DNA from: Parcubacteria group bacterium LiPW_15
GTDB lineage: Bacteria > Patescibacteriota > Minisyncoccia > UBA6257 > 2-01-FULL-56-20
Assembly (NCBI GenBank): GCA_007375645.1
Contig: VMER01000001.1
Span: 209,211 to 273,210, forward strand
DNA length: 64,000 bases
Reading direction: 5' to 3'
Part shown: piece after piece, positions 1-64,000 of the stretch
Position numbering within the stretch: the stretch's first letter is position 1
How the letters are laid out: every line of letters starts with the position of its first letter
The notes under the pieces: model-generated
Told to the model about the DNA's origin: nothing
Database searches by the model: none
Seen by the model: only the letters and a program-made list of their open reading frames with translations
Made by a program: the position numbers and the translations under genes

Positions 1-1
1 G

Positions 2-148
2 GCTTGCGCGATGGAGATCGAGGACGTTCTCTTCCAAGTCCTCCTTACCCGAATGAGAACGCACCTTGAGGACGGACTCGAAGTCTATGTCCAGATGCTC
101 TTCCAAGCGAAGGACGCGGACGAGTTCCTGAAGCATCTCACCAAGTAG
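2..148 (+). CDS. C-terminal fragment of a hypothetical protein (high GC), truncated by window start
   Basis: Open frame from window edge to TAG at 146-148; GC-rich codons; possible internal ATG at 11. Confidence 0.3.
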   Translation, partial: ACAMEIEDVLFQVLLTRMRTHLEDGLEVYVQMLFQAKDADEFLKHLTK

Positions 149-163
149 CAACGGAGGTTTGCA

Positions 164-517
164 ATGAATCGACGTCGAAAAGTTCACGGACTCACGCTCA
201 TTGAGGTTCTGGTCATCATCTGCATCTTGGGCATCATCGCCGCACTCGCTTCCGACGTCTTCCTGGAAGAAGGCTCAGGACAGGCAGTCGGCAGGATCGT
301 CTCAGTTCAGACGACGACCTCCGGCGAATACAGGATAACCCTTGCAAGCGGTAGCACGGCAGGGTTCAACTGGTCCCGAGACCTCCACACCAAGAACCGT
401 GCGCTGGCTGAGGAAGCAAAGTCCTACATGCTCCAACAGAAAATCGTTCTCGTGGAGTTCAAGCAAACAGCCCTACCCATCTGTCGCATCACAAACCTGA
501 AACTGCTCAAGGAGTAA
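164..517 (+). CDS. Type IV pilin-like / pseudopilin protein (prepilin-type N-terminal methylation motif)
   Basis: N-terminus ...HGLTLIEVLVIICILGIIAALA matches the G|FTLIE prepilin cleavage/methylation motif plus a hydrophobic helix; GGAGG RBS 8 nt upstream; high GC. Confidence 0.6.
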   Translation: MNRRRKVHGLTLIEVLVIICILGIIAALASDVFLEEGSGQAVGRIVSVQTTTSGEYRITLASGSTAGFNWSRDLHTKNRALAEEAKSYMLQQKIVLVEFKQTALPICRITNLKLLKE

Positions 518-605
518 CGAGGGTATCAACCCCAGACGAAACTCGAAGCCCCGGCGCAAGCCAGGGCTTTTATATTTTATTTCGATCAATCTAAAACTTT
601 TGAAA

Positions 606-2003
606 CTACTTTCTTGCCTCTTCGCGAAGAAGATCAATAAGCTTATCGGTCCTGACTCTTACCTGTTCCGCAGTGTCCCGGCTTCGAACCGTTACGGTTT
701 CGTCTTCAAGCGTTTGGAAATCGATAGTAATGCCGTAAGGGGTTCCTATCTCATCCTGCGAATAATAGCGCTTACCCACGTTTCCCCTATCGTCCCAGGC
801 GATCATAAATTCTTTTCTCAGTTCGTCATAAACTTCTTTGGCTTTTTCCACCAACTCAGGCTTGTTCTTTAAAAGCGGGAAAACCGCGGCTTTGTATGGA
901 GCGAGGTTGAACGGCAACTTTAAAACAGTGCGCTCTCCGTCTTCGTGGTAGGCCTCGCAAAGCACGGCCAAAAAAGTGCGGGTCAAGCCGAAGGAAGGCT
1001 CGATGCAGTGCGGAATGAATTTATTGCCCTCATCGTCGGTGTAATAAAGATCAGCGCCGGAATATTCGATGTGCTGTTTCAAGTCATAATCGGTACGATA
1101 GGCAAAGCCGTGAAGCTCGCCCCAGCCGAGGGACGGAAAATCGTATTCCACGTCATAAGTGTCTTTGGAGTAGAACGAACGCTCATTCTCGTCGTGGCGG
1201 CGCCACCGCATATTCTTATCGCTAAGCCCCAAGTCTTCGGCAAAGAATCTTTTTATCTCCGTCTGCCATTCCTCAAAGGGACGCTTCCAATCCTCTTCGT
1301 GTTTCGGAGGCGCGATGAAATATTCTATTTCCATCTGCTCGAATTCGCGGGTCCTGAAAATAAAATTTCCGGGAGTTATCTCATTCCTAAAAGCCTTGCC
1401 TACTTGGGCGATACCGAACGGCAGTTTCTTACGGCTCGTTTGGAGGACATTCTTAAAGTTTATGAAAATACCCTGAGCCGTCTCCCCTCTTAGATATGCC
1501 TTGGTTTTGGATTCATCCGTAGTTCCCACATAGGTTTCGAAAAGCAGGTTGAATTTCTTGGCTTCCGTCCAATCCGCTCCTCCGCAATTCGGACATTTTA
1601 TTTTCAAATCGTTAAGCTTGTTGCCGATATCTTCGAACTTTATCGCCGCAACCTCATTCACACCCAATTTTTCTTCCAAAAGTTTATCGCCCCGGTGACG
1701 GGTCTTACACTTTTTACAGTCGACCAAAGGATCGCTGAAATTGGAGACATGCCCAGAGGCTTCCCAAACCTTCGGGTTGGTGATAATCGCGGAATCCAGG
1801 CCCACTACATCGTCTCTCCGGTGCACAAAATTTTTCCACCAGACCTGGGCAATATTATTTTTGAGCTCGATACCCATCGGGCCGTAATCCCAGGAATTGG
1901 CGAAGCCGCCGTAAATTTCCGAACCCGGGAACACAAAACCGCGGCGCTTCGCCAAGCTTACTATCTTCTCCATTGATTCCGAACTGTTATTTGTATCGCT
2001 CAT
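606..2003 (-). CDS. glyQS: Glycine--tRNA ligase (class II, alpha2 type)
   Basis: 465 aa; class II aaRS motifs and GlyRS-like N-terminus (FPGSEIYGG, zinc-binding Cys cluster). Confidence 0.93.
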   Translation of the reverse strand: MSDTNNSSESMEKIVSLAKRRGFVFPGSEIYGGFANSWDYGPMGIELKNNIAQVWWKNFVHRRDDVVGLDSAIITNPKVWEASGHVSNFSDPLVDCKKCKTRHRGDKLLEEKLGVNEVAAIKFEDIGNKLNDLKIKCPNCGGADWTEAKKFNLLFETYVGTTDESKTKAYLRGETAQGIFINFKNVLQTSRKKLPFGIAQVGKAFRNEITPGNFIFRTREFEQMEIEYFIAPPKHEEDWKRPFEEWQTEIKRFFAEDLGLSDKNMRWRRHDENERSFYSKDTYDVEYDFPSLGWGELHGFAYRTDYDLKQHIEYSGADLYYTDDEGNKFIPHCIEPSFGLTRTFLAVLCEAYHEDGERTVLKLPFNLAPYKAAVFPLLKNKPELVEKAKEVYDELRKEFMIAWDDRGNVGKRYYSQDEIGTPYGITIDFQTLEDETVTVRSRDTAEQVRVRTDKLIDLLREEARK

Positions 2004-2015
2004 ATTTTTTGTGGT

Positions 2016-3743
2016 TTACGGACGAACGTTACGATCGAGATTCGAAGGTATCTTCGGATCTTCTTTCAAGAAAGTCGTTATCTGGTCGGAAGCGGCCGAG
2101 ATGCCCCTGTCAACGAATACATCCTTGGCGGAAAGCTCCGTCGCGCCGAGCAAGACCACTTCTTTGCCCACCTGGAGATTGGATGGAGTATATTCTATCT
2201 GAAACACCGCCTCAAATGCCGGAGTCACAATTCCCTTGGTGGCCGGAACACTACCCAAATTCCAGGTTATAACGCCGCTTTGCGCGTCATAGGTCGGCTT
2301 GGTATCCGCGTTGCTTTTTACCTGGCCCGTGAAATTCACGCCCGGGATAACCGTGGCTTTGATAACCGTGTCGGCTATATCCGTAGTGTAGTTGGTTACC
2401 TTCCAATGAACCGTGTATTGGGTCTTTTGATTGGCTTTAGGCGGATATGGGCCCTTATTCAAAATGCCGGAAGCTGAATCATAAAAATATCCGGTTGCCT
2501 TCACATCCGTTTGGCCCGCAAGCTTGGTCTCGGTTTTGGAAATGGTGACTGTTTTCTGCGCGGCGACTCCCGGAGGAACCGTCGGAGATTCGAGGGAAAG
2601 ATTGAGCTTCACCGAAAAATTCTTGTCGCCCAACCGGCGGATAGTGAAGGCATTTTTGAGCCTTACGCGGAATGAGATAGAACGCTCTTCGCCGGGATTC
2701 AAAACCGCCAGGTCTCCGACATTCTGCTGGGTCCAGGTAAGGACGTTGGTTATGGAATTGAAAACAGCGCTCGCACTAAGCGTGGAAAAATCATACATCT
2801 CTCCCACCATTCCGGCGGTAAGTTTAAGATTGGAAAGCGGAACCGGAGAATTGTTTTTATACTTCATCTCATAATTGATCTCATCACCGGCACGGGCCAC
2901 ATAGGAATTTGGGTCGGAACCATTGACCAAAACGGACAGCGAAAGCGGAGACGGCGAAATCGCGATATCCGCAGTCTGATTGTCCATCGCGTAGGTCTGG
3001 CCCATATAGTCGGAAGAGGCGGAGGCGGCGAACTGATAACGCGCCAGATCCGCGCCAACGATGTTTCCGTTTACGGTTACACTGTCGGTCTGGCCTTTAG
3101 CGAGCATTGGGAAGATCCACTCCTGATTATTTTTCCGCGCCTCTTCCTTATCCGATTTAACAAAATTGAAAACCGGCGGATAACTCAGTTTAAGCGTGAT
3201 GCTTTTCACGTCTTCGCCGGTGTTGTTCTGCAGTTTTACCTGAGTATCAAAATTTTCGCCGCTATTGATGCTTTGAGGAACGACAACCGTTAAAGATACG
3301 GCCGGAAGGCCCAGGCCCAGATCGAAAGTTTTGGTCGCTTCAAACTGCACATCCGGATTATTCGCGAGATTATATCGCAGTTTTGCCGTCACTTCTTTGA
3401 AACTCTGCGCGCCGCTTAAGGCCACAAGATTTAAGGTTTCCGGAGTAACGCTTCCCGGGCCTACATCTCCGATAGGTTTTTCAAAAACTCTTTGGTCGGC
3501 AGGCTTGCCCAAAAAAGCTATTTCCGGCGGCAAAACAACCAGGAACTTGGCATTTTTTAGAACCTGGTCAGAGGAGTTGGCATAGGAGATCGAAAGCGCG
3601 AACGGCTTGCCGATAAAGACGTCTCCCGGCTTCGCGAAATCAAGACTCACGTTCGGAGCCTTGGGTTCCAAAAAATAATAGATCGCGTAACCAACCGCTC
3701 CCAGCAAAACTAAAACTAATAATGTAATACCAAATTTGCGCAT
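2016..3743 (-). CDS. Membrane-anchored secreted hypothetical protein with repeated beta-rich domains
   Basis: 575 aa; N-terminal signal anchor MRKFGITLLVLVLLGAVGYAIYY; Ser/Thr/Asn/Val-rich beta-sandwich-like repeats; backbone GC. Confidence 0.6.
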   Translation of the reverse strand: MRKFGITLLVLVLLGAVGYAIYYFLEPKAPNVSLDFAKPGDVFIGKPFALSISYANSSDQVLKNAKFLVVLPPEIAFLGKPADQRVFEKPIGDVGPGSVTPETLNLVALSGAQSFKEVTAKLRYNLANNPDVQFEATKTFDLGLGLPAVSLTVVVPQSINSGENFDTQVKLQNNTGEDVKSITLKLSYPPVFNFVKSDKEEARKNNQEWIFPMLAKGQTDSVTVNGNIVGADLARYQFAASASSDYMGQTYAMDNQTADIAISPSPLSLSVLVNGSDPNSYVARAGDEINYEMKYKNNSPVPLSNLKLTAGMVGEMYDFSTLSASAVFNSITNVLTWTQQNVGDLAVLNPGEERSISFRVRLKNAFTIRRLGDKNFSVKLNLSLESPTVPPGVAAQKTVTISKTETKLAGQTDVKATGYFYDSASGILNKGPYPPKANQKTQYTVHWKVTNYTTDIADTVIKATVIPGVNFTGQVKSNADTKPTYDAQSGVITWNLGSVPATKGIVTPAFEAVFQIEYTPSNLQVGKEVVLLGATELSAKDVFVDRGISAASDQITTFLKEDPKIPSNLDRNVRP

Positions 3744-3865
3744 CCCGATTAGAAGCTAGTCGCAATTGCTCACGACTTTGCCGAAATTATAATTAATCAT
3801 GTCGACTATTATAGATTATTTTAGCATTTGGATGATCTAAAAGCGATTGCTGCTTCTAACGGGAC

Positions 3866-4357
3866 TCAGGCCAATTCAATTTTTTCTCCGCGGCTTCGGG
3901 CAGCGCAGGGACCGCAAAAAAAGTTCTGGCTTGCGATATGGAACGCGAAAACATTTCCCCGACCGCAATGTTCGCAAGAAGCATGTTCCGGATCCCAGCC
4001 CAAGATCGCCAATATCTTTCGCCAATCTTTAACGCCCGCGAGAAGCGTGGTCCAAAGATATTCGTCCGGTTCGCCTTCCGCCAAAACTCTTCCCAAAAGA
4101 TAGAAAAAATCCGGAGGTCCGGAGAGCTTTCCCCGTTTTAAAGCGTCCACCACCTGGAGACTTCCCTTCTCTATCATCCGGACGCGAATAAAATTACCCG
4201 GCTCAAGATGCGGAGAAAGTTTGGAGGTTATCTTCCTGGAGCTTTTTACTTTTGCCGAAAATTTTCCGAGGCTTCGCGTAAAAACCGCGACCCGCTCGTC
4301 GAGTTCGCCCTGGGGTTCTTTTTCTAAAACTATCGCTTCGCTTACATACTCATTCAT
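3866..4357 (-). CDS. recO: DNA repair protein RecO (short form)
   Basis: 163 aa; RecO N-terminal OB-fold-like region and C-terminal CxxC...CxxC zinc finger (CEHCG...CGPCA). Confidence 0.72.
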   Translation of the reverse strand: MNEYVSEAIVLEKEPQGELDERVAVFTRSLGKFSAKVKSSRKITSKLSPHLEPGNFIRVRMIEKGSLQVVDALKRGKLSGPPDFFYLLGRVLAEGEPDEYLWTTLLAGVKDWRKILAILGWDPEHASCEHCGRGNVFAFHIASQNFFCGPCAARSRGEKIELA

Positions 4358-4532
4358 ATTTGAATCGGTCCCATTACCTATAATTCTACCAGTTTTTGTG
4401 AGATTTAAGTATGAAAAAGGGCCCCAACCGGAGTTGGGACCCTGAGAAACCGAACCGAAGACAGTGAATGGGAATTACGCGCGGGGCAACCCGGAGTCGT
4501 AGTTCGGATCCGTGAGGAACTCCGCGATGCCT

Positions 4533-5027
4533 TCATCGCTGTCGAGGCGCACGACCCCGCATGCCCATGCCGGGTACGGCGTCTTCCTTGGAATGCTGGG
4601 GGTGCCGCTGTCCGCAGTCGATGCAGACAGGATCCATGAAGTAGACCTTCCAGCCCACGCCGATGGCGAGCTGGCCCAGTCCTCTGACCTTGAACACCGC
4701 GCGCATCTCGGTCAGGAGGAAGGCGTCCACGTCCTTGATCTTTTCGGCCAGGTCGGCAGCCTGGGCCACCCTCTCCTTGTCCGCCGGAGAAAGACCCCCG
4801 AGCAACCTGGAGACCATCTCCATCGTCGTGAGCTTGGACCCCTTCTCCTTGAGCTCAGCGTCCCAACGGTGACGCAGAGCCACGAGCTTCCGAAGGTTCT
4901 CCGGAAGGATGCCGAAGAAGTCGAGCTTCTGGTCCGGGATCGAGAGGCTCCGTTCCGCGGCGGCGATCTCCTCGAGGGTGACGGTCTCGGCCTCCGCGCC
5001 GAGAATGGTCGTGTACTTGAAGTCCAT
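4533..5027 (-). CDS. Hypothetical protein (high-GC cassette gene 1 of 3)
   Basis: 164 aa ORF with balanced composition; high GC; downstream hairpin plus T-run terminator at about 4395-4430. Confidence 0.5.
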   Translation of the reverse strand: MDFKYTTILGAEAETVTLEEIAAAERSLSIPDQKLDFFGILPENLRKLVALRHRWDAELKEKGSKLTTMEMVSRLLGGLSPADKERVAQAADLAEKIKDVDAFLLTEMRAVFKVRGLGQLAIGVGWKVYFMDPVCIDCGQRHPQHSKEDAVPGMGMRGRAPRQR

Positions 5028-5167
5028 CTGAACTTCCTACCTTTCTGCCCATTCTTGGGCGGTCGACGAACTGTGCGTATTATATTTAAATATACTTTTT
5101 TGTCAATAGATTATGAAAAGCGGCCCCCGTAGGGGGCCGCGTTGGCGGAAAGGAATGTGTTCGAAAC

Positions 5168-5584
5168 TCAGTTCACGGGGAGGGACTCGACCCAGCCGAG
5201 CTTCCACCCGGCTCGAAGGTCGACCGAGGACATTCCCCAAAGGATGGGGAATTCGTCCTTGGCCTGCCGGTCGAAGAACTTCTGGGCGAGTTCGTAAGAG
5301 CTCTCCACGCGAAGGTTCTTAAGGAAGAGTTCCCTGGGAATCTCTTCCCCGGCGTGAGCATCCATGAACTCGTCGGCATTCACATTGAGCATCACCAACT
5401 CTTGCTTGAGGTCAGCGATGACGCAGCGAAGCCGGATGAGAAGTTCGCTCGCCAGACCGACGGGATGGAAGATGCCTTCCTGATCTTCCGTCCGAGGATT
5501 GAGCTCGGCGGCACATTTGCTGATTTTGTCCGGCGAAACCGTGACGCAACGGAGCCAAAGCTCCTTGCCGAACGACAGTTCCAT
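5168..5584 (-). CDS. Hypothetical protein (high-GC cassette gene 2 of 3)
   Basis: Start chosen at MELSFG because AAGGAG RBS lies 8 nt upstream; ORF track shows a longer 5168..5626 form. Confidence 0.5.
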   Translation of the reverse strand: MELSFGKELWLRCVTVSPDKISKCAAELNPRTEDQEGIFHPVGLASELLIRLRCVIADLKQELVMLNVNADEFMDAHAGEEIPRELFLKNLRVESSYELAQKFFDRQAKDEFPILWGMSSVDLRAGWKLGWVESLPVN

Positions 5585-5726
5585 CTTCTCTTCTCCTTCT
5601 GCCCGCTTGGGGCAACTCTCTCTCAAAGAGCCGATTGCTATGTAACGACTATAAGTATACGGATTTATTTGATTTTGTCAACCATAATTTAAAAGGCCTC
5701 CGGTTTCCCGAAGGCCTGCGAAACGG

Positions 5727-6152
5727 CTACATCAGCTTATCGTTCTTTTGACTTGCCAAGCCGAAAAGCGCCTGGATCCCGATGGATGTCTGTTCGTTTT
5801 GTGCTTTAGCGCGGACTATCTTCCACCCGCTACGAAGGATGACTTCGTTGATTCCGGCTTCCCAGAATCTCAGTCGTTCCGTAATACGGAAGTCCATCTC
5901 TATCCTGATGATTCCCGCGCGGAAACGACAGAATGTCGCTTCAATATTGTCACCCCGTTTCTCGGCCTCGTCCCCCTCAAGGATGTAGTATGCCCACAGG
6001 TGGAAAAATCGTTTCTCGCCCTCAGTCATATCTCCGATTGGCTCTTCGTCCAAGCCAATCGGAGTATCTACTTCCACGTGGAGTTCGCCCAGATCTTTAC
6101 CAGCGAGTTCGTCATACATTCCGCCATCCAACCAGGACTCTGGCTCGTCCAT
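5727..6152 (-). CDS. Hypothetical acidic protein (high-GC cassette gene 3 of 3)
   Basis: 141 aa; GGGAGG RBS upstream of ATG at 6152; high GC. Confidence 0.5.
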   Translation of the reverse strand: MDEPESWLDGGMYDELAGKDLGELHVEVDTPIGLDEEPIGDMTEGEKRFFHLWAYYILEGDEAEKRGDNIEATFCRFRAGIIRIEMDFRITERLRFWEAGINEVILRSGWKIVRAKAQNEQTSIGIQALFGLASQKNDKLM

Positions 6153-6255
6153 AGTCTTGCCTCCCTATCGAGCTAGATTCAGTTTTAAATAAAACCGTCG
6201 GGAAATGCAAACTTCCTTGATAAAAACGCGTTTCTTGCTTATTATATTGAAGTTC

Positions 6256-6339
6256 GCACAGGTGGTAGAGCGGTCAAATACAAGAGACTGTAAATCTCTC
6301 GCCCATGTGGCTACGCAGGTTCGAATCCTGCCCTGTGCA
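6256..6339 (+). tRNA. tRNA-Tyr (anticodon GTA), long variable arm
   Basis: Manual fold: acceptor GCACAGG/CCTGTGC, 3-bp D-stem with GAGCGGTCAAA loop (nearly identical to E. coli tRNA-Tyr), anticodon stem AGAGA/TCTCT with loop CTGTAAA, long variable arm, T-arm GCAGG-TTCGAAT-CCTGC, discriminator A; CCA not encoded. Confidence 0.8.
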
Positions 6340-6462
6340 CAATATAAAGATTTTGCCCTTACGGTGGTGTCTCGTTGTGACATCGACAAACGTGTTCGAA
6401 TCTCCCGAGATTACTCGGGATTACGCATCTCTACGTCGCTACGCTTCAAGAGCTGCGAGAAC

Positions 6463-6476
6463 TGCCCTGTGCACCA
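6463..6476 (+). repeat. Direct duplicate of the tRNA-Tyr 3' acceptor end, here with encoded CCA (TGCCCTGTGCACCA)
   Basis: 12-13 nt identical to 6327-6339, lying 125 nt downstream of the tRNA; att-site-like or remnant of insertion into the tRNA 3' end. Confidence 0.45.
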
Positions 6477-6494
6477 ATACAAAAACCGCCCGAT

Positions 6495-6854
6495 TTAAAT
6501 CGAGGCGGTTTCGTTTTCTTCTTGGGGCTTCTCCCCTGTTATTTCTTTGAAGTCGGGTTTTGGTTTTCCGTTCCCCTCTTTTTTGGCAAAATTTTGAAGG
6601 CGATTCGTTACCGAGTTGTCTACCCGCATTATCACGACTTTCGCGCGGCGCAAGAACTTCGCAAAAAACGCGTTCAAGACGGCATCCACTTTCTCCGGCA
6701 CGCCGGAAGTTACCCACTTCTCGAGCGGACTCTGTTTTATCTCCTCTGCCGGAGTCTCAATCCGAGGCAAAACCCGGGCCACCATAAAAAGAATGGCGGC
6801 GAGAGAAATGAGAAAGATATTGGTGATGATGAAAGTAAACATGATGCTTACCAC
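6495..6854 (-). CDS. Small hypothetical membrane protein
   Basis: 119 aa ORF with an N-terminal TM helix; GTG/ATG start ambiguous, weak RBS; fills the gap downstream of tsf. Confidence 0.3.
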   Translation of the reverse strand: MVSIMFTFIITNIFLISLAAILFMVARVLPRIETPAEEIKQSPLEKWVTSGVPEKVDAVLNAFFAKFLRRAKVVIMRVDNSVTNRLQNFAKKEGNGKPKPDFKEITGEKPQEENETASI

Positions 6855-6867
6855 TATCGCAATCCAA

Positions 6868-7308
6868 TTATAACTCTATCCTAGAAAAAGTGCGCACCTT
6901 AACATTCTCGCCGACTTTGGCGATAACCTCATTCACAATGTCTTTAACGGTTTTGCTTTCGTCTTTGATATAGGGCTGGGCCAAAAGCGCTTCAACATTT
7001 TCCGGCGCTGCGGCCGCTATCTGCATGGCAATTTCCCGAATCGCTTCTTTGAACGGATCGGAGTGGACAACAAAATCGGTCTCCGCGCGCATATCTACCA
7101 ATACGCCAATGCGATCGTTGTGAACATAAGAGAAGATCATTCCGGCTCCGGCCTCGCGGTCGGCCCTCTTTTCAACCTTAGAAAGGCCCCTTTCGCCGAT
7201 AAGCGCCACAGCCGCGTCAAAATCTCCCTTGGCGTCCGTGAGGGCTCTTTTGCAATCCATTACTCCGGCTCCGGTCTTTTCTCTTAATCTAACAATACTG
7301 TCGTCCAT
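6868..7308 (-). CDS. tsf: Elongation factor Ts (short form)
   Basis: 146 aa; N-terminal UBA-like MDCKRALTDAKGDFDAAV typical of EF-Ts; adjacent to rpsB as in the conserved rpsB-tsf operon. Confidence 0.85.
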   Translation of the reverse strand: MDDSIVRLREKTGAGVMDCKRALTDAKGDFDAAVALIGERGLSKVEKRADREAGAGMIFSYVHNDRIGVLVDMRAETDFVVHSDPFKEAIREIAMQIAAAAPENVEALLAQPYIKDESKTVKDIVNEVIAKVGENVKVRTFSRIEL

Positions 7309-7387
7309 TGGTTTTAAGATTATCGATTAATATTTGTCGACGCAAACGAACAGAAATATTCTAACAAAAAATGCGGATGGAAAAAAG

Positions 7388-8146
7388 TTACGCAGTCGGG
7401 ATTTCCTTCTTTACCGCGAGCGCGGCAGCCTCTTTCTGTCCGGAGTGAATGGCTTCCTTAATTTTCGCGAGGAACCAATTGATGCTCAAGCGGGACTTGG
7501 TGTTGCCCGGAACGAAATAATCCACATCATCCGGGTTGGTGTCGGTGTTCACATACGCGACTATCGGGATGTTCAACTTTCTCGCTTCGCGGATCGCGGC
7601 TTTGTGGGAATTCGGATCAATGACCACGAGAACTTCCGGACGGGTGGTCATATTTTCCATTCCGCTCATAAGTTCATCCATCTTCTCCAAGTCTTTCCTG
7701 ATACCGAGCTGTTCTTTCTTGGTGTACTTTTCAAAAGCACCCGCGGCGTTATCGGCTTTCAACTTTTTATAGTATTCAAGGCGCTTGCTGATAACTTTAT
7801 AGTTGGTGAGCGTTCCGCCAAGCCAACGCACGGAAACCGCCGGATAGCCGAAAGCTTTTTGAATATCGGTCACGGCTTCAAGCGCGGCAGGCTGAGTACC
7901 GACGAAAAGCATCGAGGTTCTGGCCGCGGCTTTGGCTTTTACGAAATCCATAACTTCGTCGAGTTTTTCCAAAATCTTTCCCATATGGATTATTTCCACG
8001 TTGTTTCTGGTCGTCAAAATAAAAGGACGCATCCTGGGATACGTTTTAGTCTTGGTGCGACCGACAAAAACTCCGGCCTCCACCATCGCGTTGGTTTCCG
8101 GGTCGTCTATGGTTTCTACTGGCGCTACAATCGGTTCGTCTGCCAT
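7388..8146 (-). CDS. rpsB: 30S ribosomal protein S2
   Basis: 252 aa; strong S2 family similarity (FVGT..., VIDPN...IP). Confidence 0.95.
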   Translation of the reverse strand: MADEPIVAPVETIDDPETNAMVEAGVFVGRTKTKTYPRMRPFILTTRNNVEIIHMGKILEKLDEVMDFVKAKAAARTSMLFVGTQPAALEAVTDIQKAFGYPAVSVRWLGGTLTNYKVISKRLEYYKKLKADNAAGAFEKYTKKEQLGIRKDLEKMDELMSGMENMTTRPEVLVVIDPNSHKAAIREARKLNIPIVAYVNTDTNPDDVDYFVPGNTKSRLSINWFLAKIKEAIHSGQKEAAALAVKKEIPTA

Positions 8147-8280
8147 TATTTATTTTTTATTTTGTTTATCTTGGTTCGCTTTAAAGCCGGAATATTATTA
8201 TGAGCCTTTTGGCCCAATCACGGCCGAAGCAACGTAGGAAAAGTATAGGTGAAATGGCCTTGAATGTCAATTATTTGCCT

Positions 8281-9375
8281 TTATTCAATCACCCCTCCGC
8301 CGAGCATTATGTCATTTTTCACACCCTCCTTCGCTGAAGCTTCGGAGGGCAAGTAAATGACCGCGGATTGGCCGGGGGCCACGAACTTCTGAGATTTTTT
8401 AAAATCCAATCTCCATCCTCCTTTTTCCTTGACCAAAACAGCCGGGAATAAAGGCTGGCGATAGCGAACACGGGCGGATACTTCAAGAGGATAGTGAATA
8501 GTAGATGGCGAATAGTTGAAATTTACGTCGGTAAGATAAACGGATTTTTCATAAAGAGCAGGATTATCGCTACCCTCCGCGACTACCAGAATATTTTTCT
8601 TCACATCTTTTTTGGCTACATAAAGAGGAACATGGTTTTTTTGGCCCTTCTCATGCTTTAAGTTTCCCACTCCGCCACGCTGGCCGATAGTATAAAAATG
8701 AGCACCAAAATGTTCCCCCACCTTTTCTCCCTTCAAGTTCAAAACCGCGCCTTTTTTCTCCGGAAGATAACTCTTCAGAAAATCTTTAATGGAGACCATG
8801 CCTAAAAAGCATATTCCTTGCGAGTCTTTTTTCTCCGCCGTGGATATTCCGGCTTTTTTGGCGATTTTTCTCACCTCCGGCTTCAGATAATCCCCTATCG
8901 GGAAAAGGGATTTCTCTATCTGCTTCGCGGTCAGAGTCCACAAAAAATAGCTTTGGTCCTTATTCTTGTCCGCGGCGATAGCCAAAGAATTATTTTTCTT
9001 TTTAACGTAATGTCCGGTAGCCACAAAATCGGCCCCGAGCCTCATCGCCCTATCGAAAAATATTCCGAATTTTATCTCCCGGTTGCACATCACATCCGGA
9101 TTCGGGGTAAGGCCTTTCTTATATCCGGCGACCATATAATCCACCACATGTCTTTTATATTCTTTTTCAAAATCCCAAGTGTAAAACGGGATGCTTAAAT
9201 GTTCCGCCACTCGGCGCGCGTCTTCCGCGTCTCGGTCTTGGCAGTTATCTATGTTATAGCCGCGAATAAAAACACCGACTACATCGTAGCCTTGTTTCTT
9301 AAGTAAATACGCGGCAACGGAGCTATCCACTCCCCCCGACATACCGACAAAAACTTTTTTCTTGGCCTTTTTCAT
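8281..9375 (-). CDS. mnmA: tRNA-specific 2-thiouridylase MnmA
   Basis: 364 aa; PP-loop SGGVDSS, catalytic Cys motifs, MnmA domain order. Confidence 0.93.
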   Translation of the reverse strand: MKKAKKKVFVGMSGGVDSSVAAYLLKKQGYDVVGVFIRGYNIDNCQDRDAEDARRVAEHLSIPFYTWDFEKEYKRHVVDYMVAGYKKGLTPNPDVMCNREIKFGIFFDRAMRLGADFVATGHYVKKKNNSLAIAADKNKDQSYFLWTLTAKQIEKSLFPIGDYLKPEVRKIAKKAGISTAEKKDSQGICFLGMVSIKDFLKSYLPEKKGAVLNLKGEKVGEHFGAHFYTIGQRGGVGNLKHEKGQKNHVPLYVAKKDVKKNILVVAEGSDNPALYEKSVYLTDVNFNYSPSTIHYPLEVSARVRYRQPLFPAVLVKEKGGWRLDFKKSQKFVAPGQSAVIYLPSEASAKEGVKNDIMLGGGVIE

Positions 9376-9456
9376 TGCCGCAGGATTATACGATAATTTT
9401 ACAAAATTGAAAAGAAAAGGAGCCCCCGAAGGGGCTCCGAAAAGAACCTGGAAACG

Positions 9457-10692
9457 TTACGTTGGCTTTACTGCGGATGCGTCCATGAGCGCTCCGGTCG
9501 CTCGTTCGATCCTGAGCGAGAGGAGCTGGCCGATGAGGCTGCCGGCCGCGCTGCCGACGATATAGGGAATCGCCTTCTCGGGAGTGATGGACCCGATGAC
9601 CAGCTGATGCATGGTGAGGAACCACACCCCATTCGAAAAGACCGAGGCCCAAGCAAGGTACTGCTGATTGTTCCGTTGACCGGCACGGCTCTTCAAGGTG
9701 AAGCTCAGCGCCTGCCAAGCCGAGAAGAACAGAAGCACCGCTCCGCCGGCGTATCCGATCCACGGATTCACTCCGAAGAACACGGTCTGCGGCACCAAGA
9801 GAACGCCGAGTAGAACGAGCTGGATCTTGGGCCAGGAGATGCTCCCCGTCTTTTCGCGCTCGGCTTCCTCGCTCTTCGTGAAGACGTGAATATCGAACCT
9901 GGCCTTGATGCGCTCCGCCATCTTTTGCGCCAGATTGGCGCCGATCAAAGAGCCGATGACGCTTCCGGTGGTCGTGGGCAGGAACATCGCCCAGTCCATC
10001 TTGAACTTGACGAGGATCGCGAGCTTTGCGAAGTCCGCGCCAAGATTCAAAACCACGGCGAAGAAATGGAACCAGTAGCTGTCGGCGCTTCGCGCAACCC
10101 GAAGGATCGCGAACGTGAAATTGCCGAAGATGGTGAGCGCCATGATGCTCACGAGAACCCAGGCATTGAGAGTCAGCGTGGTTTGCTCTTTCCCCGGCAG
10201 GAGAACCGTGTACCCGTTCAAGGAATAGATCTGTGAGGTAAGCAGCGCGAGGAGTACCGCAACCGTCGGCCAAAGCTTCAGAAGCTGAGGCCTTCCCTTC
10301 GCGCCTTCGGGGCTCAGACCCAACGCGGATTCAATCTTGATCGAAATGGTATTGCCGTGCAGGGTCCCCAGGATGGTCGCGAACACGTAGGGCGCGAGAA
10401 GCGCAGTGGGAAGATCGCTCTTTACGAGAAGGCGAAGCGACCAGAAGAAAGCGAAGTTAGCCGCAACCGCCGCCAAGAGATGGTAGGCGTTGCTGTTGCG
10501 ATTCGCGGACCTGCTCTGCAGGCTGTAGGTGGTGTTCTGCACGTATGCGAGAACCATCACCAAGGCGAGCGTTATGCCCGGGGCCGCGGAAAATGTCCCG
10601 CCCCAGAAAAAGAGCAGCTGGAGAACGATGATCGCTCCGATGATGCGCAAAGGATTCGTGTTCCAGAGTCGAAGCCAGAAGGATCGTTGCAT
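9457..10692 (-). CDS. Polytopic membrane protein with internally duplicated multi-TM domain (high GC)
   Basis: 411 aa; two homologous halves each ending ...GS(V/A)(I/A)GSLIG..L...R; about 10 TM helices; second gene of a minus-strand high-GC operon; a terminator hairpin lies at about 9405-9435, between its 3' end and mnmA. Confidence 0.6.
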   Translation of the reverse strand: MQRSFWLRLWNTNPLRIIGAIIVLQLLFFWGGTFSAAPGITLALVMVLAYVQNTTYSLQSRSANRNSNAYHLLAAVAANFAFFWSLRLLVKSDLPTALLAPYVFATILGTLHGNTISIKIESALGLSPEGAKGRPQLLKLWPTVAVLLALLTSQIYSLNGYTVLLPGKEQTTLTLNAWVLVSIMALTIFGNFTFAILRVARSADSYWFHFFAVVLNLGADFAKLAILVKFKMDWAMFLPTTTGSVIGSLIGANLAQKMAERIKARFDIHVFTKSEEAEREKTGSISWPKIQLVLLGVLLVPQTVFFGVNPWIGYAGGAVLLFFSAWQALSFTLKSRAGQRNNQQYLAWASVFSNGVWFLTMHQLVIGSITPEKAIPYIVGSAAGSLIGQLLSLRIERATGALMDASAVKPT

Positions 10693-10800
10693 GGTTTTCC
10701 CCTTTCAAGTTGCAACTTATTGCTGCGTTCATACTAAACTTTGAGTTTTTAAAAAACAAGAAAGGCCCCCGACGTGAGTCGGGAGCCAAGGTGCAGTGAA

Positions 10801-13596
10801 TCAGATGGGTTCGGGAAGGAACTTGTTCCAGTCGAAGTGTCTGGGCTTCGCGAACCAATCGCGGAGGTAGTCGTGCGGAAGCATCCGCATGAGGATCGGA
10901 CCGGCATCCGGCCCATCCGCAGGGAAGGACACGAAGCAGACTCCAGTGTTGTTCGGAGGGAATCCGCCAGTCGAGCCGTAGAGATCGGTGTGCACTCCGG
11001 CAGCGCAGATGGCATAAACTCCCTTCGAAGTCTCCACCAGGCAGTAGAAGTGCTTATCCCCTACGATGGTAACGACGAAGAACTTCATGAGCCCGTAAGT
11101 GTCGTCACCGCGGACATAGTCGCTCTTCACGAACGCAGCCAGGAGATCCGACCAGCTCGAAAGCTTGGGCGGAGAACCGAGGAAGCGAAGACCCCACTCG
11201 TACCTTCCGGGCGCCTTGATGGTGCCCAGGCCGAAGGTTTCGCTGCCGAATCGCGGGGCGCAAACGGCTTTCTCGAGGAAAGCCTCCTTGCCTCGCCAAA
11301 GCGGCGATGCCAGCAGTCTGGCCCGAAGATGCCTTGCGGGATACTCGCCTTCCAGATCCGCGCCATCCAACGTGTGGATGCGATGATTTCCGTTCGGGAA
11401 GTTCAGCACGCCCACATCGCGGGTGTCGGAGATCTTCTTGTTGATCTCGCTGACACCGCGGATGGTAAGACGAGACTTTTCGAAGCGCCGGAGAACCGCG
11501 CTGTAGAAATCCACGTTCGGGTCGATGTGCCGGTCGTAGACCTGCATCATCTGATGGAACGGAAAGTGATCGCCGCGAAGATGGTGCTGACTGATGCTGA
11601 TCCGGTTGACCTCTTCGGTCAGCCTGAGAACCGCACCCATGTCGCCTCGCTCCGCTGCGCGCTGGATGTCAGCGGTGATTCCCTGGAGCCAAGCCTCGAT
11701 ACGGATGAGCGGCATGACTTCAGGGTCCGGACGGTAAGTGGGATTGAACCACAGATTGCCGTCGGTCGCATCGTCCAACTCCGCCACCATGTGAACGGGC
11801 ATGTCGCTAGCGGTAAAGAGACCTCCACGACGCATGAGCTCGATTGCAGCCTCGTTGACACCGAGATGCATGCGCTGTTTGGGGTCCCAGATGAACCGTT
11901 TCGCCGAACCGCCGAAGTGGTTGTCGGTGTTGACGTAGACGTTGTAGTACTTCGTCTTGGGGTAAGGGAACGCGAAGTTCGTGCCAAGCACCGCTTCTAC
12001 CTTGCTCAAACTCTTGATGGGCAAGGAATCGACGCTCAGAATGCCGTTCGACAGACTGATGAAAAGCGCGCCCGGTTTGAACTGCGGATTGAAGATCGCC
12101 TTGGAGATGGGATGCATCTTCCTGGTCGAGTCGCGCAACGAATCCGTAAGGAAAACGTCGTCGACACAGATCGGCGCCACGTGAACGAACTTCGTCACCG
12201 GCATCCCATCCTTGGAATCCTCCCGACCGACAAGCCGGTGATTCAAGGCATAGGGATGACAGATGATCGTAAGGTCGGCCAGCGTGTCGTTGAAGACTTC
12301 GCTGCCGTACTTGTCGCCGAAATCGGCCAGGAGCTCGTCAGAGACCGCGTCCCTGCTCGGAACGTGAAGCTTGATGCTCTTGTCATGGAGCTTGAGATAG
12401 ACGTTGCCCTGGCTGATGACCTTGCAGTTCGGGATCGCTTTCTCGAACATGCCGACCACCATGGCTCGCAGACGCAGCCGCGTGAGTTCGACCAAACGAT
12501 CGGCAACGTTGGTGAGGATGATGCGCGCTCTCATCTCGGAGAGACGCTTGACCTCCAGCTCCCACTTGTTGGTGGCCGCAAGCCCGCGACGGTGCTTCAT
12601 GGCAGCCGCGAGCTGGCCCTTGGCCATGGAAAGCTCCGCCTCGACTCGTCCCTGCTTTTGGATGGTGAGGTAGCGGCACTCGCTTTGCGCCGCCTCCGCG
12701 ATGATTTCCTCCTCCCGATATCCGAACGCGACGTAGATCGGGCCGGGAAATTCCGGAGCTCCATCCGGTCGAGTGGCGATCTTCTGCCATCCATCCATGA
12801 CTTCGCCGAATTTCTCGGCAATGGTTTGGAAGATGAGCTCGCCAGGGGGCTGGTCGCGCAAGACGCGCTTGACCTCCTCACGATAGTACCTCGGGAACCG
12901 CGCGGGATTGATGCGGATTCCGGACACCGCCGCCCTGTAGACCTTGTTGGTCCAAACGGTCTTCTTGGTGTTCATGTCGATGGTGTTCGTGAGGATGACC
13001 GCATCGGCTCCACGGAGCCTGGCCCCGATCAGAGCCCGGCGAACCGGGTTGTCGGCGATGTTGCGATCGTACTTCAGTCCGATCAGCGCGCCGTTGATGA
13101 GCGCGATTCGCGCGTTGGCACCGCCGGGCAGAACAAAGGGCTCCTGAGGTGTGATCTTCGGAAATTCGAAGCCCTCGGCGCCGGCGGGAAGATCTTCCAT
13201 GCTCAGACGCCCAACGCCAGCGACGAACTTCGTCGTGATACTGGCGTTTGTCCGCCCGGTCAAAGACTTCACCTTGTCCTTCAGAAGCTTGGACGGGATG
13301 TAGGGGTAAAAGTCCTTGTGAAAACGCTCGATGGGAACGTTGTGCCGAACGGCTTTCCTCAGATCCTCGAGCACCTTGTGAGTCCAGAGGTGTTCGCGAA
13401 CCCTGCGGGCGAATTGGCGCATGTCCAGCCGATAGGAGTTGCCGGCAAGCTGCTCGGCAAACTCCTTACTGATGGCACCGTAGATCTCGGTCACGCCGTT
13501 CTTCTTCAGAAGGAAGCCTTCACGGATCAATTCATGAACTCTCGCAGAGAGTCCGGGAATCTTCCAGGCGTCTTTTCGTTTCGCTTTGGTAGCCAT
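10801..13596 (-). CDS. Large hypothetical protein (931 aa, high GC), possible phosphoesterase/nuclease-like motifs
   Basis: Protein-like composition on the minus strand versus low-complexity Arg/Asp antisense ORF on plus; GNH-like and GD-x-H motifs but no confident family; first gene of an operon with the 9457..10692 membrane protein. Confidence 0.6.
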   Translation of the reverse strand: MATKAKRKDAWKIPGLSARVHELIREGFLLKKNGVTEIYGAISKEFAEQLAGNSYRLDMRQFARRVREHLWTHKVLEDLRKAVRHNVPIERFHKDFYPYIPSKLLKDKVKSLTGRTNASITTKFVAGVGRLSMEDLPAGAEGFEFPKITPQEPFVLPGGANARIALINGALIGLKYDRNIADNPVRRALIGARLRGADAVILTNTIDMNTKKTVWTNKVYRAAVSGIRINPARFPRYYREEVKRVLRDQPPGELIFQTIAEKFGEVMDGWQKIATRPDGAPEFPGPIYVAFGYREEEIIAEAAQSECRYLTIQKQGRVEAELSMAKGQLAAAMKHRRGLAATNKWELEVKRLSEMRARIILTNVADRLVELTRLRLRAMVVGMFEKAIPNCKVISQGNVYLKLHDKSIKLHVPSRDAVSDELLADFGDKYGSEVFNDTLADLTIICHPYALNHRLVGREDSKDGMPVTKFVHVAPICVDDVFLTDSLRDSTRKMHPISKAIFNPQFKPGALFISLSNGILSVDSLPIKSLSKVEAVLGTNFAFPYPKTKYYNVYVNTDNHFGGSAKRFIWDPKQRMHLGVNEAAIELMRRGGLFTASDMPVHMVAELDDATDGNLWFNPTYRPDPEVMPLIRIEAWLQGITADIQRAAERGDMGAVLRLTEEVNRISISQHHLRGDHFPFHQMMQVYDRHIDPNVDFYSAVLRRFEKSRLTIRGVSEINKKISDTRDVGVLNFPNGNHRIHTLDGADLEGEYPARHLRARLLASPLWRGKEAFLEKAVCAPRFGSETFGLGTIKAPGRYEWGLRFLGSPPKLSSWSDLLAAFVKSDYVRGDDTYGLMKFFVVTIVGDKHFYCLVETSKGVYAICAAGVHTDLYGSTGGFPPNNTGVCFVSFPADGPDAGPILMRMLPHDYLRDWFAKPRHFDWNKFLPEPI

Positions 13597-13760
13597 TTGG
13601 CATACCTCCTTTTCGTTTCTTCTTTTCAGTTGTCAGGCTGCTGATTTCATTCTAGGCAAAACTGAGTCGACCGCAATAGCTCCGAAACAAATATGGATTA
13701 AAAACAAAAGCCCCGCGAATGTCGAGTGACTCTCGCGGGGCTTTTACAATTATTTTTTAT

Positions 13761-14330
13761 TTAACTTTTGTCTACGCGCTCTACGTACTCGCCGGTCTCG
13801 GTATTAATTTTTACAACATCTCCTTCGTTGATAAAAAGCGGAGCATTAATAGTCGCGCCACCCTCCAAAGTAATAACTTTATTTCCGCCCTGCGCGGTAT
13901 TCCCTTTTATAGACGGCGGAGCCTCTACAACCTTAAAGTCCATCTTGATCGGCATAGCCACTTTGATGACCTTGTCTTTAAATATAGTGGCGACAACCGG
14001 GGTGTTCGGCTTCAAGAACTTGGCCGAGTCCCCTATCACCTCTCCGGAAAGCGAAAATCTATCCGCGGCATTCTTCTCATCGCAGAACCAATACTCTCCG
14101 CGGTTAGCGTAAAGAAATTTGGAATTCTTTCTTTCTATCTCCGCTTCTTCAAAACTATCCGAACCTTGCCAATTGCGTTCCAAAATTTTTCCGGTTATCA
14201 AATTTCTTATCTTGGTGTTCACGGTCGCCTTCCGTTGCTGCATACGCAAAAAATTCATCTCCAAAACTTCGTAGGGAGCGCCCTCCAAAATAAATAAGGT
14301 TCCTTTGGTTAATTCGTTATATGAAAGCAT
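13761..14330 (-). CDS. efp: Elongation factor P
   Basis: 189 aa; EF-P KOW/OB domain architecture. Confidence 0.93.
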   Translation of the reverse strand: MLSYNELTKGTLFILEGAPYEVLEMNFLRMQQRKATVNTKIRNLITGKILERNWQGSDSFEEAEIERKNSKFLYANRGEYWFCDEKNAADRFSLSGEVIGDSAKFLKPNTPVVATIFKDKVIKVAMPIKMDFKVVEAPPSIKGNTAQGGNKVITLEGGATINAPLFINEGDVVKINTETGEYVERVDKS

Positions 14331-14431
14331 CGGTCTTATTAAAATTTGTTCGCGACAGCCTTGTCATGATACCAAAATAAATATTTTTGTCCACCAAACA
14401 AAAAATCACCCCGTTCGGAGTGATTCTTTGC

Positions 14432-14728
14432 CTATTCTGTCGGAGCGGCCGGCGCCTCCGGTCTCTCAAAAGTCGAACCTTCGGGTTCTTCGATTTTCAG
14501 ATTCACCCGAGCATTATTTTTCATACCGACAATCCTCAAAAGCGAACGGATGGCCTTGGCGGTCGAACCTTGGCGGCCGACGACTTGGCCCATGTCTTGC
14601 GGATGCACTCGGAGCGTCAAAAGTACGCCTTGTTCGTCTATTCTGCGTTCAATCTTAATATCATCCGGGTGGTCAACCAGAGCCTTTACAAGGCTCGATA
14701 GAAATTCCTGATCTGCGGTGTTATTCAT
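14432..14728 (-). CDS. KH-domain RNA-binding protein (UPF0109/YlqC-like)
   Basis: KH motif VGRQGSTAKAIRSLL; canonical position downstream of rpsP; start chosen at MNNTADQ. Confidence 0.7.
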   Translation of the reverse strand: MNNTADQEFLSSLVKALVDHPDDIKIERRIDEQGVLLTLRVHPQDMGQVVGRQGSTAKAIRSLLRIVGMKNNARVNLKIEEPEGSTFERPEAPAAPTE

Positions 14729-14798
14729 TTTTAAATAGAATTCGCGACCTTTCAAAAAACATACGACCCACAACCAACAACTTACAACCTAAACCGAA

Positions 14799-15083
14799 TT
14801 ACGCTTTCTTTTCTTTCTTCGCCTTAGTTTTAACGGCAACTTTTTTCGCATCCACGATCTTTTCTTTCACCAAGATATTGTGGAGCGAGGGGCTGGCTAG
14901 AGCTCCAACCTTGAGCCAATAATTGACTCTCTCCTTATTCAAAGTCGCCTTCTTGCTGAAGGGGTTATACGAGCCCAAATCCTCGAGCGCTTCGCCGGTC
15001 AGCTTGGAACGCTTTTCGGCAACCACAACCCGGTAGCTCGGCTGATGCTTTTTGCCTCTCCTTGAAAGTCTTATTACCAACAT
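14799..15083 (-). CDS. rpsP: 30S ribosomal protein S16
   Basis: MLVIRLSRRGKKHQPSYRVV matches the S16 N-terminus; the ORF track shows a 5' extension. Confidence 0.85.
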   Translation of the reverse strand: MLVIRLSRRGKKHQPSYRVVVAEKRSKLTGEALEDLGSYNPFSKKATLNKERVNYWLKVGALASPSLHNILVKEKIVDAKKVAVKTKAKKEKKA

Positions 15084-15185
15084 GTTTTCCAAGTCTAACA
15101 AAAAACCGAAAAAGGTCAACCCCCATATGATTTTATTGACAGTTCTAGGGTCAAAGAGAATACTTCAGGCAGCACAGGAGGAGTT

Positions 15186-15938
15186 ATGCGCATCCGAGGA
15201 ATCCTCATCGTTCTTTTCTTCCCACTGCTTCTGAACGCTCAAGACAACGAGACCTGCAAGGACAATGAGCCTCCGGCGGACTACAACGATCCCATGGAGG
15301 CAATCAAGGCAAGGGCGATCAAGATCGCCCAGGACAGATACGTGAGGCTTGAAGCACAGAGCATTCTCGAGGAAGACTCCGATGAACCGTTTTCCGCAAC
15401 CGCAGTCCGTGTCGGCTGCAGACTGCTCATTTCCAACTTCCACGCGCTTCAGGCGCACTTCGTCACCAGGGAACCAGTCGCTGCCATAGGACCGGTCGAG
15501 AAGGAAAGGTTGGCGGAAATCAGCGTTAAGGGCCTGACTTCGCCCCGCGACCTGATCGCGATCGAATCCGAGACCGCGGTTGCAGGTTTACCACCGATCA
15601 AATTCGCAGAAAAAGTCTCCCCCGGAGAAGTGGTCCTGAACTGGTCGAACGCCAACGGAAGGAATGGATTCCTGAAGTTCTACTACGTTGCTCGAGGCGA
15701 AAAGAATGGTTTCATTCTCCTCGATCGACCGGCCATTCCCGGAGAATCCGGTTTCGGCCTTTTCAATCTCAAAGGAGAATTGGTGGGAATCGTGTCCGCC
15801 AACATCCAGCGCGGCGATGACAACGACGAAGAACCGCCCCAAAGGTTCTACGGCATGGTCATAGCTGCGAATACCGTGAAGGCGTTCCTGCGGGCGATGG
15901 ACGAAGACGTGGGAGCCCTGAACGAGTGCAAGAAGTGA
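15186..15938 (+). CDS. Secreted trypsin-like serine peptidase (high-GC cassette)
   Basis: Signal peptide MRIRGILIVLFFPLLLNA; S1-family GESGFGLF...GELVGIVSA motif resembling GDSGGP; promoter-like TTGACA-17-AATACT upstream; hairpin terminator at about 15945-15970. Confidence 0.6.
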   Translation: MRIRGILIVLFFPLLLNAQDNETCKDNEPPADYNDPMEAIKARAIKIAQDRYVRLEAQSILEEDSDEPFSATAVRVGCRLLISNFHALQAHFVTREPVAAIGPVEKERLAEISVKGLTSPRDLIAIESETAVAGLPPIKFAEKVSPGEVVLNWSNANGRNGFLKFYYVARGEKNGFILLDRPAIPGESGFGLFNLKGELVGIVSANIQRGDDNDEEPPQRFYGMVIAANTVKAFLRAMDEDVGALNECKK

Positions 15939-15975
15939 GCACAAGCCGCCCCGCGAATAGCGGGGCGGATTTATA

Positions 15976-16995
15976 TTATTTGGAGGAAGAAATTATTTTC
16001 GGATACATATCGAGAAGCGCAAAGAGCAGGCTTATTACCAACGGCCCGGCGATAAATCCAATAGGACCGAAAAAACTCACGCCGCCCAAAATACTCAAAA
16101 GCACGATGAACGGATGCGCGTCCACTCCTTTTTCCATAAGCTTGGGACGCAGATAGTTATCCAGGGTTCCCACGATAAGAAGCCCCCAAACCAAGTTCCC
16201 TACTCCGGCAAAAGTTGAACCGGCGATAAAAAGATAGATAGACGCGGGAATAACCACGAGGCCCGTACCTACGGCCGGGATAAGCGCGGCGAGCGCCGCC
16301 ACGAGTCCCCAAAGAATGGGCTGAGGTAAACCGAAAATAAAGAATCCGAACCCGGCGACCAAACCTTGGATTACCGCAACAATCAATGTCCCCTTTATGG
16401 TGGAACTTGCCGCAGTCTCAAGTTTTCCCAAAAGTTCATCGTCCACTCCTTTGGGCATAGGGCTCAATATCGCAAATCTATTTCTTATTTCTTTTCCGTT
16501 TTTAAGACAGAAAAAAAGCGAGAAAAGTCCGAGTACCAAATTCAAGAACGCCGTGGCCACACCGGAGAAAAGCGATCCCAGATGGGCGAGCAGCCAATCA
16601 AGCGCTCCCCTCGCATAGGAATCAACGTCCACAGAAGAGAATGTGAGTTGCGGGACAACCACTTCGATCTTCGAAGCCACCGCATCTATCACCGCGTTTA
16701 TGCCGGCTCCGGCCTCTAGGCCCATATACGCCTGCCTGGCCTCCAAAACAAGCTGTGTTCCTATCGCGGACGCAGGCACAAGAACCAAGAGAACCACCAG
16801 AAGAACGGTCAAAAGAGCGGCTATCGTGGCATGTCCCTTCATCTTCTTATCGAAATATCTATTTATCGGCGAAAACACCACCGCTAAGACCGTTCCGAAG
16901 AAGATCGCCCCGAGATATGGACGTAAGATGAAAAATACCAAAAGCGATACGCCGATGAACAGAGTTAAAAAGAAATATTTTTGATTCTGCTGCAT
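15976..16995 (-). CDS. AI-2E family transporter (PerM/YdiK-like)
   Basis: 339 aa, 8 TM, UPF0118 family pattern. Confidence 0.85.
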   Translation of the reverse strand: MQQNQKYFFLTLFIGVSLLVFFILRPYLGAIFFGTVLAVVFSPINRYFDKKMKGHATIAALLTVLLVVLLVLVPASAIGTQLVLEARQAYMGLEAGAGINAVIDAVASKIEVVVPQLTFSSVDVDSYARGALDWLLAHLGSLFSGVATAFLNLVLGLFSLFFCLKNGKEIRNRFAILSPMPKGVDDELLGKLETAASSTIKGTLIVAVIQGLVAGFGFFIFGLPQPILWGLVAALAALIPAVGTGLVVIPASIYLFIAGSTFAGVGNLVWGLLIVGTLDNYLRPKLMEKGVDAHPFIVLLSILGGVSFFGPIGFIAGPLVISLLFALLDMYPKIISSSK

Positions 16996-16996
16996 T

Positions 16997-18646
16997 TTAT
17001 TTTGATTTTGATTTTATTTTCGACAAAGCGTATTCCAGGCTCGAACCAACTTTCTTTCCGGGATTAAAGATATTTTCCGGGTCAAATATCTTTTTTACTT
17101 CTTCAAAAAGACCGTAAACCTTTTCTCCATACATTTTCTTGAGATAGGGACTGCGTATCAATCCATCGTTATGCTCGGCGGTGATGGAGCCGTGGAATGT
17201 GAGAACAAGCGCATAAACCTTTTCCATAAGTTCCGGGATTATCCTTTTGGTTTCCGGATCATCCAGATTCATCAACGGAATTATGTGAAAATTGCCGTTT
17301 CCAATATGCCCCGCAATCGTATAAATCAGTTTCCCAGAATATGGTAGAAGTATAGCATCAAGTCGAGGTAAAAACTCGCTCAAATCTTCCGGACGGACAA
17401 CAAAATCATCGATAAACGGCGCAGTCTGCTTGTCTTTTATCCTATTCCTCAAAAGATTGAAGCTTTCTCGTCGCATGGTCCAATACTTATCTCCTTCGGC
17501 TTCGCTTTTGATGACCCTGATCGTTATCGGAAGTTTCGTGAGGTCATCCCGCATTCGAACCAGCCGCTCGTCCAATTTGCCCTCGTCGTTATCGGTAAGT
17601 TCCACCAGGAAAATCAATTTGGGCACACCGCCCCGCAAGACCATAAAAAACTCCGGCAGGAACTGAAGCGCGAGTTTCAAAAAATTCTTGGCTTTCATAA
17701 CCCGGATAATATCAAAAAAGAATCTGAGCGCGATCTTTAGAGTATTGTCGTCAAAGGACTCGATGCTTTCCGGGTGATAAGCGAGCGCCCGGCGCGCGAA
17801 TTCGCTGACCGGCTTCTGGTCTTTCAAAAACGCCACCAAAAGTTTTGAGTATTTCTTTTTGGGAATGAGTTTTAATCTGGCTTCGGTTATAAGCCCCAAA
17901 GTCCCCTGTGCCCCGCAAAAAAGCTTGGCCAGATTAAAATGCTCGCCGTCCCAGATATTCCAAAGCGCGTACCCTGCGGTATTCTTGCTGACCTTCGGTC
18001 TCGCATTTTCTATCGTTTCCAAGTTATCAAAAACAAGCGAACGCATTTTGGAATATATCTTCCCTTCAAAATTATTTTCCGCGGCCTTCGCTTCCAACTC
18101 CTTTCGGGCCAGGGGTCCGAAAGAATATTCTTCGCCGTCGGACAAAACCGCCTTAACCTCGGTAATATATTTTTCGGTTTGCCCATAGGCCAAAGTTTTT
18201 TCTCCGGCAGAATTATTGGCCACCATCCCCCCTAGGGCACAGATACTCTTGGAGGCCGGGTAAGACGGCAACATCACTCCAAGTTTGTCCGTCTCTTTTT
18301 CCAGATCTCGGTAAAATAATCCAGGCTCTACAACTGCTTCATCTTTGTTTAACCCGATAAGCTTGTTTAAGTGCGCGGTAAAATCCACCACGATGGATTC
18401 GCCCAATGGTCCGCCGCCCATGTCGGTTCCACCGGAACGCGCCGATATTTCCATTTTGATGTCCCCTGCCGCCCGGTGCGCGGAAACGAATTTAACGAGC
18501 GCTTTAAGCGCGTCTCTGGTTTTGGGCCGAACAATAACCTGCGGCTTTATTTCAAAAATAGATGCATCCCGCGCGTAAAACTCCCGGGACTTTTCGTCAT
18601 CCAATACTTCTCCGTCAAATATTTTTTCTATCGCCTCTTTAAGCAC
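16997..18646 (-). CDS. FAD-binding oxidoreductase (FAD-linked oxidase, GlcD/D-lactate dehydrogenase-like)
   Basis: 549 aa; FAD-binding PCMH domain followed by FAD-oxidase C-terminal domain. Confidence 0.85.
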   Translation of the reverse strand: MLKEAIEKIFDGEVLDDEKSREFYARDASIFEIKPQVIVRPKTRDALKALVKFVSAHRAAGDIKMEISARSGGTDMGGGPLGESIVVDFTAHLNKLIGLNKDEAVVEPGLFYRDLEKETDKLGVMLPSYPASKSICALGGMVANNSAGEKTLAYGQTEKYITEVKAVLSDGEEYSFGPLARKELEAKAAENNFEGKIYSKMRSLVFDNLETIENARPKVSKNTAGYALWNIWDGEHFNLAKLFCGAQGTLGLITEARLKLIPKKKYSKLLVAFLKDQKPVSEFARRALAYHPESIESFDDNTLKIALRFFFDIIRVMKAKNFLKLALQFLPEFFMVLRGGVPKLIFLVELTDNDEGKLDERLVRMRDDLTKLPITIRVIKSEAEGDKYWTMRRESFNLLRNRIKDKQTAPFIDDFVVRPEDLSEFLPRLDAILLPYSGKLIYTIAGHIGNGNFHIIPLMNLDDPETKRIIPELMEKVYALVLTFHGSITAEHNDGLIRSPYLKKMYGEKVYGLFEEVKKIFDPENIFNPGKKVGSSLEYALSKIKSKSK

Positions 18647-18742
18647 TGACTTAATTATACAAGTTCACAACAAAAAACCCGCCAGAGGTCCGATTGGACA
18701 TGGCGGGGATAACGAACTTTCGAAAGCAGTCGGAGAAAGAGC

Positions 18743-19333
18743 TTACGAAATGAGGTCGGCGAGTACCTTGCCCCAGTCCTTGCGCCTGTCCCCGCACAGA
18801 GGAGCCTGTACGAACACCGCCTTAGCGCCGTTAATCGTGAAGCTGGAAATCTCTCCGTTCGCAAAGTAGCTCGGGTTCAAGCACTCGATGGCCGCGATCA
18901 TGGCGTCTTCGTGGTGGTTTCCGTCCGTGACCATGGCCACGAACTTTGCCCCAAGGCTGGCCGCCTTGAGCGCAATCACGAAGCCGTAGGGAACCTCCTC
19001 TCCCGGTCTGTACACTCCCGGTCCGATCGTTTTCATGCTCACCGGCATCATCATGTCGGTGAGGACGACCTCAAACTCGAAAGGAATGACGGACTTGGTC
19101 TCGGATTCCCTTAACGCTTGCCAGTAGGCGCTCCACTCCCTGTCGGAATAATCCGGCTTCTCGGCGAAGCCAGCATCAATGAGGAGGCGCTGGACGTTGT
19201 CGGCATCGACTTTCTTTCTCATGATGTCCATAGCCTCATCGAACGACGAGATGATAGTGAGATCGTGGCCCTTGAGGGTCGCTCTAGCAGACTCGTGGTT
19301 GAATCGACTGTTGTCGATCACGAGAATCTTCAT
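18743..19333 (-). CDS. Receiver (REC)-like domain protein with C-terminal extension (high-GC cassette)
   Basis: Start at MKILVIDNS with AGGAG RBS 5 nt upstream; VVLTDMMMP resembles the REC phospho-acceptor region; own promoter TTGACC-17-TATACT at about 19455-19485 on the minus strand. Confidence 0.5.
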   Translation of the reverse strand: MKILVIDNSRFNHESARATLKGHDLTIISSFDEAMDIMRKKVDADNVQRLLIDAGFAEKPDYSDREWSAYWQALRESETKSVIPFEFEVVLTDMMMPVSMKTIGPGVYRPGEEVPYGFVIALKAASLGAKFVAMVTDGNHHEDAMIAAIECLNPSYFANGEISSFTINGAKAVFVQAPLCGDRRKDWGKVLADLIS

Positions 19334-19533
19334 CGCTTCTCCTGCCTTTCTTTTGAATGTGCGGTAAGCCTGTTTCAGCTTTGTGCGGAAAGTATAATAT
19401 ATTTTCACATTTTGGTCAAGTCATATAGTTTCGCTAAAAAGAAATGCCCCGACCATTTGGTCGGGGCATACAAAGAACTACAAGGAGGTTTCGCGGAACT
19501 TCTCCCAAAGCGGCAACTCACCGCGCATGAACA

Positions 19534-20724
19534 TCATCTTTTCCTGTTCAGAAGGAGTAGGGCGGAAATGACGAGTATCGCGCCAGAAGCCTGCCATGCG
19601 AAACCGATCGAAATATGTTTGGCAACATAGCCGCTTGCAACCAGTCCGATCATTCCTCCTACGTGATGGGAAATCGAGTCCAGAGAGATGAGCGTGGCGC
19701 GCTCCGCAGACGGAATATTGTTATTGAGATGCAGATTCTTCACCGGGCTGAAAAACCCGCGCGCGAACTCATGGAACATGAAGAATGCGATTGCCGGCCA
19801 GAAACTGCCGCAGAGCGCGGTTGCGAATATTCCGGCGCCGATCGCGATCTGGACCAGATTCAACGACTTTTCCGCGCAACCGATCTTTCTTATGAACCAA
19901 GGCGAGGCGGTTGCTCCAAGGATCGTCGCTATAGATATCCCCGCGAAGATAAACCCCAGATAGGTGTTCGAGGGAAGCAGATTTCCAAAGAATATCTGCC
20001 ACTGCATATTCGGCGCCTGCACGGCAACGAACTGCGCGAAGCCGGTAAGCAGAACGAACCTTACGACTCGATTGCCTCTGGCATATCGAACACTGGCCGA
20101 TACTGTTTCCGCCATCGCCCGCACATTCTTGGCAACAGAAAATGTTTTCCGCACAAAACCGTCTTCCTTCATATAAAAGACGGCAAGAATTCCCGCCAAG
20201 AATGAGGTGCTGCCCCCGACGATCCAAGGAAGCGAGGGATGCACGCTCGCCGCATATGCCCCGATCACGGAAGAGAAGATCGATACCGCGCTAAACAGCT
20301 GTTGGTCGCGGGTAAACACAATGTTTACCCCCTCGTCGCATCCTTGCTGCTTTAACCGATCAATGACCCAGGCCTGAAATGCGCCGCTCGCAAAAGTAGC
20401 GCCGACCGCGGAGATAACTTCCGCTAAGACAAATCCCCAGAATGTGTCGGTTATGGCGTATAGGAACATGCCGGCGGAGAACAACACGCAAGAAATGACG
20501 TACGATGCTTTCCGGCCGAACACGTCCGCGAAAGCCCCGGTCGGAATCTCGCAAACGAACAACGTAGAAAAGAAAAAGAAGTTCACCATGTTGATCTCTA
20601 GAAGATCCAAGCCCTTGGCCCTGAGGAATACCACATAGGTCGCGGCAATAAGTCCCATGCCAAAGGCAGAGACGGATTTGAGAATCAAGTAGTGACGGAT
20701 CGTCTGCCTAGCCTCGTGATTCAT
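19534..20724 (-). CDS. MFS transporter
   Basis: 396 aa, 12 TM, MFS signature. Confidence 0.85.
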   Translation of the reverse strand: MNHEARQTIRHYLILKSVSAFGMGLIAATYVVFLRAKGLDLLEINMVNFFFFSTLFVCEIPTGAFADVFGRKASYVISCVLFSAGMFLYAITDTFWGFVLAEVISAVGATFASGAFQAWVIDRLKQQGCDEGVNIVFTRDQQLFSAVSIFSSVIGAYAASVHPSLPWIVGGSTSFLAGILAVFYMKEDGFVRKTFSVAKNVRAMAETVSASVRYARGNRVVRFVLLTGFAQFVAVQAPNMQWQIFFGNLLPSNTYLGFIFAGISIATILGATASPWFIRKIGCAEKSLNLVQIAIGAGIFATALCGSFWPAIAFFMFHEFARGFFSPVKNLHLNNNIPSAERATLISLDSISHHVGGMIGLVASGYVAKHISIGFAWQASGAILVISALLLLNRKR

Positions 20725-21017
20725 AGCTTCCTCCTTTTCAAAGTGCTGTTGCTGAACAAAAAAACCTCGGCTTTTCGTTCAGCCGAGGTTTTTGAAAAAG
20801 TGTTTAGAAAATATGGTTATTTCCTGTTAAATACTTCAAGAATCGCGGCTGAATAAAAAGATTGGCCAAAAGAACCACAAAGGTAGACTTTCTGGTCGGT
20901 CGCAATATTCATATGACGATTCACTTTTACCATGGTTTGGATTTTAACATATACCAAAATACTGTCAAGTAGATAGCTCTCTTCGGTATACACCGTAGAT
21001 AACGTAAAAAATCTAAA

Positions 21018-21070
21018 TTGGTTATCCTCCCGATCTGTTGGCGCGCTTCCCCTTCTGTCGGTATTAAACA
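21018..21070. repeat. Degenerate direct duplicate of the typA 3' end (includes a stop-codon copy) on the far side of an inserted cassette
   Basis: Aligns at about 75-80% identity to 22145-22195 (ttatcc[c/t]ccc...gttggcgcgcttc...tcggt...aaa). Confidence 0.5.
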
Positions 21071-21119
21071 AAAAAACCCGACCTTTCGGTCGGGGCGCGA
21101 TTGCGAGAAAATAAACTGA

Positions 21120-22052
21120 TCAGAGAGGTTTGGCCTGAAGGAGCTTCTTAGCTTTCTCTCTCAGGTCTTCGGGGACGTCCTCATCATTGATGACGGCGAG
21201 GATATCCTCCTTATCGGGATCAAACTTCTTGAGCTTGTTGAAGGCTCCCCGCTTCAAGTCATCCGGAACGAACTTGTCCCGGAGAATGTCGAAAAGATAG
21301 CATTCGTCAAAATTGCGCTTTTTGAACTCCCTGAAGGCTCCCCGCTTCAGATCATCCGGAATGAACTGCCCACAGATGATGTCGAAGAGATCCTCCGTAT
21401 CGATATCACGCTTTTTGAACTCCCTGAAGGCTTTGCGTTTCAGATCATCCGGAATGAACTGTCCATAGATGATACCGAAGAAATAGCTCTCATAGGAGAA
21501 ACGAGGCTTCTTGAGCTCCTTAAGAGCTTCCCACTTCAAGTTATCCGGAACGGACCGTCCGCAGATAATGTTGAAGAGATTGTTTTCCCTAAGGTTGCAC
21601 TTCTTGAGCTCTTCGAAGGCTTCCAGTTTTAGATCATCAGGAACGGACTCTTCGTGGATGATATCGAGGAGACCGTTTATAATAATGCCACGCTTCTTGA
21701 GCTCCTCGAAGACTCGACGCTTCCAGGAAACATCGGGATGGTTCTGAAGGATCCAAAAAAGATCATCCGTCCGGAAGAACTGGAACATCTTGCCCCAGTT
21801 GGCGTCGAATCCCTCCTCGAGCTTCTTCCGGATCGGCTCCGGAAAGAGAGCGATATCCCAGAAACGGCGCTCTTCCTGTTCTCTCCCCACGCCTTGCTGG
21901 ATACCGTAGAAAGCACGAATTGCTCCGTGACCAAGGAAATCGATTCCTCGCGAGCTCTGAAGAACATCTTTCCCGTGCGAAGAGAAGACCTCCGCGTCGG
22001 TCAGGAAGAGAATCTCTCCCCGACATTCGATCCAGGAGACGAACTCACACAT
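21120..22052 (-). CDS. Tandem-repeat protein (about six 31-aa repeats, ...LFDIICGQFIPDDLKRGAFREFKKR...), high-GC cassette
   Basis: 310 aa; repeats visible in protein and as a 93-bp DNA periodicity at about 21150-21750; N-terminal 130 aa unique; own promoter and terminator (21073-21100). Confidence 0.65.
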   Translation of the reverse strand: MCEFVSWIECRGEILFLTDAEVFSSHGKDVLQSSRGIDFLGHGAIRAFYGIQQGVGREQEERRFWDIALFPEPIRKKLEEGFDANWGKMFQFFRTDDLFWILQNHPDVSWKRRVFEELKKRGIIINGLLDIIHEESVPDDLKLEAFEELKKCNLRENNLFNIICGRSVPDNLKWEALKELKKPRFSYESYFFGIIYGQFIPDDLKRKAFREFKKRDIDTEDLFDIICGQFIPDDLKRGAFREFKKRNFDECYLFDILRDKFVPDDLKRGAFNKLKKFDPDKEDILAVINDEDVPEDLREKAKKLLQAKPL

Positions 22053-22112
22053 GTCTCAAGACCCTCCCTTTCTCTCTATTCCTTCTTATTCGGTTGGAAT
22101 TGAACTGCCCGG

Positions 22113-22142
22113 ATTATACTAATTTTAGAGGAGGATGTCAAA
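22113..22142 (-). promoter_or_regulatory. Sigma70-like promoter (TTGACA-18-TATAAT) for the tandem-repeat protein gene
   Basis: Reverse complement reads ttgaca tcctcctctaaaattag tataat. Confidence 0.4.
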
Positions 22143-22146
22143 ACAA

Positions 22147-23967
22147 TTATCCCCCCGAACGGTTGGCGCGCTTCTCGTCTATTTCGGTCAAATAAATTTT
22201 GCGCATCCGGATGGATTTCGGGGTCACCTCCACCAATTCATCATCCCCGATATATTCCAAAGAATCTTCAAGCGATAAGGTGCGCGGAACTTTCAAAAAT
22301 TCCATTCCGCCCACGCCCTTGGAGCGCATGTTGGAAAGCTGTTTTTCTTTGCAAACGTTCACACGGATATCCATTGCTTTGGCGTTCTGGCCCACGATCT
22401 CTCCTTCGTAAACTTCAAGGCCAGGACTGATAAAAAGTTCTCCCCTGTCTTCGGAACCCATCATTCCGTAAGCGCGGGTGATACCGGACTCGGAAGCAAC
22501 CAGACTTCCGTGCGGGTTGGATTCAAAGTCCCCCTTATATTCTTCGTAATCTTCAAAAATGGAATTCATTATTCCCATTCCTTTGGTCTTGGTCATAAAT
22601 ATAGTGCGCAACCCGATGAGGCCCCGGGTCGGCACCAAAAAGTCCATATAGGCCATGCTGTTTTCCACGCGCATGTCTTTCATGTTGCCCTTACGCTTGC
22701 CCATCTCTTCGATGACCACGCCGGTCGCGTCTTCCGGAACCTCCACGGACAAAACTTCCATCGGTTCAAGTTTCTTTCCGTTCTTCTCGTGGAAAATAAC
22801 CTGCGGACGGGATACCTGGAATTCATAACCTTCCCGGCGCATCTTTTCGATAAGGATGGAAAGGTGGAGTTCGCCGCGTCCGGCAACTTCCCAAGTATCA
22901 AAGGTGTCGGTCGCGTTCACGCGCAAAGCCACGTCGGTATCTACTTCCTTGGCCAAACGCTCGGCCAAGTGCCTGGAGGTCACAAATTGGCCTTCCTTGC
23001 CCGCGAACGGAGAATTGTTAACCATAAAATTCATTTTCACGGTCGGCTCTTCAATATCTATGGTCGGAAGCGGCTGCGGATTGTCTTTGTCGGTGATAGT
23101 CTCGCCGATAGAAACATCCGTGATACCCGCGATAGCTACAATGTCTCCCGCGGTCGCTTCGTCCACATCCACACGCGCGAGTCCGTCAAAAAGCATCACG
23201 TTCGTGAGCGACGCTTTTTTGGTCACGCCGTCGCGGCCGATGTGCGCGACTTCTACGTTCTTTTTAAGAGTTCCGGAATAAAGCCTGCCGATGGCGATCT
23301 TGCCCTTATAGTTGTCGTAAAAAAGATTAACGGTGAGCATCTGAAGGGGCTTGGTCTCATCCACTACCGGAGACGGAATATATTTTATTATCGTATCGAA
23401 AACCGGACGGATATCCGTCATCTCCGAGAGCTCGTGCGCATAACCGGCTTTCCCTTGCGCCCCGGAAGCGTAAACCACCGGAAACTCCGCCTGCTCGTCG
23501 GAAGCGCCAAGCTCGATGAAAAGATCGAAAGTGCGCTCCAAGGCCCAGTTCGGACGGGCGCCGGGCTTATCAATTTTATTTATAACTACGATAACTTTGT
23601 GTCCGGCCTGAATAGCTTTTTTTAAAACGAATTTGGTCTGCGGCATTGGACCCTCTTTGGCATCCACCAAAAGCAAAATACCGTCCACCATGCGCATAAT
23701 GCGCTCCACTTCTCCGCCGAAATCGGCGTGGCCCGGGGTGTCCACTATATTTATCTTGATTCCCCCGTAGTGAACCGCGGCATTTTTGGAAAATATGGTG
23801 ATTCCCCGCTCTCTTTCGAGTTCGTTGGAATCCATAATGAGCGTGTCATCGGCGCCGGTCTTCAATTTAAAATCCGCGGACTGCTTCAAAAGAGCATCCA
23901 CGAGAGTGGTCTTGCCGTGGTCAACATGGGCAATTATTGCGATGTTTCGTATGTTTTTTGGGTCCAT
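22147..23967 (-). CDS. typA: Translational GTPase TypA/BipA
   Basis: G-domain [21 protein letters not shown]; EF-G-like domains; start chosen at [10 protein letters not shown] (the ORF track extends 22 codons upstream without a stop). Confidence 0.93.
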
Positions 23968-24245
23968 AGTAGTCTTGATTTTTAATTCGCGAACGTTGAC
24001 GGGAAGGGGGTCGGGGAAACGGGAGCCCGCCACAGCGGGCAGAAGCTATATAATCCATCCGCTAAAGCGAATGGTGGCCGTGTAGGAAACTTACTCTCAA
24101 TTGGCAGCGAGGAGAAAATAGGTATTAGATATTTTATCCGAGCGAACCAATTGACAGCTCGCTGTCTAACCGAGAGGTTGTGAGGGAGCGAAGCGACGTC
24201 TAGGTGCGCGATTATTGCGATATTTCGTATATTTTTGGGATCCAT
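23968..24245 (-). repeat. About 215-bp GC-rich structured insert bounded by an imperfect duplicate of the typA 5' end (ATGGATCCCAAAAATATACGAAATATCGCAATAATCGCGCAC)
   Basis: 24200-24245 on the minus strand is about 86% identical to the true typA start at 23925-23967; the insert contains several stem-loops (GGCAGCGAG...CTCGCTGTC, CCATCCGC-TAAA-GCGAATGG). Confidence 0.5.
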
Positions 24246-24316
24246 GTGATAAAAAAATGGCGCTTGGCCAGTTAGAACTTCATCTGTGCGTTAGATTATG
24301 CGCTATATTTGTCGAT

Positions 24317-24346
24317 TTGACAAGGGATAGCCGGAAAATCTATACT
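24317..24346 (+). promoter_or_regulatory. Sigma70-like promoter (TTGACA-18-TATACT)
   Basis: Sequence match; 57 nt upstream of the 24404 start. Confidence 0.4.
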
Positions 24347-24403
24347 TGCGCTCAGCAGACAAACACAATCCGACAAATTCCTGTCCGAAAGGAGAATGGG
24401 ACC

Positions 24404-24751
24404 ATGCCCAAGCGCATCCTGAACATTCTGAAACAGCGCAACGCGTTCCGGGCCCTGCTTCCCGAGGTTCCCGAAAAGAGATCGGGAAAGCTCCGAGTCT
24501 TCCTGAACAACGAGTTCGACACGACGAACCCGCTCGACAAGGAGGTCTTCGTCTCTTTGGTCGAGGAAGCCGCGAACCGCACCTTCGCGTCGAAAGAGCG
24601 CGAGAAGATCTTCGCCTTCCTGCGGCTCCGCGAAGGCTCGGGCGATATGGGCAAGAAGAAGCTCATCCGGTTCATCCGCGAGTCGATCTTCGCTTCCGAC
24701 AACACCGACACGATGTTCGGAAAGAACATCCTGCGCGGCATGCTTCCGTAA
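24404..24751 (+). CDS. Small hypothetical protein (115 aa, high GC)
   Basis: AAGGAG RBS 8 nt upstream of ATG (MPKRILNIL); the ORF track shows a longer 24215 form lacking an RBS. Confidence 0.5.
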   Translation: MPKRILNILKQRNAFRALLPEVPEKRSGKLRVFLNNEFDTTNPLDKEVFVSLVEEAANRTFASKEREKIFAFLRLREGSGDMGKKKLIRFIRESIFASDNTDTMFGKNILRGMLP

Positions 24752-24761
24752 GGAGACCCCG

Positions 24762-24968
24762 ATGGTGACAATCGCTCAAAAGCTCGCAAAGACCTTCGCG
24801 GCGGCAGAACGGAAGGACCTCGAAAGGTTCATCAGCTACTTCTGCACGCTCGCGGAGAAACGCAAGGAAGACACGATTGCCTCCGTCATCCTCAATACCA
24901 CGAGCGCCGCCCTGCGGATGAAGAACCGAGAAGAGGCTACCCGTCTCCGCAGGAAGTCGAAGCGCTAG
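24762..24968 (+). CDS. Small basic hypothetical protein (68 aa, high GC), operonic with 24404
   Basis: GGAGA RBS; 10-nt gap to the upstream gene; terminator follows. Confidence 0.45.
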   Translation: MVTIAQKLAKTFAAAERKDLERFISYFCTLAEKRKEDTIASVILNTTSAALRMKNREEATRLRRKSKR

Positions 24969-24989
24969 CTCCTACAAGAAACGAAATCC

Positions 24990-25020
24990 GCCCTCGGCAA
25001 CCCGCCGAGGGCTCTTTTTA
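24990..25020 (+). terminator. Intrinsic terminator (GCCCTCGGC...GCCGAGGGC plus T-run)
   Basis: Perfect 9-bp stem followed by TCTTTTT. Confidence 0.55.
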
Positions 25021-25030
25021 TCCAACGCAA

Positions 25031-25489
25031 CTAAAATTTCTTGATGGGCGGGTAAAAATCTCTGTCTATGGTTCGCGCAAAACAATAATCTCCAACAGGG
25101 TGATCCCAAGAGCCGGCCATAAGACCGGTCGGCTTAGCGTCATAGGGCGCAACAGATATGGGCGTGGACAGCTTATATTCCTTCGCGAACTTGGCGCAAA
25201 GTTCGAAGCTCAAATCACCCGTTGTCTTATACGAATACGCCGCGCCTGTTTCCGGATCTACCGGAACATAAACTCCGCGGGTCGAATCAACTAATCCCTC
25301 AAGAGTCGCGGGTAATTTTTGCTTGCCTTGCCAATAGTAAATTATCTGGGATTGGAGATTTTGAAGATCGCTTATTCTCTGATCGTCCATTCTCTGCATC
25401 TTAGCGGCCCCCGGACCGCCGATGCTCCAAAGTCCGAAAATTATCACTATTGCAACCAACCCTACAAAAAGATAGCCGAGTTTTTTCAT
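25031..25489 (-). CDS. Hypothetical membrane-anchored protein
   Basis: 152 aa; N-terminal TM. Confidence 0.55.
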   Translation of the reverse strand: MKKLGYLFVGLVAIVIIFGLWSIGGPGAAKMQRMDDQRISDLQNLQSQIIYYWQGKQKLPATLEGLVDSTRGVYVPVDPETGAAYSYKTTGDLSFELCAKFAKEYKLSTPISVAPYDAKPTGLMAGSWDHPVGDYCFARTIDRDFYPPIKKF

Positions 25490-25492
25490 TTT

Positions 25493-26014
25493 TTAGATAT
25501 GCGCTTCTTCTTGTTTTTCCGCCGCCCTTATGTCCACCAGGTAATAGTAGAAAACGCCGCCGGCCACAATGAGTATTGAAGCCGCCTTCAAGATAAAGGA
25601 TATCGGCGGAAATCCATCCAAAAATTTATTTATCGTCGCGATCAGATCCCCCGCCAAGGTAATGGCGGAAATAAAAAGTGTGAGATATACGAGCCACTTT
25701 CGAATGCGCAGATGTTTTTTGTCCGCATCCTTTTCGTACTGCTTATGAAGATAATTGTTGAGATAGAGGAAAAGCGGGAAAAGGACCACCAGGCTCGAGA
25801 TAGCAAACCGGATGGTGGAATCCGCAAAATTAGTCGGAGAATATCCGTAAGCATTTAAAGTTTCCGGAAAATATTTATCCACGAGCTCAAAAACCAGCAC
25901 GAGAAAACTGACCGCCGAATAATACAGGAGGCCCACCGTAAAAAGATGCAGGAAAAAGTCCTTAGGCGACGCTTTTTTTAGTGATTTGCTGTCCGTTTGT
26001 GTTATTTGTTCCAT
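25493..26014 (-). CDS. Hypothetical integral membrane protein
   Basis: 173 aa; about 4 TM. Confidence 0.55.
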   Translation of the reverse strand: MEQITQTDSKSLKKASPKDFFLHLFTVGLLYYSAVSFLVLVFELVDKYFPETLNAYGYSPTNFADSTIRFAISSLVVLFPLFLYLNNYLHKQYEKDADKKHLRIRKWLVYLTLFISAITLAGDLIATINKFLDGFPPISFILKAASILIVAGGVFYYYLVDIRAAEKQEEAHI

Positions 26015-26182
26015 TTCCGAATTATAACATTTTTCGCGCCACCCGTTTGCTATACTTTAGATATAAGTCCTGCTAGAAGCCGTGATCAAGCTTCCTTCCG
26101 GGATATAACCAAAAATAAAAATTAAGTCGATTAAATAAACAAAAAATGCGGATTGATCTGATCGCGATCCGCTTCTAATGGG

Positions 26183-26962
26183 ATGAAAAACAAAATATTA
26201 ATCATCGCCGGCGTGGTGGCTTTGATCGTCATTGCCGTGCTTGTACTCAACTGGTCGAAAACGATGGCGCCGACAGGAGAGGTGCCGGCCGGTGGTACGG
26301 GAACCACGGGCGGTGAGCAATCAGCGCCGACGGGAGGAACCGGCAATACTACCGGAAAATCCCCCACCCCTATCGTCAAATCCGCCATAACCGTTACCGC
26401 GCCCCTTGCCGGCGCCAAATGGGAGATCGGCAAACTGAATACTATTTCCTGGAGCCGAGCCGCGGGAGTCACGGGAATAATCTATCTCATGTCCGCAGCC
26501 GGACAAAGCATCGGTGTGATCTTACCGACCTTTGGCCCCGATCAGACTTCCTATAACTGGGATACGACCTATGTTTCCGTTTCCGCGACCAATGCTTCGA
26601 GAATTAACGTAACACCAGGCGACTATAAAATCCGTCTGGCATTTTCCGGAAACAATTTGCCGGTCACAGATAGCGGCGTCATCACTCTTTTGCGCTCCGG
26701 CACGCCGGAAGCCGTAACCACGGTTCTGATGCAAAATTACGCTTTTGTACCGAATAATTTCACGGTTTCCAAGGGACAAAAAGTAACCTTCACCAATAAA
26801 GATTCGGTTCAGCACCATCTCGCCGTAACCGCAATTCTAAATTCCATGCCTCTCAACCCGGGAGAATCCTATATCCTGGATACTTCTTCGATGAAGGCCG
26901 GAACTTACAATATCTACTGCGACCTGCATCCGGATATGGTTGGGAAAATTACCGTAAAGTAA
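26183..26962 (+). CDS. Membrane-anchored cupredoxin (plastocyanin/azurin-like blue-copper) domain protein
   Basis: N-terminal TM, Gly/Thr-rich linker, C-terminal ...YNIYCDLHPDMVGKITV (Cys-x2-His-x2-Met type-1 copper ligands). Confidence 0.7.
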   Translation: MKNKILIIAGVVALIVIAVLVLNWSKTMAPTGEVPAGGTGTTGGEQSAPTGGTGNTTGKSPTPIVKSAITVTAPLAGAKWEIGKLNTISWSRAAGVTGIIYLMSAAGQSIGVILPTFGPDQTSYNWDTTYVSVSATNASRINVTPGDYKIRLAFSGNNLPVTDSGVITLLRSGTPEAVTTVLMQNYAFVPNNFTVSKGQKVTFTNKDSVQHHLAVTAILNSMPLNPGESYILDTSSMKAGTYNIYCDLHPDMVGKITVK

Positions 26963-26972
26963 GCTGAACATA

Positions 26973-26998
26973 CCCGGACAGTCCATGGACTGTCCGGG
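26973..26998. repeat. Perfect palindrome CCCGGACAGTCCATGGACTGTCCGGG (terminator-like; a second family member lies at 35618..35645)
   Basis: Seen directly; related copy CCCGGACTAGTCCACTGGACTGTCCGGG at 35618. Confidence 0.5.
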
Positions 26999-28381
26999 TT
27001 ACTCGAAAAACCTTTTCCCTCTCACCCGCTTATGATAAGTGATGGCAAAGCGATGAGCCTCGTCCCGCACTTTGGTTAGCGTGTTTTTGTCGATTCCTCT
27101 GGGAACGATGCCGATTATGTCCGTCCGCTTCCTATCCGGCCCCTTAACCATGCCAATGACCGGGATGCGCAAACCGTTCTCGTCCAAAACTTTTTTAACC
27201 GCGTTTATTTGTCCCGCTCCGCCGTCAACCAGGATAAGTTCGGGCAAGGGCCAGGAGTTTCCGAGACGCCGGCGGATGACTTCTTTCATCATCCCCACGT
27301 CCCCTCCTCCACTCTTAAGCGCGGAGCTACGGAGGGCAGGATTGGGTTCGGAAAAATTCTGAATCTTAAATTTCCGATATTCGTTCTTATCCGGTTCGTT
27401 TCCGGCGAAAACCACCATAGAGCCTACCGCGGACTCCCCGGAAATGTTTGAAATGTCATAACCCTCGATTCGGACGGATGACTTACTCTCTACGCTCGGC
27501 AACAGAGAATCTTCTTTTATGAGCGCGACGTCCTGAATGTGTTGTAACGCAAAGAGCTGTCTCTTTAATCTCTCCGCCTCTTCAAATTCCAGCTTTTTGC
27601 CGGCTCGGATCATTTCTTTCTTCAGATTTTTTATAAGTTTCTCTTTTTTGCCGGCGAAGAACATTTTTAACTTCCCGATGCGTTTTTTGTAATCCGCGCT
27701 CGTTATCGCACCGATACAGGTGCCGGGACAAAGCCCTATTTCATATTCAAAACAGGCGCGTTTGAACTTCGCGTCTTTGGGGTGTATTGACCACGGGAAA
27801 ATCTTTCTCAAGATTCTCATAGCCTCTTTGAGCGCAGAAGCAGACGTGAACGGGCCGTAAGTGGCGCTTCGATTTTTTCCTTTGCCCTCTCGAACCTGCC
27901 TGCCGGCAGGCAGGGCTTCAGCGGAGTAGGGTCGGGCCAAAAGATCCTTGCCACGGACCAAAAGCACCCGCGGGAACTTTTCTTTGGTAATTTCCACATA
28001 CAAAAAACTCTTGTCGTCTTTTTCGAGGACATTATATGGCGGTTGGATTTTCTTAATAAGTTCCGCCTCGAGTATCAACGCCTCTATCGCCGTATCCGTA
28101 TTCCGCGTTTCGATATCGCGGATCTCCCCTACCATTTTCTGAATACGGGGAGCGTGCCTACCCTCCGAAGCCTTACCGCGCCCTCCGAAACCTTGCGTGG
28201 AGGATGGGGCGAAGGAGGGGGGACGGTTAAAGTAGCTCGAAACCCGGCGCTTTAAATTCGCCGCTTTGCCAACATAAAGGATCGCGCCCTTTGCATCTTT
28301 CATTAAGTACACGCCCGGAGTGTCCGGCAAATCCCCACACCTATTGAAAAAATTTGTATTGTTTGGTTTATATCTAGCCAT
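26999..28381 (-). CDS. uvrC: Excinuclease ABC subunit C (UvrC; compact form with a low-complexity insert)
   Basis: GIY-YIG N-terminus (GVYLMKDAKGAILYVGKAANLKRR), UvrBC-interaction and endonuclease regions. Confidence 0.88.
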   Translation of the reverse strand: MARYKPNNTNFFNRCGDLPDTPGVYLMKDAKGAILYVGKAANLKRRVSSYFNRPPSFAPSSTQGFGGRGKASEGRHAPRIQKMVGEIRDIETRNTDTAIEALILEAELIKKIQPPYNVLEKDDKSFLYVEITKEKFPRVLLVRGKDLLARPYSAEALPAGRQVREGKGKNRSATYGPFTSASALKEAMRILRKIFPWSIHPKDAKFKRACFEYEIGLCPGTCIGAITSADYKKRIGKLKMFFAGKKEKLIKNLKKEMIRAGKKLEFEEAERLKRQLFALQHIQDVALIKEDSLLPSVESKSSVRIEGYDISNISGESAVGSMVVFAGNEPDKNEYRKFKIQNFSEPNPALRSSALKSGGGDVGMMKEVIRRRLGNSWPLPELILVDGGAGQINAVKKVLDENGLRIPVIGMVKGPDRKRTDIIGIVPRGIDKNTLTKVRDEAHRFAITYHKRVRGKRFFE

Positions 28382-29202
28382 TTGTAAATACTATTGAAAC
28401 AAAATTATCATAACCCCGCCACCAGTCAGATAAAACGGAAACCTGTTTTTCAATAGGTGTGGGGATAAATTTTGATACAGTTTTTTCTGGTCCATTGCGT
28501 ATGTAAATCCTATTTAATTTTTGCCAAAAAAAGAAGCCTTCCGGTGGTCCCCGATTTGAAGTCGGGAAGAACCGGAAGGCTGTGGGCTACCATGCAGCGT
28601 TGTCGGGGAGTTTATCCCCCTCGGGCATGTGGAGTTCCCTCCAAGAACAAGGGACACACCTCACACACGGCTGCATACCCGTCGGCGAGCGAGACATAGT
28701 TTTTGATTTCTTGACCTACCCTTAGGGCGGCCTCTTTTTGTGCGAAGTCTCTGTCGCCGATTTCGAAGAGCTGGCCGATTATACCACAAACTTCCCGCAA
28801 AAATCCCTGGACCTATGTATCCCGAGGTCGCGGCGAGCAGGGTCACACGCCGTTACTCCCTCACATTTTCGCCGTGAGCAGCTAGCCAATTCGGTCGGGG
28901 GCCCGGCTGGGCTGCCCTCCTACCCTGATTCCTTCGAAGCCGACCGGGCATGGCCGAAGCCCATCAGGAACCATTACCGGAGAGTATAGCATGTCCCTAG
29001 AAAATGTCAACCCTGTCACCAGATCAAGCGCAATCGGCTTGTTTGCCCGACCAGTCTAACCCGCCTCAATAATCCGTCGCCTTCCCCAAAAAACATAAAA
29101 ATCATTTAATTTGCGCCGATACAAAAGGGCTAGCGCTTGGCTCGGTGCGGGGTCAACCCCGTCACCAAGTCGACTACCTACCACCTGCTACTTGCTACAT
29201 CA
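28382..29202. other. 820-bp ORF-free, relatively GC-rich intergenic region; candidate structured ncRNA(s)
   Basis: No ORF over 85 aa in six frames; hairpins throughout; 16-nt direct repeat GTCAACCC(T/C)GTCACCA at about 29017 and 29151. Confidence 0.3.
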
Positions 29203-30063
29203 CTAGTCTTTTTGATACAAAATAAAATCGACAAATCTCTCGAACGGAGATTTCTCCGGCAATTTGGCGTGCGCCGCCTTCGCGATATCTTTTAAATTAG
29301 CGCGCGCTTCTCTATAGCCTTCGGCAATTATGTCCGCGGTTTGGCCGAAATCCAACCAACTATGGTGGGTTACCGCAGGCTTCAAAATTACGTTTGCATC
29401 TTTCACGTGTTCCTTTGCCAATTGATACTCCGCAACCTGCAGAGAATTTTCTATCATAGAACGTATATTGGTCAGTTTTACCTCCTGTTCGAAAATATTT
29501 ACCCAGCGAGAAGAAACATCTACGGCGATGACTATATCCGCGCCCATCCTCCGAACAACATCCGCGGGGACGGGATTCGAAAACGCTCCGTCCACGAGAA
29601 GTTTCTCCCCTATCTTCACCGGCTTAAAAGCCAAGGGTAAGGAGCTCGAAGCTTTTATTGCCAAAGCGAGGCTCCCGGAATCCATAACGGTTTCCTCGCC
29701 ATTACTAACATCCGTGGCAATGGCCGCGAATTTAACATCGCATTTTTCTATCTGCCGGTGAGCAAGTTTCTTTTCCAGGCGCGACTGCATCTCTACATCA
29801 TTAAAAAGAACTCCGTCGCCCCGGGACATTATTTTCCTGGGCGAAAGGGTTCCCTTTTCTCCAAGTTTCAAAAATAGTTCTTCGAGTTCGCTAAGCGGAT
29901 GACCGGCGGCATACCAACCCCCGACGACCGAACCCATACTGGTACCGGCGATGATTTCCGGCTTTATCCCCGCCTCCAAAAGCGCTTTTAAAACGCCGAT
30001 ATGAGCGAGGCCTCTGGCGCCTCCTCCGCCCAGTGCGATTCCGATCTTTTTATTTTTACGCAT
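29203..30063 (-). CDS. Patatin-like phospholipase (RssA-like)
   Basis: GGGARG oxyanion hole, GTSMG serine nucleophile, DGA/G aspartate motif. Confidence 0.9.
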   Translation of the reverse strand: MRKNKKIGIALGGGGARGLAHIGVLKALLEAGIKPEIIAGTSMGSVVGGWYAAGHPLSELEELFLKLGEKGTLSPRKIMSRGDGVLFNDVEMQSRLEKKLAHRQIEKCDVKFAAIATDVSNGEETVMDSGSLALAIKASSSLPLAFKPVKIGEKLLVDGAFSNPVPADVVRRMGADIVIAVDVSSRWVNIFEQEVKLTNIRSMIENSLQVAEYQLAKEHVKDANVILKPAVTHHSWLDFGQTADIIAEGYREARANLKDIAKAAHAKLPEKSPFERFVDFILYQKD

Positions 30064-30224
30064 TGCTCTCTAATTTTATAACTTTTACGCGGAAAAAACA
30101 GGAGGCATGAATATTTTAAAAATGCTTGTTTTCTATACCACAAGAGACGTAGAATGTGGACGAATCTGCCACATCGGCAATGATTCAAGTTCCTTCACAA
30201 TAAAAAGAAGAAAGGAGGCGGGTT

Positions 30225-32927
30225 ATGGAACTCCGCGCAGGAACGACGCTGGTCACAGCGTCCGATCTCGTGAGCATTCCGAACCAGTCTCCTCAATTCA
30301 GAGACTGGGCTTGGTATCAGCTAAACTTCGCCCCCGAGCACCTGGACGACATCGTTTCGGCCCTTCTTCAAAAGGATAAGGGCACGAATGTCCGGGAAGC
30401 CCTGGAATATCTGAATGACTTCCTCGGCGGACACCCCGCTACCGGCGAACGCCTGAACGCAAGCGACATCACCGGAGAGAATACCCAGAGCGCGTTGTTC
30501 AAAAAACTGCGCGTTCTGCTCGGCAAGGATTCCGGCGCGACTAACCCGGATGTTTATCGTTTTCTGGGACAAGTCGGCCATAAATTCATGCCGCTATTCC
30601 TCGGAAGTCAGCGGTTCCCAAGAACCGAATACAAGTTTGGCGGGCCGCTGGCCCAACGATCCCTGTTTCAGAAGCTGGTAGACGAGGAAGACGGACAAAA
30701 AATCCTCTTCCCGTTCCTTGCCGACCAACAGTTTGCCAAATCGGAAATCAAAGATCCGAACCGATCGCAACTGCGGCAGAGCTATGCTCTCTGGAAAAGG
30801 ATCGCGGAGAACGTCAAAGACCACAGCCTGACAGAACTGTACTCCAAACACGGACCAAAGCTCGACCGGCTGACCAGGATGTTGAAGCGAGAGTTTGCTC
30901 CCTATTCCTCGGAACTCGAGGCGCAAAGGGATGCAAAGTCCGAACTCGTGACTCTGAGCCTGATGAGCTGGGTGAGCGCCGTCGAACTCAAAGAACGGCA
31001 GCCCCGCATTTTCTTCACGGAGATACCGGTCCTCGACCGGCATCATCGGCTCGGAGCTTGGAGGATCGATGCCGCAGAAGTACGAACCATTGAAGGCAAA
31101 GCGCCGACGCCCAAACAAAGGGCTAAGCTCAGGGAACTCAGCCTCACTCGGTTCACTTCTGTTGGCCATCTGCTCCAATCGCTTATCTCCTTCTTTGGAG
31201 AAGAGCTGGAGCTCGGCATCTGGGACTGGAAGTTCGCGATTGGCGACGGCGCCCCAAAGCGCGTCATCGATCCGAGAACCATGGTTCAGGATGTTCTCGC
31301 GGAACACACGCGCCAGATACAGCGATATCTGATGCTCGGGAGCCTGGACTGCCACTTAACCGGGCGGCCCCGCGCGAAAACTCTCTGGCATGACGACTAT
31401 TTCTTGCGCGGAACTCTGGCATATTTCTTCCCGACGCATCGGCCGATACTCGAGCAAATAGTCATGACTCCGGAATTGCACAAACAGATCTTCGAAGAAG
31501 AAGTGTTGATGCGATTCGGGAGTGCGAAACAGCGCGCGAAGCTAAGAGAACTGACGAGCCAAGTAGTCGGCAACGTCTTCGCTCTCTGGAACGGAAACGG
31601 AAAGCCGAAGAACGGTTCCGCGCATAAGCCAACCCCGCAAGTATCGCTTTTTGAAGAGCCCTCCGACAAACCGCGTTCTGCTCTTCATTACGTTGAGCAG
31701 ATGCAAAAACCGATTTTCCTCGAAGGCTCGCACGGGCTTCTGGAGGTCGTGGGGCTCGGTGAGGGCGGACGCAAGCGTTACGAACTCCGCCTGGACACGA
31801 TGCTCAAACGGATCGAGGAAGGCGTGATCTCCGGACGAAATATCGGGCAGGGCTGGCTCATTTCCTGTCCGCATCCGGATCACGACGACTCTACGCCGTC
31901 TTGCGCGGTCTATCTCACCGGACACTTTCACTGCTTTGGATGCAAGAACTCCGGCAAGATCGCGGCTGGTTCAATTCCAAAAAATATTGAGCTTGTCCCC
32001 GATCTGCGGCAACAGCACGAGCGAATGCGCCAAGGCACAACGAATGCTCTGGTTCCGGAAAGACATCGCGAGGTCATGCGCACCGTTCAGGCCCATCTCT
32101 CCGCCAAGTTCAGAAACAGTCCGGCCGAACGATATCTTGCGCATGAGCGCCGTCTGGATCCGGAACTTGCCGCGTCTTTTGGCGCCGGATACGGCAGCAA
32201 CGAACTCATTTTGGATCTGCTCCAAGACGGCGTAAGCTACGAGGAGCTTATCCATTACGGTCTGGTGGGAATCTCACCAAAAATGAAACCCTCCAGCCTC
32301 TTGATTCGATCATTACTCCAGAAAGGCTATTCTTTAGAGAGCCTCGGCAGGGAGCTAAAAGTACCGGGCGGCAAAAACGTCTCGGGCCTCCCCTATCCTT
32401 CGCTCTCGAACCGGATAACCTTCCCACTCATGACCGAAAGCTGGGTAACCAGCGTGTACGGAAGGGCCATCTATGCTTGCGACAAGCAATTCTCGCATCG
32501 CAAGCTCACCATTAAGTACACGGGCGTTCCCCACGGCGCTTTCAATGTGGCCGCGCTTAACGCGCCCGGTAATGATCTCATCGTTACCGAAGGCGTGATG
32601 GACGCGCTCTCCCTGATCGAAGCCGGAGTGCCGAACACGCTCGCGCTCATCGGGGTTCAGAACACCGTAATCCTCGAAGCCCTGGAACGGTCGCGCAAGA
32701 AGCTTTGGATCGCGCTCGACATCGACGAAAATAAGTCGGGACAGAACGCGACCGCAAAGATAATCGAACGATTCAGGTCGCGCGGCGTGCCCGTGGGCGA
32801 CTTTACCGCCAAGTTCGCCGCAAGACTCACCGAACAGTACAAGGACTACAACGCCTGGTGGCAGGCATCCGGCCGTCATCTTTCTCTTAACGACCGGGCA
32901 GCTCTTCTCGCTCTTTCCGAAGCGTGA
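30225..32927 (+). CDS. DnaG-like primase-family protein: CHC2 zinc finger plus TOPRIM fused to an unknown 500-aa N-terminal domain (high-GC cassette)
   Basis: CPHPDHDDSTPSCAVYLTGHFHCFGCKNSG is a DnaG-type zinc ribbon; VTEGVMDALSL...ALDIDENKSG is TOPRIM; AAGGAGG RBS; hairpin terminator at about 32930-32960. Confidence 0.72.
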   Translation: MELRAGTTLVTASDLVSIPNQSPQFRDWAWYQLNFAPEHLDDIVSALLQKDKGTNVREALEYLNDFLGGHPATGERLNASDITGENTQSALFKKLRVLLGKDSGATNPDVYRFLGQVGHKFMPLFLGSQRFPRTEYKFGGPLAQRSLFQKLVDEEDGQKILFPFLADQQFAKSEIKDPNRSQLRQSYALWKRIAENVKDHSLTELYSKHGPKLDRLTRMLKREFAPYSSELEAQRDAKSELVTLSLMSWVSAVELKERQPRIFFTEIPVLDRHHRLGAWRIDAAEVRTIEGKAPTPKQRAKLRELSLTRFTSVGHLLQSLISFFGEELELGIWDWKFAIGDGAPKRVIDPRTMVQDVLAEHTRQIQRYLMLGSLDCHLTGRPRAKTLWHDDYFLRGTLAYFFPTHRPILEQIVMTPELHKQIFEEEVLMRFGSAKQRAKLRELTSQVVGNVFALWNGNGKPKNGSAHKPTPQVSLFEEPSDKPRSALHYVEQMQKPIFLEGSHGLLEVVGLGEGGRKRYELRLDTMLKRIEEGVISGRNIGQGWLISCPHPDHDDSTPSCAVYLTGHFHCFGCKNSGKIAAGSIPKNIELVPDLRQQHERMRQGTTNALVPERHREVMRTVQAHLSAKFRNSPAERYLAHERRLDPELAASFGAGYGSNELILDLLQDGVSYEELIHYGLVGISPKMKPSSLLIRSLLQKGYSLESLGRELKVPGGKNVSGLPYPSLSNRITFPLMTESWVTSVYGRAIYACDKQFSHRKLTIKYTGVPHGAFNVAALNAPGNDLIVTEGVMDALSLIEAGVPNTLALIGVQNTVILEALERSRKKLWIALDIDENKSGQNATAKIIERFRSRGVPVGDFTAKFAARLTEQYKDYNAWWQASGRHLSLNDRAALLALSEA

Positions 32928-32973
32928 TTCCCCTCCCGGGGAACCACGCTTCTTTTTTTATTTCAAAATAATT

Positions 32974-35511
32974 TTACTTTCCCTGTTTAAGCACGTGGCG
33001 AAGATACTGAGCCGTAAAACTCTTTGGATTTCTCGCTACTTCTTCCGGCGTTCCCTGGGCGACAATTTCTCCTCCCCTTTCTCCGCCCTCGGGCCCGAGA
33101 TCGATAACCCAGTCCGCGCTTTTAATGACATCCAAATTATGTTCAATGACTACCACGGTGTTCCCCCGGTCCACCAAGCGCTGTAAAACAACGAGAAGCT
33201 GCTCGATGTCCGCAAAGTGAAGTCCGGTGGTCGGCTCATCCAAAAGATAAAGTGTTTTGCGGGTATCACGCTTGCCGAGTTCCGCTGCGAGCTTAACGCG
33301 TTGCGCCTCTCCGCCCGAAAGCGTGGTCGCGGATTGTCCGAGCTCCAGATAACCCAAGCCGACTTCTTCCAGAATACTCAATCGGTCTTTAAGCCACGGA
33401 ATGTCGTCGAAAAACTTGTGCGCCTCTTCGATGGTCATCTTAAGAATGTCGTAAATATTCTTTCCTTTGTATTCCACCTCCAATGTTTCCCTATCAAACC
33501 GCTTTCCCTTACAAATATCGCACTCCACGTAGACCGTGGGCAGAAAATGCATTTCGATAGCTAAGGTCCCATGGCCTTCGCAGTTTTCACAGCGTCCGCC
33601 GGGCACGTTGAAGCTGAACCGGCCCGGTTTATAACCTCGAACTCTCGCATCTTCGGTAGTCGCGAAAAGATCCCGGATAAAAGTCCAAGCGCCGACGTAA
33701 GTGGCCGGATTGGACCGCGGAGTGCGGCCTATCGCTCCCTGGTCGATATTAATGACCCTGTTCATATATTCCAATCCCAGAATGGATTTTACCGCTCCGG
33801 TCTTGATGCCTTCTCCAAGCTCATGGAATTTGCGGGCGATGTTTCTATGAAGCACGTCATAAACCAACGTGGATTTTCCGGAACCGGAAACACCGGTCAC
33901 GGCCGTAAACCTCCCGAGCGGAATATCCACATTTATATTTTTTAAATTATTGGCCGAAGCTCCGCGTATCTTTATCGCTTCTTTGTCCTTGGAAACTTTT
34001 CTTCGGATTTCGGGAATTTCTATCTCCCGCTTCCCGCGCAAAAAATCCAAGGTGAGCGAGTTTTGAGTCTTGTCTTTAAGCAGTTCCGGCATCGGTCCTT
34101 GGGCAATGACCCTGCCGCCGTGCACGCCCGCCCCCGGCCCGAAGTCCACCAAATAATCCGCGGAACGGATAGTATCCTCATCATGCTCCACTACGATCAC
34201 GGTATTTCCCAGATCCCGCAGTTTCTCGAGTGTTTGAATGAGTTTCGCGTTATCTCTCTGGTGCAAACCAATAGTCGGCTCATCCAATATATAGAGAGTT
34301 CCAACCAGCCTGGAACCTATCTGGGATGCCAGGCGAATACGCTGAGCCTCCCCGCCCGAAAGCGTACCGGCCTTGCGGCCCAAAGTCAGATAATCCAAAC
34401 CCACATCCAAAAGAAATTTCAGTCTGGCTTTGATCTCCCGAAGAGGCGCCTCGGAAACTTCTTTAAACCTTTCGTTGCGATTCGAGAAGCTCATGTCGCC
34501 GAAGAATTTGTTGGCTTCTTCGATGGACATATTTACCACTGAATTTATATTTTTGTCTTTGACCAAAACGCTCAAAGCTTCTTTTTTTAAACGCTTACCT
34601 TCGCAAACGTCGCAAAGGTCTTCGGACCAAAGTTCTTTGACGCCCAAACCGTGGCAGGTCTCACAAGCGCCGTAAGGGCTGTTGAAAGAAAATAACCGCG
34701 GTTCGATCTCCGGGAACGAAAAACCGTCGTTGGGGCAGGTGAATTGCGCGGAAAGCGAAACCTCTTTATCGGTTAAGACAGTCAAAACGTTCTTACCGTA
34801 TTTCAAGGCGGATTCCACCGCTTCCGCGAGGCGCAAGCGGTTGTCTTTATCTTTAAAATCCATCCCGCCCGGAATTCTGTCGACTACAAGTTCAATGGTG
34901 TGCTGTTTGTAGCGCGCGAGCTCGATCCGCTCATGAAGCGAATGCATTTTGCCATCCACGCGGACCTCTCTGAAGCCGGCGTTTAAAAGATCGTAAAGCG
35001 TTTGATAATATTCTCCCTTTCTTCCGCGGATCACAGGCGCCAAGATCAAAAGATTATTTTTCTTCTTGTCCTCTTTGGAAATTTGAATGACTGCGTCCAC
35101 GATCTCTTCATTGGTCATCTTGCGAATTTCCGTTCCGCACTCCGGACAATGAGGAGTTCCCGCGCGCGCGAAAAGTACGCGCAGATAATCATAAATTTCG
35201 GTGATGGTCGCGACCGTGGAACGAGGATTCGAAGAATGGCTTTTCTGGTCAATAGAAATCGCCGGAGACAATCCTTCTATCTCATCCACGTCCGGTTTCT
35301 CGAATCTTCCCAAAAATTGTCTGGCGTAAGCAGAAAGGGATTCTATATATCGCCTCTGTCCTTCGGCAAAAATGGTATCAAAAGCCAAACTGGATTTTCC
35401 CGAGCCGGATAGTCCCGTCAAAACGGTCATCTTATCCCGCGGAATTTCCAGGTTTATGTTTTTGAGATTGTGCTCTCTGGCTCCTCTTATTTTGATTTTG
35501 TCTTGTGCCAT
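32974..35511 (-). CDS. uvrA: Excinuclease ABC subunit A (UvrA, compact 845-aa form)
   Basis: Two ABC ATPase modules ([18 protein letters not shown]) and zinc-finger Cys motifs. Confidence 0.95.
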
Positions 35512-35617
35512 TTTGTTTATAAATCCATAAAGTCCCCCGCTGGCGGGGTTCTTAGGGGGTCACAAGCGAGAGTCTAGCATATGTAATAAAAATAGAAAGC
35601 CGCCACGGAACTAAAAA

Positions 35618-35645
35618 CCCGGACTAGTCCACTGGACTGTCCGGG
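35618..35645. repeat. Palindromic hairpin element CCCGGACTAGTCCACTGGACTGTCCGGG (same family as 26973)
   Basis: Seen directly. Confidence 0.45.
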
Positions 35646-35791
35646 CCTTTAATGAGCCCCGAGCCTCTATACCAATATTGCTATTGCGTGACGTTCACCT
35701 TACGGATCTGCCTTCTGTGCTCGGAGCTCACCTACAACATAACTCCCCCATTCGGGCTTAAAAGACCCATTTATGCACAGCGCTAAAATGT

Positions 35792-35820
35792 TTGACATTA
35801 TGACTAAAACATTATACTAT
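35792..35820 (+). promoter_or_regulatory. Near-consensus sigma70 promoter TTGACA-17-TACTAT upstream of the collagen-like gene
   Basis: Sequence match; about 170 nt upstream of the 35993 start. Confidence 0.5.
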
Positions 35821-35992
35821 CTGTGTGCTAGAAAAAAGGGCGGATTTAGGTCAACCCTTATTGCACCTCGAAAAGAAAGCGAAAGGAGAGATGGAATGGT
35901 GAGTTGAGAATCTAACTTCAACCGCCGCTCTAAGTCCCTATCCGATCGTCTCAAACCCCGATCTGAAACGAATTCTACAAAAGGAGAAAAAA

Positions 35993-37642
35993 GTGAACAT
36001 CATCAAGAAGTTCACGGTTCTCGTGGCTCTCGCACTCCTCGTCTGCACCGGGACGGCCTACGCGGCCGATCCGCCGCGTCATCCCGTTCCCGTCGGTGAA
36101 CCCGAAGACGCCACAACCGTCATCGGGCACCAAGGGCGCACGGAGCTGCCCTTTCCGAACCCCGCCAACAACACCCTGTACAAGGCGCTGATCGGTGGGC
36201 CGTGTTGGCTCATCGACACCAGACTGGACTCGAAGTTCGACCCGCCGTACGGAAACAAGTCGGGTCAGCTCGGCGACTTCGTTTCCGGCGAGTCGAGGGC
36301 GTACCGCTTCGGCGGTCACCTGCTCGATCTGCCGCTCACGAACCCGTGCAACGACCTGATTCCGAGTTCCGGCGTCGTCGCCCTCAACCTGGAAGTCCAC
36401 ATCTACACGAACGGCCTCGTACCAGGCGGAGTGTTCTTCGAGAACACCCGCTTCGTCCCCGAACTGTGGTCGGCAACGGCGCAGGTCGGGCAGACAGCCT
36501 TCCTGATCTACGAGAAGGACAAGCTCAGCGACTTCATGCCCGGCTTGGTCCAGATCGGCCCCGCTTCGATATACGAACTCGGCGGCCAGTCCTTCCGGCT
36601 GAAGAACGTCGGGAACAGCATCGACGTCGCCGTGAAGATCAATGGCTACTTCACCGAGGACAAGACCGTCGGCAAGGGTGGTCCGGCCGGCAAGGACGGC
36701 GTGTCCTGTTCCGTCGTGCAGACCAACGACCTGTCCTATAAGATGACCTGCGGTGACAAGATCGTCGCCGAATGGTGGTCCGGCAAGGACGGCAAGCCCG
36801 GCCTCAGCGGCCCGCAGGGAGAACCCGGACCCGTTGGCCCGCAGGGGAAACCCGGACTGAACGGTGGCCCGGGACCTCAGGGCCCCATCGGACCCACGGG
36901 ACAGACCGGAGCTACCGGACCGCAGGGACCCATCGGCCCCACGGGAGCGACCGGACAGACCGGACCCATCGGACCGATCGGACCCACCGGTGCCACGGGA
37001 GCAGTCGGACCCATCGGACCGCAGGGACCCATCGGACCCACAGGGCAAACCGGAGCTACCGGACCCATCGGACCGATCGGACCCACCGGTGCCACGGGAG
37101 CAGTCGGACCCATCGGCCCCATCGGACCCACGGGAGCAACCGGACAGACTGGCCCCGCTGGCCCGACTGGCGCTACCGGACCCATCGGCCCCATCGGTGC
37201 CACCGGCCTGACCGGACCGCAGGGCCCTCAGGGAAATCCAGGACCACAGGGGCAGAAGGGTGACACCGGCAATACCGGTCCAGCGGGACCCATCGGCCTC
37301 ACTGGCCCGGGTGGCCCCGCTGGCCCAATCGGACCCATCGGCCCCGCGGGTCCGCAGGGACCCCCAGGCGTCTGCGCCTGCCCGATCTCGTCCGGCACCA
37401 TCGTCTTGAACTGCCCCAGCGCGCCGGAACCGGAAATCAACGGCCGCGAACCGAACTGCGTAACCTGCGCGAAGACGGTGAGCAACGCCGACATCAAGTC
37501 CTGGAGCAACGTCATCTGCTCCTACTCCGGCGGCCCTCTCGCGAGTGACGCGATTCCCTGTCGCGTATACAACGTCCAGAACGGCTCCTTCAAGGTGGAA
37601 GGAATGGCCGGACAGACCATCACCTGGATGGCCAAGAACTGA
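35993..37642 (+). CDS. Secreted collagen-like protein: signal peptide, about 240-aa globular domain, about 190 aa of G-X-Y triplets, Cys-rich C-terminal domain
   Basis: GTG start after AAGGAG; signal [16 protein letters not shown]; about 60 contiguous Gly-X-Y triplets ([16 protein letters not shown]...); 8 Cys in the C-terminal 90 aa; high GC. Confidence 0.8.
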
Positions 37643-37672
37643 TCTCCTTTCGTCGACAGTCATCGCTCTTTC

Positions 37673-37700
37673 GCGGGCCCTTCGGGGCCCGCCTTTTTTT
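37673..37700 (+). terminator. Intrinsic terminator GCGGGCCCTTCGGGGCCCGC plus T7
   Basis: Seen directly. Confidence 0.6.
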
Positions 37701-37793
37701 GACAAAATTATTTAAAACAGGCATCATTTTGCGAGCGAACGCAACTTGATTCCTGAACGGGCAATATCGCCCACAAACAGAAGGAGAGAAAAA

Positions 37794-38573
37794 GTGAACA
37801 TCATCCGGAGACTCGCGATCCTCATCGCTCTCGCACTCCTCGTCATCGCCGGAACCGGCTACGCAGAGGATCCGACCGCCAGCCCGAGCACGTACTTCAA
37901 CCTCCTGCCCCGGCAGAATCCGTTCGAAGTGCCGGCCCAGAACACGAAACTCAGCCTCGAGCTTCCGTTCGGAGATCGGCGCGAGGTCGTGTACGTTCCG
38001 ATGAAGGCGTGCGTCCTGACCGGTCCCAGTTCCAACTGGTTCGTCGACAAGGAAACCAGGGTCTACTTCGCGGGCAACTGCGGAGGAGTTCCCGAAACCG
38101 CCGAGCATCTGTTCATCCGGGTCACTGCCATCGGCGTGAACATCCAGGACTACGGCTGGGACTTTCCGGGTGCCGGTTTCTACACGACGACACCGAACAG
38201 CGCGTCCACCGAGACAGGCACCCTCTACGGCGGCTGGGTCCAGGCAATCGTTTTCGTGCAGAGAGCCGGACAAGTCGAAACCGGAGCAGCCATCGTGGAG
38301 CTCAAGCTGTTTCAGGCTTCGGGTTTCGCCATGCGCAAAGGATTCGAGCTCGAGCTCAAGTACGGCGAAGCCTACGCGATCGTGGAAGTCGTGGGCTACA
38401 CGTTGCCCAAGACAGCGAAATCGACCGGCCTCTCATGGAAAGGCGTCAGGCTCCCCCACGTGAAGTACACGGTGAACGACCTCGTGACGGACGAGAAGGG
38501 CCTCAGGGTCTGCGTCGGCGCGAACGAAAACGGCTGCACCATCTGGGAAACGATGGTGCCGATGAAATACTAG
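37794..38573 (+). CDS. Secreted hypothetical protein, paralogous leader to the collagen-like gene (no collagen region)
   Basis: GTG start after GAAGGAGAG; N-terminus VNIIRRLAILIALALLVIAGTGYAEDP versus [27 protein letters not shown] in the upstream gene. Confidence 0.62.
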   Translation: MNIIRRLAILIALALLVIAGTGYAEDPTASPSTYFNLLPRQNPFEVPAQNTKLSLELPFGDRREVVYVPMKACVLTGPSSNWFVDKETRVYFAGNCGGVPETAEHLFIRVTAIGVNIQDYGWDFPGAGFYTTTPNSASTETGTLYGGWVQAIVFVQRAGQVETGAAIVELKLFQASGFAMRKGFELELKYGEAYAIVEVVGYTLPKTAKSTGLSWKGVRLPHVKYTVNDLVTDEKGLRVCVGANENGCTIWETMVPMKY

Positions 38574-38593
38574 CTCTTTCGAACGAAACTCGA

Positions 38594-38623
38594 AGGGCCC
38601 CTCGCGGGGGGCCCTCTTTTTTT
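38594..38623. terminator. Bidirectional intrinsic terminator GGGCCCCTCGCGGGGGGCCC plus T-run
   Basis: Seen directly; overlaps the stop of 38622..39326. Confidence 0.55.
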
Positions 38624-39326
38624 ACCTCAAATATTTATCCCAATATCCGTAAAGCGCGCTTGTGGCTTTTAAATCGCCAACGTTATACCTCGCAATATCA
38701 ATATATTTCTTTTCTTTAAATAATCGACTAACGTCATCCCCCGTCACTCCATCCTCCTTTGGGCTCTTTATTCCGAAAGCCCTGCTCCACAAATGAAGTC
38801 CGCCCTTCCTGCGCGTTGCTCCGTAAAAAGTCAGCTGGTCAAAGAGATCAATATGCCGAACTCCCCTTTGCTGATACAGATATCTTCCTTCCATCAGATC
38901 CACGCTCGGCCGGATCTTATATATCGCCGACCGCACGGCCAAAAACGGCGCGTCAAACATTCGCCCGTTGAAAGTTATAAACTCATCGTATTCTTTCGCT
39001 CCATCCCAAAAATTTTTGAGCATTTCTTTTTCGCTCATCGGCCGAAATCTTATTCCGTCCTCGGTAAATTCTTTAGCCTCCACATCCGGCGATTGAAAAT
39101 ATACTGCGCCCTGCTCTTTGTCCGGATCATAAACCCCGATGACCACTATTTCTCCGGTCAAAGGAGAAAAGCCCATACCGCCCTTCAGTTCTTCAAGTGC
39201 TGTTTCATATTCTTCGGTGCTGTCCGAATCCTTTTTTATCCAGCGCGTCAAAACATCCTGGGTCGCGTGATCCAGGGCGTTAAAATCTTCTCCGACCGTC
39301 TCGATGTCAAAAACAAGTCTCGGCAT
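38622..39326 (-). CDS. RNase H-like 3'-5' exonuclease (DnaQ/PolB-exo-like, DEDD)
   Basis: LVFDIETVG (Exo I motif DxE), downstream YNVGD..H motifs; 234 aa. Confidence 0.68.
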   Translation of the reverse strand: MPRLVFDIETVGEDFNALDHATQDVLTRWIKKDSDSTEEYETALEELKGGMGFSPLTGEIVVIGVYDPDKEQGAVYFQSPDVEAKEFTEDGIRFRPMSEKEMLKNFWDGAKEYDEFITFNGRMFDAPFLAVRSAIYKIRPSVDLMEGRYLYQQRGVRHIDLFDQLTFYGATRRKGGLHLWSRAFGIKSPKEDGVTGDDVSRLFKEKKYIDIARYNVGDLKATSALYGYWDKYLR

Positions 39327-39364
39327 TAGTTTAATTATATAACAAAAACATCGTCTCCCGTATT

Positions 39365-40396
39365 CTATTTAATTAGCATTCCGTCCCCGAAAGAAAATAA
39401 CCTGAATTTTTTCTCTATCGCCAACCGGTAGAGTTCAAAAAGTTTTTTATGACCGAGAAGCGCAGAGACAAGCATAAGCAAGCTGGACCTCGGCACATGA
39501 AAGTTGGTTATCAACCCATCAGAAAATTTTAATCTGTCCCCTTCCTTAATAAATAATTCCGTTTCTCCGAAAAGCTTTTTCAGTTTTCCGCCGACAGAAG
39601 CGGATTCCAAAGTTCGAAGCGCCGTTGTACCCACCGGAATTATCCGTTTTCCATTCTTTTTGGCATCATTAAGCGCCGAAGCGGCTTTCGGACTTATTTC
39701 ATAATATTCCTCATGTAGCTTTCCGGTTTTAAGATTCTCTTCCGTAAGCGGCGCGAAAGTTCCCAAGCCCACATGCAAAGTCACATAAACTATTTTTACT
39801 CCCTCTTTTTTAAGACTATTAAGTAAGCCTTTCGTAAAATGAAGCGATGCGGTCGGCGCGGCTACTGATCCTAAAACTTTTGCGAAAACCGTCTGATATT
39901 CCTCCCGGATCTTCTTTTCCGTTAGCGGAACATTTTTTATATATGGCGGCAGCGGTGTTTCCCCGTATTTTTTGAGCACCGAGTAAATCTCCCTTGCATT
40001 GAATGACGGCCTCAATAGATATTCGCCGTCCTGAACGTCCGTTATCACAAAATATTTCCCGTCAGGCAGAAGTAGTTTTTCTCCCACCTTGAGCTTCTTC
40101 GGCGACAAGGCTTTTATATTCTTTCCGACCGTCTCCAGGTATAGGATTTTAACCACGCCGCCGGTTTCCTTTTTGAGCGGCAACCTCGCCGGCAGAACTT
40201 TCGTATCGTTTAAAACAAGAACCGAACCGACGGGCAAATATTTCCCAAGGTTTTTAAAGGTATCAAAATTAACCGCTTTCGTTTTGCGGTCATAAACCAA
40301 AAGTTTCGCCGAATCCCTGGGGTGCGCGGGTTTGTTGGCCACCGCCTCCGATGGGAATTTATAGTCATACTTTTTTAGAACACTTTCTAGGCTCAT
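39365..40396 (-). CDS. queA: S-adenosylmethionine:tRNA ribosyltransferase-isomerase
   Basis: 343 aa; QueA family similarity throughout. Confidence 0.93.
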   Translation of the reverse strand: MSLESVLKKYDYKFPSEAVANKPAHPRDSAKLLVYDRKTKAVNFDTFKNLGKYLPVGSVLVLNDTKVLPARLPLKKETGGVVKILYLETVGKNIKALSPKKLKVGEKLLLPDGKYFVITDVQDGEYLLRPSFNAREIYSVLKKYGETPLPPYIKNVPLTEKKIREEYQTVFAKVLGSVAAPTASLHFTKGLLNSLKKEGVKIVYVTLHVGLGTFAPLTEENLKTGKLHEEYYEISPKAASALNDAKKNGKRIIPVGTTALRTLESASVGGKLKKLFGETELFIKEGDRLKFSDGLITNFHVPRSSLLMLVSALLGHKKLFELYRLAIEKKFRLFSFGDGMLIK

Positions 40397-41568
40397 ATTT
40401 TCCCTTTCTTTATCTCCTCCCTTATTTTTGCCACAAAATTATTGAAGAAATAAATATTGTGGTACGTGAGGTGTCTAAGCGCGGTCACTTCCTTGGCTTT
40501 AAAAAGATGGGCAATGTAGCTCCTCGAATAATTAGCGCAAACCTCACAATCGCATTTCGGATCCAAGGGTTTTTTGTCTTTTAGATATACACTTTTTGAT
40601 ATATCCAATTTCCCGCCAGCGAACCTGTCCCTCACCAAGCCCCGCGCCGGTGAGTGGATGAACGCAGTTCCGTGCCTCGCATAGCGGGTCGGCACAATAC
40701 AGTCAAAAGTATCCACCCCGGCTCTAATAACGTTTTTTATATCTTCGAGATAACCAATACCGAGTAAATGACGAGGCTTGTTCTCGGGAAGCTCTTCAAA
40801 TGTCCATCTAAGCATATCTGTCATTGCCTTGTTGCCGTCGGTGCCGGAAAATGATCCGCCAATACCGAAACCCTCAAACGGCAAGGAGCCGATGAACTTC
40901 GCGGATTCCTGCCGCAAGTCTTTAAACTTCCCACCCTGCACTATTCCATAAAGCGCCTGCTTCTTATTCTTCTTGGCCCTTAGCGACTCCAAGGCCCAGC
41001 GATGCGTCCGTTCCAAAGATTTCTTGGTGTACTCGTGATTGGCCACGGGCGAAGTACACTCGTCAAAAGCAAAAATTATATCCGCGCCCAAAGCCTCCTG
41101 TATCTTGATGGACCTCTCGGGATTCAAAAATATCTTTCTCCCATCCAAGGGCGATGTGAATTGCACACCATCGTCGGTAATGCGCAAAAGTTTCGGTTGC
41201 TGGCCTTCTACGATCTTTGTGTCGGACTTGGCCTTCAATATCTTCCCCATTCCGTGCTCCCGCCCGAATCCCAAACTGAATACCTGGAACCCTCCGGAGT
41301 CAGTCATTAAGGGATGTTTCCAGTTCATAAATTTGTGAAGTCCGCCCATTTCTTTAACCAATTCTTCGCCTGGCTTCAAATGCAGATGAAAAGTGTTCGC
41401 TATCAAAAGCTGGGTTCCGGCTTTCGCCACCTCCTCCGAGGTCAAAGTTTTGACCGTTCCTTGAGTCGCCACGGGAACCATCGCCGGAGTTTCCACTTCT
41501 CCATGCGGCGTCTTTAAAAGCCCCAGCCGGGCCTTAGACTTTTTGGAACGTTTTAATATTTTAAATTC
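40393..41568 (-). CDS. tgt: Queuine tRNA-ribosyltransferase
   Basis: TIM-barrel Tgt motifs, zinc-binding CxCxxC...H; start chosen at MEFKILK. Confidence 0.9.
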   Translation of the reverse strand, partial: EFKILKRSKKSKARLGLLKTPHGEVETPAMVPVATQGTVKTLTSEEVAKAGTQLLIANTFHLHLKPGEELVKEMGGLHKFMNWKHPLMTDSGGFQVFSLGFGREHGMGKILKAKSDTKIVEGQQPKLLRITDDGVQFTSPLDGRKIFLNPERSIKIQEALGADIIFAFDECTSPVANHEYTKKSLERTHRWALESLRAKKNKKQALYGIVQGGKFKDLRQESAKFIGSLPFEGFGIGGSFSGTDGNKAMTDMLRWTFEELPENKPRHLLGIGYLEDIKNVIRAGVDTFDCIVPTRYARHGTAFIHSPARGLVRDRFAGGKLDISKSVYLKDKKPLDPKCDCEVCANYSRSYIAHLFKAKEVTALRHLTYHNIYFFNNFVAKIREEIKKGKI

Positions 41569-41773
41569 CATAAAAAGATTACTGCGAAATACAACATTTA
41601 ATATCGGGCATTTGGAACCAAAACACAACAGTTTACTTGAATTTAGGCCTATTTACCTTGATTTTCCACCCCATTGACAATCCTAGGATATATGTGGTAT
41701 AATGTCCGAGCAAAGTTAAGTCCATCGAAAACGGCCGAAAGGCCATAAAATCACAAAGAAAGAAGGAAAGAAA

Positions 41774-42268
41774 GTGAAAGCGAACGAGATCCAGATCCGC
41801 ATCCCCGCCCTCCCGAAGCTCTCCGAACAGGATATCTGTTCTCGCTGGGGATTCACGAACGTCCTGAAGGACGATTCTCCGGAAGGAGAGGTGATCCTCA
41901 CCCTCACGACCGTCCTCCGGGACGGCGAGAACTCCCTCTCCGACAATGAGTACGAGACCCGCATCGAGAAGGTCGAGGGAAAGCTCGGACTCAGCCAGGC
42001 CCTCTGGCTCGTCGAACATCCGCTTCCGGCGTGTGGGTTCGAAGACGATGACCGCTGGATGCTCGAGCTCTTCATCTCCCCCGACCGGTACGCGACGAAG
42101 AAGATGCACATCTACTTCCCGGCAACGGTCGCGAGGAGCCTGATCAGCAACGGCAACCCGGAAGTTCCGTCTCTGTGCATGGATAGACACAACATGCTGC
42201 TGAGCCTGAGCTGGGATGTGTACGATCTCGATCCCAGCGATCCCATCGCCATCGCCAAGCCGGCCTGA
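41774..42268 (+). CDS. Hypothetical acidic protein (164 aa, high-GC cassette)
   Basis: GTG start after GAAGGAAAG; the plus strand has protein-like composition whereas the overlapping minus ORF is Arg/Ser-rich low complexity. Confidence 0.5.
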   Translation: MKANEIQIRIPALPKLSEQDICSRWGFTNVLKDDSPEGEVILTLTTVLRDGENSLSDNEYETRIEKVEGKLGLSQALWLVEHPLPACGFEDDDRWMLELFISPDRYATKKMHIYFPATVARSLISNGNPEVPSLCMDRHNMLLSLSWDVYDLDPSDPIAIAKPA

Positions 42269-42360
42269 CCCATCTTTCTCCCTCAGCACCTTCGCCCCGT
42301 ATGAAGCAAAAACTTCGCGGGGCGTCACCAAATCGTGAAAGCTCGAAAGAAGGAGAACCA

Positions 42361-42516
42361 TATGCTCGAATTCCTGTACGTTTACGCGACGATCGGGATT
42401 GCCGCCTTTGGCGGATTCTTGGTCAAGGAGAAGCAGAACAGGACGCTCGGAGTCATCTGCCTCAGCGCCGCCAGCGCCCTGGGCGTGGTGCTCGTGGTCG
42501 CCCTCGTACAGTAGTT
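42361..42516 (+). CDS. Small hydrophobic peptide (51 aa, predicted 2 TM)
   Basis: AAGGAG RBS 7 nt upstream of ATG; MLEFLYVYATIGIAAFGGFLVKEKQNRTLGVICLSAASALGVVLVVALVQ; flanked by 23-bp direct repeats; strong terminator downstream (42540-42585). Confidence 0.38.
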
Positions 42517-42577
42517 CCTGCCCCGCCCCAGCACCTTCGCCCCGTATGAAGTTTAGAAACTTCAGCGGGGCGCTTTT

Positions 42578-42835
42578 TTATTTTAAATATCCCTCCGCTC
42601 TGAGCAGTGCCCGCTTCTCACCCAAATTTCCGTTATACCCACCAAGCTTTCCGCTCGAAAGGATTACCCTATGACAGGGCACGTTCTTGTCATGATTATT
42701 TTTCATGATCATCCCCACGGCTCTTGCCGCTCTAAAGTTCCCGGCCTTCGCCGCCACCTGCTTGTAACTCAAAACCTTTCCTCGCGGAATCTTTTTCACT
42801 ACTTCCAAAACCTTTTTTCTAAAATTGTCTTCCAT
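42578..42835 (-). CDS. MGMT-family protein (methylated-DNA-protein-cysteine methyltransferase DNA-binding/active-site domain only)
   Basis: PCHRV active-site motif; 85 aa. Confidence 0.75.
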   Translation of the reverse strand: MEDNFRKKVLEVVKKIPRGKVLSYKQVAAKAGNFRAARAVGMIMKNNHDKNVPCHRVILSSGKLGGYNGNLGEKRALLRAEGYLK

Positions 42836-42843
42836 CTGTTTTT

Positions 42844-42895
42844 TTAAATCCCGTTAGAGGTAGGAAACTTTTAGTTTCCGCAAGCTCTAACCGGG
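42844..42895. promoter_or_regulatory. About 52-bp conserved palindromic element with GAAAC-N5-GTTTC core, in the 5' region of the MGMT gene
   Basis: About 85% identical to 44214..44266; nested inverted repeats TAGAG...CTCTA around GGAAACTTTTAGTTTCC. Confidence 0.45.
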
Positions 42896-42907
42896 ACTAC
42901 TTACGAC

Positions 42908-43576
42908 CTACTGCTTACCACTCATTGATTTCGCCGCCTTCTCCGGAGTCATGGAATTTTCCCTTGTAAACTCCCCCACCCGGGTGCGTTCCAGATCGGC
43001 CAAATATGCACCTCCCACACCTAATTTTGCCCCTATATCCCTCGCTAAGCTCCTTATATAAGCCCCTGGGCCGGTTTCAACCCGAAGCGTAAGAATGGGC
43101 CATTCGTAGTCCAAAACCTCTATATCTTTGATTTCTATAGGCCTTGCTTTTAGCTCCACATTTTTGCCTTTGCGAGCCAAGGAATAGGCGGTCTGACCTC
43201 CGACTTTGAGGGCGCTATAGATCGGCGGAGTTTGCATAATAGTGCCAATAAAAGTTTTCGCTGCTTCTTCTACATTTTCGCGAGTCGGAATTTGCGTTAC
43301 ATGATGTTCTGTCTTCTCGCCTTCTTCATCATCGGTCGTGCTGGTTTTCCCCAGATAAACTTTGGCGATATATTCTTTTTCTTTCCCGACAATTTCTCCG
43401 AGTTTTTTTGTCGCTTCCCGACCGATGCCGATCACCAAAACTCCGCTCGCAAGCGGGTCCAGTGTTCCCGCGTGGCCAATCCCCTTCCTTTGCCCCAGCG
43501 CTTTTTGAATGCCCCTAATAATATCAAATGATGTCGGTCCTTTCGGTTTATATATAGAAAATATCTTATCTTGCAT
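42908..43576 (-). CDS. truB: tRNA pseudouridine(55) synthase
   Basis: TruB catalytic GHAGTLDP motif. Confidence 0.9.
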   Translation of the reverse strand: MQDKIFSIYKPKGPTSFDIIRGIQKALGQRKGIGHAGTLDPLASGVLVIGIGREATKKLGEIVGKEKEYIAKVYLGKTSTTDDEEGEKTEHHVTQIPTRENVEEAAKTFIGTIMQTPPIYSALKVGGQTAYSLARKGKNVELKARPIEIKDIEVLDYEWPILTLRVETGPGAYIRSLARDIGAKLGVGGAYLADLERTRVGEFTRENSMTPEKAAKSMSGKQ

Positions 43577-44210
43577 ATTTGGTTAAGGGACACTTCGCGT
43601 GCTCATGCACCCTAGCCGGGCAATACTGCCGGCCATAATCTATCAAACGATAATTGAAATCAAACCAGTCCTTTTTTGGAATAATTTCTTTGAGGTCCTT
43701 CTCAATTTTTTCTGGATTTTTGTTTTTCGTAAGTCCTAGTTTCTGCGACAAGCGGATAACGTGCGTATCGACTGCGATACCGACCACTATATCGTAGGCA
43801 TTCGCGAGAATCACATTCGCGCTCTTCCGGCCTATACCGGGAATCGTGAGCATCTCCTCCATAGTCTTTGGAATCTTCCCGCCAAACTTTTCTTTAACAA
43901 CCTTTGCCGCGGCCAGAATATTTTTCGCCTTGTTACGATAAAAACCGGTTGGCTTAATATCTTGTTCAAACTCCCCTGGATTTGCCCTCAAGTAGTCGCT
44001 TAACTTCGGATATTTCTTAAAAAGCGCGGGGGTCACCTCATTCACCTTTTTATCCGTGCACTGGGCGGACAGAACAACCGCGACCAACAATTGCCATGGA
44101 TCGCCAAAATCCAAAGCTATTTTTGACTTAGGCAAAAGCTTCTTAAGCGCTGCGACAATTTTCCGCGCCCTCGTCTTTCTAGTTTTTAATTCCGGATTAT
44201 CTTTATTCAT
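43566..44210 (-). CDS. nth: Endonuclease III
   Basis: HhH-GPD, catalytic Lys/Asp, C-terminal 4Fe-4S Cys cluster CPARVHEHAKCP. Confidence 0.9.
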   Translation of the reverse strand: MNKDNPELKTRKTRARKIVAALKKLLPKSKIALDFGDPWQLLVAVVLSAQCTDKKVNEVTPALFKKYPKLSDYLRANPGEFEQDIKPTGFYRNKAKNILAAAKVVKEKFGGKIPKTMEEMLTIPGIGRKSANVILANAYDIVVGIAVDTHVIRLSQKLGLTKNKNPEKIEKDLKEIIPKKDWFDFNYRLIDYGRQYCPARVHEHAKCPLTKYAR

Positions 44211-44213
44211 TTT

Positions 44214-44266
44214 TTTAATCCCGCTAGAGGTAGGAAACTTTCAGTTTCCGCGAACTCTAAGCGGAG
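44214..44266. promoter_or_regulatory. Second copy of the GAAAC-N5-GTTTC palindromic element, in the 5' region of nth
   Basis: AATCCCGCTAGAGGTAGGAAACTTTCAGTTTCCGCGAACTCTAAGCGGAGC. Confidence 0.45.
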
Positions 44267-44608
44267 CTATTTTATCCCACTTCCCGGTGTCGCTTCCCTG
44301 TCGGGACACAAAAGCGCAATTCCCGTCTCATCGCTCGCGGCCAAAAGCATTCCGTTGGATTCCTGGCCCATTAGCGCCCTGGGCTCCAAGTTGGCGACAA
44401 TAACAATTTCTTTCCCCACCAACTGTTCCGGCTCATAAAACTTGCCGATACCTCCCAATATCTGCCGGTTGACCGGGTTCCCGGCTTCGTCTTTGTCGCC
44501 GGCGGAGAGCTGCATTTTTATAAGCTTCTCCGAGCCCTCCACCCGCACGGCTTCGAGCACCTTCGCGACCCTTAATTCAATCTTTGAAAAATCGTCATAA
44601 TTTATCAT
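44267..44608 (-). CDS. tRNA-binding protein (CsaA/EMAP-like OB-fold)
   Basis: 113 aa; MetRS C-terminal-like tRNA-binding domain pattern. Confidence 0.78.
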   Translation of the reverse strand: MINYDDFSKIELRVAKVLEAVRVEGSEKLIKMQLSAGDKDEAGNPVNRQILGGIGKFYEPEQLVGKEIVIVANLEPRALMGQESNGMLLAASDETGIALLCPDREATPGSGIK

Positions 44609-44610
44609 TT

Positions 44611-45354
44611 TTATATTCTACATTGAATAATCCCGTATCTCCACTTCCCGTATTGATCTTTTTTAGGCTCAAATCTATATGCCAATTTATGGCAAATCGC
44701 AGCGATCTTTTCTTTTTCGGGAGAATCGAATTCCATCCAAATCTCCCCTCCCGGCAAAAGATGCTCCTTTGCCACCGCCAAAAACCTTTTAATAAAATAA
44801 AGCCCGTCCTTCCCGCCCCAAAGTGAAGATTTTTTCTCGTATTTTAAGACCGACGAATTCACCTTATTTTTTCGCGCCAAAGGGATATATGGCGGGTTGG
44901 CAAGAATAAAATCGTATTTGCCTTTTATGTTCTTAAATATATCCGATTCAATAACTTTTGATTTTCTGTTTTTCAGATCATTCAGCTTTAAGTTATAAAT
45001 TATTTGTTTGATAAGTTCCGGCTCATATTCGCCGAAATCCACCTTTGCGGTCCTCAAGTGTTTTAGAACGGCAATACCTATGGCCCCGGAACCGGAGAAA
45101 ATATCCAAAACTTTTGCGCTCTTTCGTTTCCCCATCTCTTTAATCGCAAGCTCCGCCCAATACTCCGTTTCCGGCCTGGGTATCAGAGGTTTGTAACGCA
45201 GATCTATCACGCATTTCAAAAACGGCGCCCAGCCGATAACAAAATCCAACGGCTCCCCTTTTTCGATCCGCACCGCGTCTTTTATAAATTCTTTTTGCCA
45301 GTCCCCCTTATATTTGTCCCGCAGAAGAAATTGTAAATCCCGTTTTGCGCTCAT
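44611..45354 (-). CDS. prmC: Release factor glutamine methyltransferase PrmC/HemK
   Basis: SAM-binding DIFSGSG, catalytic ANPPY. Confidence 0.85.
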   Translation of the reverse strand: MSAKRDLQFLLRDKYKGDWQKEFIKDAVRIEKGEPLDFVIGWAPFLKCVIDLRYKPLIPRPETEYWAELAIKEMGKRKSAKVLDIFSGSGAIGIAVLKHLRTAKVDFGEYEPELIKQIIYNLKLNDLKNRKSKVIESDIFKNIKGKYDFILANPPYIPLARKNKVNSSVLKYEKKSSLWGGKDGLYFIKRFLAVAKEHLLPGGEIWMEFDSPEKEKIAAICHKLAYRFEPKKDQYGKWRYGIIQCRI

Positions 45355-45887
45355 CCTTTTAGCTCGATCTTTTTTAAAATTTCGTATTCCGCCCCGGAGT
45401 GATGTAGTTTGGATTCGTAAAGCACCACGAAGTTAACTTCCATTTCCCAATCAACATTCTCGTCCAGTTCCTTTGTGGGCATTTTCCCAAAATCTTCTTC
45501 CTTAAATCTGGCGATGGTGAGATGCGGACTATACGGCCGAACTTCCGGCTTCTGTCCAAAAACCGCTTCTGCCACGGCCTTAAGACGGAGCATTCCTTCC
45601 TTATCGTAGTCCTCACCCATAGTCCAAATAAGCCGAGGCCGTTTCGAACTGGTTCCGAAAGTAATTTTTTTGAACTTAATATTAAAAGGCTTCACGGCGG
45701 TCGCTATGTCGTCCAATTGGCCGACCGCACAATCCGAATTCTCTGCATACCATGGCGGCACGAGAGTTATATGTAGGCCCGTTCCCGAAACAAAACGCAG
45801 CGGCCAGTCTTTATGACTTTCCGCCCATTTGCCGATTTTTTCCCTTAACTCTTCCGAAATGGGAATGCCAACAAAAACCCTTATCAT
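45351..45887 (-). CDS. thpR: RNA 2',3'-cyclic phosphodiesterase (LigT/ThpR, 2H family)
   Basis: Two H-x-T-x motifs (HITL, HLTI). Confidence 0.8.
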   Translation of the reverse strand: MIRVFVGIPISEELREKIGKWAESHKDWPLRFVSGTGLHITLVPPWYAENSDCAVGQLDDIATAVKPFNIKFKKITFGTSSKRPRLIWTMGEDYDKEGMLRLKAVAEAVFGQKPEVRPYSPHLTIARFKEEDFGKMPTKELDENVDWEMEVNFVVLYESKLHHSGAEYEILKKIELKG

Positions 45888-46088
45888 CTAAAGACCAAGC
45901 TTAAGGATGTAGGCGGCTAGGAACCAAAATATGCTCGCTAGAATTACCCCGGCAATAAATCCTGAGAGAGACGAAGCCAAAAGCTTTCCCAATTTAAACC
46001 GGAATGACCTTTTTTCGTGGGAGACAAAATCGTCCACGACCCCATCATTTTTATCCATACAGTCATAATACCATATACGCGCTGTCTT

Positions 46089-46798
46089 CTATTGCCGCCC
46101 GAGATTAAAGATTATTTCGTGCGTCGCGGTTATTGCCGCTGTTTCCGCCCTGAGGGTAAGGGTTCCAAGCCCCGCAAGAGTGAATTTTGCCGCCTTCGCG
46201 GACTCAACCTCAAAGTCATCAAAGCCTCCCTCCGGACCGATAAAAATGCCGATTTTTTTATCCTTATAATCGGGTTTTAATTCCAAGGATTTCCCGCCTA
46301 GGGTGAAAAAAAGTTAACGTCATTCTCCTTTGCTTCGGCCACGGCTTTCTTGAATTCCAATTCTTCGCCCAGGATCGGCAAAACACTCCTTCCGGATTGT
46401 TCCGCGGCCTCTTTCATTATTTTCTCCAGCCTCTCCCTTTTAAGGCCGAATTTGACCGTCCTCCTGGTTACAACCGGCACAATTTTCGAAACACCTATCT
46501 CCACGCATTTTTGAACGGCCAGATCGAAATTCTCTTTTTTTAAGATGGAAAGATAGAGCGTGGTTTTTACCGTCGGATCGCCCATTCCCGCCCGGCCCTC
46601 CAAAATGGAGACCTCCACGGCATCTTTATCGTAAGAAACTATTTCCGCGTCTGCTTCCCTTCCCTGCCCGTCGCTCAAAATTATCTTTTCTCCCGGCTCA
46701 AGGCGCAAAACGCCGCTCACTTGTTTTACAAGTTCTTTGTCCGCTATCCAAAATCTTTTCTCCCCCAAAGGAAAGTTGCCGATAAATCTATGTGCCAT
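46089..46798 (-). pseudogene. rsmE: 16S rRNA (uracil1498-N3)-methyltransferase RsmE interrupted by a single-nucleotide frameshift in a homopolymer
   Basis: ORFs 46298..46798 and 46089..46286 together equal full-length RsmE; they are in different frames and meet at an A7/T7 run (46306-46312); the downstream ORF's frame, read just upstream of its TTG start, gives ...TLGGKS... contiguous with the GPEGGF motif. Confidence 0.7.
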
Positions 46799-46839
46799 AA
46801 ATTAGTAAATAGTAGTTAGTGAATAGTAGATAGAAAAAA

Positions 46840-47613
46840 TTAAAACTTTTTTACACACACATACAGAAATAGCGGAATCTCTTTGCGAGCCTTATTTTCG
46901 GCTTTTGCACGAGGCCCGGGTTGGCTCACCTTGCCCGAATTCCATTCCTCAAGCTTGGTAACGGCGAGTCTAAGCTTTGAAAATATCTTGAAGTAATACT
47001 GCAACGGCCGATGAAACGAAACGGTAAACAAGTCTGGCGCATCGCCGGGGTGCATCTGTATTTTATTTTTTGATTCCGAAAGGTATTCGTCGATCCGCCT
47101 ATACTGAATTTTGTTTTCGTCATCGTATCCCCAGGAGGTTACCTTCGGGTTACGAAAAACCGGATGATTCATAACCAGATGAAGGCTGCCGCCGACCTTC
47201 AATATCCTGGCACATTCACTCAAGACTTTATCCACGCTCTCAATGTTCTGCAAAGCAAGCACAATGACAATCTTATTTATGCTAGCGTTTTTTATAAAAG
47301 GTAAAGATTCGGCGTTGGAAACCTGAAATTCCCCTTCCGGGGCTGATTCCCTAGCAACACCGATCAACTCAGAAGATATATCTATCCCTAGAACTTTCGC
47401 GCCTGCTTTGATAAATTCCTTGCTGAAAAACCCCGGCCCGCAAGCCAGGTCCAAAATCTTATCTCCGCGCTTAATATCCATGAGCCGCAAAAGATTCGGG
47501 AGTATGACCTCTTTTTGATAAGTCCCCTCCCCGGAAAGGAGTTTCTCATACCACTTGGCCACCCCGCCCCAAGAAGTCTTATTTCTTTCTTCCATCTTTT
47601 TTAATTTTAGCAT
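46840..47613 (-). CDS. Class I SAM-dependent methyltransferase
   Basis: LDLACGPG SAM motif I; start may be the internal MEERNK (47595), which would give a small overlap with uvrB. Confidence 0.8.
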   Translation of the reverse strand: MLKLKKMEERNKTSWGGVAKWYEKLLSGEGTYQKEVILPNLLRLMDIKRGDKILDLACGPGFFSKEFIKAGAKVLGIDISSELIGVARESAPEGEFQVSNAESLPFIKNASINKIVIVLALQNIESVDKVLSECARILKVGGSLHLVMNHPVFRNPKVTSWGYDDENKIQYRRIDEYLSESKNKIQMHPGDAPDLFTVSFHRPLQYYFKIFSKLRLAVTKLEEWNSGKVSQPGPRAKAENKARKEIPLFLYVCVKKF

Positions 47614-49606
47614 CTTTCTCCAGCTTATTTGTTTTCTTCATAAGCTCCCGTATCTCATCACGTAAAATAGCGGCAAGCTCAAAATCCAATTCCTTAGCCG
47701 CTAATTTCATTTCCCTTTCCTTGTCTGCGATGAGTTTCAAAAGCGCGGTCTTGGAACGCGGCATTGGTCCGGTCTCCAATTTCAATATTTCCTCAACTGG
47801 CAAAATATCCCGTATTTCTTTGATAACCGTGGTCGGAGTTATGTTGTGCTTCTTGTTATATGCCAGCTGGATCTCGCGTCTGCGGTTGGTTTCTTTGATA
47901 GCCCGCTCTAAAGAACCGGTTATGTGGTCCGCGTACATCAAGACCTCGCCCGCAACGTTTCTAGCCGCACGTCCGATGGTTTGGATAAGCGAAGTTTCGC
48001 TCCGTAAAAATCCCTCTTTATCTGCGTCCAGTATTGCGACCAGTGTTACCTCCGGCAAATCCAATCCTTCGCGCAAAAGGTTCACCCCGACCAGCACGTC
48101 AAAATTGCCTTTACGCAGATTGGTAAGTATCTTAATGCGCTCCAAGGTCTCCACGTCGCTATGGAGATAATTCACCTTGATGCCCTTGCCGGCAAGATAT
48201 TCCGTAAGGTCCTCCGCCATCTTTTTGGTAAGAGTCGTGATAAGAACTCTCTCTTTTCTGGCCACCCTCTCTTCAACTCTGGGAATCAGGTCCTGCACCT
48301 GGCCCTTGGCCGGCAGAATGGTTATTTTGGGGTCAACCAGCCCGGTCGGACGAATTATCTGCTCCACAATTTTTTCGCTCACTTTTTTTTCATAAGGGCC
48401 GGGGGTCGCGGAAGTAAAGATTATTTGGCCGACGCGCTTATTGAACTCCTCAAAACGCAAAGGCCGGTTATCCGCCGCGGACGGCAATCTAAATCCATAT
48501 TCAATAAGAGTCTTTTTGCGCGCCGCATCGCCCTCAGACATTCCCCCGATCTGGGAAACAGTCACGTGAGATTCATCGATGACGGTTAAAAAGTCCGGCT
48601 CCCCCGATTCAGTATGAGGAAAATAATTGAGCAGTGTATCCGGCGCCTCGCCTCTCGCCCGGCCCGAAAGCGGCTGGGAATAGTTTTCTATACCGTGGCA
48701 ATATCCGACTTCGCGGATCATCGCCAGATCGAACTTCGTTCTCCGCTCCAACCTTTCCGCCTCCAACAACTTTCCGTTTTCTTCAAAGTACTTGAGTCGT
48801 TCTTTTAATTCTTTTTGCACCGCGGCAACAGCCCGCTCCCTGTCGATCGGCGAAGTTATAAAGTGTTTGGCCGGAGCGATGTATATTTCCGGAAACTCGG
48901 GAGTAACACCCGGGCGAAAACCTTCCGCCGGAATTATTTCGTATATCTTTTTGATAACGTCGTCTTCCAGAACAAAGTTGTAGATAAGTTCCCTGTCCGG
49001 CGGCATTATCTCCCAGTTGTCTCCGCGCAAGCGAAAACTCCCCCGCGTGAGGTCGCTTGGCGTGCGGGTAAACTGCATGGAGATAAGCTGTCTCGTAAGC
49101 GCTTTCCTGTCTATCTTTTCGCCCACCGCGAAACGGATGATATTTTTTGCGTAGGTTTCCGGCGCGCCCAAACCGTAGATGCAGGAGACGGAAGCCACAA
49201 TGATAACATCCTTGCGGGTCAGCAAAGCAGTCGTCGCCGCATGGCGCAGCTTATCTATCTCTTCGTTTATCATCGCCTCTTTTTCAATATACGTATCGCT
49301 CGTGGGCATATACGCCTCCGGCTGATAATAATCGTAGTAGGAAACGAAGTAGTGCACCGCATTTTTCGGAAATATTTCCCGGAACTCGTTGCAAAGCTGG
49401 GCGGCCAAGGTCTTGTTATGGGCGATAACCAAAGTCGGCTTCTGCGCCTCGTTTATAACGTTCGCAATGGTAAATGTTTTTCCCGAACCGGTCACGCCCA
49501 AAAGGGTTTGATGCCGCAAGCCGTCTTCCAATCCCAAGACAAGCTCTTTTATAGCCTTGGGTTGATCACCGGATGGGATGTTTTTTGAAATAAGTTCGAA
49601 CTTCAT
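47579..49606 (-). CDS. uvrB: Excinuclease ABC subunit B
   Basis: Helicase motifs GVTGSGKT, DESH; UvrB beta-hairpin and C-terminal UVR domain. Confidence 0.95.
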   Translation of the reverse strand: MKFELISKNIPSGDQPKAIKELVLGLEDGLRHQTLLGVTGSGKTFTIANVINEAQKPTLVIAHNKTLAAQLCNEFREIFPKNAVHYFVSYYDYYQPEAYMPTSDTYIEKEAMINEEIDKLRHAATTALLTRKDVIIVASVSCIYGLGAPETYAKNIIRFAVGEKIDRKALTRQLISMQFTRTPSDLTRGSFRLRGDNWEIMPPDRELIYNFVLEDDVIKKIYEIIPAEGFRPGVTPEFPEIYIAPAKHFITSPIDRERAVAAVQKELKERLKYFEENGKLLEAERLERRTKFDLAMIREVGYCHGIENYSQPLSGRARGEAPDTLLNYFPHTESGEPDFLTVIDESHVTVSQIGGMSEGDAARKKTLIEYGFRLPSAADNRPLRFEEFNKRVGQIIFTSATPGPYEKKVSEKIVEQIIRPTGLVDPKITILPAKGQVQDLIPRVEERVARKERVLITTLTKKMAEDLTEYLAGKGIKVNYLHSDVETLERIKILTNLRKGNFDVLVGVNLLREGLDLPEVTLVAILDADKEGFLRSETSLIQTIGRAARNVAGEVLMYADHITGSLERAIKETNRRREIQLAYNKKHNITPTTVIKEIRDILPVEEILKLETGPMPRSKTALLKLIADKEREMKLAAKELDFELAAILRDEIRELMKKTNKLEKDAKIKKDGRKK

Positions 49607-49629
49607 TGTATGTGCTAATTATATCTTAA

Positions 49630-49868
49630 AAACGAAAAAGGGCCCGGATGAGGCCCTTGGCAGTTTGCCTGACGAAGAGGTATTTCACTGTCGGCTCAGA
49701 AACCCCCGCAAGGGCCCGTCAAAGCCTCCCTACTACTATTCTACGCGACCAGGCACCCTCTCCAAAGTTCAGCTCCGGGGATTCGAACCCCGCGCTCATT
49801 AATCGTCCGCATCCAGCGGGTCGACCCCAGGGATTCAAACCCTGTGCCCCTTAACTGCCTCATCCGAG
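49630..49868 (-). ncRNA. Candidate structured ncRNA or cis-regulatory leader (about 240 nt) with its own promoter and intrinsic terminator, immediately upstream of uvrB
   Basis: Minus strand: -35 TTGACA / -10 TAATAT at 49876..49904; two T-loop-like hairpins (CAGGG-TTTGAAT-CCCTG, CGGGG-TTCGAAT-CCCCG); terminal GGGCC-TCATCC-GGGCCC plus U-run ending about 23 nt before the uvrB ATG; no ORF. Confidence 0.4.
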
Positions 49869-49875
49869 CAAATGG

Positions 49876-49904
49876 ATATTATCTCCCACCTCCCGGCCTG
49901 TCAA
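49876..49904 (-). promoter_or_regulatory. Sigma70-like promoter TTGACA-17-TAATAT
   Basis: Reverse complement of 49876..49904. Confidence 0.45.
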
Positions 49905-49919
49905 ACATAAACCAAATGA

Positions 49920-51488
49920 TTAAAGCGTTTCGTAATTGGACTTGAGCCAGTTAAGCAGGTTCTTCGTATCCGAATATCTGTCTCCGGAATTCAGCACGAT
50001 TATAGAAACGGGTACGTCCCCGCTCGGAGTATGGATGTTCCAAACCGAAGCGATAGTTTGTCCGGCGGCTTTTGTTTCTCCGTTTTTCATGCCGATCAGA
50101 TCCGTTTCTCCGGAAAACTCGTTGAAGTTGGCCAGGTCGCCGATGCTTATGGAATCACCGATTTTAATAAGTCCGTTGCGTTCGAATTCCACTCCCTTGC
50201 CGATATCAAAGATGAACGGGCGTTTGTAATAAATATATTGAAGTAATTTGGAAATATCTTTGGCGGTAGAAACATCCTGTGTGCTCAATCCGGACGGATC
50301 GGCGAACCGCGTGTCCAACATGTTGAGCGAGGCGGCCTTGTCGTTCATGCTTTTCACAAAAAGCCTGCTGCCGGAAAAGGACGCCAAAACATTCGCCGCG
50401 TCATTCGAGGATTGCATTAAAAGCGGGTAAAGAAGGTCGAAACCGGTATAATAACTTCCGGAATTAAAGTGGAAAGCCTTGGTAGAACTGCTTCCGCCAG
50501 TGGTCGAAGTCGGAAGCTGTCCGACTCGAATGGAACTTCCAAGATAGATTAGCTCGTGGGCCACCACTCCGGTCATGAGTTTGGTTATCGAGGCGGTCGG
50601 CAGCTTTTCGTTCGAATTTTTTTCAACAATTGTTTCGCCGGAGGCCACATTGGAGATCAAAAAGGATTCCGCGCTTATTGCCGGCAACCCGGCATTCTGC
50701 ACCTTTGGAACAAGCGTTCCGAATCCCCGGTCCGGCATGTCTTCAAACACCAGTATCGGCATCCCCTTTTTGGCAAAATCGAAAACTTCCTTTGCGCCCT
50801 CGTCGGAAAGCCTGATACATCCTCCGGAATATGTTTTCTGAACCGGAGTTCCGTCATTGTAATGCGGCCAGCCATGTATAAAATAATTGCCGTAGAACTG
50901 GATGCTGTATGGCATCCAAACTTTTCCGATGGAAGAAAAATGGTTCACCTCTTTGACTATCACTCCGTAATTTCCGGTAGGAGTCTCCCACCAGCTGCCT
51001 AGCCTGCCCTTGGTCAATATCTCGATCTCTTTTTCCGCAGCTCCCCCGCGATAGAGCGTGAGTTGCATTGTCTTTAGATTTGCCTCAATGAAGTCTTGCT
51101 TTTCCTCCACATACTCTTCCTTTTTGGTTAAAAACCTCTGTTCGTCCGGAAAGATCATTTCGCCCGAATCCGTGAATGATATTTCCGAAGCCGCCAAGCG
51201 GGAATAAAAATTCCGCACCCGCACCGAATTCGTATCGGCCAGATCCAATCTATCCTGCCAGAGAAAATATATTCCGGCGGACACGGCGCAAATGATCATC
51301 AAAAACGCAAAAAACGGCTGAACCCAGCCGTGCCGTTTGCCCGATAAAACATAGTCGCAAACTTTAAAAGCGTTATTTATATCCGCCTCACCCCAGCCTG
51401 CCTCGGAAAGAGAAGCGCGTATCGCGTCTTTAGACCGTCCGGAATTCAGCGAATCACGGACATATTTTACGATTTCTTCGTCGGCCAT
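49920..51488 (-). CDS. Bifunctional L,D-transpeptidase (YkuD) / serine-type D-Ala-D-Ala carboxypeptidase fusion, membrane-anchored
   Basis: HGWPHYNDGTPVQKTYSGGCIRL (LDT catalytic His/Cys) followed by SITKLMT (SxxK), SSN (SxN) and KNG-like motifs. Confidence 0.78.
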   Translation of the reverse strand: MADEEIVKYVRDSLNSGRSKDAIRASLSEAGWGEADINNAFKVCDYVLSGKRHGWVQPFFAFLMIICAVSAGIYFLWQDRLDLADTNSVRVRNFYSRLAASEISFTDSGEMIFPDEQRFLTKKEEYVEEKQDFIEANLKTMQLTLYRGGAAEKEIEILTKGRLGSWWETPTGNYGVIVKEVNHFSSIGKVWMPYSIQFYGNYFIHGWPHYNDGTPVQKTYSGGCIRLSDEGAKEVFDFAKKGMPILVFEDMPDRGFGTLVPKVQNAGLPAISAESFLISNVASGETIVEKNSNEKLPTASITKLMTGVVAHELIYLGSSIRVGQLPTSTTGGSSSTKAFHFNSGSYYTGFDLLYPLLMQSSNDAANVLASFSGSRLFVKSMNDKAASLNMLDTRFADPSGLSTQDVSTAKDISKLLQYIYYKRPFIFDIGKGVEFERNGLIKIGDSISIGDLANFNEFSGETDLIGMKNGETKAAGQTIASVWNIHTPSGDVPVSIIVLNSGDRYSDTKNLLNWLKSNYETL

Positions 51489-52057
51489 TAATTTTCTGGG
51501 GTTGCTCTTCTGCCCTTATGGAAATGGAAAGTCAAAATGAAAAGCAAAGCGAAAATAGTGAAGCTCATTATCGGCATGGTTATGTAGCCGAATTCCAGAA
51601 AATACCTCTGCGCGCAGGAAACAGCGCCGCCAAACGCATTGCACAAAGTGTGGTTAGACCCGCCGTACTGAAGATACGAGTGATAACCGGAAACCAGCAT
51701 TCCAACGACCGACAAGGCGGAACTATATTTAACAATCCGGTGCGACCCGAACCACCAGGAAAGCCCCAGGAAAAGGACCTGCGGAAAAAGAAGCGCTCTC
51801 TGGATCCAGCACAAACTGCACGGCGGAAGTCCGGCGATCTGCGAATAAAAAAGGCTGGATACGGTTGCCGCCACGCTGAACAAAAACGCCAAAGCCAGGG
51901 CTCTGGTCTCCAAAATATCCAAAGTCATATGCAACCGCGGCCTCTCGTGCCGCTTTGAACGCAACAGCAAAAGGACCAGAAAAACTATTATCAGAAGGTC
52001 GCCGATCATCGTGCCGACGGACAGCAACCTAGTTATGCTTTCCGCAAATGGAGTCAT
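51488..52057 (-). CDS. dsbB: Disulfide bond formation protein B (DsbB/BdbC family)
   Basis: 4-TM protein with PCSLCWIQR and a second Cys pair. Confidence 0.7.
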   Translation of the reverse strand: MTPFAESITRLLSVGTMIGDLLIIVFLVLLLLRSKRHERPRLHMTLDILETRALALAFLFSVAATVSSLFYSQIAGLPPCSLCWIQRALLFPQVLFLGLSWWFGSHRIVKYSSALSVVGMLVSGYHSYLQYGGSNHTLCNAFGGAVSCAQRYFLEFGYITMPIMSFTIFALLFILTFHFHKGRRATPEN

Positions 52058-52440
52058 TAGTTTGTCGGCAAAGTGCAGCCGGTTTTCTTAACCAAGGTGC
52101 TAAAATCCAGCTTTCCGTATTCGCGCGAACCATCTTTAAACTCCCAGGTCGGATAACTCTTAATGCCCTTATCTATACAAACTTGAGTCTCGGTCTGACC
52201 GTCCGGCATGGAACACTCCACGTACGGCAGAAGCCTCTCGGAACGGCCGAATTCCGCCTTCTGATCCTGGCAATGCGGACACCAAAAAGCCCCGTAGAAA
52301 ACAGCCCCGCTGTCCTTAAGGCAAGTTGCGAAAGAATCATATTTGTCAGCCTGATAGGGCTGTATGAAAACCAACCAGATAAGTCCGGCAAAAAGAATAA
52401 TACCCACAACGCTCCAAATTATCTTTGATTTTTTAACCAT
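52057..52440 (-). CDS. Membrane-anchored thioredoxin-like thiol:disulfide oxidoreductase (DsbA/BdbD-like)
   Basis: WCPHC active site; N-terminal TM; adjacent to dsbB. Confidence 0.7.
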   Translation of the reverse strand: MVKKSKIIWSVVGIILFAGLIWLVFIQPYQADKYDSFATCLKDSGAVFYGAFWCPHCQDQKAEFGRSERLLPYVECSMPDGQTETQVCIDKGIKSYPTWEFKDGSREYGKLDFSTLVKKTGCTLPTN

Positions 52441-52537
52441 ATGAGAATTATACCAATTGCGCCGCAAAACAAAAATGCTTAATTTCTATCTCTGCCCCAA
52501 AAATTCTACGGCCACAAATAGCAGCTAAAAATTAGGT

Positions 52538-55153
52538 TTATAAGCGTTTATATTGGCGATGGAAAAATCTCTTTGCAGCTTCAACGAGGGCGATGCTCAA
52601 TAAGCCCATCGATAGAACGCCCAAAAGCCAATATCCGGACAGGGAAACCGTTCCGAACACGGTCTGGAGAAACGGAACATAGATCGCGCTCGCCATAAGC
52701 ACCAATCCGATTCCAACTCCGACAACCATATAGCGATTGGAAAACGGAGAATACTTGAAAATACTTCTATCGAAACTCCTGACCGAAAACGCCAGGAATA
52801 GCGTGTAAGTTCCGAAGCTCGCGAAAATAAATGTTCTTACAACCTCCGGCACGAAACCCATTTGCAACAAGGTCCAATAAAGGGCGAATAACAACACGCT
52901 CGTCGACAAACCTATGAATATTACCAAAAATCTCGTAAGCGGATCGAAGAGCTTTACCCCGGACCCGCTCGTGCGTATCGCATGCCGTCCGTCGGTCCCT
53001 TTTTCAAACGCGAACGCGACCGCCGGAAAACTATCCGAAAAAAAGTTTACCCAAAGGATCTGGAGCGCGCTTAAGGGCAATGCTATGCCGGCCAACAATG
53101 ATCCGCCGATAAGAACAAGTTCGTCCGCAACGCTCGAAAGAAGATAAACCAAAACCCTTCTTAAGTTGTTCATTATCTGCCTCCCCTCCTCCACCGCCGC
53201 GGCTATGGTTTCAAAGTTGTCGTCCAATAAAACTAGGTCCGCCACGTCGCGAGCCACTTCCGTTCCGGAGCCCATGGCTATGCCGATATCCGCCTGCTTA
53301 ATGCTTGGAGCGTCGTTCACTCCGTCGCCGGTCATGGCCACAACCTCCCCGAGTTCTTGAAACGCCTTAACTATCTTCATCTTATCCATGGGCGACACCC
53401 GAGAGATCACCTTAAGCGCGGGCAATCTGTTTTTTAACTCTGCGTCCGTAAGCGCGCGAAGTTCTACCGCATCAATAACACTCCCCTCGGCAAGCTCCAT
53501 GCCGACCTCCTTCGCGATCGCTTCGGCAGTGCCGCGATGGTCGCCGGTCACTATCAGAACTTTTATGCCGAATGACTCAACGCGCCTGATGGCATCTTTG
53601 ACGCTCGGTCGGATCGGATCTTTGAGCGTGATGAGGCCCCTAAAGGTCATCCCTGCAAAATCGAAATCATCCGCGAAGCTGAAGTCTTCTTTCTCCGCTA
53701 TCTCTTTGGTGGCAACTCCCAAGACAAGTTCTCCGGACGCGGCAAGAGAGCCGATCTTTTGGAGCATAGCCTCCTTTTCTTTATCGCCCAGATTGGAGCG
53801 TTCCGCTAAGATATCCGGGGCTCCAAGACAAATTACTGCGTGTTTCCCGTCCACACGTGTAAGTGTGGCGGAAAATTTATTTACCGCGTTGAACGGCAAG
53901 GAATTTAAGATATCCATCTCTTTTTTTATTCCCTCGATCGAAGTTCCAAGGGTGGCTGCGGATCGGACCAAGGCGGTTTCCAGAGCGCGTCCGCTCATCC
54001 GCCATTCAAGCGGCGGGTCGTTCGGATTCTCGATTATTACATTCGTGTTGATAAGAGCCATCCGAAGAAGTTCTTTCTCGCTGCCGCCGGCCGGCAGCAC
54101 TTTGTCGAGTTCCATTTTTGCCATAGTAAGAGTGCCGGTTTTGTCGGTGAGAATTATAGTAGTGCTCCCGAGAGTTTCCGCGGCGACAAGCTTGCGCACA
54201 ACTCCTTTACGTTTAACCATGCGCTGCACCCCGACCGCCAAAATCACGGTCATTGCAACCGGCAGGCCCTCCGGTATCGCAGAGACCGCGATCGCCACCG
54301 AAGTAAGGAACATATCGAGCTTGGAGTATCCGGAAGCTATGCCCACAACAAAGATCATCGCCGTGAGGATTGTTAAAAATAATCCCGCGTGGATACTGAA
54401 GCGTTCAATGGCATGCTGAAGCGGGGTTTCTTCGCTTTGGGATTCCGCGACAAGTGCGGCGATTTTTCCGAGCTCGGTCAAAAAATCCGTGCGGCAAACT
54501 ACTGCTGTTCCGACGCCTTGAGTGACGAGCGTTCCGGCAAAAACCATAGAAAGCTGATCGCCCAAAGCGGAACTTATATCCACCACCGAAACATCTTTGG
54601 AAACCGGCAAGGATTCACCGGTAAGTATCGCTTCATCGGCCTGAAAATCGTTCACGAAAACTAACCTGCCATCGGCGGGTACTCGGTCTCCCTGGGTCAA
54701 ACGGACAATATCTCCGGGAACCAGATTCGCGGCTTCAATTTCGCGCTCAACGCCTCCGCGGATAACCCGCGCACGTTGCTTTAGATATGTTTTGAGTTCT
54801 TCGAGCGCCTTCTCCGCTTTGAATTCCTGGTAAAAACCCAGGGCAACATTCACGACAACCGCGGACAGGATAAAGAACATATCCCGATAGTGCGAAATAA
54901 AAAAAGTAACTCCGGCCGCAAACGCCAGAATAAGTATGAGCGGACTCTTAAATTGATTTATAAGGGTCGCAAGCCAAAATACTTTTTTGGGTTTTTCTAT
55001 GATATTGGCCCCGCAAACAGCGAGCCTTATCTTTGCTTCCGCTTCGGACAAACCGGTCTTAAGATCGGTTTGCAGCGCTTTCATGGTTTCCTCACCGGAA
55101 AGCGCCCAAAACGGACGCGCCTCTATTTCTCGTGTTATTTTCTGATATCCCAT
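52538..55153 (-). CDS. P-type cation-transporting ATPase (type IIA/Ca2+-ATPase-like)
   Basis: DKTGTLT phosphorylation site, TGDGVNDAPS hinge, 10 TM, N-terminal cation-ATPase domain. Confidence 0.9.
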   Translation of the reverse strand: MGYQKITREIEARPFWALSGEETMKALQTDLKTGLSEAEAKIRLAVCGANIIEKPKKVFWLATLINQFKSPLILILAFAAGVTFFISHYRDMFFILSAVVVNVALGFYQEFKAEKALEELKTYLKQRARVIRGGVEREIEAANLVPGDIVRLTQGDRVPADGRLVFVNDFQADEAILTGESLPVSKDVSVVDISSALGDQLSMVFAGTLVTQGVGTAVVCRTDFLTELGKIAALVAESQSEETPLQHAIERFSIHAGLFLTILTAMIFVVGIASGYSKLDMFLTSVAIAVSAIPEGLPVAMTVILAVGVQRMVKRKGVVRKLVAAETLGSTTIILTDKTGTLTMAKMELDKVLPAGGSEKELLRMALINTNVIIENPNDPPLEWRMSGRALETALVRSAATLGTSIEGIKKEMDILNSLPFNAVNKFSATLTRVDGKHAVICLGAPDILAERSNLGDKEKEAMLQKIGSLAASGELVLGVATKEIAEKEDFSFADDFDFAGMTFRGLITLKDPIRPSVKDAIRRVESFGIKVLIVTGDHRGTAEAIAKEVGMELAEGSVIDAVELRALTDAELKNRLPALKVISRVSPMDKMKIVKAFQELGEVVAMTGDGVNDAPSIKQADIGIAMGSGTEVARDVADLVLLDDNFETIAAAVEEGRQIMNNLRRVLVYLLSSVADELVLIGGSLLAGIALPLSALQILWVNFFSDSFPAVAFAFEKGTDGRHAIRTSGSGVKLFDPLTRFLVIFIGLSTSVLLFALYWTLLQMGFVPEVVRTFIFASFGTYTLFLAFSVRSFDRSIFKYSPFSNRYMVVGVGIGLVLMASAIYVPFLQTVFGTVSLSGYWLLGVLSMGLLSIALVEAAKRFFHRQYKRL

Positions 55154-55183
55154 ATTTTAATTTATCACCCCCGGAACTATCCC

Positions 55184-56266
55184 TTATAGAATACCATGTA
55201 TCGGCCAGGTGATGACCTCCAAAAACTTTCGGAAAATAGATCTTCCCATCCAGGCCTCCTTTGTGAGCGGCGCGAGTTCGGCAATATCTTCCTCAAATTG
55301 CGCCCTTAACTCAGAAATGAAAATTGGGTCTATGCTCCGTATATTGCCTTCAAAATTTAAAAGCAAACTTTGACTGTCCATATTGGCGCTCCCGATAGTC
55401 CCCCAAACGTCGTCGGCTACCGCCGTCTTGGTGTGCAATATCCGGTTGTTGTCGTACAAATATATCTTCACTCCCGCGTTCAGCGCCAGAATAAAATAGG
55501 AACCTGCCGCGAAATCAACGGTCTTAACGTCGGACGCTTCCGGTAAAAGCAGGCGCACGTCCACCCCTCGCTTCGCGGCTTTTGTAAGTGCGGAAAAAAC
55601 TCTTATGCTAGGCACAAAATACGGCGTCGTTATATATAGATAGCGTTTGGCGCTTCGAATATTTTTCAAAAGATCGTGGTAAATATAACGTCCGCGGAAT
55701 CTCGGTGAATTGGTTATAAAAGAAAACCCGCCCTCCGGGAAAAATGAAGGCTTGAACCTAAAAAACTTTCGCTCCGGGGAAACAACCCACATCCGCTCAA
55801 ATACAGAGCTCATCTCGGAAACCACGGGGCCCGTCATCCGCACATTCGTATCCCGCCAATCCTCCATCCGTTTTTCAAGACCCACTCCCCCGGTGTGGCC
55901 TATTTCACCGTCCACTATCAAAAGTTTCCTATGATCCCGCAAGAACCAGGAAGAAAAGTTCCCGATGCGCCAGGGCCTTATCGGATTAAAGAACTTTATC
56001 TCCACTCCCTCCGCTTTAAGCTCATGTTCCGCCTCAGAGTTCAAAAAGCTATAGCTCCCCACCGCGTCGCAAATGATGCGCACCCTAACTCCCTCTTTGC
56101 TCTTTTTTTTCAAAACCTCAAAAAATCTCTTCCCTAATTCGTCCGGTTCAAAAATAAACTGCTCAATATCGATTGATTTACGCGCCTCTTCGCAATCGAC
56201 AAGCATTGCCTTCCAGGCTTCGGCGGAACGCAGATAGAATTTCCAGGTTGTTTTGGATGTATTCAT
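55184..56266 (-). CDS. cls: Cardiolipin synthase (phospholipase D family, two HKD motifs)
   Basis: HRKLLIVD and HTKTAVADD HKD motifs. Confidence 0.83.
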   Translation of the reverse strand: MNTSKTTWKFYLRSAEAWKAMLVDCEEARKSIDIEQFIFEPDELGKRFFEVLKKKSKEGVRVRIICDAVGSYSFLNSEAEHELKAEGVEIKFFNPIRPWRIGNFSSWFLRDHRKLLIVDGEIGHTGGVGLEKRMEDWRDTNVRMTGPVVSEMSSVFERMWVVSPERKFFRFKPSFFPEGGFSFITNSPRFRGRYIYHDLLKNIRSAKRYLYITTPYFVPSIRVFSALTKAAKRGVDVRLLLPEASDVKTVDFAAGSYFILALNAGVKIYLYDNNRILHTKTAVADDVWGTIGSANMDSQSLLLNFEGNIRSIDPIFISELRAQFEEDIAELAPLTKEAWMGRSIFRKFLEVITWPIHGIL

Positions 56267-56613
56267 TCAAGAGTGATGACGATAAGCCCGAACTTCTTTA
56301 TTTTTTCCTTATATCCCGGAAAGCCATACCACATGTCCGTGGCTTCTTTCGCGGTATGGGTCTTGGGATTAATAGTCTCCGGCTTATATTTTTTAAGAAT
56401 CGCGGCAACCGAAGGAAAATGTTCTGCTTTTTTAACCGTTTTCGCAATTCTTTTTTTGCCGCACACCAAAATCACAACGTCTTTCGCTTTTATATCCTTA
56501 TATCTTGCGGTAGCCGCCCGCGTTTCTATCTTCTTTTTCCCGCTGACCATTGCCTCGAAAATATCATTATCTGCCGCACGAATTCTTAAAATAATTCTTT
56601 TAGACTCAGGCAT
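56263..56613 (-). CDS. ASCH/PUA-like domain protein
   Basis: 116 aa; ASCH-like pattern; overlapping starts and stops with its neighbours. Confidence 0.55.
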   Translation of the reverse strand: MPESKRIILRIRAADNDIFEAMVSGKKKIETRAATARYKDIKAKDVVILVCGKKRIAKTVKKAEHFPSVAAILKKYKPETINPKTHTAKEATDMWYGFPGYKEKIKKFGLIVITLE

Positions 56614-57130
56614 TTTCGATATGGATAAGCGCGGCTCTGATCGCCTCTTTTGTATATTCTTTCCTGTTCAATCTACCCTTGGTTATTATCCCCACCAAGC
56701 CTTCTGCCGAACCGATATGGGGATTCGTAGTGAGACCGGTTTTAAACACCGCTTGATTCATATCCAAACCGTCCTTGAGCATACACTCCACAACCTTCTT
56801 GGGCGCCTCCCACGCGGATGAAAGTCCAAGATGGAATCCTTTTCCATCGTAGATCGCGCAGGCACAGACATTCATGTGTCCGGTCTTGGTGTTTGGTACG
56901 ACCATAAGGCCCGCCTCAATGCCAAAGCTATAATCGCAGTCGGCAAACGAACCTATGGCTCGATTCATCGCACCTCGAATAGTTTCTTCAAGCGATTTGG
57001 GCTGCGCGGAAACTTTTGAATCGACTTCGAGCGCAGAAACTTCCGCGTGTTCCAAATCAGGATATTTTAAGATAATCTCCTTGAGAGCATCAACTTTTAC
57101 AGAGTTTTTTGAACCAACAACTATTTTCAT
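56606..57130 (-). CDS. Non-canonical purine NTP phosphatase (inosine/xanthosine triphosphatase, YjjX/Maf-Ham1 superfamily)
   Basis: 174 aa; YjjX-like N-terminus MKIVVGSKNSVKV and conserved acidic residues. Confidence 0.72.
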   Translation of the reverse strand: MKIVVGSKNSVKVDALKEIILKYPDLEHAEVSALEVDSKVSAQPKSLEETIRGAMNRAIGSFADCDYSFGIEAGLMVVPNTKTGHMNVCACAIYDGKGFHLGLSSAWEAPKKVVECMLKDGLDMNQAVFKTGLTTNPHIGSAEGLVGIITKGRLNRKEYTKEAIRAALIHIENA

Positions 57131-57156
57131 TTACTTTATATTCCGCACACTTCTCG

Positions 57157-57543
57157 TTAATTCTGCAATAATTCCGATTTAGTTGCCACCTCAATCACGT
57201 ATCCGTCCGGGTCTCTAAAATCCACAGTGTATGAACTTCTGTCTTTATAGCTGGATTCTAAGGGCCCTCGAATTATATCTGCCTGCATCCCGGAAAGAAG
57301 CCTGCCAACCTCATCCACCATTTCTCGCGAACCTGCCAAAAAACATATGTGTCTGGGACCAATCGTATTTTCGGGTTTAACGTCTTGCTTGATAAAATAA
57401 ATCTTTGTTTCGCCGTTGCTGAAAGCGTTGGACTCGATTTTATTCCAGCCAATAATTCCAAAGACGGCTTCATAGAACCTAACTGATCGCTCCAGATCGG
57501 AAACCCAGAATTCAATATGTTTTATTGTTGCTTTATTTCCCAT
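57157..57543 (-). CDS. VOC family (glyoxalase/bleomycin-resistance fold) protein
   Basis: 128 aa; paired betaalphabetabetabeta modules. Confidence 0.72.
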   Translation of the reverse strand: MGNKATIKHIEFWVSDLERSVRFYEAVFGIIGWNKIESNAFSNGETKIYFIKQDVKPENTIGPRHICFLAGSREMVDEVGRLLSGMQADIIRGPLESSYKDRSSYTVDFRDPDGYVIEVATKSELLQN

Positions 57544-57551
57544 GATATTTC

Positions 57552-58010
57552 CTATGTTTCTTTCCGCCGCAACATATCTATCATCAACTTAGAATATTCA
57601 GAGATCTCGGGCAAATTATTCAACTCCAGCCACCTTGCATCCGCTATTTCATTTGATTCAATATTTATTTCTTTACCCCTGCTCCTCCCCGCAAAAACCG
57701 TTACCGTATCATTTTTAAATTCTTTCGCAGAGTGAAAGACTCCTATTTCTTTTAAATCCTCAACTTCAATTCCAACTTCTTCTTCCACCTCCCGTTTTGC
57801 AGCCTGTGCCGGTGTCTCGCCTTTCTTGATACCACCGCCCGGAAACATCCAACTTTCGTAGTTGCCGTAATTATTTTTTACCATCAATATCTCCTTGCCA
57901 GATCTTATGATGCATTTCACTCCATGCGTTTTGGGGCGCACTACAAACCAATATGCCTTGGCAAAAGGGTGAAGCAGTATCGACAACTTCCTTAAGATTA
58001 ACTTAATCAT
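57552..58010 (-). CDS. NUDIX hydrolase
   Basis: Nudix box GGGIKKGETPAQAAKREVEEEVG. Confidence 0.82.
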   Translation of the reverse strand: MIKLILRKLSILLHPFAKAYWFVVRPKTHGVKCIIRSGKEILMVKNNYGNYESWMFPGGGIKKGETPAQAAKREVEEEVGIEVEDLKEIGVFHSAKEFKNDTVTVFAGRSRGKEINIESNEIADARWLELNNLPEISEYSKLMIDMLRRKET

Positions 58011-58053
58011 TTATTAATACTCTGCGCCCCGTAGCACTTCTTGGATTTATTTC

Positions 58054-58434
58054 CTATTCTTCAGAACAGTGATAGATCTCAAGACGTATTTCGTCGGGGT
58101 CATCAAGCCATACGTATCTATTTCCAAACTTTCCAACCTTAAACTCACTGTGCTTGATCCCAGCCTCAGAAAGAAACTGTTCAAACTTTTCCAGTTCATC
58201 CAGAGTCCGGACACCAAACCCGATATGATTCATTCCAACATCGTCCTTGTCGTAATTTGGGCTTGGGGTCCCTTTCGGACTTAGCTTGAAGTACAATTTT
58301 ACATCGCCAATTTTATAAACCACCAGATTATCATTACGGAGAGTTGGTTCACCTAAAAACTTAGAATAAAATTCTTCCGTTCTAGACAGATCTTTCACTA
58401 TTAATGATATGTGATCGATAAAGTTTGGCTTCAT
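58054..58434 (-). CDS. VOC family (glyoxalase-like) protein
   Basis: 126 aa; VOC fold signature. Confidence 0.72.
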   Translation of the reverse strand: MKPNFIDHISLIVKDLSRTEEFYSKFLGEPTLRNDNLVVYKIGDVKLYFKLSPKGTPSPNYDKDDVGMNHIGFGVRTLDELEKFEQFLSEAGIKHSEFKVGKFGNRYVWLDDPDEIRLEIYHCSEE

Positions 58435-58453
58435 AGACGCAATATATCACCTC

Positions 58454-61027
58454 CTACTTCCCATGGCATTTCTTATACTTTTTCCCCGATCCGCACGGAC
58501 AAGGATCATTCCTGCCTACTTCCTTGGCGCCCGAAGCTTTGGGCAAGATCTTTACAACCTGTTCCGCGGGCTTTTGTTCCTGAGCCTGACCCGGAGGCGG
58601 GAGCTTGAAGATATTCATAAATATCCAGGCTCCAAAATTAGCCCAAAAAGCTTGATAAAGCGTATGCGCTTCTCCTCGATATTCCACGAGCGGATCGCGT
58701 TGTCCGTAAGCCCTAAGTCCGATGGATTCCGAAAGCGCGTCCAAGTCCTCCAAGTGGTTCATCCAAAGCATGTCCAAAATGCCTAGCATTTGGTTCGCCG
58801 CCAAAGGATGCTTGGCCATCACGGAAACGCGCGCCTTCAAGAACTCCGATAGATTTTCTTCCGTCGCATCTTCCGGATATGGATTTTCCTTATTGGCCAA
58901 TCCGACTTCTTCAAATATTTTTTTTAGGTCCGGCTTTTCTACTTCTGGCATATTCTCCGCGGCCGCTATTCCGGCTGAAAGATTTTTAAAATAACCGTTC
59001 ACCGCGTCGAATATCATGGGTTCCAGAGTCTCCGAATTCATCGCCGTCAATATTTCCTGTCGGCGCTTATAGACCGCCGCCCGATGCTTATTCAAGACAT
59101 CATCGTAGTCGAGCAGGTGTTTCCTCATATCGAAATTCGCCCCCTCAACTTTGGATTGGGCTTCTGCCACGGCGCGGGAAATCATAGCCACATCGATCGG
59201 CTCGTCATCGGGAAGATGGAATCTGTCCATTAGGGACTTTATGCGGTCTCCGCCGAAAATGCGCAGCAAGTCGTCTTCCAGCGACAGGAAGAATTGCGAA
59301 GAACCGGGATCGCCCTGCCTGCCGGCGCGGCCGCGCAGCTGATTGTCTATGCGCCTGGCCTCGTGCCTTTCCGTACCAGTCACATGAAGTCCGCCCAATT
59401 CTCGCACCCGCTTCGCATCTTCCGGTGTCGGCGGATTGCCGCCCAGAATTATGTCCACGCCGCGGCCGGCCATGTTGGTCGCCACGGTTATCGCCCCCGG
59501 CTTACCGGCCTGGGCGACTATCGCTCCCTCCCGTTCATTGTTCTTCGCGTTCAAAGTTTCGTGCGGGATATGCGCCTCGCTTAGCAAATTGTCCAAAAGT
59601 TCGTTCTTAGCAATGGAAGTTGTGCCAACCAAAACCGGCTGGCCCTTTTCGTGCCGTTCTTTTATATCGTTGACCAAAGCTATCCAACGCGCGGCGGAAG
59701 TTTTGTATATGACATCTTTGTGATCATTTCTTATGACCGGCTTGTTCGGAGGAATGCTAACAACTTCCAAATTGTAAACTTTGGAAAATTCTTCCGCGGA
59801 AGTCTGCGCGGTTCCGGTCATGCCGGAGATCTTCTTATACATGCGGAAATAATTCTGAATGGATATCTTTCCGTAAGTCTTGGACTCTTCCTGCACATGC
59901 ACGCCCTCCTTGGCCTCAATCGCCTGGTGTAAGCCGCCGTTATACCGCCTGCCGTGAAGCATTCGGCCGGTGAATTCGTCCACGATAATTATCTCTCCGT
60001 TCTTGACCACATATTCTTTATCCTTATGAAAAAGCGCCTTGGCTTTAAGACTTTCTTCCAAATAATGGACCAGGCGCAGATTCTCGGGCGAGTAAAGATT
60101 ATCGACGCCCACCATTTTTTCCACCTTGGCGATTCCCTCTTCGGTTATGGAAACCGAGCGGCGCTTCTCATCCACCTCGTAATCCTCAGGCGCGTTTAGG
60201 TTGATAACCAGTCTCGCAAAGGTTTTATAGAACTGGCTGGATTCCGCATCCGGCGCAGAAATAATTAGCGGGGTTCTGGCCTCATCGATCAAAATAGAAT
60301 CCACTTCATCGATTATGGCAAAAGGAAATCCCCGCTGGACCTGTTCGGTTACCCGGTAGACCAGATTGTCGCGCAGATAATCAAAACCGAATTCGTGATT
60401 GGTTCCGTAAGTAACATCGGCGAGATACGCTTCGCGCCTGGACGCGGGCCGCAAGAATTCCGATTGCACGCGGAAATTTCCGGTAGTGTCTTCTTCTTTG
60501 TCGATAAGCGCTTGGGCATCCTTCGCAACCTCATAGTCCGGGTCATACAAAAAAGCGGTGTTCGGCACGAGGCAGGAAACCGTAAGTCCCAGCGCGCGAT
60601 ATATCTGGCCCATCCAGACCGCATCGCGGCGAGCCAAGTATTCGTTTACCGTGACCACATGCGCGCCGTGTCCGTAAAGCGCATTCAAATAAACCGGCGC
60701 AACGGCGGTCAGAGTCTTTCCTTCTCCGGTTATCATTTCCGCGACCGCTCCCTTGTTCAAAACCAGTCCGCCGATAAGCTGCACATCGTAGGGTCGCTGT
60801 CCCAAGGTTCGCTTCGCGGCTTCGCGGACAAGAGCGAAAGCGCGCGGCAAAACCAGCCGCTCTTCTTCGCCGCTTTGCAGTCGTTCTCGAAGCTTCAAAC
60901 TCTCCGCCTTCAATTCCTCGCCGGTCAACTTCTGTATTTCCGGTTCGAGCGAATTTACTTCGGCTACAATTGTTTCGAAATCCGCGAGCGTTCTGCGCTC
61001 AAATATTTTTTTTATGAACCCAAGCAT
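58454..61027 (-). CDS. secA: Preprotein translocase ATPase SecA
   Basis: 857 aa; DEAD-like motor, PPXD, C-terminal zinc finger CPCGSGKKYKKCHG. Confidence 0.95.
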   Translation of the reverse strand: MLGFIKKIFERRTLADFETIVAEVNSLEPEIQKLTGEELKAESLKLRERLQSGEEERLVLPRAFALVREAAKRTLGQRPYDVQLIGGLVLNKGAVAEMITGEGKTLTAVAPVYLNALYGHGAHVVTVNEYLARRDAVWMGQIYRALGLTVSCLVPNTAFLYDPDYEVAKDAQALIDKEEDTTGNFRVQSEFLRPASRREAYLADVTYGTNHEFGFDYLRDNLVYRVTEQVQRGFPFAIIDEVDSILIDEARTPLIISAPDAESSQFYKTFARLVINLNAPEDYEVDEKRRSVSITEEGIAKVEKMVGVDNLYSPENLRLVHYLEESLKAKALFHKDKEYVVKNGEIIIVDEFTGRMLHGRRYNGGLHQAIEAKEGVHVQEESKTYGKISIQNYFRMYKKISGMTGTAQTSAEEFSKVYNLEVVSIPPNKPVIRNDHKDVIYKTSAARWIALVNDIKERHEKGQPVLVGTTSIAKNELLDNLLSEAHIPHETLNAKNNEREGAIVAQAGKPGAITVATNMAGRGVDIILGGNPPTPEDAKRVRELGGLHVTGTERHEARRIDNQLRGRAGRQGDPGSSQFFLSLEDDLLRIFGGDRIKSLMDRFHLPDDEPIDVAMISRAVAEAQSKVEGANFDMRKHLLDYDDVLNKHRAAVYKRRQEILTAMNSETLEPMIFDAVNGYFKNLSAGIAAAENMPEVEKPDLKKIFEEVGLANKENPYPEDATEENLSEFLKARVSVMAKHPLAANQMLGILDMLWMNHLEDLDALSESIGLRAYGQRDPLVEYRGEAHTLYQAFWANFGAWIFMNIFKLPPPGQAQEQKPAEQVVKILPKASGAKEVGRNDPCPCGSGKKYKKCHGK

Positions 61028-61042
61028 TAATTAAAGTTTCGA

Positions 61043-61372
61043 TTATTTCCCCTCCTCGTCCTTCTTGAAGTCCTTATATTTCTCAACCGCTCTCTGGAGT
61101 TTGTCTTTAGCCAGGTCTATCGCGGCGTAAAGATCCTCCGCCTCTTCGCTCACCTGGAAAGTCTTGGCCGGAATGTGCAGGTTGGCCTTAGCCATATATA
61201 TCTGTCCTTTTTGGTGATGATGCGTGGTAAGAGCCAGCTCTAAGTGCAGATCGGCGGTTCCCTCGGCATCCAAGCGGCTCAAAACCTTCAAAATAGACTC
61301 GAACTTCTCTTCCGCATACGCCACTATGGCATCGGTGGATTCAAGATTCGTATATTTTATCTTTATGTTCAT
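61043..61372 (-). CDS. hpf: Ribosome hibernation promoting factor (HPF/RaiA, short form)
   Basis: 109 aa; sigma-54 modulation protein/S30EA fold pattern. Confidence 0.85.
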   Translation of the reverse strand: MNIKIKYTNLESTDAIVAYAEEKFESILKVLSRLDAEGTADLHLELALTTHHHQKGQIYMAKANLHIPAKTFQVSEEAEDLYAAIDLAKDKLQRAVEKYKDFKKDEEGK

Positions 61373-61460
61373 GTCGTAATCTTAGCTTAAACCTAGCCAT
61401 TTTTCAAAGATTTGCCGATTAAACCCATATAAATGCTGATAAATATGGCCTTTTCCTGAC

Positions 61461-61489
61461 TTGACTTTTTAATAGATTGGTGCTATAAT
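61461..61489 (+). promoter_or_regulatory. Sigma70-like promoter TTGACT-17-TATAAT (copy 1 of a duplicated about 50-bp promoter module)
   Basis: About 80% identical over about 50 bp to 62433..62480. Confidence 0.5.
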
Positions 61490-61608
61490 TACACCAGATG
61501 CTTGAGATGCGTTTTGGTTCCGGAGTAATGGGCCTGCCTGCCGGTAGGCAGGGGCAATCCAGACTTATTATTCCGGAACTGAATAAACATACAGGAAAAG
61601 GAGTCAGA

Positions 61609-61737
61609 GTGAGACGTCTCACCGATTTCCGCGCCATGGTTGTGGCCGCAATCGCCTTCTCGGCGATCTATTACGCTCTCGTTTCAGTGGCGGAACTGTG
61701 TAAGGCCGCCATCGAACTGCTGAAAGCCATCTGCTAA
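61609..61737 (+). CDS. Small hydrophobic peptide (42 aa, GTG start)
   Basis: AGGAG 5 nt upstream of GTG; predicted single/double TM; the ORF track shows a longer 61498 form with no RBS. Confidence 0.4.
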   Translation: MRRLTDFRAMVVAAIAFSAIYYALVSVAELCKAAIELLKAIC

Positions 61738-61779
61738 TTCTAGCCTGACACAACCCACGGTTTAGGAAGGAGAACGAAC

Positions 61780-62343
61780 ATGAACACGCTGAAGATGAGC
61801 AGGGAGGCAAAGAGCTTCGTGGCCATCCTCCTCGGAGTGCTCGGCATCGGATTGACCATCCTCTGGATGGTCGAGACGAACCAGAAGATGGTCATCGAAG
61901 CTCGACAGAGCTCCGCCGTCCAGGATCTCGATCCCGGCAACTTCGTTCACGACGAGCACGAGCTCGTCATCCGCTACGGCAGCCTGAACGGCGTGCCCGT
62001 GGAGATGGTTCGGGACTACACGCACGGAGGACTCGTCCTTCGCGCTGTCCTCCCGGACAAGGATGACCCGCTCGCCAGCCCCGCCCTCGACGCTCTGAAA
62101 GCGGAAGTCATCCGCCTCTGCTCCTCGAAGGAGCCTGTTCCCCTCGGGGACACGGGGTACACCTTCCTGTTCACCGGGGTATGTGACCCCGAGTGGGCAC
62201 CCTACACCACGATCGAGTCGGCGAGAAACACGAGGAACATCCGCTTCATCCGATGGGTCGAACCGATCATCGGAAACGCCATCCGGGGTGGAGGCTCATG
62301 CGATACGAGCTACCGCCCCGCCGGCTACTCCGTGAAAAGGTAA
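61780..62343 (+). CDS. Hypothetical membrane-anchored protein (187 aa, high GC)
   Basis: GGAAGGAG RBS; N-terminal TM then soluble domain with 3 Cys. Confidence 0.55.
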   Translation: MNTLKMSREAKSFVAILLGVLGIGLTILWMVETNQKMVIEARQSSAVQDLDPGNFVHDEHELVIRYGSLNGVPVEMVRDYTHGGLVLRAVLPDKDDPLASPALDALKAEVIRLCSSKEPVPLGDTGYTFLFTGVCDPEWAPYTTIESARNTRNIRFIRWVEPIIGNAIRGGGSCDTSYRPAGYSVKR

Positions 62344-62364
62344 TCGCCCTTCGCCTCACCCCCC

Positions 62365-62403
62365 GCCCGCACAGAAACTTCAAAGCCTGTGCGGGCTTTT
62401 TTA
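62365..62403 (+). terminator. Intrinsic terminator GCCCGCACAG...CTGTGCGGGC plus T6
   Basis: Seen directly. Confidence 0.6.
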
Positions 62404-62434
62404 GTTCAAAAATAAAAACGCCATTGGCATATGC

Positions 62435-62463
62435 TTGACCTTTACATAGATTAATGATATAAT
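62435..62463 (+). promoter_or_regulatory. Sigma70-like promoter TTGACC-17-TATAAT (copy 2 of the duplicated module)
   Basis: Sequence match; paralogous to 61461..61489. Confidence 0.5.
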
Positions 62464-62511
62464 CGCGCCAGATGTTTGAGACACGATAACTCGACAAAAG
62501 GAGGAAGGCTC

Positions 62512-62976
62512 ATGTCCTTCAAAATGCATGTTGTCAACGTCATCACGACTCTGGTCGAGACCGCGCTTCCGCGGTTCTCGGGCGAAAAGAAGCTTCTTTA
62601 CGTTCTTATCGAAGCCGGAGTGACAAAAGAGAAGGTTGCGGTGCCCAGCCACCGCCGGTTCATCCACCTCCTCTTCCACCGGCCCGGCAACCACACGGCC
62701 GTCATGGTGGCCGTGACCGACAACCCCCACTTTCGCAAAGAAGAAATGAAAGACTGGCGGGTGGTTTCCTGCCACGATTCCTGCTGGAGGTCGGATGGCG
62801 TGGAAAGTCCGCTCTCCAAGCTATACTTCGAGATGTGCAAGGAGGTCGATTCGGCGGCTGCGCCCAGAGACCTTTGGGCGACTGCCCAGTTCTCGATCTT
62901 CGATAGCCCAAAGGTGGTGGAAGTGAAGAAGTTCACCCACGACCGCGAAAACTTCATCGCCCACATCGAGTGGTAA
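62512..62976 (+). CDS. Hypothetical protein (155 aa, high GC)
   Basis: AAAGGAGGAAGG RBS upstream of ATG (MSFKMHVV); the ORF track shows a longer 62476 form. Confidence 0.55.
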   Translation: MSFKMHVVNVITTLVETALPRFSGEKKLLYVLIEAGVTKEKVAVPSHRRFIHLLFHRPGNHTAVMVAVTDNPHFRKEEMKDWRVVSCHDSCWRSDGVESPLSKLYFEMCKEVDSAAAPRDLWATAQFSIFDSPKVVEVKKFTHDRENFIAHIEW

Positions 62977-62989
62977 CAGGGAGAAGACG

Positions 62990-63283
62990 ATGAAAACCAA
63001 GATCAAGGAATACCAACTTCTCGGTGACAAATCCGCAGCCCCGCGCCTGATCCAGTTCAAAGGACGAGAGCTGGTGGTCAGGCAGAAGAAGACCGACGAA
63101 GTATCCGGGATCGACTACGTAATCGTCCCCGGATTCAAGGTCGGAGGACCGCACGCCTCCACTTCCAGGTACTTCACGACCCTTCAGGCCCTCGACGTGG
63201 AACTGGTCGGAAACGACGATCGGGAAGCGATCAAACAGCTCCTCCGGGAGCTCGGATTCAAGGGCCCGATCAGCTTCTGGTGA
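62990..63283 (+). CDS. Hypothetical protein (97 aa, high GC), operonic with 62512
   Basis: AGGGAGAAG RBS; 13-nt gap to the upstream gene. Confidence 0.5.
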   Translation: MKTKIKEYQLLGDKSAAPRLIQFKGRELVVRQKKTDEVSGIDYVIVPGFKVGGPHASTSRYFTTLQALDVELVGNDDREAIKQLLRELGFKGPISFW

Positions 63284-63287
63284 CAGC

Positions 63288-63340
63288 CGCCCCCGCAAGG
63301 AAACTCATCCAAAGCCCATGCGGGGGCTTTTTTATTTTAA
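63288..63340 (+). terminator. Intrinsic terminator (CCCCCGCA...TGCGGGGG plus T-run)
   Basis: Seen directly. Confidence 0.5.
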
Positions 63341-63393
63341 AAAACAAAACCGGCCTTTCGGCCGGTGGAAATTGGGTTGGGATAAGAAGCACC

Positions 63394-63612
63394 CTAGCTT
63401 GACGTCATGCCACCCGTGGAGTCCGCGTCGGGAAGAGCGATGAGGCGGAGCAAGAACTCAGTGTTCGTGACGATGTTCTGCGCAAGCGGCTCCCACCGCA
63501 GCGCTTCGGCCTTGTGATGACCATAGTTCCTGTCATCCAGGATTCGCCTGTAGTCGGCCAACTCGACCTTTATCTTCGCGAGCCTTTCTGCGTCTTCTTT
63601 CGTCATTTTCAC
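63394..63612 (-). CDS. Small hypothetical protein (72 aa, high GC)
   Basis: ORF with a GGAGGGAG-like RBS region upstream; coiled-coil-like. Confidence 0.4.
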   Translation of the reverse strand: MKMTKEDAERLAKIKVELADYRRILDDRNYGHHKAEALRWEPLAQNIVTNTEFLLRLIALPDADSTGGMTSS

Positions 63613-63728
63613 TCCCTCCTTTGGAGCTGACTAATTTATATATCCCGGAATCAACCGCTGTCAAACAAATTAAATCTCCAATTCAAGGCGCTTGAAAAGC
63701 GGCTCTCGGTCTCTATGGGTCCATTTTC

Positions 63729-63870
63729 CTGAACGGCCGCGGAACGCCACAGATCCACTGTGGATCCGAATGGTGACCTCCTATCTGTTTGTTTTAGATG
63801 AATGAGTGCTCTCTTCGGATCCACACTGGATCCATAAATTGAGCACTTCCACGGCCGTTCGCGAAAATCG
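63729..63870. repeat. Long imperfect palindrome (two about 70-bp arms), each arm containing a GGATCCAC(T/AC)TGGATCC sub-palindrome
   Basis: The left arm aligns with the reverse complement of the right arm (gaacggccg...ggatccactgtggatccgaa); a further inverted pair ctatctgtttg / caaacagatag lies at 63779 and 63958. Confidence 0.4.
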
Positions 63871-64000
63871 ACTGTTTTTATACTAGCAAATATCTATCCT
63901 CAAGTGAAGAAGCTCCCCGATCCATAAAACTAAAACCCCCCGGAGGGGGTTTTAGTACAAACAGATAAAATAGAAACAGGTCTAAGTCGATATCATCGTT

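Follow-up and report, generated by a model that had tools for sequence, protein, structure and literature searches.

In the metagenome-assembled Parcubacteria genome LiPW_15, the intact gene for the translational GTPase TypA/BipA is bracketed by partial copies of its own two ends, and both of these duplications are footprints of inserted DNA. They probably record two separate insertions, each of which left a displaced gene-end copy behind and the gene itself whole, in a host that belongs to a recombining Parcubacteria species complex. The insert at the 5′ end is, on a similar balance of evidence, likely to be a previously undescribed small structured element, which copies part of the target where it lands.

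The genomes of CPR bacteria (Patescibacteria) are tiny and densely packed, and to our knowledge little has been established about how foreign DNA can enter them without destroying essential genes. At the typA locus, two entry routes stand side by side, each with natural empty-site controls. The 3′ case is probably one of ordinary recombination, and can usefully mark how promoter-gene-terminator cassettes move in behind conserved genes. Less usual is the 5′ case, in which an 80-nt core has stayed conserved in hosts with up to 29% nucleotide divergence in typA. The element sits in that stretch of a GTPase gene which is conserved best, and the gene survives because the start of the target has been duplicated. 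If the target-matched inverted copy that accompanies the core proves to have acted as a guide, or to record a template switch, this would point towards a way of inserting DNA that has yet to be described in bacteria, and would also show a simple origin for new leaders controlled by upstream open reading frames (uORFs).

The typA locus and its relatives

The window, meaning the whole 64-kb stretch of LiPW_15 DNA that was analysed, carries typA on its minus strand behind a presumed promoter:

22147..23967, minus strand: typA (translational GTPase TypA/BipA), intact, 606 aa (open reading frame; ATG at 23967)
24295..24323, minus strand: promoter-like site TTGTCA-17-CATAAT, presumed typA promoter (consensus scan only)

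Homologues of the gene, at 69–99% identity, have GTP_EFTU and BipA_C domains. An independent Logan assembly (L005, 18,032 nt, 100% identical) repeats the whole arrangement without a single difference, which rules out an assembly artefact. A first-pass annotation of this DNA had read the duplications at both gene ends as footprints of inserted DNA and had predicted that relatives with uninterrupted typA ends should exist. Both views are borne out: the alignments that it proposed beat their shuffled controls (0/2000 at each end), and such relatives were found. The empty-site controls are close relatives whose typA is about 90% identical in nucleotides. One of them (L015) has neither insert. Another, L001, is without the 5′ insert and carries the 3′ cassette; L002 is also without the 5′ insert, and the 3′ cassette is missing from L013, L014, L002 and L006. 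The uninterrupted 5′ end is thus seen in L015 and L001, where the sequence upstream of typA continues directly into the gene, and the uninterrupted 3′ end in L013 and L014. The candidate promoter region is conserved in L001, L011 and L015. The duplicated segments themselves are not a conserved regulatory motif standing beside typA in insert-free genomes, a case that the first pass had named among those that would refute it.

The 3′ end and its cassette

Downstream of typA, the displaced gene end and the inserted DNA are arranged as follows:

22141..22113, minus strand: cassette promoter, sigma-70-type, 12/12 (consensus scan)
21071..22146, minus strand: inserted cassette, shared with L001, L011 and L012
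21120..22052, minus strand: repeat-protein gene, 310 aa (open reading frame)
21094..21077, minus strand: cassette terminator
21022..21070, minus strand: 3′ stub, the displaced original last 14–16 typA codons and stop, frameshifted further upstream (alignment, shuffles)
20934..21021, minus strand: ancestral typA-downstream intergenic region, including the small-gene promoter at 20968..20941 (colinear with L015)
20817..20933, minus strand: conserved small ORF of 38 aa, which in L015 directly follows typA (open reading frame)

The DNA between the two 3′ copies is indeed a promoter, a repeat-protein gene and a terminator, as first described, and the repeat protein has no Pfam match. Positions 22147-22188 align with 21022-21062 at 34/42 positions with one gap, around a core of 25/28 (89%) that includes the stop codon. 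The score of 42 compares with a shuffled maximum of 30 (0/2000 shuffles as high), and weaker similarity may extend to about 21070, where it meets the T-run of the terminator. Between stub and real copy, the last 9 codons and the stop show synonymous differences only (CGT/AGA, GGG/GGA). Short identical runs inside the repeats measure 13 nt at this end of the gene and 11 nt at the 5′ end.

The stub, which sits between two T-runs, also matches the typA 3′ end of L015 (score 31, 0/2000). The region beyond it (20934..21021) is colinear with the sequence that follows the L015 typA stop (score 67, 0/2000), and the 38-aa ORF next to it is 81–90% identical in nucleotides in L004, L011 and L015. The 3′ stub is the original end of typA in its ancestral context, displaced by the cassette.

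The cassette is common to L001, L011 and L012 at about 76% identity. In the window, typA is continuous into it, as in L001 and L011, and the terminator T-run is joined to a T-rich typA position at about -55. In L011 and L012 the cassette has the same left side, no 3′ stub and an unrelated right junction; the stub is therefore not an obligate att-type footprint. L001 and L011 are 97–100% identical across the typA 3′ end and the cassette promoter and about 90% identical elsewhere, a peak that shows recent recombination at exactly this place.

The most likely cause of the 3′ stub is anchor-based illegitimate recombination. The cassette would have been acquired from a related strain by a homologous crossover inside typA, together with an illegitimate join at the T-run, and the original last ~50 nt of typA, with the ancestral intergenic region and the small gene, would have been pushed to the far side. 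Such one-sided homologous and illegitimate recombination fits at least as well as an att footprint. A close second is a target-site duplication of about 55–66 nt, later lost in L011, which would look alike in this one genome.

The 5′ element

Upstream of the real start, the following features were delimited:

24198..24245, minus strand: 5′ stub, a copy of typA codons 1–16 on the native upstream region (alignment, shuffles, colinearity)
24001..24197, minus strand: element core, long form, 197 nt, start GTCGCTTCGCTCCCTCACAACC..., end ...CCCGACCCCCTTCCC (found in relatives; covariance model)
23983..24000, minus strand: anti-target (inverted target copy) GTCAACGTTCGCGAATTA, complementary to typA nt 35–48 (fixed-register match)
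23968..23982, minus strand: element tail, between the uORF stop (23982-23984) and the real ATG
23982..24245, minus strand: uORF, 87 codons, from the stub ATG through the whole element, with its stop 14 nt before the typA ATG (ORF list)

Positions 23920-23967 and 24198-24245 are identical at 39/48 nt, with a best local stretch of 35/41 (85%). The score is 52, for a shuffled mean of 14.5 and a maximum of 28 (0/2000 shuffles as high). Both copies encode the same 14-letter peptide, and the DNA that lies upstream of the stub runs colinear with that of the element-free relatives L001 and L015. In the window, stub and real copy differ synonymously, with V15L at the junction as the one exception; with the element copies pooled, 25 are synonymous and 5 non-synonymous, all five of these at junction codons. 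Such an excess is unexpected for a neutrally decaying stub: either the stub must have recombined with functional alleles again and again, or its peptide must be under selection. Both 5′ copies follow their host clade (MDPKNIRN in one, MNPEKLRN in the other). In all typA copies the duplication has the ATG as its precise starting point, and this holds even for the youngest of them (L011, 3/48 differences). So fixed a start is not what a variable stagger predicts; it would be compatible with one common origin, or with a mechanism able to sense where the gene or transcript starts.

What separates the two copies had been taken for a 215-bp spacer (24034-24199), GC-rich, structured, and adjacent to inserted high-GC DNA. 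The interval is in fact 23968-24197, or 230 nt, and this "spacer" is the inserted element itself; its GC content of 0.50 equals that of the surrounding genome, so that only the structure stands, and moderately (fold z = -2.5).

The layout is the same in each copy: a direct target copy, the core, an in-register inverted copy of the last 14–18 target bases, a tail, and then the intact gene. The core measures 80 nt in its short form (L011/L012, L007, L009 and L010) or 197 nt in its long form (the window and L008/L013/L014), and is followed by about 33–49 nt of inverted target copy and tail, the tails varying in length among lineages and being partly alignable. The insertion point lies after typA codon 16 (D16; GTTGAC^CAC), within the P-loop coding region, and the left junctions follow TTGAC, TTGAT or CGGAC. 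The element is known from seven copies in six distinct lineages and just two targets: it occupies the identical typA codon in five lineages, and an unrelated target once (L010). There is one copy in the 64-kb window and one per relative locus searched, and a covariance model recovers all known copies.

In L010, the same core is found in a different target, flanked by a direct duplication (score 35, 0/2000 shuffles) of about 25–29 nt, as against 48 nt in typA (exactly from the ATG to codon 16). Its inverted copy matches its own target in register at 12/14 bases (p ~3e-6), and at the fixed register 10–13 of 14 bases match in the typA copies. The core boundary, GAC followed by GTCGCTTCGC, is joined to two unrelated targets; this two-target argument depends on a single contig, L010. 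Short-form copies agree in all of their first 43 core bases, and copies of both forms have the identical 33-nt left end, which precedes the first long-form insertion; the typA genes of the hosts are only about 71–91% identical in nucleotides.

The proposed structure has standard pairs in 88% of cells, against at most 47% when the partners are slid, with seven pairs changed on both sides. The flank stem has 5 pairs changed on both sides, and the long-form hairpin shows compensatory changes between the window and L008 (CCATTCGC/GCGGATGG vs CCGTCCGC/GCGGACGG). The short form has two hairpins, of which the right one is missing in the long form, and G-U pairs point to the typA-sense strand as the one that folds. 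The inverted copy can pair either with the stub or with the real start in every copy, more strongly with the real one in 6/6. No Rfam match was obtained at the gathering threshold for the window, at E<=10 for 23850-24420 or at E<=1 for L007-L010, the hits being tRNAs and chance-level matches; known RNA families (group I/II introns, small ribozymes, HEARO/omega RNAs, riboswitches and leaders) were set aside, as no curated Rfam model matched.

All five typA copies keep the uORF open, their stop-to-ATG gaps being 14, 27, 14, 5 and 6 nt, and the long and short forms differ by 117 nt, a multiple of three. This geometry is reproduced by shuffles in 2–12% of trials per copy, the copies not being independent. 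Judged from sequence, the closeness of the uORF stop to the typA ATG suggests translational coupling. Transcription would begin at the native typA promoter; ribosomes may start at the stub ATG, read the open frame through the element, stop 5–27 nt before the real ATG and, to go by geometry only, re-initiate there. On their passage they would unwind the helix between the inverted copy and typA nt 35–48.

Competing explanations and known systems

How might such an element arrive? A small, non-coding, structured and non-autonomous element would have inserted after typA codon 16 and brought two target-derived sequences with it: a direct duplication of the stretch upstream of the insertion point and, immediately behind the core, an in-register inverted copy. 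Of the two direct copies, the downstream one would restore a complete typA, and the other would be left as a stub under the native promoter, with the native start. The duplications may have been made during insertion by template switching, snap-back synthesis or widely staggered cuts, with a machinery that presumably acts in trans and is not encoded nearby; the typA-borne element would then have spread among related typA alleles by ordinary homologous recombination. The first pass had stated that the window holds no integrase or transposase, and Pfam scans of 37 ORFs in it agree, giving no integrase, resolvase, transposase or reverse transcriptase domain. A bolder proposal, to which only a small share of our confidence goes, is an undescribed class of tiny CPR mobile elements in which base pairing with the target directs or templates insertion, the same act copying the upstream part of the target both directly and invertedly and rebuilding the gene under a new leader whose alternative pairings could regulate it. 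If true, this would be a self-repairing, portable leader and uORF module.

Of the competing explanations, the one that survives best, though we think it rather unlikely, makes both stubs by-products of recombination with related-strain DNA (homology-facilitated illegitimate recombination, or a Campbell-type single crossover through a ~50-nt gene end), without any element-specific mechanism, the 5′ element having once been a donor's typA leader. Recombination is active at the locus, the 3′ junctions vary by lineage as independent illegitimate joins would, the synonymous differences between stub and real copy are the pattern of two functional alleles, and the process is documented elsewhere (PMC5361080, PMC3240628). 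Random joins, however, would not repeat the same core boundary at two unrelated targets, each with its matched direct and in-register inverted copy, and a single left junction is common to all typA lineages.

Two further explanations are improbable to a like degree. The first is RNA-templated insertion, in which a structured RNA would use a guide-like 3′ segment to pair with the target or the target's transcript, a reverse transcriptase provided in trans would copy this RNA and, through template switches, the 5′ part of the target too, and the cDNA would be fixed in the chromosome. Successive template switches and snap-back would be expected to give the observed layout, the G-U pairs mark the typA-sense strand as folded, and a duplication length that differs by target (48 vs ~25–29 nt) recalls target-primed reverse transcription; yet no reverse transcriptase was found in the window, a 3′ tail signature is absent, and the predicted promoter lies ~40 nt upstream of the ATG, so that the duplication begins elsewhere than the transcript is predicted to begin. 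The second is a vertically inherited and immobile cis-regulatory leader or switch of typA, its inverted copy pairing with stub or real start, lost here and there through recombination between the 48-nt repeats. Such losses would leave a perfect gene, as in L001 and L015, the core is strongly conserved relative to host genes, and both alternative pairings are possible in every copy. Against this stand a patchy distribution inside a 90%-identity complex, the same core at a non-typA locus, the lack of an Rfam family match, and stubs that mirror clade-specific residues, for which vertical descent would need repeated gene conversion.

Classical site-specific integration, the mechanism suggested at first, fares slightly worse still and is very doubtful. 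Elements carrying their own replacement typA end would have been integrated by a tyrosine or serine recombinase, leaving attL and attR, and the integrase would have been lost later. The repeat-insert-repeat geometry with a restored gene at both ends, the short identical runs in the repeats (13 nt at 3′, 11 nt at 5′) and the presence or absence of the inserts among relatives would all suit it. It predicts, however, an element-borne gene end, whereas both 5′ copies are of host-clade type; the inserts reach only 0.11–0.28 kb (5′) and 1.1 kb (3′); no recombinase domain occurs in the 37 window ORFs scanned; and the same core at the second target has a different, target-matched flank. Nor does the same attL/attR pair recur at every cassette: in L011 and L012 the cassette adjoins typA without a stub and with a different right junction. 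Chance similarity or a chimeric assembly, conceivable for short repeats in a metagenome-assembled genome, has a negligible probability given that 0/2000 shuffles reach either score, that the independent assembly is identical and that the same architecture recurs in samples of several unrelated projects.

The reading as two separate insertions, with a small structured element at the 5′ end, can be set beside several known systems. Like gene-end-rebuilding integrative elements (at tRNA, tmRNA or protein-gene ends), the locus has a degenerate end copy beyond the insert and an intact gene; unlike them, it has tiny inserts, a host-type 5′ duplicate, a cassette that also occurs without a stub, and no integrase found in the window. 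The 3′ end is closer to T6SS effector-immunity arrays and Rhs/CDI loci, where displaced 3′ ends are proposed to stem from homology-facilitated illegitimate recombination (PMC5361080): a conserved gene serves as homologous anchor, new DNA comes in behind it, the old 3′ end is shifted downstream, and the junctions have microhomology (here the T-runs) and vary by lineage. The differences are that the anchor here is a housekeeping GTPase gene, that ~50 nt are displaced, and that in these uncultured bacteria the process is inferred from sequence.

MITEs and Rickettsia palindromic elements, the latter of which insert in frame within genes, are also 0.1–0.25 kb long, non-coding and structured; their ends are conserved and their middle part varies, their presence varies among close relatives, and one frame is open so that translation can pass. 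Contrary to them, the 5′ element has no terminal inverted repeats of its own, duplicates 25–48 rather than 2–10 nt, adds an inverted target copy and was seen once per locus or window, and typA would be restarted after it rather than read through. A MITE was rejected on these grounds: no inverted repeat connects the two ends of the core (GTCGCTTCGC... and ...CCCCTTCCC), the sole one present being target sequence, and the duplication is 48 nt (typA) or 25–29 nt (L010) instead of a fixed 2–10 bp. Also rejected were an IS200/IS605-derived palindrome-associated element (a 25–48-nt duplication is present, and the right hairpin is missing in the long form) and a diversity-generating retroelement (the repeat differences are of all kinds, C/T, A/C, G/C and T/A, instead of falling on template adenines only, and the window has no reverse transcriptase).

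With mobile elements that use base pairing (group II intron EBS-IBS, IS200/IS605 guides, IS110 bridge RNA), the 5′ element shares a segment complementary to the bases just upstream of insertion, which changes with the target, and a short similar motif before all left junctions (TTGAC, TTGAT, CGGAC). It differs in matching no intron, ribozyme or bridge-RNA model in Rfam and in having no associated protein gene found, and we know of no duplication of 25–48 nt of target by group II introns, IS200/IS605 or IS110; the complementary segment may have arisen through insertion and not have served as a guide. Finally, as in uORFs with termination-reinitiation, the uORF ends 5–27 nt before the main start and crosses a helix formed with the first main-ORF codons; unlike them, it opens with the main protein's own first 14–16 codons, made by insertion.

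Duplicated ends of typA and their occurrence among relatives

The source of the stretch is the metagenome-assembled genome "Parcubacteria group bacterium LiPW_15" (Parcubacteria, CPR), whose nearest typA relatives carry the label Candidatus Liptonbacteria. The features at issue are the following.

22147..23967, minus strand: typA
23968-24197 (230 nt): segment from the 5' copy to the real ATG; GC 0.50, fold z-score -2.5
22141..22113: cassette promoter, with perfect -35 and -10
21120..22052, minus strand: cassette gene, encoding a 310-aa tandem-repeat protein
21094..21077: cassette terminator

The first 48 nt of typA are found again at 24198-24245, where 39/48 positions are identical and the local score of 52 stands against a shuffled maximum of 28 (reached by 0/2000 shuffles). 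The last ~42 nt of the gene, including the stop codon, return at 21022-21062 (34/42 identical, 25/28 in the core), with a score of 42 against a shuffled maximum of 30 (again 0/2000). These degenerate copies, here called the 5' and 3' stubs, had been noticed in the first-pass annotation, and with each score above all 2000 shuffles both are real. The promoter, repeat-protein gene and terminator also lie between the real typA 3' end and its copy just as that annotation described; its "GC-rich" spacer upstream of typA did not stand up to measurement. Since the window is 100% identical across 18 kb to an independent Logan assembly of the same region, the arrangement is no assembly artefact.

Relatives were fetched as the contigs of typA proteins 78–99% identical to that of the window, together with members of the same 90% cluster. 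All combinations of the 5' insert and the 3' cassette are seen among members of a complex with typA genes ~90% identical in nucleotides, and two more distant loci (L002 and L006) carry neither. This mixed presence and absence in close relatives makes both inserts recent gains or losses. The reading of the duplications as insertion footprints is right and backed by empty sites, and its stated alternative, a regulatory motif kept beside typA without any insert, finds no case: none of the relatives examined has the duplicated segments without an insert.

Table. Inserts on either side of typA in the window and in relative loci (handles L001 to L015).
L015: 5' insert absent; 3' cassette absent; typA stop, then intergenic region, then small conserved gene
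L001: 5' insert absent; 3' cassette present
L013/L014 (= L008): 5' insert in long form; 3' cassette absent; typA, then terminator, then FAD oxidase
L011/L012: 5' insert in short form; 3' cassette present, without 3' stub
Window: 5' insert in long form; 3' cassette present, with 3' stub

A small element inserted behind the typA start

The 5' insert is a conserved, new small element. A stub search in L007, whose typA is 80% identical in protein, gave the same arrangement as in the window, with a stub-to-gene sequence that has its ends in common with the window's spacer. Further copies came from pattern matching against public collections and from querying protein sequences with the stub ORF (one and two extra loci from the genome and metagenome scans), so that seven are known from six lineages. 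The core begins with GTCGCTTCGCTCCCTCACAACCTCTCGG and ends with CCCGACCCCyyTCyC; four lineages have it at exactly 80 nt and two at 197 nt, this long form carrying two hairpin-rich insertions of 117 nt in total. Its first 43 nt are invariant among short forms, and the two long forms differ at 10/197 positions in hosts whose typA genes differ by 9–14%. A covariance model made from the short forms recovered every known copy and gave no others in the window and fetched loci; nor did a pattern search allowing 3 mismatches in the window and relatives, or a search of viral contigs. Rfam returned no family match at the element in three runs, and tRNA and tmRNA scans nothing. Standard pairs make up 88% of the pairs in short forms and at most 47% once the partners are slid. 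Seven pairs are changed on both sides, five of them in the flank stem and two in the internal hairpin; the long-form hairpin likewise shows compensatory changes between the window and L008, and a U-G pair in it designates the typA-sense strand as the folded one.

In five lineages the element sits in typA after codon 16 (GTTGAC^CAC), in the region coding for the P-loop. In L010, a locus of another kind, the same core lies in unrelated, apparently non-coding, structured sequence (CGGAC^CAC), and there too the target sequence upstream of the core recurs as a direct repeat beyond it (22/25 identical, score 35, 0/2000 shuffles). In all copies the bases right after the core are the reverse complement of those right before it: in fixed register, this inverted copy matches its target at 10–13 of 14 positions in typA and at 12 of 14 in L010, whose target is a different one (p about 1e-4 to 1e-7). 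The recurrence of the pattern at typA and L010 makes it the general layout of element insertions, namely direct target copy, core, inverted last 14–18 target bases, variable tail, direct copy and remaining target. The element duplicates its target in an unusual way, as a direct and as an inverted copy, and the gene remains whole behind a uORF. In all typA copies the duplication starts precisely at the ATG, even in L011, where the direct copies differ at 3/48 positions and the flanks are unrelated; a leaderless typA mRNA as the cause is unsupported by the promoter scan. GAC precedes three left junctions (typA GTTGAC|, L010 CGGAC| and, in the L015 frame, cassette TTTAGAC|), these being three cases in which junction placement is partly free.

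How does such a layout compare with known kinds of insertion? Integrase-type integration, suggested earlier, is unsupported: Pfam scans of 37 window ORFs gave no integrase, transposase or reverse transcriptase domain, in line with the earlier statement that the window holds no integrase or transposase. Defining features of att-type integration, of a MITE, of an IS200/IS605 derivative, of a diversity-generating retroelement (DGR) and of a known RNA family were looked for and found lacking, the differences between stub and real copy being, in the DGR case, not adenine-specific. An intron, translational hop or ribozyme is rejected: the downstream copy has its own ATG, the short core is poor in G residues and of little pairing capacity, and no model matches. 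A coding element is rejected as well, the uORF peptide having no Pfam match and a single relative among 5.8 billion proteins, itself another element copy. Between the window and L008, non-synonymous changes in the uORF are as many as synonymous ones and accompany compensatory hairpin changes, which places the constraint on nucleic-acid structure and not on protein. That the element moves by a truly new insertion mechanism, pairing-directed or template-switching, is a conjecture we consider unlikely.

The N-terminus of the stub is clade-specific and identical to that of the real copy (MDPKNIRN in one clade, MNPEKLRN in the other), and the duplicated DNA is thus host-derived, not imported from another clade. 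Stub and real copy differ by 25 synonymous and 5 non-synonymous codons, with random substitutions expected to be synonymous in about 21% of cases; all five non-synonymous codons are codons 14–15 at the junction, and H14Q is seen in 4/5 stubs. The 5' stub is either refreshed by recombination with functional alleles or under selection.

A consensus scan gives a single promoter-like site; it precedes the stub and is also conserved where relatives lack the element, so the stub ATG retains the native start context. In each of the five typA copies a uORF leads from this ATG through the entire element, and its stop falls 14, 27, 14, 5 and 6 nt short of the real ATG, an arrangement that shuffled inserts give in 2–12% of trials; the 39 codons that the long form gains by its insertions include no stop. 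In 6/6 copies the inverted copy pairs better with typA nt 35–48 of the real gene than with the stub (duplex energies of -19.1 versus -9.1 kcal/mol in L007), and its helix with the real gene is present in the minimum-free-energy folds of 5/6. From these frames and predicted folds we infer termination-reinitiation as the simplest reading of typA expression: ribosomes translating the uORF would open the helix and then begin anew at the typA start.

A small hairpin followed by a U-run (GGC..GCC ATTTTTT) immediately precedes the typA start codon, at 24246-24290 (minus strand). It occupies equivalent positions in all lineages (L001–L004, L006, L008, L011 and L015), and is possibly a conserved leader or a feature resembling an attenuator.

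Other features of the window and its relatives

The first-pass annotation had raised the possibility of the same junction duplication at other cassette borders; comparison of the window with itself gave no gene-end duplications at its other high-GC cassettes. The remaining repeats are paralogous signal peptides, duplicated terminators and an intergenic hairpin repeat. The signal peptides belong to a GC-rich island (up to 0.70) at 35793-38620 (plus strand), whose two adjacent secreted-protein genes, the first encoding a collagen-like G-x-y repeat protein, have a common ribosome-binding site and signal peptide (35977-36086 versus 37777-37886, 77% identical). The terminators (hairpins at 42281-42324 and 42526-42572) surround a 50-aa membrane-peptide ORF within a high-GC cassette on the opposite strand (41675-42580, plus), which has a consensus promoter and a 164-aa gene without Pfam match. 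The 63-nt hairpin repeat (42840-42902 and 44210-44272, 86% identical) lies between core genes, with compensatory changes in its stem (cccgTtagag...ctctaaCcggg versus cccgCtagag...ctctaaGcgg). The only replication-type oddity is a 900-aa primase-like protein (30225-32927, plus strand), with a DnaG-type zinc ribbon at residues 538–578, a Toprim domain at 785–883 and ~500 preceding residues without family match; its possible identities are an extended form of the cell's primase and the replication protein of a mobile element.

L010, which carries the second element target, also has another 5' stub before an intact gene: its complete tRNA-Met gene is preceded, at a distance of 107 nt, by a degenerate repeat of the gene's first 47 nt (1964-2050 versus 2071-2143; score 49, 0/2000), into whose D-loop region a 32-nt hairpin is inserted. 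A second short conserved repeat (CTGCTG..CTTAGGTATTTCCTC.CTC.CGCTCGGTCAC) occurs on two unrelated contigs, near the element or typA in both (L009 431-490 and L010 about 1480-1540, plus strands).

The 3' cassette and its probable spread by recombination

On the 3' side, what follows the stub's stop (21021..20934) is colinear, as far as the small gene, with L015 DNA downstream of its typA stop (score 67, 0/2000 shuffles); the 3' stub is therefore the original typA end, its ancestral surroundings preserved. Past the real typA stop there is no significant similarity to the ancestral intergenic region, the duplication not being seen beyond the stop codon. The last nine codons and stop of the stub differ from the real copy by synonymous changes only (CGT/AGA, GGG/GGA); further upstream it is frameshifted, and T-runs lie on both sides of it, the terminator's T7 and a T6.

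The cassette protein contains five to six tandem 31-residue (93-nt) repeats (..PDDLKRGAFREFKKR..) and matches no Pfam family; its gene evolves faster than typA (76% versus 90% nucleotide identity to L011). Right after the typA stop, at 22100-22141 (minus strand), a promoter and 5' leader module of the window's cassette recurs at L003 8946-9000 (score 23, 7/2000 shuffles), where a different gene follows, which suggests that cassettes swap genes behind a common promoter module. Beyond the stub, at 20726-20968 (minus strand), a small conserved 38-aa ORF (MVKVNRHMNIATDQK...), without Pfam match, comes with a promoter of its own and with a bidirectional terminator (20760-20793); nucleotide identity is 81–90% in L004, L011, L012 and L015. 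In the ancestral order (L002, L006, L013) the FAD oxidase directly follows typA, and by comparison (window 16997-20724) the window has 3.5 kb of extra DNA there: cassette, small gene, MFS transporter (nearest relative 59% identical, contexts of homologues uninformative) and a 221-aa gene. The gap between typA and the FAD oxidase is a hotspot for gene gain.

The L011/L012 cassette is ~76% identical to that of the window and has the same continuity from typA, and it has no 3' stub; unrelated sequence follows the terminator. Neither a stub of typA nor one of the former neighbour Sua5 was found in L011, and alignment could not demonstrate a clean insertion into the ancestral intergenic region there. 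A single ancestral insertion with a target duplication of ~55–66 nt, later lost in L011, may also account for the arrangement, and the ~80% identity of stub and gene comes close to the value expected from neutral decay since the split. We favour a homologous anchor in typA combined with an illegitimate join at a T-run. L001 and L011 are 97–100% identical over the typA 3' end and cassette promoter versus ~90% elsewhere, a peak that shows recent recombination at this very place. The cassette would pass from strain to strain through homology in typA, and illegitimate joins would yield different right-hand joints in different lineages. The 3' case is most likely one of ordinary recombination; for T6SS and Rhs arrays, the combination of homologous anchor and illegitimate join has been proposed as the source of displaced 3' ends (PMC5361080).

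Follow-up and report, generated by a model that had tools for sequence, protein, structure and literature searches.

A predicted two-module helical-repeat protein and its probable phage-type cassette at the typA gene of a Parcubacteria genome

The gene downstream of typA in the stretch of DNA analysed here (64,000 nucleotides, hereafter the window) probably encodes a two-module protein that sits on a phage-type mobile cassette, has recently been exchanged between lineages, is held under purifying selection and carries a fixed array of seven repeat units. We consider this reading as a whole likely to be right, and we are highly confident in its structural and evolutionary parts. The exact protein is deposited at NCBI as TSC60381.1, 'hypothetical protein LiPW15_259', on a 481-kb contig of the MAG Parcubacteria group bacterium LiPW_15.

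The open reading frame proposed in an initial annotation was borne out as a minus-strand frame of 310 aa with an ATG start (Table 1). In a comparison with the 71%-identical syntenic orthologue at locus L001, dN/dS over the whole ORF was 0.22 at a dS of 0.82 (0.15 in the N-terminal domain, hereafter N-domain, and 0.25 in the repeats); the adjoining typA had a dS of 0.64 in the same comparison. The ORF is therefore a real gene that is kept under purifying selection. Two further forms of the protein, both of 310 aa, free of indels and encoded downstream of typA, were found on other contigs: P0001, which is 98% identical, on 10 contigs from several groundwater metagenomes, and P0002, which is 71% identical, on 7 contigs. 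The window protein differs from the 98% form at six amino-acid positions, all six of which lie inside the repeats. The repeat-bearing part, a predicted solenoid, evolves faster than the rest of the protein, and it is the obvious candidate for a protein-binding surface.

Table 1 Features of the typA locus and of the 310-aa protein in the window
Feature	Position	Strand	Description
typA/bipA, 606 aa	22147..23967	-	Orthologues match Pfam GTP_EFTU, EFG_C and BipA_C; NCBI 'GTP-binding protein'; 3' end is the putative insertion target
Direct-repeat copy B	22147..22174	-	Functional last 28 nt of typA (KRANRSGG, stop); from repeat search
Sigma-70-type promoter, TTGACA-17 nt-TATAAT	22113..22141	-	12/12 consensus; starts 6 nt past the typA stop
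Shine-Dalgarno-like GGGAGGG	22062..22068	-	9 nt upstream of the ATG; read from the sequence
ORF of the 310-aa protein, stop codon included	21120..22052	-	ATG start; NCBI TSC60381.1
N-terminal alpha/beta domain, family-defining	21771..22052	-	Residues 1-94; MCEFVSWIE...FLTD...GHGAIR...E60...FW...P71
Repeat 1	21675..21770	-	Residues 95-126, 32 aa, degenerate: HPDVSWKRRVFEELKK; AF2 helices 95-104, 108-121
Repeat 2	21582..21674	-	Residues 127-157; AF2 helices 125-133, 139-150
Repeat 3	21486..21581	-	Residues 158-189, 32 aa; AF2 helices 156-163, 170-180
Repeat 4	21393..21485	-	Residues 190-220; AF2 helices 189-196, 202-213
Repeat 5	21300..21392	-	Residues 221-251; AF2 helices 219-226, 233-244
Repeat 6	21207..21299	-	Residues 252-282; AF2 helices 250-258, 264-275
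Repeat 7	21123..21206	-	Residues 283-310, C-terminal cap, PEDLR; AF2 helices 281-289, 295-306
Intrinsic terminator	21077..21094	-	CCCGACCGAAAGGTCGGG then T-run; 7 stem pairs, 6 of them G-C
Direct-repeat copy B'	21022..21049	-	Relic typA 3' end; 25/28 identical to B

Predicted architecture, family and putative function

AF2 modelled the protein with a pLDDT of 94.8 and a pTM of 0.83 when supplied with a 150-sequence family alignment; from only three sequences, the repeats were modelled well and the N-terminus poorly. In the model, the first 94 residues fold into a small alpha/beta domain with three strands (5-10, 13-16 and 57-61) and short helices, and residues 95-306 form fourteen helices, two per 31-aa unit, which together make an alpha-solenoid of seven helical hairpins. 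This agrees with the general alpha-solenoid class, in which tandem units of 2-3 helices and about 25-45 aa are stacked into an elongated superhelix, and it bears out the alpha-helical solenoid that had been proposed from the sequence.

The initial annotation had further suggested that the repeats are HEAT/TPR-like or sporulation-type. The former label holds for the generic solenoid class, with no support for specific HEAT or TPR membership, and the latter was not supported. A Pfam hmmscan of the protein at E <= 10 returned two sub-threshold, unrelated matches only, with no HEAT, TPR or ARM; HEAT_2 was matched by one distant family member with different repeats. Foldseek searches against the PDB (two models) and BFVD gave generic matches to designed repeats, PPR, TPR, HEAT, Sel1 and 'leucine-rich repeat variant' proteins, at E > 0.01 and with TM-scores of 0.1-0.45, and every match among the top 50 listed was a helical repeat or solenoid protein. 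Like the HEAT-like or PBS-lyase-type solenoids, exemplified by E. coli YibA (PDB 1oyz, which stands among the Foldseek matches with other HEAT, PPR and TPR proteins), the 310-aa protein is built of tandem 31-aa helix-turn-helix units predicted to stack into a solenoid. Unlike them, it has a repeat signature specific to its own family, and its solenoid is capped by an undescribed N-domain.

This N-domain defines a large, unannotated and so far undescribed family. An exhaustive HMMER search over 1.84 billion cluster representatives retrieved 488 proteins at E <= 1e-3, 265 of them at E <= 1e-10; with clusters defined at 50% identity, the family comprises at least 488 clusters. The shared domain starts at or near the first residue in nearly all of the 150 matches listed, and total protein lengths range from 74 to 382 aa. 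A Met-Cys or Val-Cys start was present in 127 of the 152 sequences in hand. Among aligned members, the most conserved positions are Pro71 (99%), His42 (98%), Ser6 (95%), Met1, Trp7 and Asp38 (91% each), Glu60 (89%) and Cys2 (85%), and the shared module also carries Phe4, Leu17-Thr18-Asp19, Gly41-His42-Gly43-Ala44-Ile45-Arg46 (GHGAIR) and Phe64. Many members continue into one to seven copies of a 29-31-aa C-terminal unit with the consensus DLxxIIC..P..[WL]K.KA...L. Others have C-terminal parts made of unrelated helical repeats, MORN repeats or, in one member, a LuxR-type HTH, and some have none, with the domain standing alone in proteins of 49-98 aa.

Scans of the protein and 150 members found no Pfam, NCBIfam, PHROGs or PADLOC family for the N-domain, and the PADLOC defence-system HMMs were not consistently matched by any of the 150 members. 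Searches of PDB sequences with profiles of the full-length protein and of the N-domain returned no homologue; the best sequence match, a 'CGHG' stretch of the PhzF family, was discarded at E = 1.3. By eye, likeness to GIY-YIG, HNH, PD-(D/E)xK and SGNH domains was rejected on misfits of motif spacing or conservation. Family members are labelled 'hypothetical protein' in public sources, and a literature search did not find the family described.

Back-translated motif scans located 64 loci on IMG/VR viral contigs (~4-260 kb) and 14 loci in one-genome-per-species GTDB, the latter mostly in Patescibacteria (Yanofsky-, Portnoy-, Parcu- and Saccharibacteria). The family is thus mainly phage-borne. 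The larger neighbours in the viral loci encode DnaB-type helicases, primase/helicases, exonucleases, Erf-type annealing proteins, replication initiators and DNA methyltransferases; these loci are genuine phages that carry the gene in their early/replication region. Tandem paralogues occur in some phages (L023, L024, L038, L040 and L079), and a conserved partner gene beside family members was sought in the phage loci and not found. A tblastn search of 50,697 GenBank phage records gave no match. CPR genomes carry the family as lone genes amid housekeeping genes, such as those for Mur ligases, RNase PH, Hsp70/GrpE, PheS/T and TsaD/E, and the window is alike in this respect. An N-domain HMM run over its 64 kb detected no other family or phage gene. 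Upstream of one Parcubacteria homologue (L016) lies a 620-aa gene that is not typA.

The protein would be cytoplasmic, with residues 1-94 as the N-domain and residues 95-310 as the seven-unit solenoid, and its expression in the Parcubacteria host would be constitutive, driven by the consensus promoter of the cassette itself. The N-domain may serve as an active or docking module, its site drawn from a free N-terminal Cys2, Ser6, Asp38, His42 and Glu60. Methionine aminopeptidase specificity is such that an initiator Met before Cys is expected to be removed; since Cys directly follows Met1, Cys2 is expected to be the N-terminal residue. In a test that ignores phylogeny, loss of Cys2 co-occurred with loss of Gly43 (p = 2e-8) and of Glu60 (p = 3e-6), with His42 retained. 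Joint residue loss is the pattern of enzyme families with inactive paralogues. This joint-loss pattern suggests that Cys2, Ser6, His42-Gly43 and Glu60 form one putative site. Judged from conservation and covariation alone, the N-domain may thus have a catalytic or docking role. The solenoid, by analogy with the general class of HEAT-like solenoid proteins, would bind other proteins as a scaffold and confer target specificity, plausibly in phage-host interaction.

The N-domain is reminiscent of Cys-Ntn hydrolases (class II glutamine amidotransferases, choloylglycine hydrolase) in its near-invariant Met-Cys, which opens the first beta-strand and would expose the Cys upon loss of the Met. However, in Cys-Ntn hydrolases about 200 aa fold into four alpha-beta-beta-alpha layers, whereas the N-domain has only ~90 aa and three strands. 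No sequence match to these hydrolases was found, and the predicted fold (~94 aa) is too small for an Ntn hydrolase.

A non-catalytic N-domain is the alternative that we take most seriously, and we give it considerable weight, if below an even chance. It would be a sensor, dimerisation or docking module with a structural or metal-binding Cys, and the protein would be purely an adaptor. The small size of the domain (three strands and short helices), its occurrence on its own and its fusion to very different C-terminal modules, including the LuxR-type HTH, speak for this view; an adaptor or sensor role suits the varied fusions equally well as an enzyme role. That a minority of members have lost Cys2, Gly43 and Glu60 together, next to a near-invariant His42, is instead enzyme/pseudo-enzyme-like, and this is not decisive. 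Our preferred reading of the protein, a phage-type accessory protein in which a small active or docking domain is displayed on a target-binding scaffold, comes at best close to an even chance of being correct.

The probable cassette at the typA 3' end

The gene appears to be an autonomous transcription unit on a ~1.1-kb recombinase-free cassette that was inserted at the typA 3' end. The promoter is conserved in L001, a second related locus, L085, matches the entire 94-nt intergenic stretch without a difference, and the terminator is conserved in both. The two direct-repeat copies match at 25 of 28 positions, and the three differences are all synonymous in the typA frame; by our own calculation, about 2e-5 repeat pairs of this quality would be expected by chance in 6 kb. 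Copy B' is contiguous with the ancestral downstream flank and is also present in L085. The 1,125 bp between B and B' are made up of exactly the promoter, the ORF and the terminator; no integrase or other element gene lies there, and an Rfam scan in and around the cassette gave no match. Since the ~28-nt typA end would have been duplicated by the insertion, typA stayed intact.

The site was also compared with that of relatives lacking the gene, which were reached through typA cluster members. In L098, the typA stop directly abuts a homologue of the sequence that follows B' in the window, including the flank, a promoter and a 38-codon ORF, as expected for an empty site with a continuous flank. 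In L095-L097, the gene is absent and typA adjoins the FAD-oxidase gene directly. The interval between typA and the FAD-oxidase gene occurs in at least four states among relatives. An exact-pattern scan of JGI metagenomes for the empty site returned one occupied contig only. Together, the 28-nt direct repeat, the empty site in L098 and the polymorphic interval confirm the earlier proposal of an insertion cassette flanked by a typA 3' duplication. Two points temper it: the sister lineage L001 has the gene at the same site without a downstream repeat copy, which counts against the cassette reading, and L098 could represent a secondary deletion instead of a never-occupied site.

The history of the cassette is decoupled from that of the flanking gene. 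Between the window and L085, dS was 0.038 for the cassette and 0.27 for typA (92 synonymous changes). Mismatches per 100 nt amounted to ~5.3 in typA, ~1.6 over 22267-20968 and 14-20 just beyond. This low-divergence block and the difference between a cassette dS of ~0.04 and a typA dS of 0.27 argue that the block was exchanged horizontally between the window and L085 lineages long after their split.

Integrase-mediated insertion typically yields direct repeats that duplicate the 3' end of a gene, and the locus shares with it the duplicated terminal coding sequence, the intact target and the empty site in a relative. The cassette might accordingly be all that is left of a prophage or integrative element, with an integrase acting at an attB that overlaps the typA 3' end, the repeats as attL/attR and the rest deleted. 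The mainly phage-borne family and the repeats fit this scenario, and B/B' differences that are all synonymous would be expected were one copy a donor allele. We nevertheless consider it unlikely. A decayed prophage is disfavoured because one transcription unit alone lies between the repeats, with neither an integrase nor any phage remnant in those 1.1 kb. Furthermore, the single-gene, repeat-flanked layout recurs inside phage genomes, which prophage integration cannot explain, and the low-divergence block coincides with the cassette.

The recurrence in phages was quantified by scoring genes for direct repeats of 21/24 or more matches in the 400 nt to either side. In phage loci, 6 of 46 family genes were flanked by such repeats compared to 5 of 448 control genes (Fisher p = 1.5e-4). 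One such case is L021, where the 5' end of an adjacent HTH gene is duplicated over 83 nt at 95%.

A known counterpart of this layout is the PeSL cassettes of T4-type phages, whose small non-essential ORFans have a strong sigma-70-like promoter on one side and a stem-loop terminator on the other (Arbiol et al. 2010, PMC2839356; Comeau et al. 2014, PMC4122927). PeSL genes are shuffled via recombination between short flanking repeats, and mini-circles have been proposed as transfer vectors (PMC2839356). The typA cassette gene is likewise a small ORFan between a strong promoter, with 12 of 12 consensus positions, and a stem-loop terminator with 7 stem pairs, and family genes in phage genomes are likewise enriched for flanking direct repeats. 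In contrast, the repeat in the window is a duplicated host gene end (typA) and that of PeSL is the promoter-terminator motif; the window host is a Parcubacteria chromosome, and PeSL cassettes reside in the hyperplastic region of T4-like phages.

Under the mobile-cassette reading, the source would be a mainly phage-borne gene pool in which the gene lies within replication/recombination modules and bears variable C-terminal repeat arrays. The cassette may move by recombination between its flanking direct repeats: excision would give a circle with one repeat copy, and this circle could re-enter the conserved typA end by a homologous single crossover.

Divergence and copy number of the repeat array

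The 93-bp tandem repeat is real and well beyond chance, yet it is a diverged array. The period given in the initial annotation was recovered by Tandem Repeats Finder at 21189-21580 (4.2 copies, 71% matches) and by a repeat search, which placed 5-6 in-register copies over 21214-21726 at spacings of 93/93/96/93 and with 69-85% identity to the reference copy. The Asp/Lys-rich composition was likewise reproduced (D 12%, K 12.5% in the repeat region). With unit boundaries set by anchoring on the conserved Pro, the array comprises seven units of 31-32 aa over ~216 aa, so that of the earlier description of six or more 31-aa units in the C-terminal 190 aa, the tandem repetition stands and the extent does not; the unique N-terminal part, put at 130 aa, shortens to ~94 aa.

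The units had also been called near-perfect, with an invariant PDDLK, and neither held. Identity among the central units R2-R6 is 43-75% at the amino-acid and 62-83% at the DNA level, with R1 and R7 degenerate. Only R4 and R5 are close, forming the upper end of this range (75% aa, 83% DNA), and the longest exact DNA word common to any two units is 24 nt. PDDLK is present in 4 of the 7 units, the others having PDNLK, PEDLR or PDVSWK, and the Pro alone is invariant. The family-specific signature of the repeat reads L-F-x-I-I-C-G-x-x-[VI]-P-D-D-L-K-x-x-A-F-x-x-[FL]-K-K.

Repeat number was compared across 19 contigs from three lineages whose typA genes are 89-95% identical in nucleotides: 2 contigs of the window form, 10 of the 98% form and 7 of the 71% form. 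All 19 encode exactly 310 aa without an indel. Moreover, unit i of the window protein is closest to unit i of the 71%-identical orthologue, i.e., the repeats are positionally orthologous. The constant length, this unit-by-unit orthology and the dN/dS of 0.22 indicate that the common ancestor already had an array of seven units and that the repeat number has stayed fixed from then on.

Consequently, we reject the hypervariable repeat number suggested in the initial annotation. A contingency-type protein, with a 93-bp array that grows and shrinks by slippage or unequal recombination and a strain-dependent copy number, finds some footing in the tandem period itself and in the range of 0 to 7 detectable units among distant members of the wider family. 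It is nonetheless very improbable, as the DNA units are far from near-identical and share no exact word above 24 nt, and neither length polymorphism nor a shift in unit correspondence was seen among the three forms. Equally rejected, and of negligible probability, is an assembly artefact with collapsed or expanded repeats: nothing beyond the presence of repeats speaks for it, the ORF has the same length across assemblers and samples (NCBI MAG, Logan, MEGAHIT k141, SPAdes NODE contigs and JGI), its repeats are too diverged to confuse k-mer assembly, and it is intact and under purifying selection.

Implications for Patescibacteria and their phages

The first reading of this locus is thereby corrected: the repeats are an old, fixed structural array and no contingency locus. 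A broader proposal, which we advance tentatively and regard as doubtful, is that the family represents an undescribed class of recombinase-free single-gene mobile cassettes that pass between CPR bacteria and their phages, entering at conserved gene ends via short homologies and circles. Their product would be a new, small enzyme domain of Cys-His-Glu type, borne on helical-repeat scaffolds that diversify rapidly, and it would act in phage-host conflict, in host take-over or, once domesticated, in exclusion. Mutagenesis could directly target the near-invariant N-terminal Cys as well as His42 and Glu60.

The locus is an unusually clean natural case of gene gain in a reduced genome, as it combines an occupied site, an apparent empty site, a target duplication and a cassette that, judged by synonymous sites, is about seven-fold younger than its flank. 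The genomes of CPR/Patescibacteria and of their phages are full of unannotated genes. One sizeable family among them is now defined, with a recognisable N-domain, a confidently modelled fold and a clear link to phages.

A variable islet and a conserved unit downstream of the cassette

Comparison of the window with four related loci (L001, L085, L095 and L098) revealed a small variable islet lying between typA and the FAD-oxidase gene. In the window it encodes an MFS transporter and a second protein that, judged by eye, looks receiver-like. A GNAT acetyltransferase is found in L085 and L001, which carry the cassette gene downstream of typA, and an acetyltransferase together with a 258-aa ORF in the empty-site locus L098. 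The islet is empty in L095-L097, where typA and the FAD-oxidase gene are just 43 nt apart.

Downstream of the cassette we observed a separate conserved unit composed of a sigma-70 promoter, a 38-codon ORF, a strong terminator and an RBS. Its ends are invariant. The middle varies strongly among close strains, at 14-20 mismatches per 100 nt, and shows sequence changes that look paired. The gene following the unit differs by lineage, being the MFS transporter in the window and the acetyltransferase in L085, L001 and L098. The unit may function as a leader peptide or attenuator, or else as a small RNA. Its sole Rfam signal was a sub-threshold match to His_leader (27.6 bits vs a gathering score of 49). 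Across the whole 64-kb window, only a tRNA reached the Rfam gathering threshold.

Features of the window and of loci carrying family genes
Feature	Locus	Position	Strand	Detail
tRNA	window	6256-6339	+
Variable islet	window	18743-20724
Second islet ORF	window	18743-19408		221 aa as listed; 196 aa as called on L093
MFS transporter	window	19534-20724
Conserved unit	window	20757-20968	-
Terminator of unit	window	about 20763-20788	-	strong
38-codon ORF of unit	window	20933-20817	-	MVKVNRHMNI...FYSAAILEVFNRK
RBS of unit	window	within 20757-20968	-
Sigma-70 promoter of unit	window	20968-20941	-	11/12 consensus positions
typA codons 1-16	window	23920-23967		48 nt
typA 5' insertion	window	23968-24245	-
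Duplicate of codons 1-16	window	24198-24245		39/48 identical
Intergenic repeat, 33 nt	L051	5119-7023		perfect, 4 copies
Intergenic repeat, 40 nt	L079	234-2700		near-perfect, 4 copies
Paralogue pair	L023	5011-6627
Paralogue pair	L024	4837-6711
Further paralogue pairs	L038, L040, L079

A second insertion at the 5' end of typA

A second insertion lies at the opposite end of typA from the 3' cassette. Here the start of the gene is duplicated 278 nt upstream, with mostly synonymous mismatches, and the two copies enclose a 230-nt insert; an 87-codon uORF begins in the upstream copy. The insert folds better than shuffled sequences (z = -3.4), and it had no Rfam match. The insertion also occurs in L001 and L095, with an interior listed as shorter (161 and 291 nt, respectively), and is absent from L085 and L098; its presence thus tracks neither relatedness nor the 3' cassette.

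Paralogues, boundary repeats and a chimera within the family

On several phage contigs, the family defined by the shared N-domain is represented by two paralogues that are adjacent or close to each other and differ in C-terminal length. The Patescibacteria MAG JAHJAU01 holds three copies of 270-272 aa on separate contigs (listed as L010, L011 and L014). In the phage loci L051 and L079, intergenic repeats flank consecutive small genes, the family gene among them, and resemble the boundary elements of the PeSL cassettes of T4-type phages, here in uncultured phages.

One family member, the 112-aa P0048, is a chimera of the N-domain and the C-terminal two-thirds of a LuxR/GerE HTH; a Pfam GerE match to a single family member (E = 6.5e-11) was attributed to it. 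The joint coincides exactly with the 'LPxEIAEK' helix conserved in the family, which suggests recombination inside this helix. The fusion to an HTH further suggests that the N-domain may be put to regulatory use.

Follow-up and report, generated by a model that had tools for sequence, protein, structure and literature searches.

A candidate RecB-type nuclease fused to a DnaG-type primase in Parcubacteria group bacterium LiPW_15

The gene and its surroundings

Within the 64,000 nucleotides that were analysed here (the window), a complete gene encodes a protein of 900 amino acids, which GenBank names hypothetical protein LiPW15_268 of Parcubacteria group bacterium LiPW_15. It is flanked by a divergent patatin gene and a convergent uvrA gene, as the original prediction had placed it. 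The reading frame and the ribosome-binding site and terminator of its own, which had been described as well, were all recovered (Table 1). The terminator hairpin had a folding energy of −24.7 kcal/mol (z = −7.5 compared with shuffled sequences). No consensus sigma-70 promoter was detected in the 160-bp spacer upstream of the gene, and a search for mobile-element boundaries found no direct or inverted repeats around it. The gene had also been called GC-rich, but this did not hold up: its GC content of 0.559 exceeded that of the 21 other genes in the window (0.501 ± 0.047) by only 1.2 SD, and two of these genes were higher still.

Table 1. Coordinates of the fusion gene, its signals and the predicted domains and motifs of its product (positions in the window)
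Feature	Position	Strand	Basis
Ribosome-binding site AAGGAGG, ATG 6 nt further on	30212..30218	+	read from sequence
Nuclease-primase fusion CDS, complete, 900 aa	30225..32927	+	ORF list; identical database protein P0001
N-terminal module, aa 1-455: helical region and predicted RecB-family PD-(D/E)xK nuclease core	30225..31589	+	
Motif G115-xxx-H119	30567..30581	+	family conservation
E266 ... R280-x-D282, acidic residues, core strands 1 and 2	31020..31070	+	conservation; strands 263-268 and 280-289 in model
(D/E)334-x-K336 then G340-D341 ('IWDWKFAIGD'), putative (D/E)xK catalytic motif	31224..31247	+	conservation; strand 328-337 in model
H361 ... Q364-xxx-Y368 ('HTRQIQRY'), QxxxY motif	31305..31328	+	conservation; helix 359-378 in model
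DnaG-type zinc-binding domain, aa ~486-590, CHC2 ligands C548, H553, C570, C573	31680..31994	+	Pfam and PDB profile match
DnaG RNA-polymerase domain, N-terminal subdomain, aa ~606-780	32040..32564	+	
TOPRIM, aa ~783-880: E789, D793, D832-x-D834, D874-Y-N876	32571..32864	+	Pfam and conservation
Intrinsic terminator: bulged 14-bp hairpin over the stop codon, then T7	32919..32959	+	RNA fold

The two halves of the protein

The structure of the 900-aa protein was modelled with AlphaFold2 from an alignment of 71 sequences (pLDDT 86.4, pTM 0.73), and an earlier single-sequence model with a pLDDT of 35 was discarded in its favor. In the retained model, the N-terminal module consisted of a large helical N-terminal region, a disordered insert (aa 134-176) and β-strands at aa 263-268, 280-289, 328-337, 395-401 and 408-413, an arrangement that corresponds to the α-β core fold of PD-(D/E)xK nucleases. 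The pattern of conservation pointed in the same direction. G115 and H119 were invariant in the 97 full-length and the 36 alignable short members of the family; we take them to be RecB-family motif I, with the histidine as a metal ligand. On the core strands, E266 was kept in 96 and D282 in all of the 97 full-length members, D/E334 in 96, and K336, G340 and D341 in every one. On the following helix, Y368 was invariant, and Q364 (94/97) and H361 (90/97) were nearly so. The QxxxY motif is typical of RecB, Cas4 and lambda-exonuclease nucleases. Over the 97 fused and about 40 stand-alone members taken together, G115/H119, E266, D282, D/E334, K336, Q364 and Y368 were 94-100% conserved. The RecB-type set of an aspartate followed by (D/E)xK, QxxxY and an N-terminal histidine thus appears to be present, as judged from the alignments.

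Sequence profiles are blind to this half of the protein. Across 54 members, no Pfam family matched it with E ≤ 0.1, NCBIfam returned nothing, and the family profile retrieved only primases from the PDB sequences, with no match for the nuclease half. Since none of these profiles recognizes it, the assignment as a nuclease is based on fold and motifs. An earlier statement that the N-terminal half carries no recognizable motifs was therefore right for the Pfam, NCBIfam and PDB sequence profiles but not for the RecB-type motifs and fold described above. Foldseek searches of PDB and viral structures with the whole model were dominated by the primase half, and the match to MGME1 was weak (E = 0.15). 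RecE/lambda-exonuclease-like folds were found among the structural neighbors, and the closest structural relatives of the module all work on ssDNA ends or flaps. Cas4, Dna2, AddB and Exo5 contain a 4Fe-4S cluster held by four cysteines. The N-terminal half, in contrast, had no conserved cysteine in either the 71- or the 97-sequence alignment, and the module is predicted to lack the Fe-S cluster of the Cas4/Dna2 subgroup.

The C-terminal part had been described as primase-like, with a CHC2 zinc ribbon and a TOPRIM domain, and Pfam agreed on both. PF01807 (Zn_ribbon_DnaG) matched aa 538-578 and was found in 51 of the 54 members. The four CHC2 ligands were invariant or 92% conserved in the family, and the profile matched the zinc-binding domain of PDB 1d0q with E = 6e-10. 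PF13155 (TOPRIM) covered aa 786-876 with E = 1e-11. The best Pfam matches of the primase half were to Toprim_2 (45.5 bits, cut-off 22.1; 41/54 members) and Toprim_3 (36.8 bits, cut-off 27.2; 26/54 members). The TOPRIM catalytic residues, whose integrity had been suggested as a check, are intact: E789 was 99%, D834 98% and D874 98% conserved, and D832 was conserved too. At the site where canonical DnaGs have D-P-D, members of the family showed an aspartate (D874, 95/97), mostly an aromatic residue (position 875, 67/97) and an asparagine (N876, 86/97 or 89%). The next position was acidic in only about 30 of 97 and is an alanine in the query. D874-Y-N876 would thus be the DaN motif of the DnaG-like primases of the mobile-element type, a motif and a clade both defined in PMC5512222.

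The RNA-polymerase subdomain contains a family-specific insertion of about 40 aa (aa ~681-720), and 'HRKL' replaces the canonical 'KYxNSPE'. Because of this insertion and the diverged KYxNSP motif, true primer synthesis is not guaranteed. When compared with a canonical CPR DnaG of 601 aa, the primase half could be aligned over residues 5-355 of the latter and no further; the protein ends about 20 aa past TOPRIM, whereas canonical CPR DnaGs run about 230 aa further. Neither PF10410 nor PF08278, the DnaB-binding domains in Pfam, was matched, as expected from the original prediction, which had noted the missing DnaB-interaction C-terminus. Without a helicase-binding domain, the primase cannot dock on DnaB. 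Pfam detected no ATPase domain in the 900-aa protein.

A family of nuclease-primases and its relation to known enzymes

The protein had been regarded as an orphan, and word-indexed homologue searches with the full protein, its N-terminal half or the family profile indeed retrieved nothing but the query or ordinary DnaGs. Relatives emerged only when aa 1-525 were searched exhaustively with phmmer, which yielded 166 cluster representatives, 53 of them at E ≤ 1e-30. Most were 850-1000 aa long with the architecture of the query, so the description as an orphan has to be abandoned. Members were only 25-40% identical to one another, and the RecB-like nuclease family amounts to about 170 clusters at 50% identity. 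Family patterns with a sensitivity of about 40% detected 19 loci in 185,579 species genomes, all of them in Patescibacteria. Searches by the N-terminal half or by family patterns found no member among 2.9 million viral contigs, 50,697 phage genomes and 72,556 plasmids. In everything found here, the nuclease-primase fusion is restricted to Patescibacteria/CPR, which are ultra-small bacteria.

About a quarter of the members are nuclease-only and the length distribution is bimodal. One nuclease-only locus (L018) is syntenic with a locus carrying the fused form (L012). From the bimodal lengths and this synteny, the nuclease and primase modules are autonomous.

With replicative DnaG (TIGR01391; PDB 2au3, 1dd9, 5guj) the fusion protein shares the CHC2 zinc ribbon, the RNA-polymerase domain and a TOPRIM domain with E and DxD. 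In contrast to replicative DnaG, it lacks the C-terminal helical subdomain as well as the DnaB-binding domain, differs at the HRKL and D-aromatic-N sites and by the insertion, carries a 500-aa N-terminal nuclease module and sits outside the dnaG-rpoD operon. With the DnaG-like primases of mobile elements (Toprim_2/3/4; RP4 TraC1, ColIb/R64 Sog) it has the Toprim_2/3 match and the DaN-type motif in common. Like the fusion protein, these primases are helicase-independent, have no DnaB-binding domain and are fused to other enzymatic domains. They are, however, encoded on conjugative elements with a T4SS, whereas the present family is chromosomal in CPR.

On the nuclease side, the N-terminal module has no sequence-profile similarity to the RecB-family nucleases Dna2, AdnA/AdnB, AddA/RecB, MGME1, Cas4 and RecE/lambda exonuclease. 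It further differs from them by its large helical N-terminal region, its disordered insert and its partner, which is a primase and not a helicase or Cas1. A RecB-type ssDNA nuclease tethered to a second ssDNA-engaging activity is a design known in repair and defence from the nuclease-helicase Dna2, AddAB/AdnAB, Nhi-type nuclease-helicase immunity proteins and multi-domain LigD-type repair enzymes, to which the fusion protein may be compared by analogy. There, however, the partner is an ATPase motor, a ligase or a polymerase. OLD-family/TOPRIM nucleases such as GajA of Gabija have an ABC-type ATPase before TOPRIM; in the fusion protein, TOPRIM instead follows a zinc ribbon and an RNA-polymerase subdomain of the DnaG type. 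A RecB-type nuclease was not found among the primase fusion partners described in Iyer et al. 2017 (PMC5512222), nor was a RecB/Cas4-DnaG fusion in the searchable literature. The fusion therefore appears to be undescribed; it is a new domain architecture assembled from known parts, each catalytic module being a member of a familiar superfamily.

Accessory status and possible roles

We give almost no chance to the gene being the housekeeping replicative primase of LiPW_15 with an unusual N-terminal accessory domain. The 64-kb window, part of a 481-kb contig, contains no other dnaG, as this reading would have it. It also contains no rpoD, the usual neighbor of a housekeeping dnaG. The protein, however, reached only 66.1 bits against TIGR01391, the housekeeping DnaG equivalog with a cut-off of 283.6, and has neither a DnaB-binding domain nor the C-terminal subdomain of the RPD. 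The family is limited to a few dozen CPR species and includes nuclease-only forms, both of which speak against this reading. In two distinct genomes a canonical dnaG-rpoD pair lies at most 4 kb from a family member, the canonical dnaG measuring 570-600 aa with rpoD next to it. Because two relatives adjoin such a pair, the family represents a second, accessory primase. The original prediction was thus correct in setting the protein apart from housekeeping DnaG: the fusion gene is chromosomal and stand-alone, and very probably accessory and not the replicative primase.

A bifunctional ssDNA nuclease-primase is the best reading of the motifs and the structural model. We are highly confident in the identification of the domains as such, a RecB-type nuclease joined to a DnaG-type primase. 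The analysis itself showed which domains are present, that their active sites are conserved, how the family is distributed and that it has accessory status; substrates, coupling of the activities and cellular role we infer as follows. The N-terminal ~455 aa would act as a Mg-dependent PD-(D/E)xK nuclease of the RecB/Cas4/Dna2/MGME1 type and the C-terminal ~400 aa, with zinc ribbon, RNA-polymerase subdomain and TOPRIM, as a helicase-independent DnaG-type primase of the mobile-element type. Both modules may engage one stretch of ssDNA, where the nuclease would trim or cleave an end or flap and the primase would lay an RNA primer without the replisome, to be followed by fill-in by a DNA polymerase. 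The most likely role would be the repair of gaps or breaks, or restart on ssDNA, perhaps also on imported ssDNA, in genomes without larger repair machines. For the whole of this reading, two enzymes on a single chain together with the role in repair and restart, we would put the probability at roughly 45%, and it should accordingly be taken as tentative. Nothing ties the gene specifically to repair: the adjacency to uvrA/uvrC seen in the window was not kept in relatives, and the 37 non-redundant neighborhoods consisted of housekeeping genes with no conserved partner. Patatin was rejected as a system component, as it was adjacent in only 2 of 37 loci and in differing orientations. A downstream ORF of about 300 aa, with a GIY-YIG-like motif by eye and no Pfam match, was dropped as a partner candidate since it occurred in one sub-clade only and is missing from the window.

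A role in defence or in a mobile element had been proposed, for which we obtained no positive evidence. Nuclease-helicase immunity proteins offer an analogy for a single-gene defence against invaders, in which the primase/zinc-ribbon part would sense foreign ssDNA or the replication intermediates of phages, plasmids or incoming DNA and the RecB-type nuclease would destroy them. Such a role is compatible with the rare and patchy occurrence across several CPR lineages, although a very patchy distribution is as typical of defence and selfish genes as it is of accessory repair genes. The stand-alone gene with its own ribosome-binding site and terminator in variable neighborhoods, the slightly raised GC content and the membership of the primase module in the mobile-element/conflict-associated Toprim_2/3 clade would also fit. 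A PADLOC search, one of the checks suggested beforehand, gave RTasDnaG-like at 56 bits and RT_UG29 at 26 bits. Both matches, however, lay on the primase region only and thus reflect primase homology; no PADLOC 2.0 model fitted the nuclease part or the architecture as a whole. A PycTM gene adjoined one relative and MADS-system genes were near at most two, but no defence family recurred among 144 neighbors in the 37 loci, where most PADLOC matches were generic ATPase or helicase cross-matches, and in the window the gene is flanked by housekeeping genes. Furthermore, a constitutively active ssDNA nuclease-primase would need to tell self from non-self, and no module for this discrimination is evident. 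We therefore consider a defence function unlikely.

Quite improbable, in our view, is a domesticated or remnant replication or establishment protein of a mobile element, such as a primase from a plasmid or phage that was joined to a recombination exonuclease and is now chromosomal. Its primase half does match phage and mobile-element primases best (phrog_47 at 80.7 bits, besides Toprim_2/3), and the DaN motif and the RecE/lambda-exonuclease-like neighbors would suit such an origin. This is countered by the absence of the family from the viral, phage and plasmid collections, by the lack of flanking repeats and by the 37 loci, in which no integrase, transposase, T4SS or phage genes recurred. A decaying remnant would also hardly have kept both active sites strongly conserved across such divergent members. 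Very improbable, finally, is an RNA-processing enzyme, in which the DnaG/TOPRIM part would bind or cleave RNA, by analogy with the archaeal exosome DnaG and RNase M5, and the PD-(D/E)xK module would be an RNase.

Returning to the nuclease-primase reading, we regard it as possible, though somewhat doubtful, that the family constitutes an undescribed, CPR-restricted enzyme class. Such enzymes would couple RecB-type cleavage of ssDNA ends or flaps to helicase-independent RNA priming in a minimal replisome-free system, which would either repair gaps or breaks and allow restart, or handle or destroy incoming ssDNA, and their nuclease would be a new, profile-invisible RecB-like subfamily. This nuclease family is a candidate for an entry in Pfam or InterPro, and the loci L012 and L018 provide a natural pair of fused and nuclease-only forms for studying domain gain and loss. 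The work represents a solid gain in annotation and a reasonable biochemical target and introduces no new principle. The family would provide a DnaG-type primase that is independent of a helicase and lies outside mobile elements and, if the two activities are coupled, a compact, replisome-independent machine for ssDNA processing from minimal-genome bacteria whose DNA metabolism is poorly understood.

Architecture of the 900-aa protein

The nuclease-primase gene encodes, with a probability of about 90%, a RecB-type nuclease fused to a DnaG-type primase, both predicted active sites being intact and strongly conserved. None of the Pfam, NCBIfam, PADLOC and PHROG models covered aa 1-520, no Pfam family reached the N-half in any of 54 members, and a whole-family profile retrieved only primases from the PDB sequences. 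The original prediction saw no recognisable motifs there and proposed a sensor fused to a TOPRIM effector. Family alignment, however, revealed residues near-invariant in both length classes (D81, G115, H119, E266, R280, D282, S312, D/E334, K336, G340, D341, H361, Q364, Y368 and Y400), including GxxxH ... E ... D ... (D/E)xK ... QxxxY, which we take to be the motif set of RecB/Cas4/lambda-exonuclease-type PD-(D/E)xK nucleases. In the predicted structure, the motif residues lie on beta-strands (aa 263-268, 280-289, 328-337) and a helix (359-378). On motifs and predicted structure, the N-half is most likely a catalytic nuclease instead of a sensor. The family alignments contained no conserved N-half cysteine; this module therefore lacks the Fe-S cluster of the Cas4/Dna2/AddB subgroup.

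In the C-half, Pfam placed Zn_ribbon_DnaG at aa 538-578, a weak DNAG_N and Toprim_2/3/4 at aa 785-883. The top PHROG match was phrog_47 ('DNA primase'), and TIGR01391 spanned aa 540-877 but scored 66 bits, far below its cut-off of 283.6. The CHC2 ligands C548, H553, C570 and C573, the basic residues R642, R730, R747 and K760 and the TOPRIM acidic residues E789, D793, D832, D834 and D874 were 85-100% conserved in 97 full-length members. The predicted zinc finger and TOPRIM domain were thus confirmed. With E789, D832 and D834 present and conserved, the primase-like reading stands, whereas the attached defence or mobile-element role gained no positive support; the C-half appears to be a full primase, not a TOPRIM effector. 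As also foreseen, the DnaB-interaction end is missing: the protein stops ~230 aa before canonical DnaGs, one from a related CPR genome included, so that neither the C-terminal helical subdomain nor the DnaB-binding domain is present. It is a nuclease-primase fusion without a helicase-docking domain. It further differs from canonical DnaG by a ~40-aa insertion (aa ~681-720), by 'HRKL' in place of 'KYxNSPE' and by D874-Y-N876 in place of 'DPD'. According to Iyer et al. 2017 (PMC5512222), the proteins behind the Pfam Toprim_2/3/4 profiles are catalytically active DnaG-like primases of mobile elements that share a 'DaN-' motif. At the level of sequence the family matches this description, with D in 95, an aromatic residue in 67 and N in 86 of 97 members.

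Family, distribution and neighbours

The protein had been considered an orphan, and a word-indexed homologue search returned the query alone. This type of search missed the entire ~170-cluster family even with a family-profile query, and exhaustive HMMER alone recovered it; 'only self' in a word-indexed search is no proof of an orphan. Exhaustive phmmer (aa 1-525, 1.84 billion cluster representatives) yielded 166 proteins at E<=1e-3, of which 53 reached E<=1e-30. Their lengths were bimodal (~95 of 850-1000 aa, ~26 of 450-550 aa), and the short, nuclease-only members retained the complete set of catalytic motifs. The two modules are separable. Locus L018 carries a 508-aa nuclease-only gene, whose stop codon and a convergent gene are 2 bp apart, and is syntenic with locus L012, which has the fused form; the ~1.37 kb of primase-half DNA in L012 is matched by only ~180 bp in L018. 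The downstream, convergent 257-aa gene, ~80% identical between these loci, shows by eye candidate Cas4/RecB-like motifs of its own (D...DLK...QTSAY). L012, at a contig start, and L022, at a contig end of the same Yanofskybacteria MAG, gave partial matches (query aa 327-878 and 15-343) that look like one gene split over two contigs.

Scanning 185,579 species, each represented by one genome, with patterns plus tblastn gave 19 loci, all in Patescibacteria/CPR (Paceibacterota, Nomurabacteria, Yanofskybacteria, Minisyncoccia, bins labelled Saccharibacteria and one single-cell genome). Since the two patterns pick up 60 of 150 listed representatives, the likely total is a few dozen species; the family is therefore rare. 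Metagenomes added 31 loci. No member was found by the same type of scan in 2.9 million viral contigs, nor by tblastn with the N-half in 50,697 phage genomes and 72,556 plasmids.

ORF clustering over all loci found no neighbour conserved throughout the family. The three nearest ORFs per side at 37 non-redundant loci (144 proteins) were for the most part housekeeping proteins (FAD/pyridine-nucleotide oxidoreductases, FtsZ, YceG, MnmA, AMP-binding enzymes, ABC ATPases), with patatin and GIY-YIG twice each; integrase, transposase and phage families were absent from their 25 most frequent Pfam families. PADLOC gave scattered matches only: MADS genes at no more than two loci, generic ATPase cross-matches and one PycTM. 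At L002, the gene directly upstream of the member encodes a PycTM domain (a Pycsar-type effector domain). A patatin-like phospholipase adjoins the family member in two loci; because its orientation differs (divergent at one, convergent at the other), the adjacency is probably a coincidence. In one sub-clade, a same-strand ORF of ~280-307 aa, with a GIY...YIG-like motif by eye and no Pfam match, follows after ~110 bp and may be a lineage-specific partner.

Two distinct, unrelated genomes (loci L002/L009/L045 and L013/L035) have, no more than 4 kb from the family member, a canonical DnaG of 570-600 aa that includes the DnaB-binding domain and has rpoD next after it. Members thus coexist with the canonical primase in relatives, making the family a second, accessory primase-like gene.

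Coordinates of the features discussed, counted within the window or locus
Feature	Location	Coordinates	Strand	Remark
Nuclease-primase gene	window	30225-32927	+	900 aa
uvrC	window	26999-28381		
uvrA	window	32974-35511		
uvrB	window	47579-49606		
uvrC start to patatin stop	window	28331-29203		~820 bp
Perfect 21-nt inverted repeat	window	28331-28351 / 28446-28466		arms 94 nt apart
Near-palindrome	window	28535-28581		uvrC-patatin stretch
Sigma-70-like promoter	window	29010->28983	-	11/12 match; uvrC-patatin stretch
Patatin-like phospholipase	window	29203-30063	-	
Patatin-like phospholipase	L023	4888-5835	-	
Collagen-repeat gene	window	35993-37642	+	GC 0.66
Antisense ORF	window	35975-37705	-	
ORF pair	window	10774-13644 / 10801-13596	+ / -	~950 aa; GC 0.58
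Convergent 257-aa gene	L018	1748-2521	-	
Convergent 257-aa gene	L012	1720-2493	-	
dnaG-rpoD	L002	4264-7298 and 9389-9850		entry also covers PycTM gene
dnaG-rpoD	L013	8302-11226		
Sub-clade ORF	L011	7105-8028		
Sub-clade ORF	L014	6557-7471		
Sub-clade ORF	L017	8807-9655		
Sub-clade ORF	L021	9797-10642		
Sub-clade ORF	L030	2740-3624		
Sub-clade ORF	L049	2520-3377		

The gene in the window

An identical database entry exists ('hypothetical protein LiPW15_268', Parcubacteria group bacterium LiPW_15, 481,644-bp contig). The gene has its own ribosome-binding site (AAGGAGG, 6 nt 5' of the ATG) and terminator, as originally predicted; the latter is a 14-bp hairpin with a bulge (-24.7 kcal/mol; z = -7.5 relative to shuffled sequences) overlapping the stop codon, then seven U. 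Its surroundings are ordinary chromosomal genes, in the order aminoacyl-tRNA synthetase, MnmA, BipA, cupredoxin protein, UvrC, patatin, the gene itself, UvrA, collagen-repeat protein, QueA, Tgt, UvrB, P-type ATPase and SecA. The 64-kb window contained no integrase, transposase, phage gene or second dnaG, and no repeats flanking the gene were found. Its GC content was 0.559 versus 0.501 +/- 0.047 in 21 other window genes, a difference of only 1.2 SD.

The three uvr genes lie within ~23 kb, the gene sitting between uvrC and uvrA. The uvrC-patatin stretch, with no ORF of at least 80 aa except one of 83 aa and no Rfam match, could have a regulatory function or encode an unknown RNA. The collagen-triple-helix-repeat gene has unusually high GC, and the periodicity of its Gly-X-Y repeats creates a full-length antisense ORF. 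Another ORF is open on both strands, and neither translation had a Pfam match.

Possible role

Ends or flaps of ssDNA are the substrates of all the closest nuclease relatives (Dna2, MGME1, the AdnAB/AddAB/RecB nuclease domains and Cas4), and ssDNA is the template of DnaG-type primases; most plausibly, therefore, both modules would engage the same ssDNA, the nuclease module cleaving or trimming it and the primase module priming without a replisome. We tentatively favour an accessory role in DNA maintenance (repair of gaps or breaks, restart, or processing of ssDNA taken up from outside), because the neighbours are housekeeping genes and the searches gave no sign of defence or of a mobile element. 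It is a weak preference, since the uvrA/uvrC adjacency was not conserved at relatives' loci and the distribution is rare and patchy. Such a distribution would fit a defence gene equally well, making defence a possible role, but the housekeeping neighbourhoods gave no positive signal for it. A mobile-element role is likewise possible, but met the same housekeeping contexts and no positive signal.

In conclusion, the gene belongs to a rare family of stand-alone chromosomal genes, seen only in CPR genomes, whose nuclease module escapes current profile libraries. No description of this architecture was found in the searched literature, PMC5512222 included. Both superfamilies are already well known; what appears to be new is their combination in one protein.
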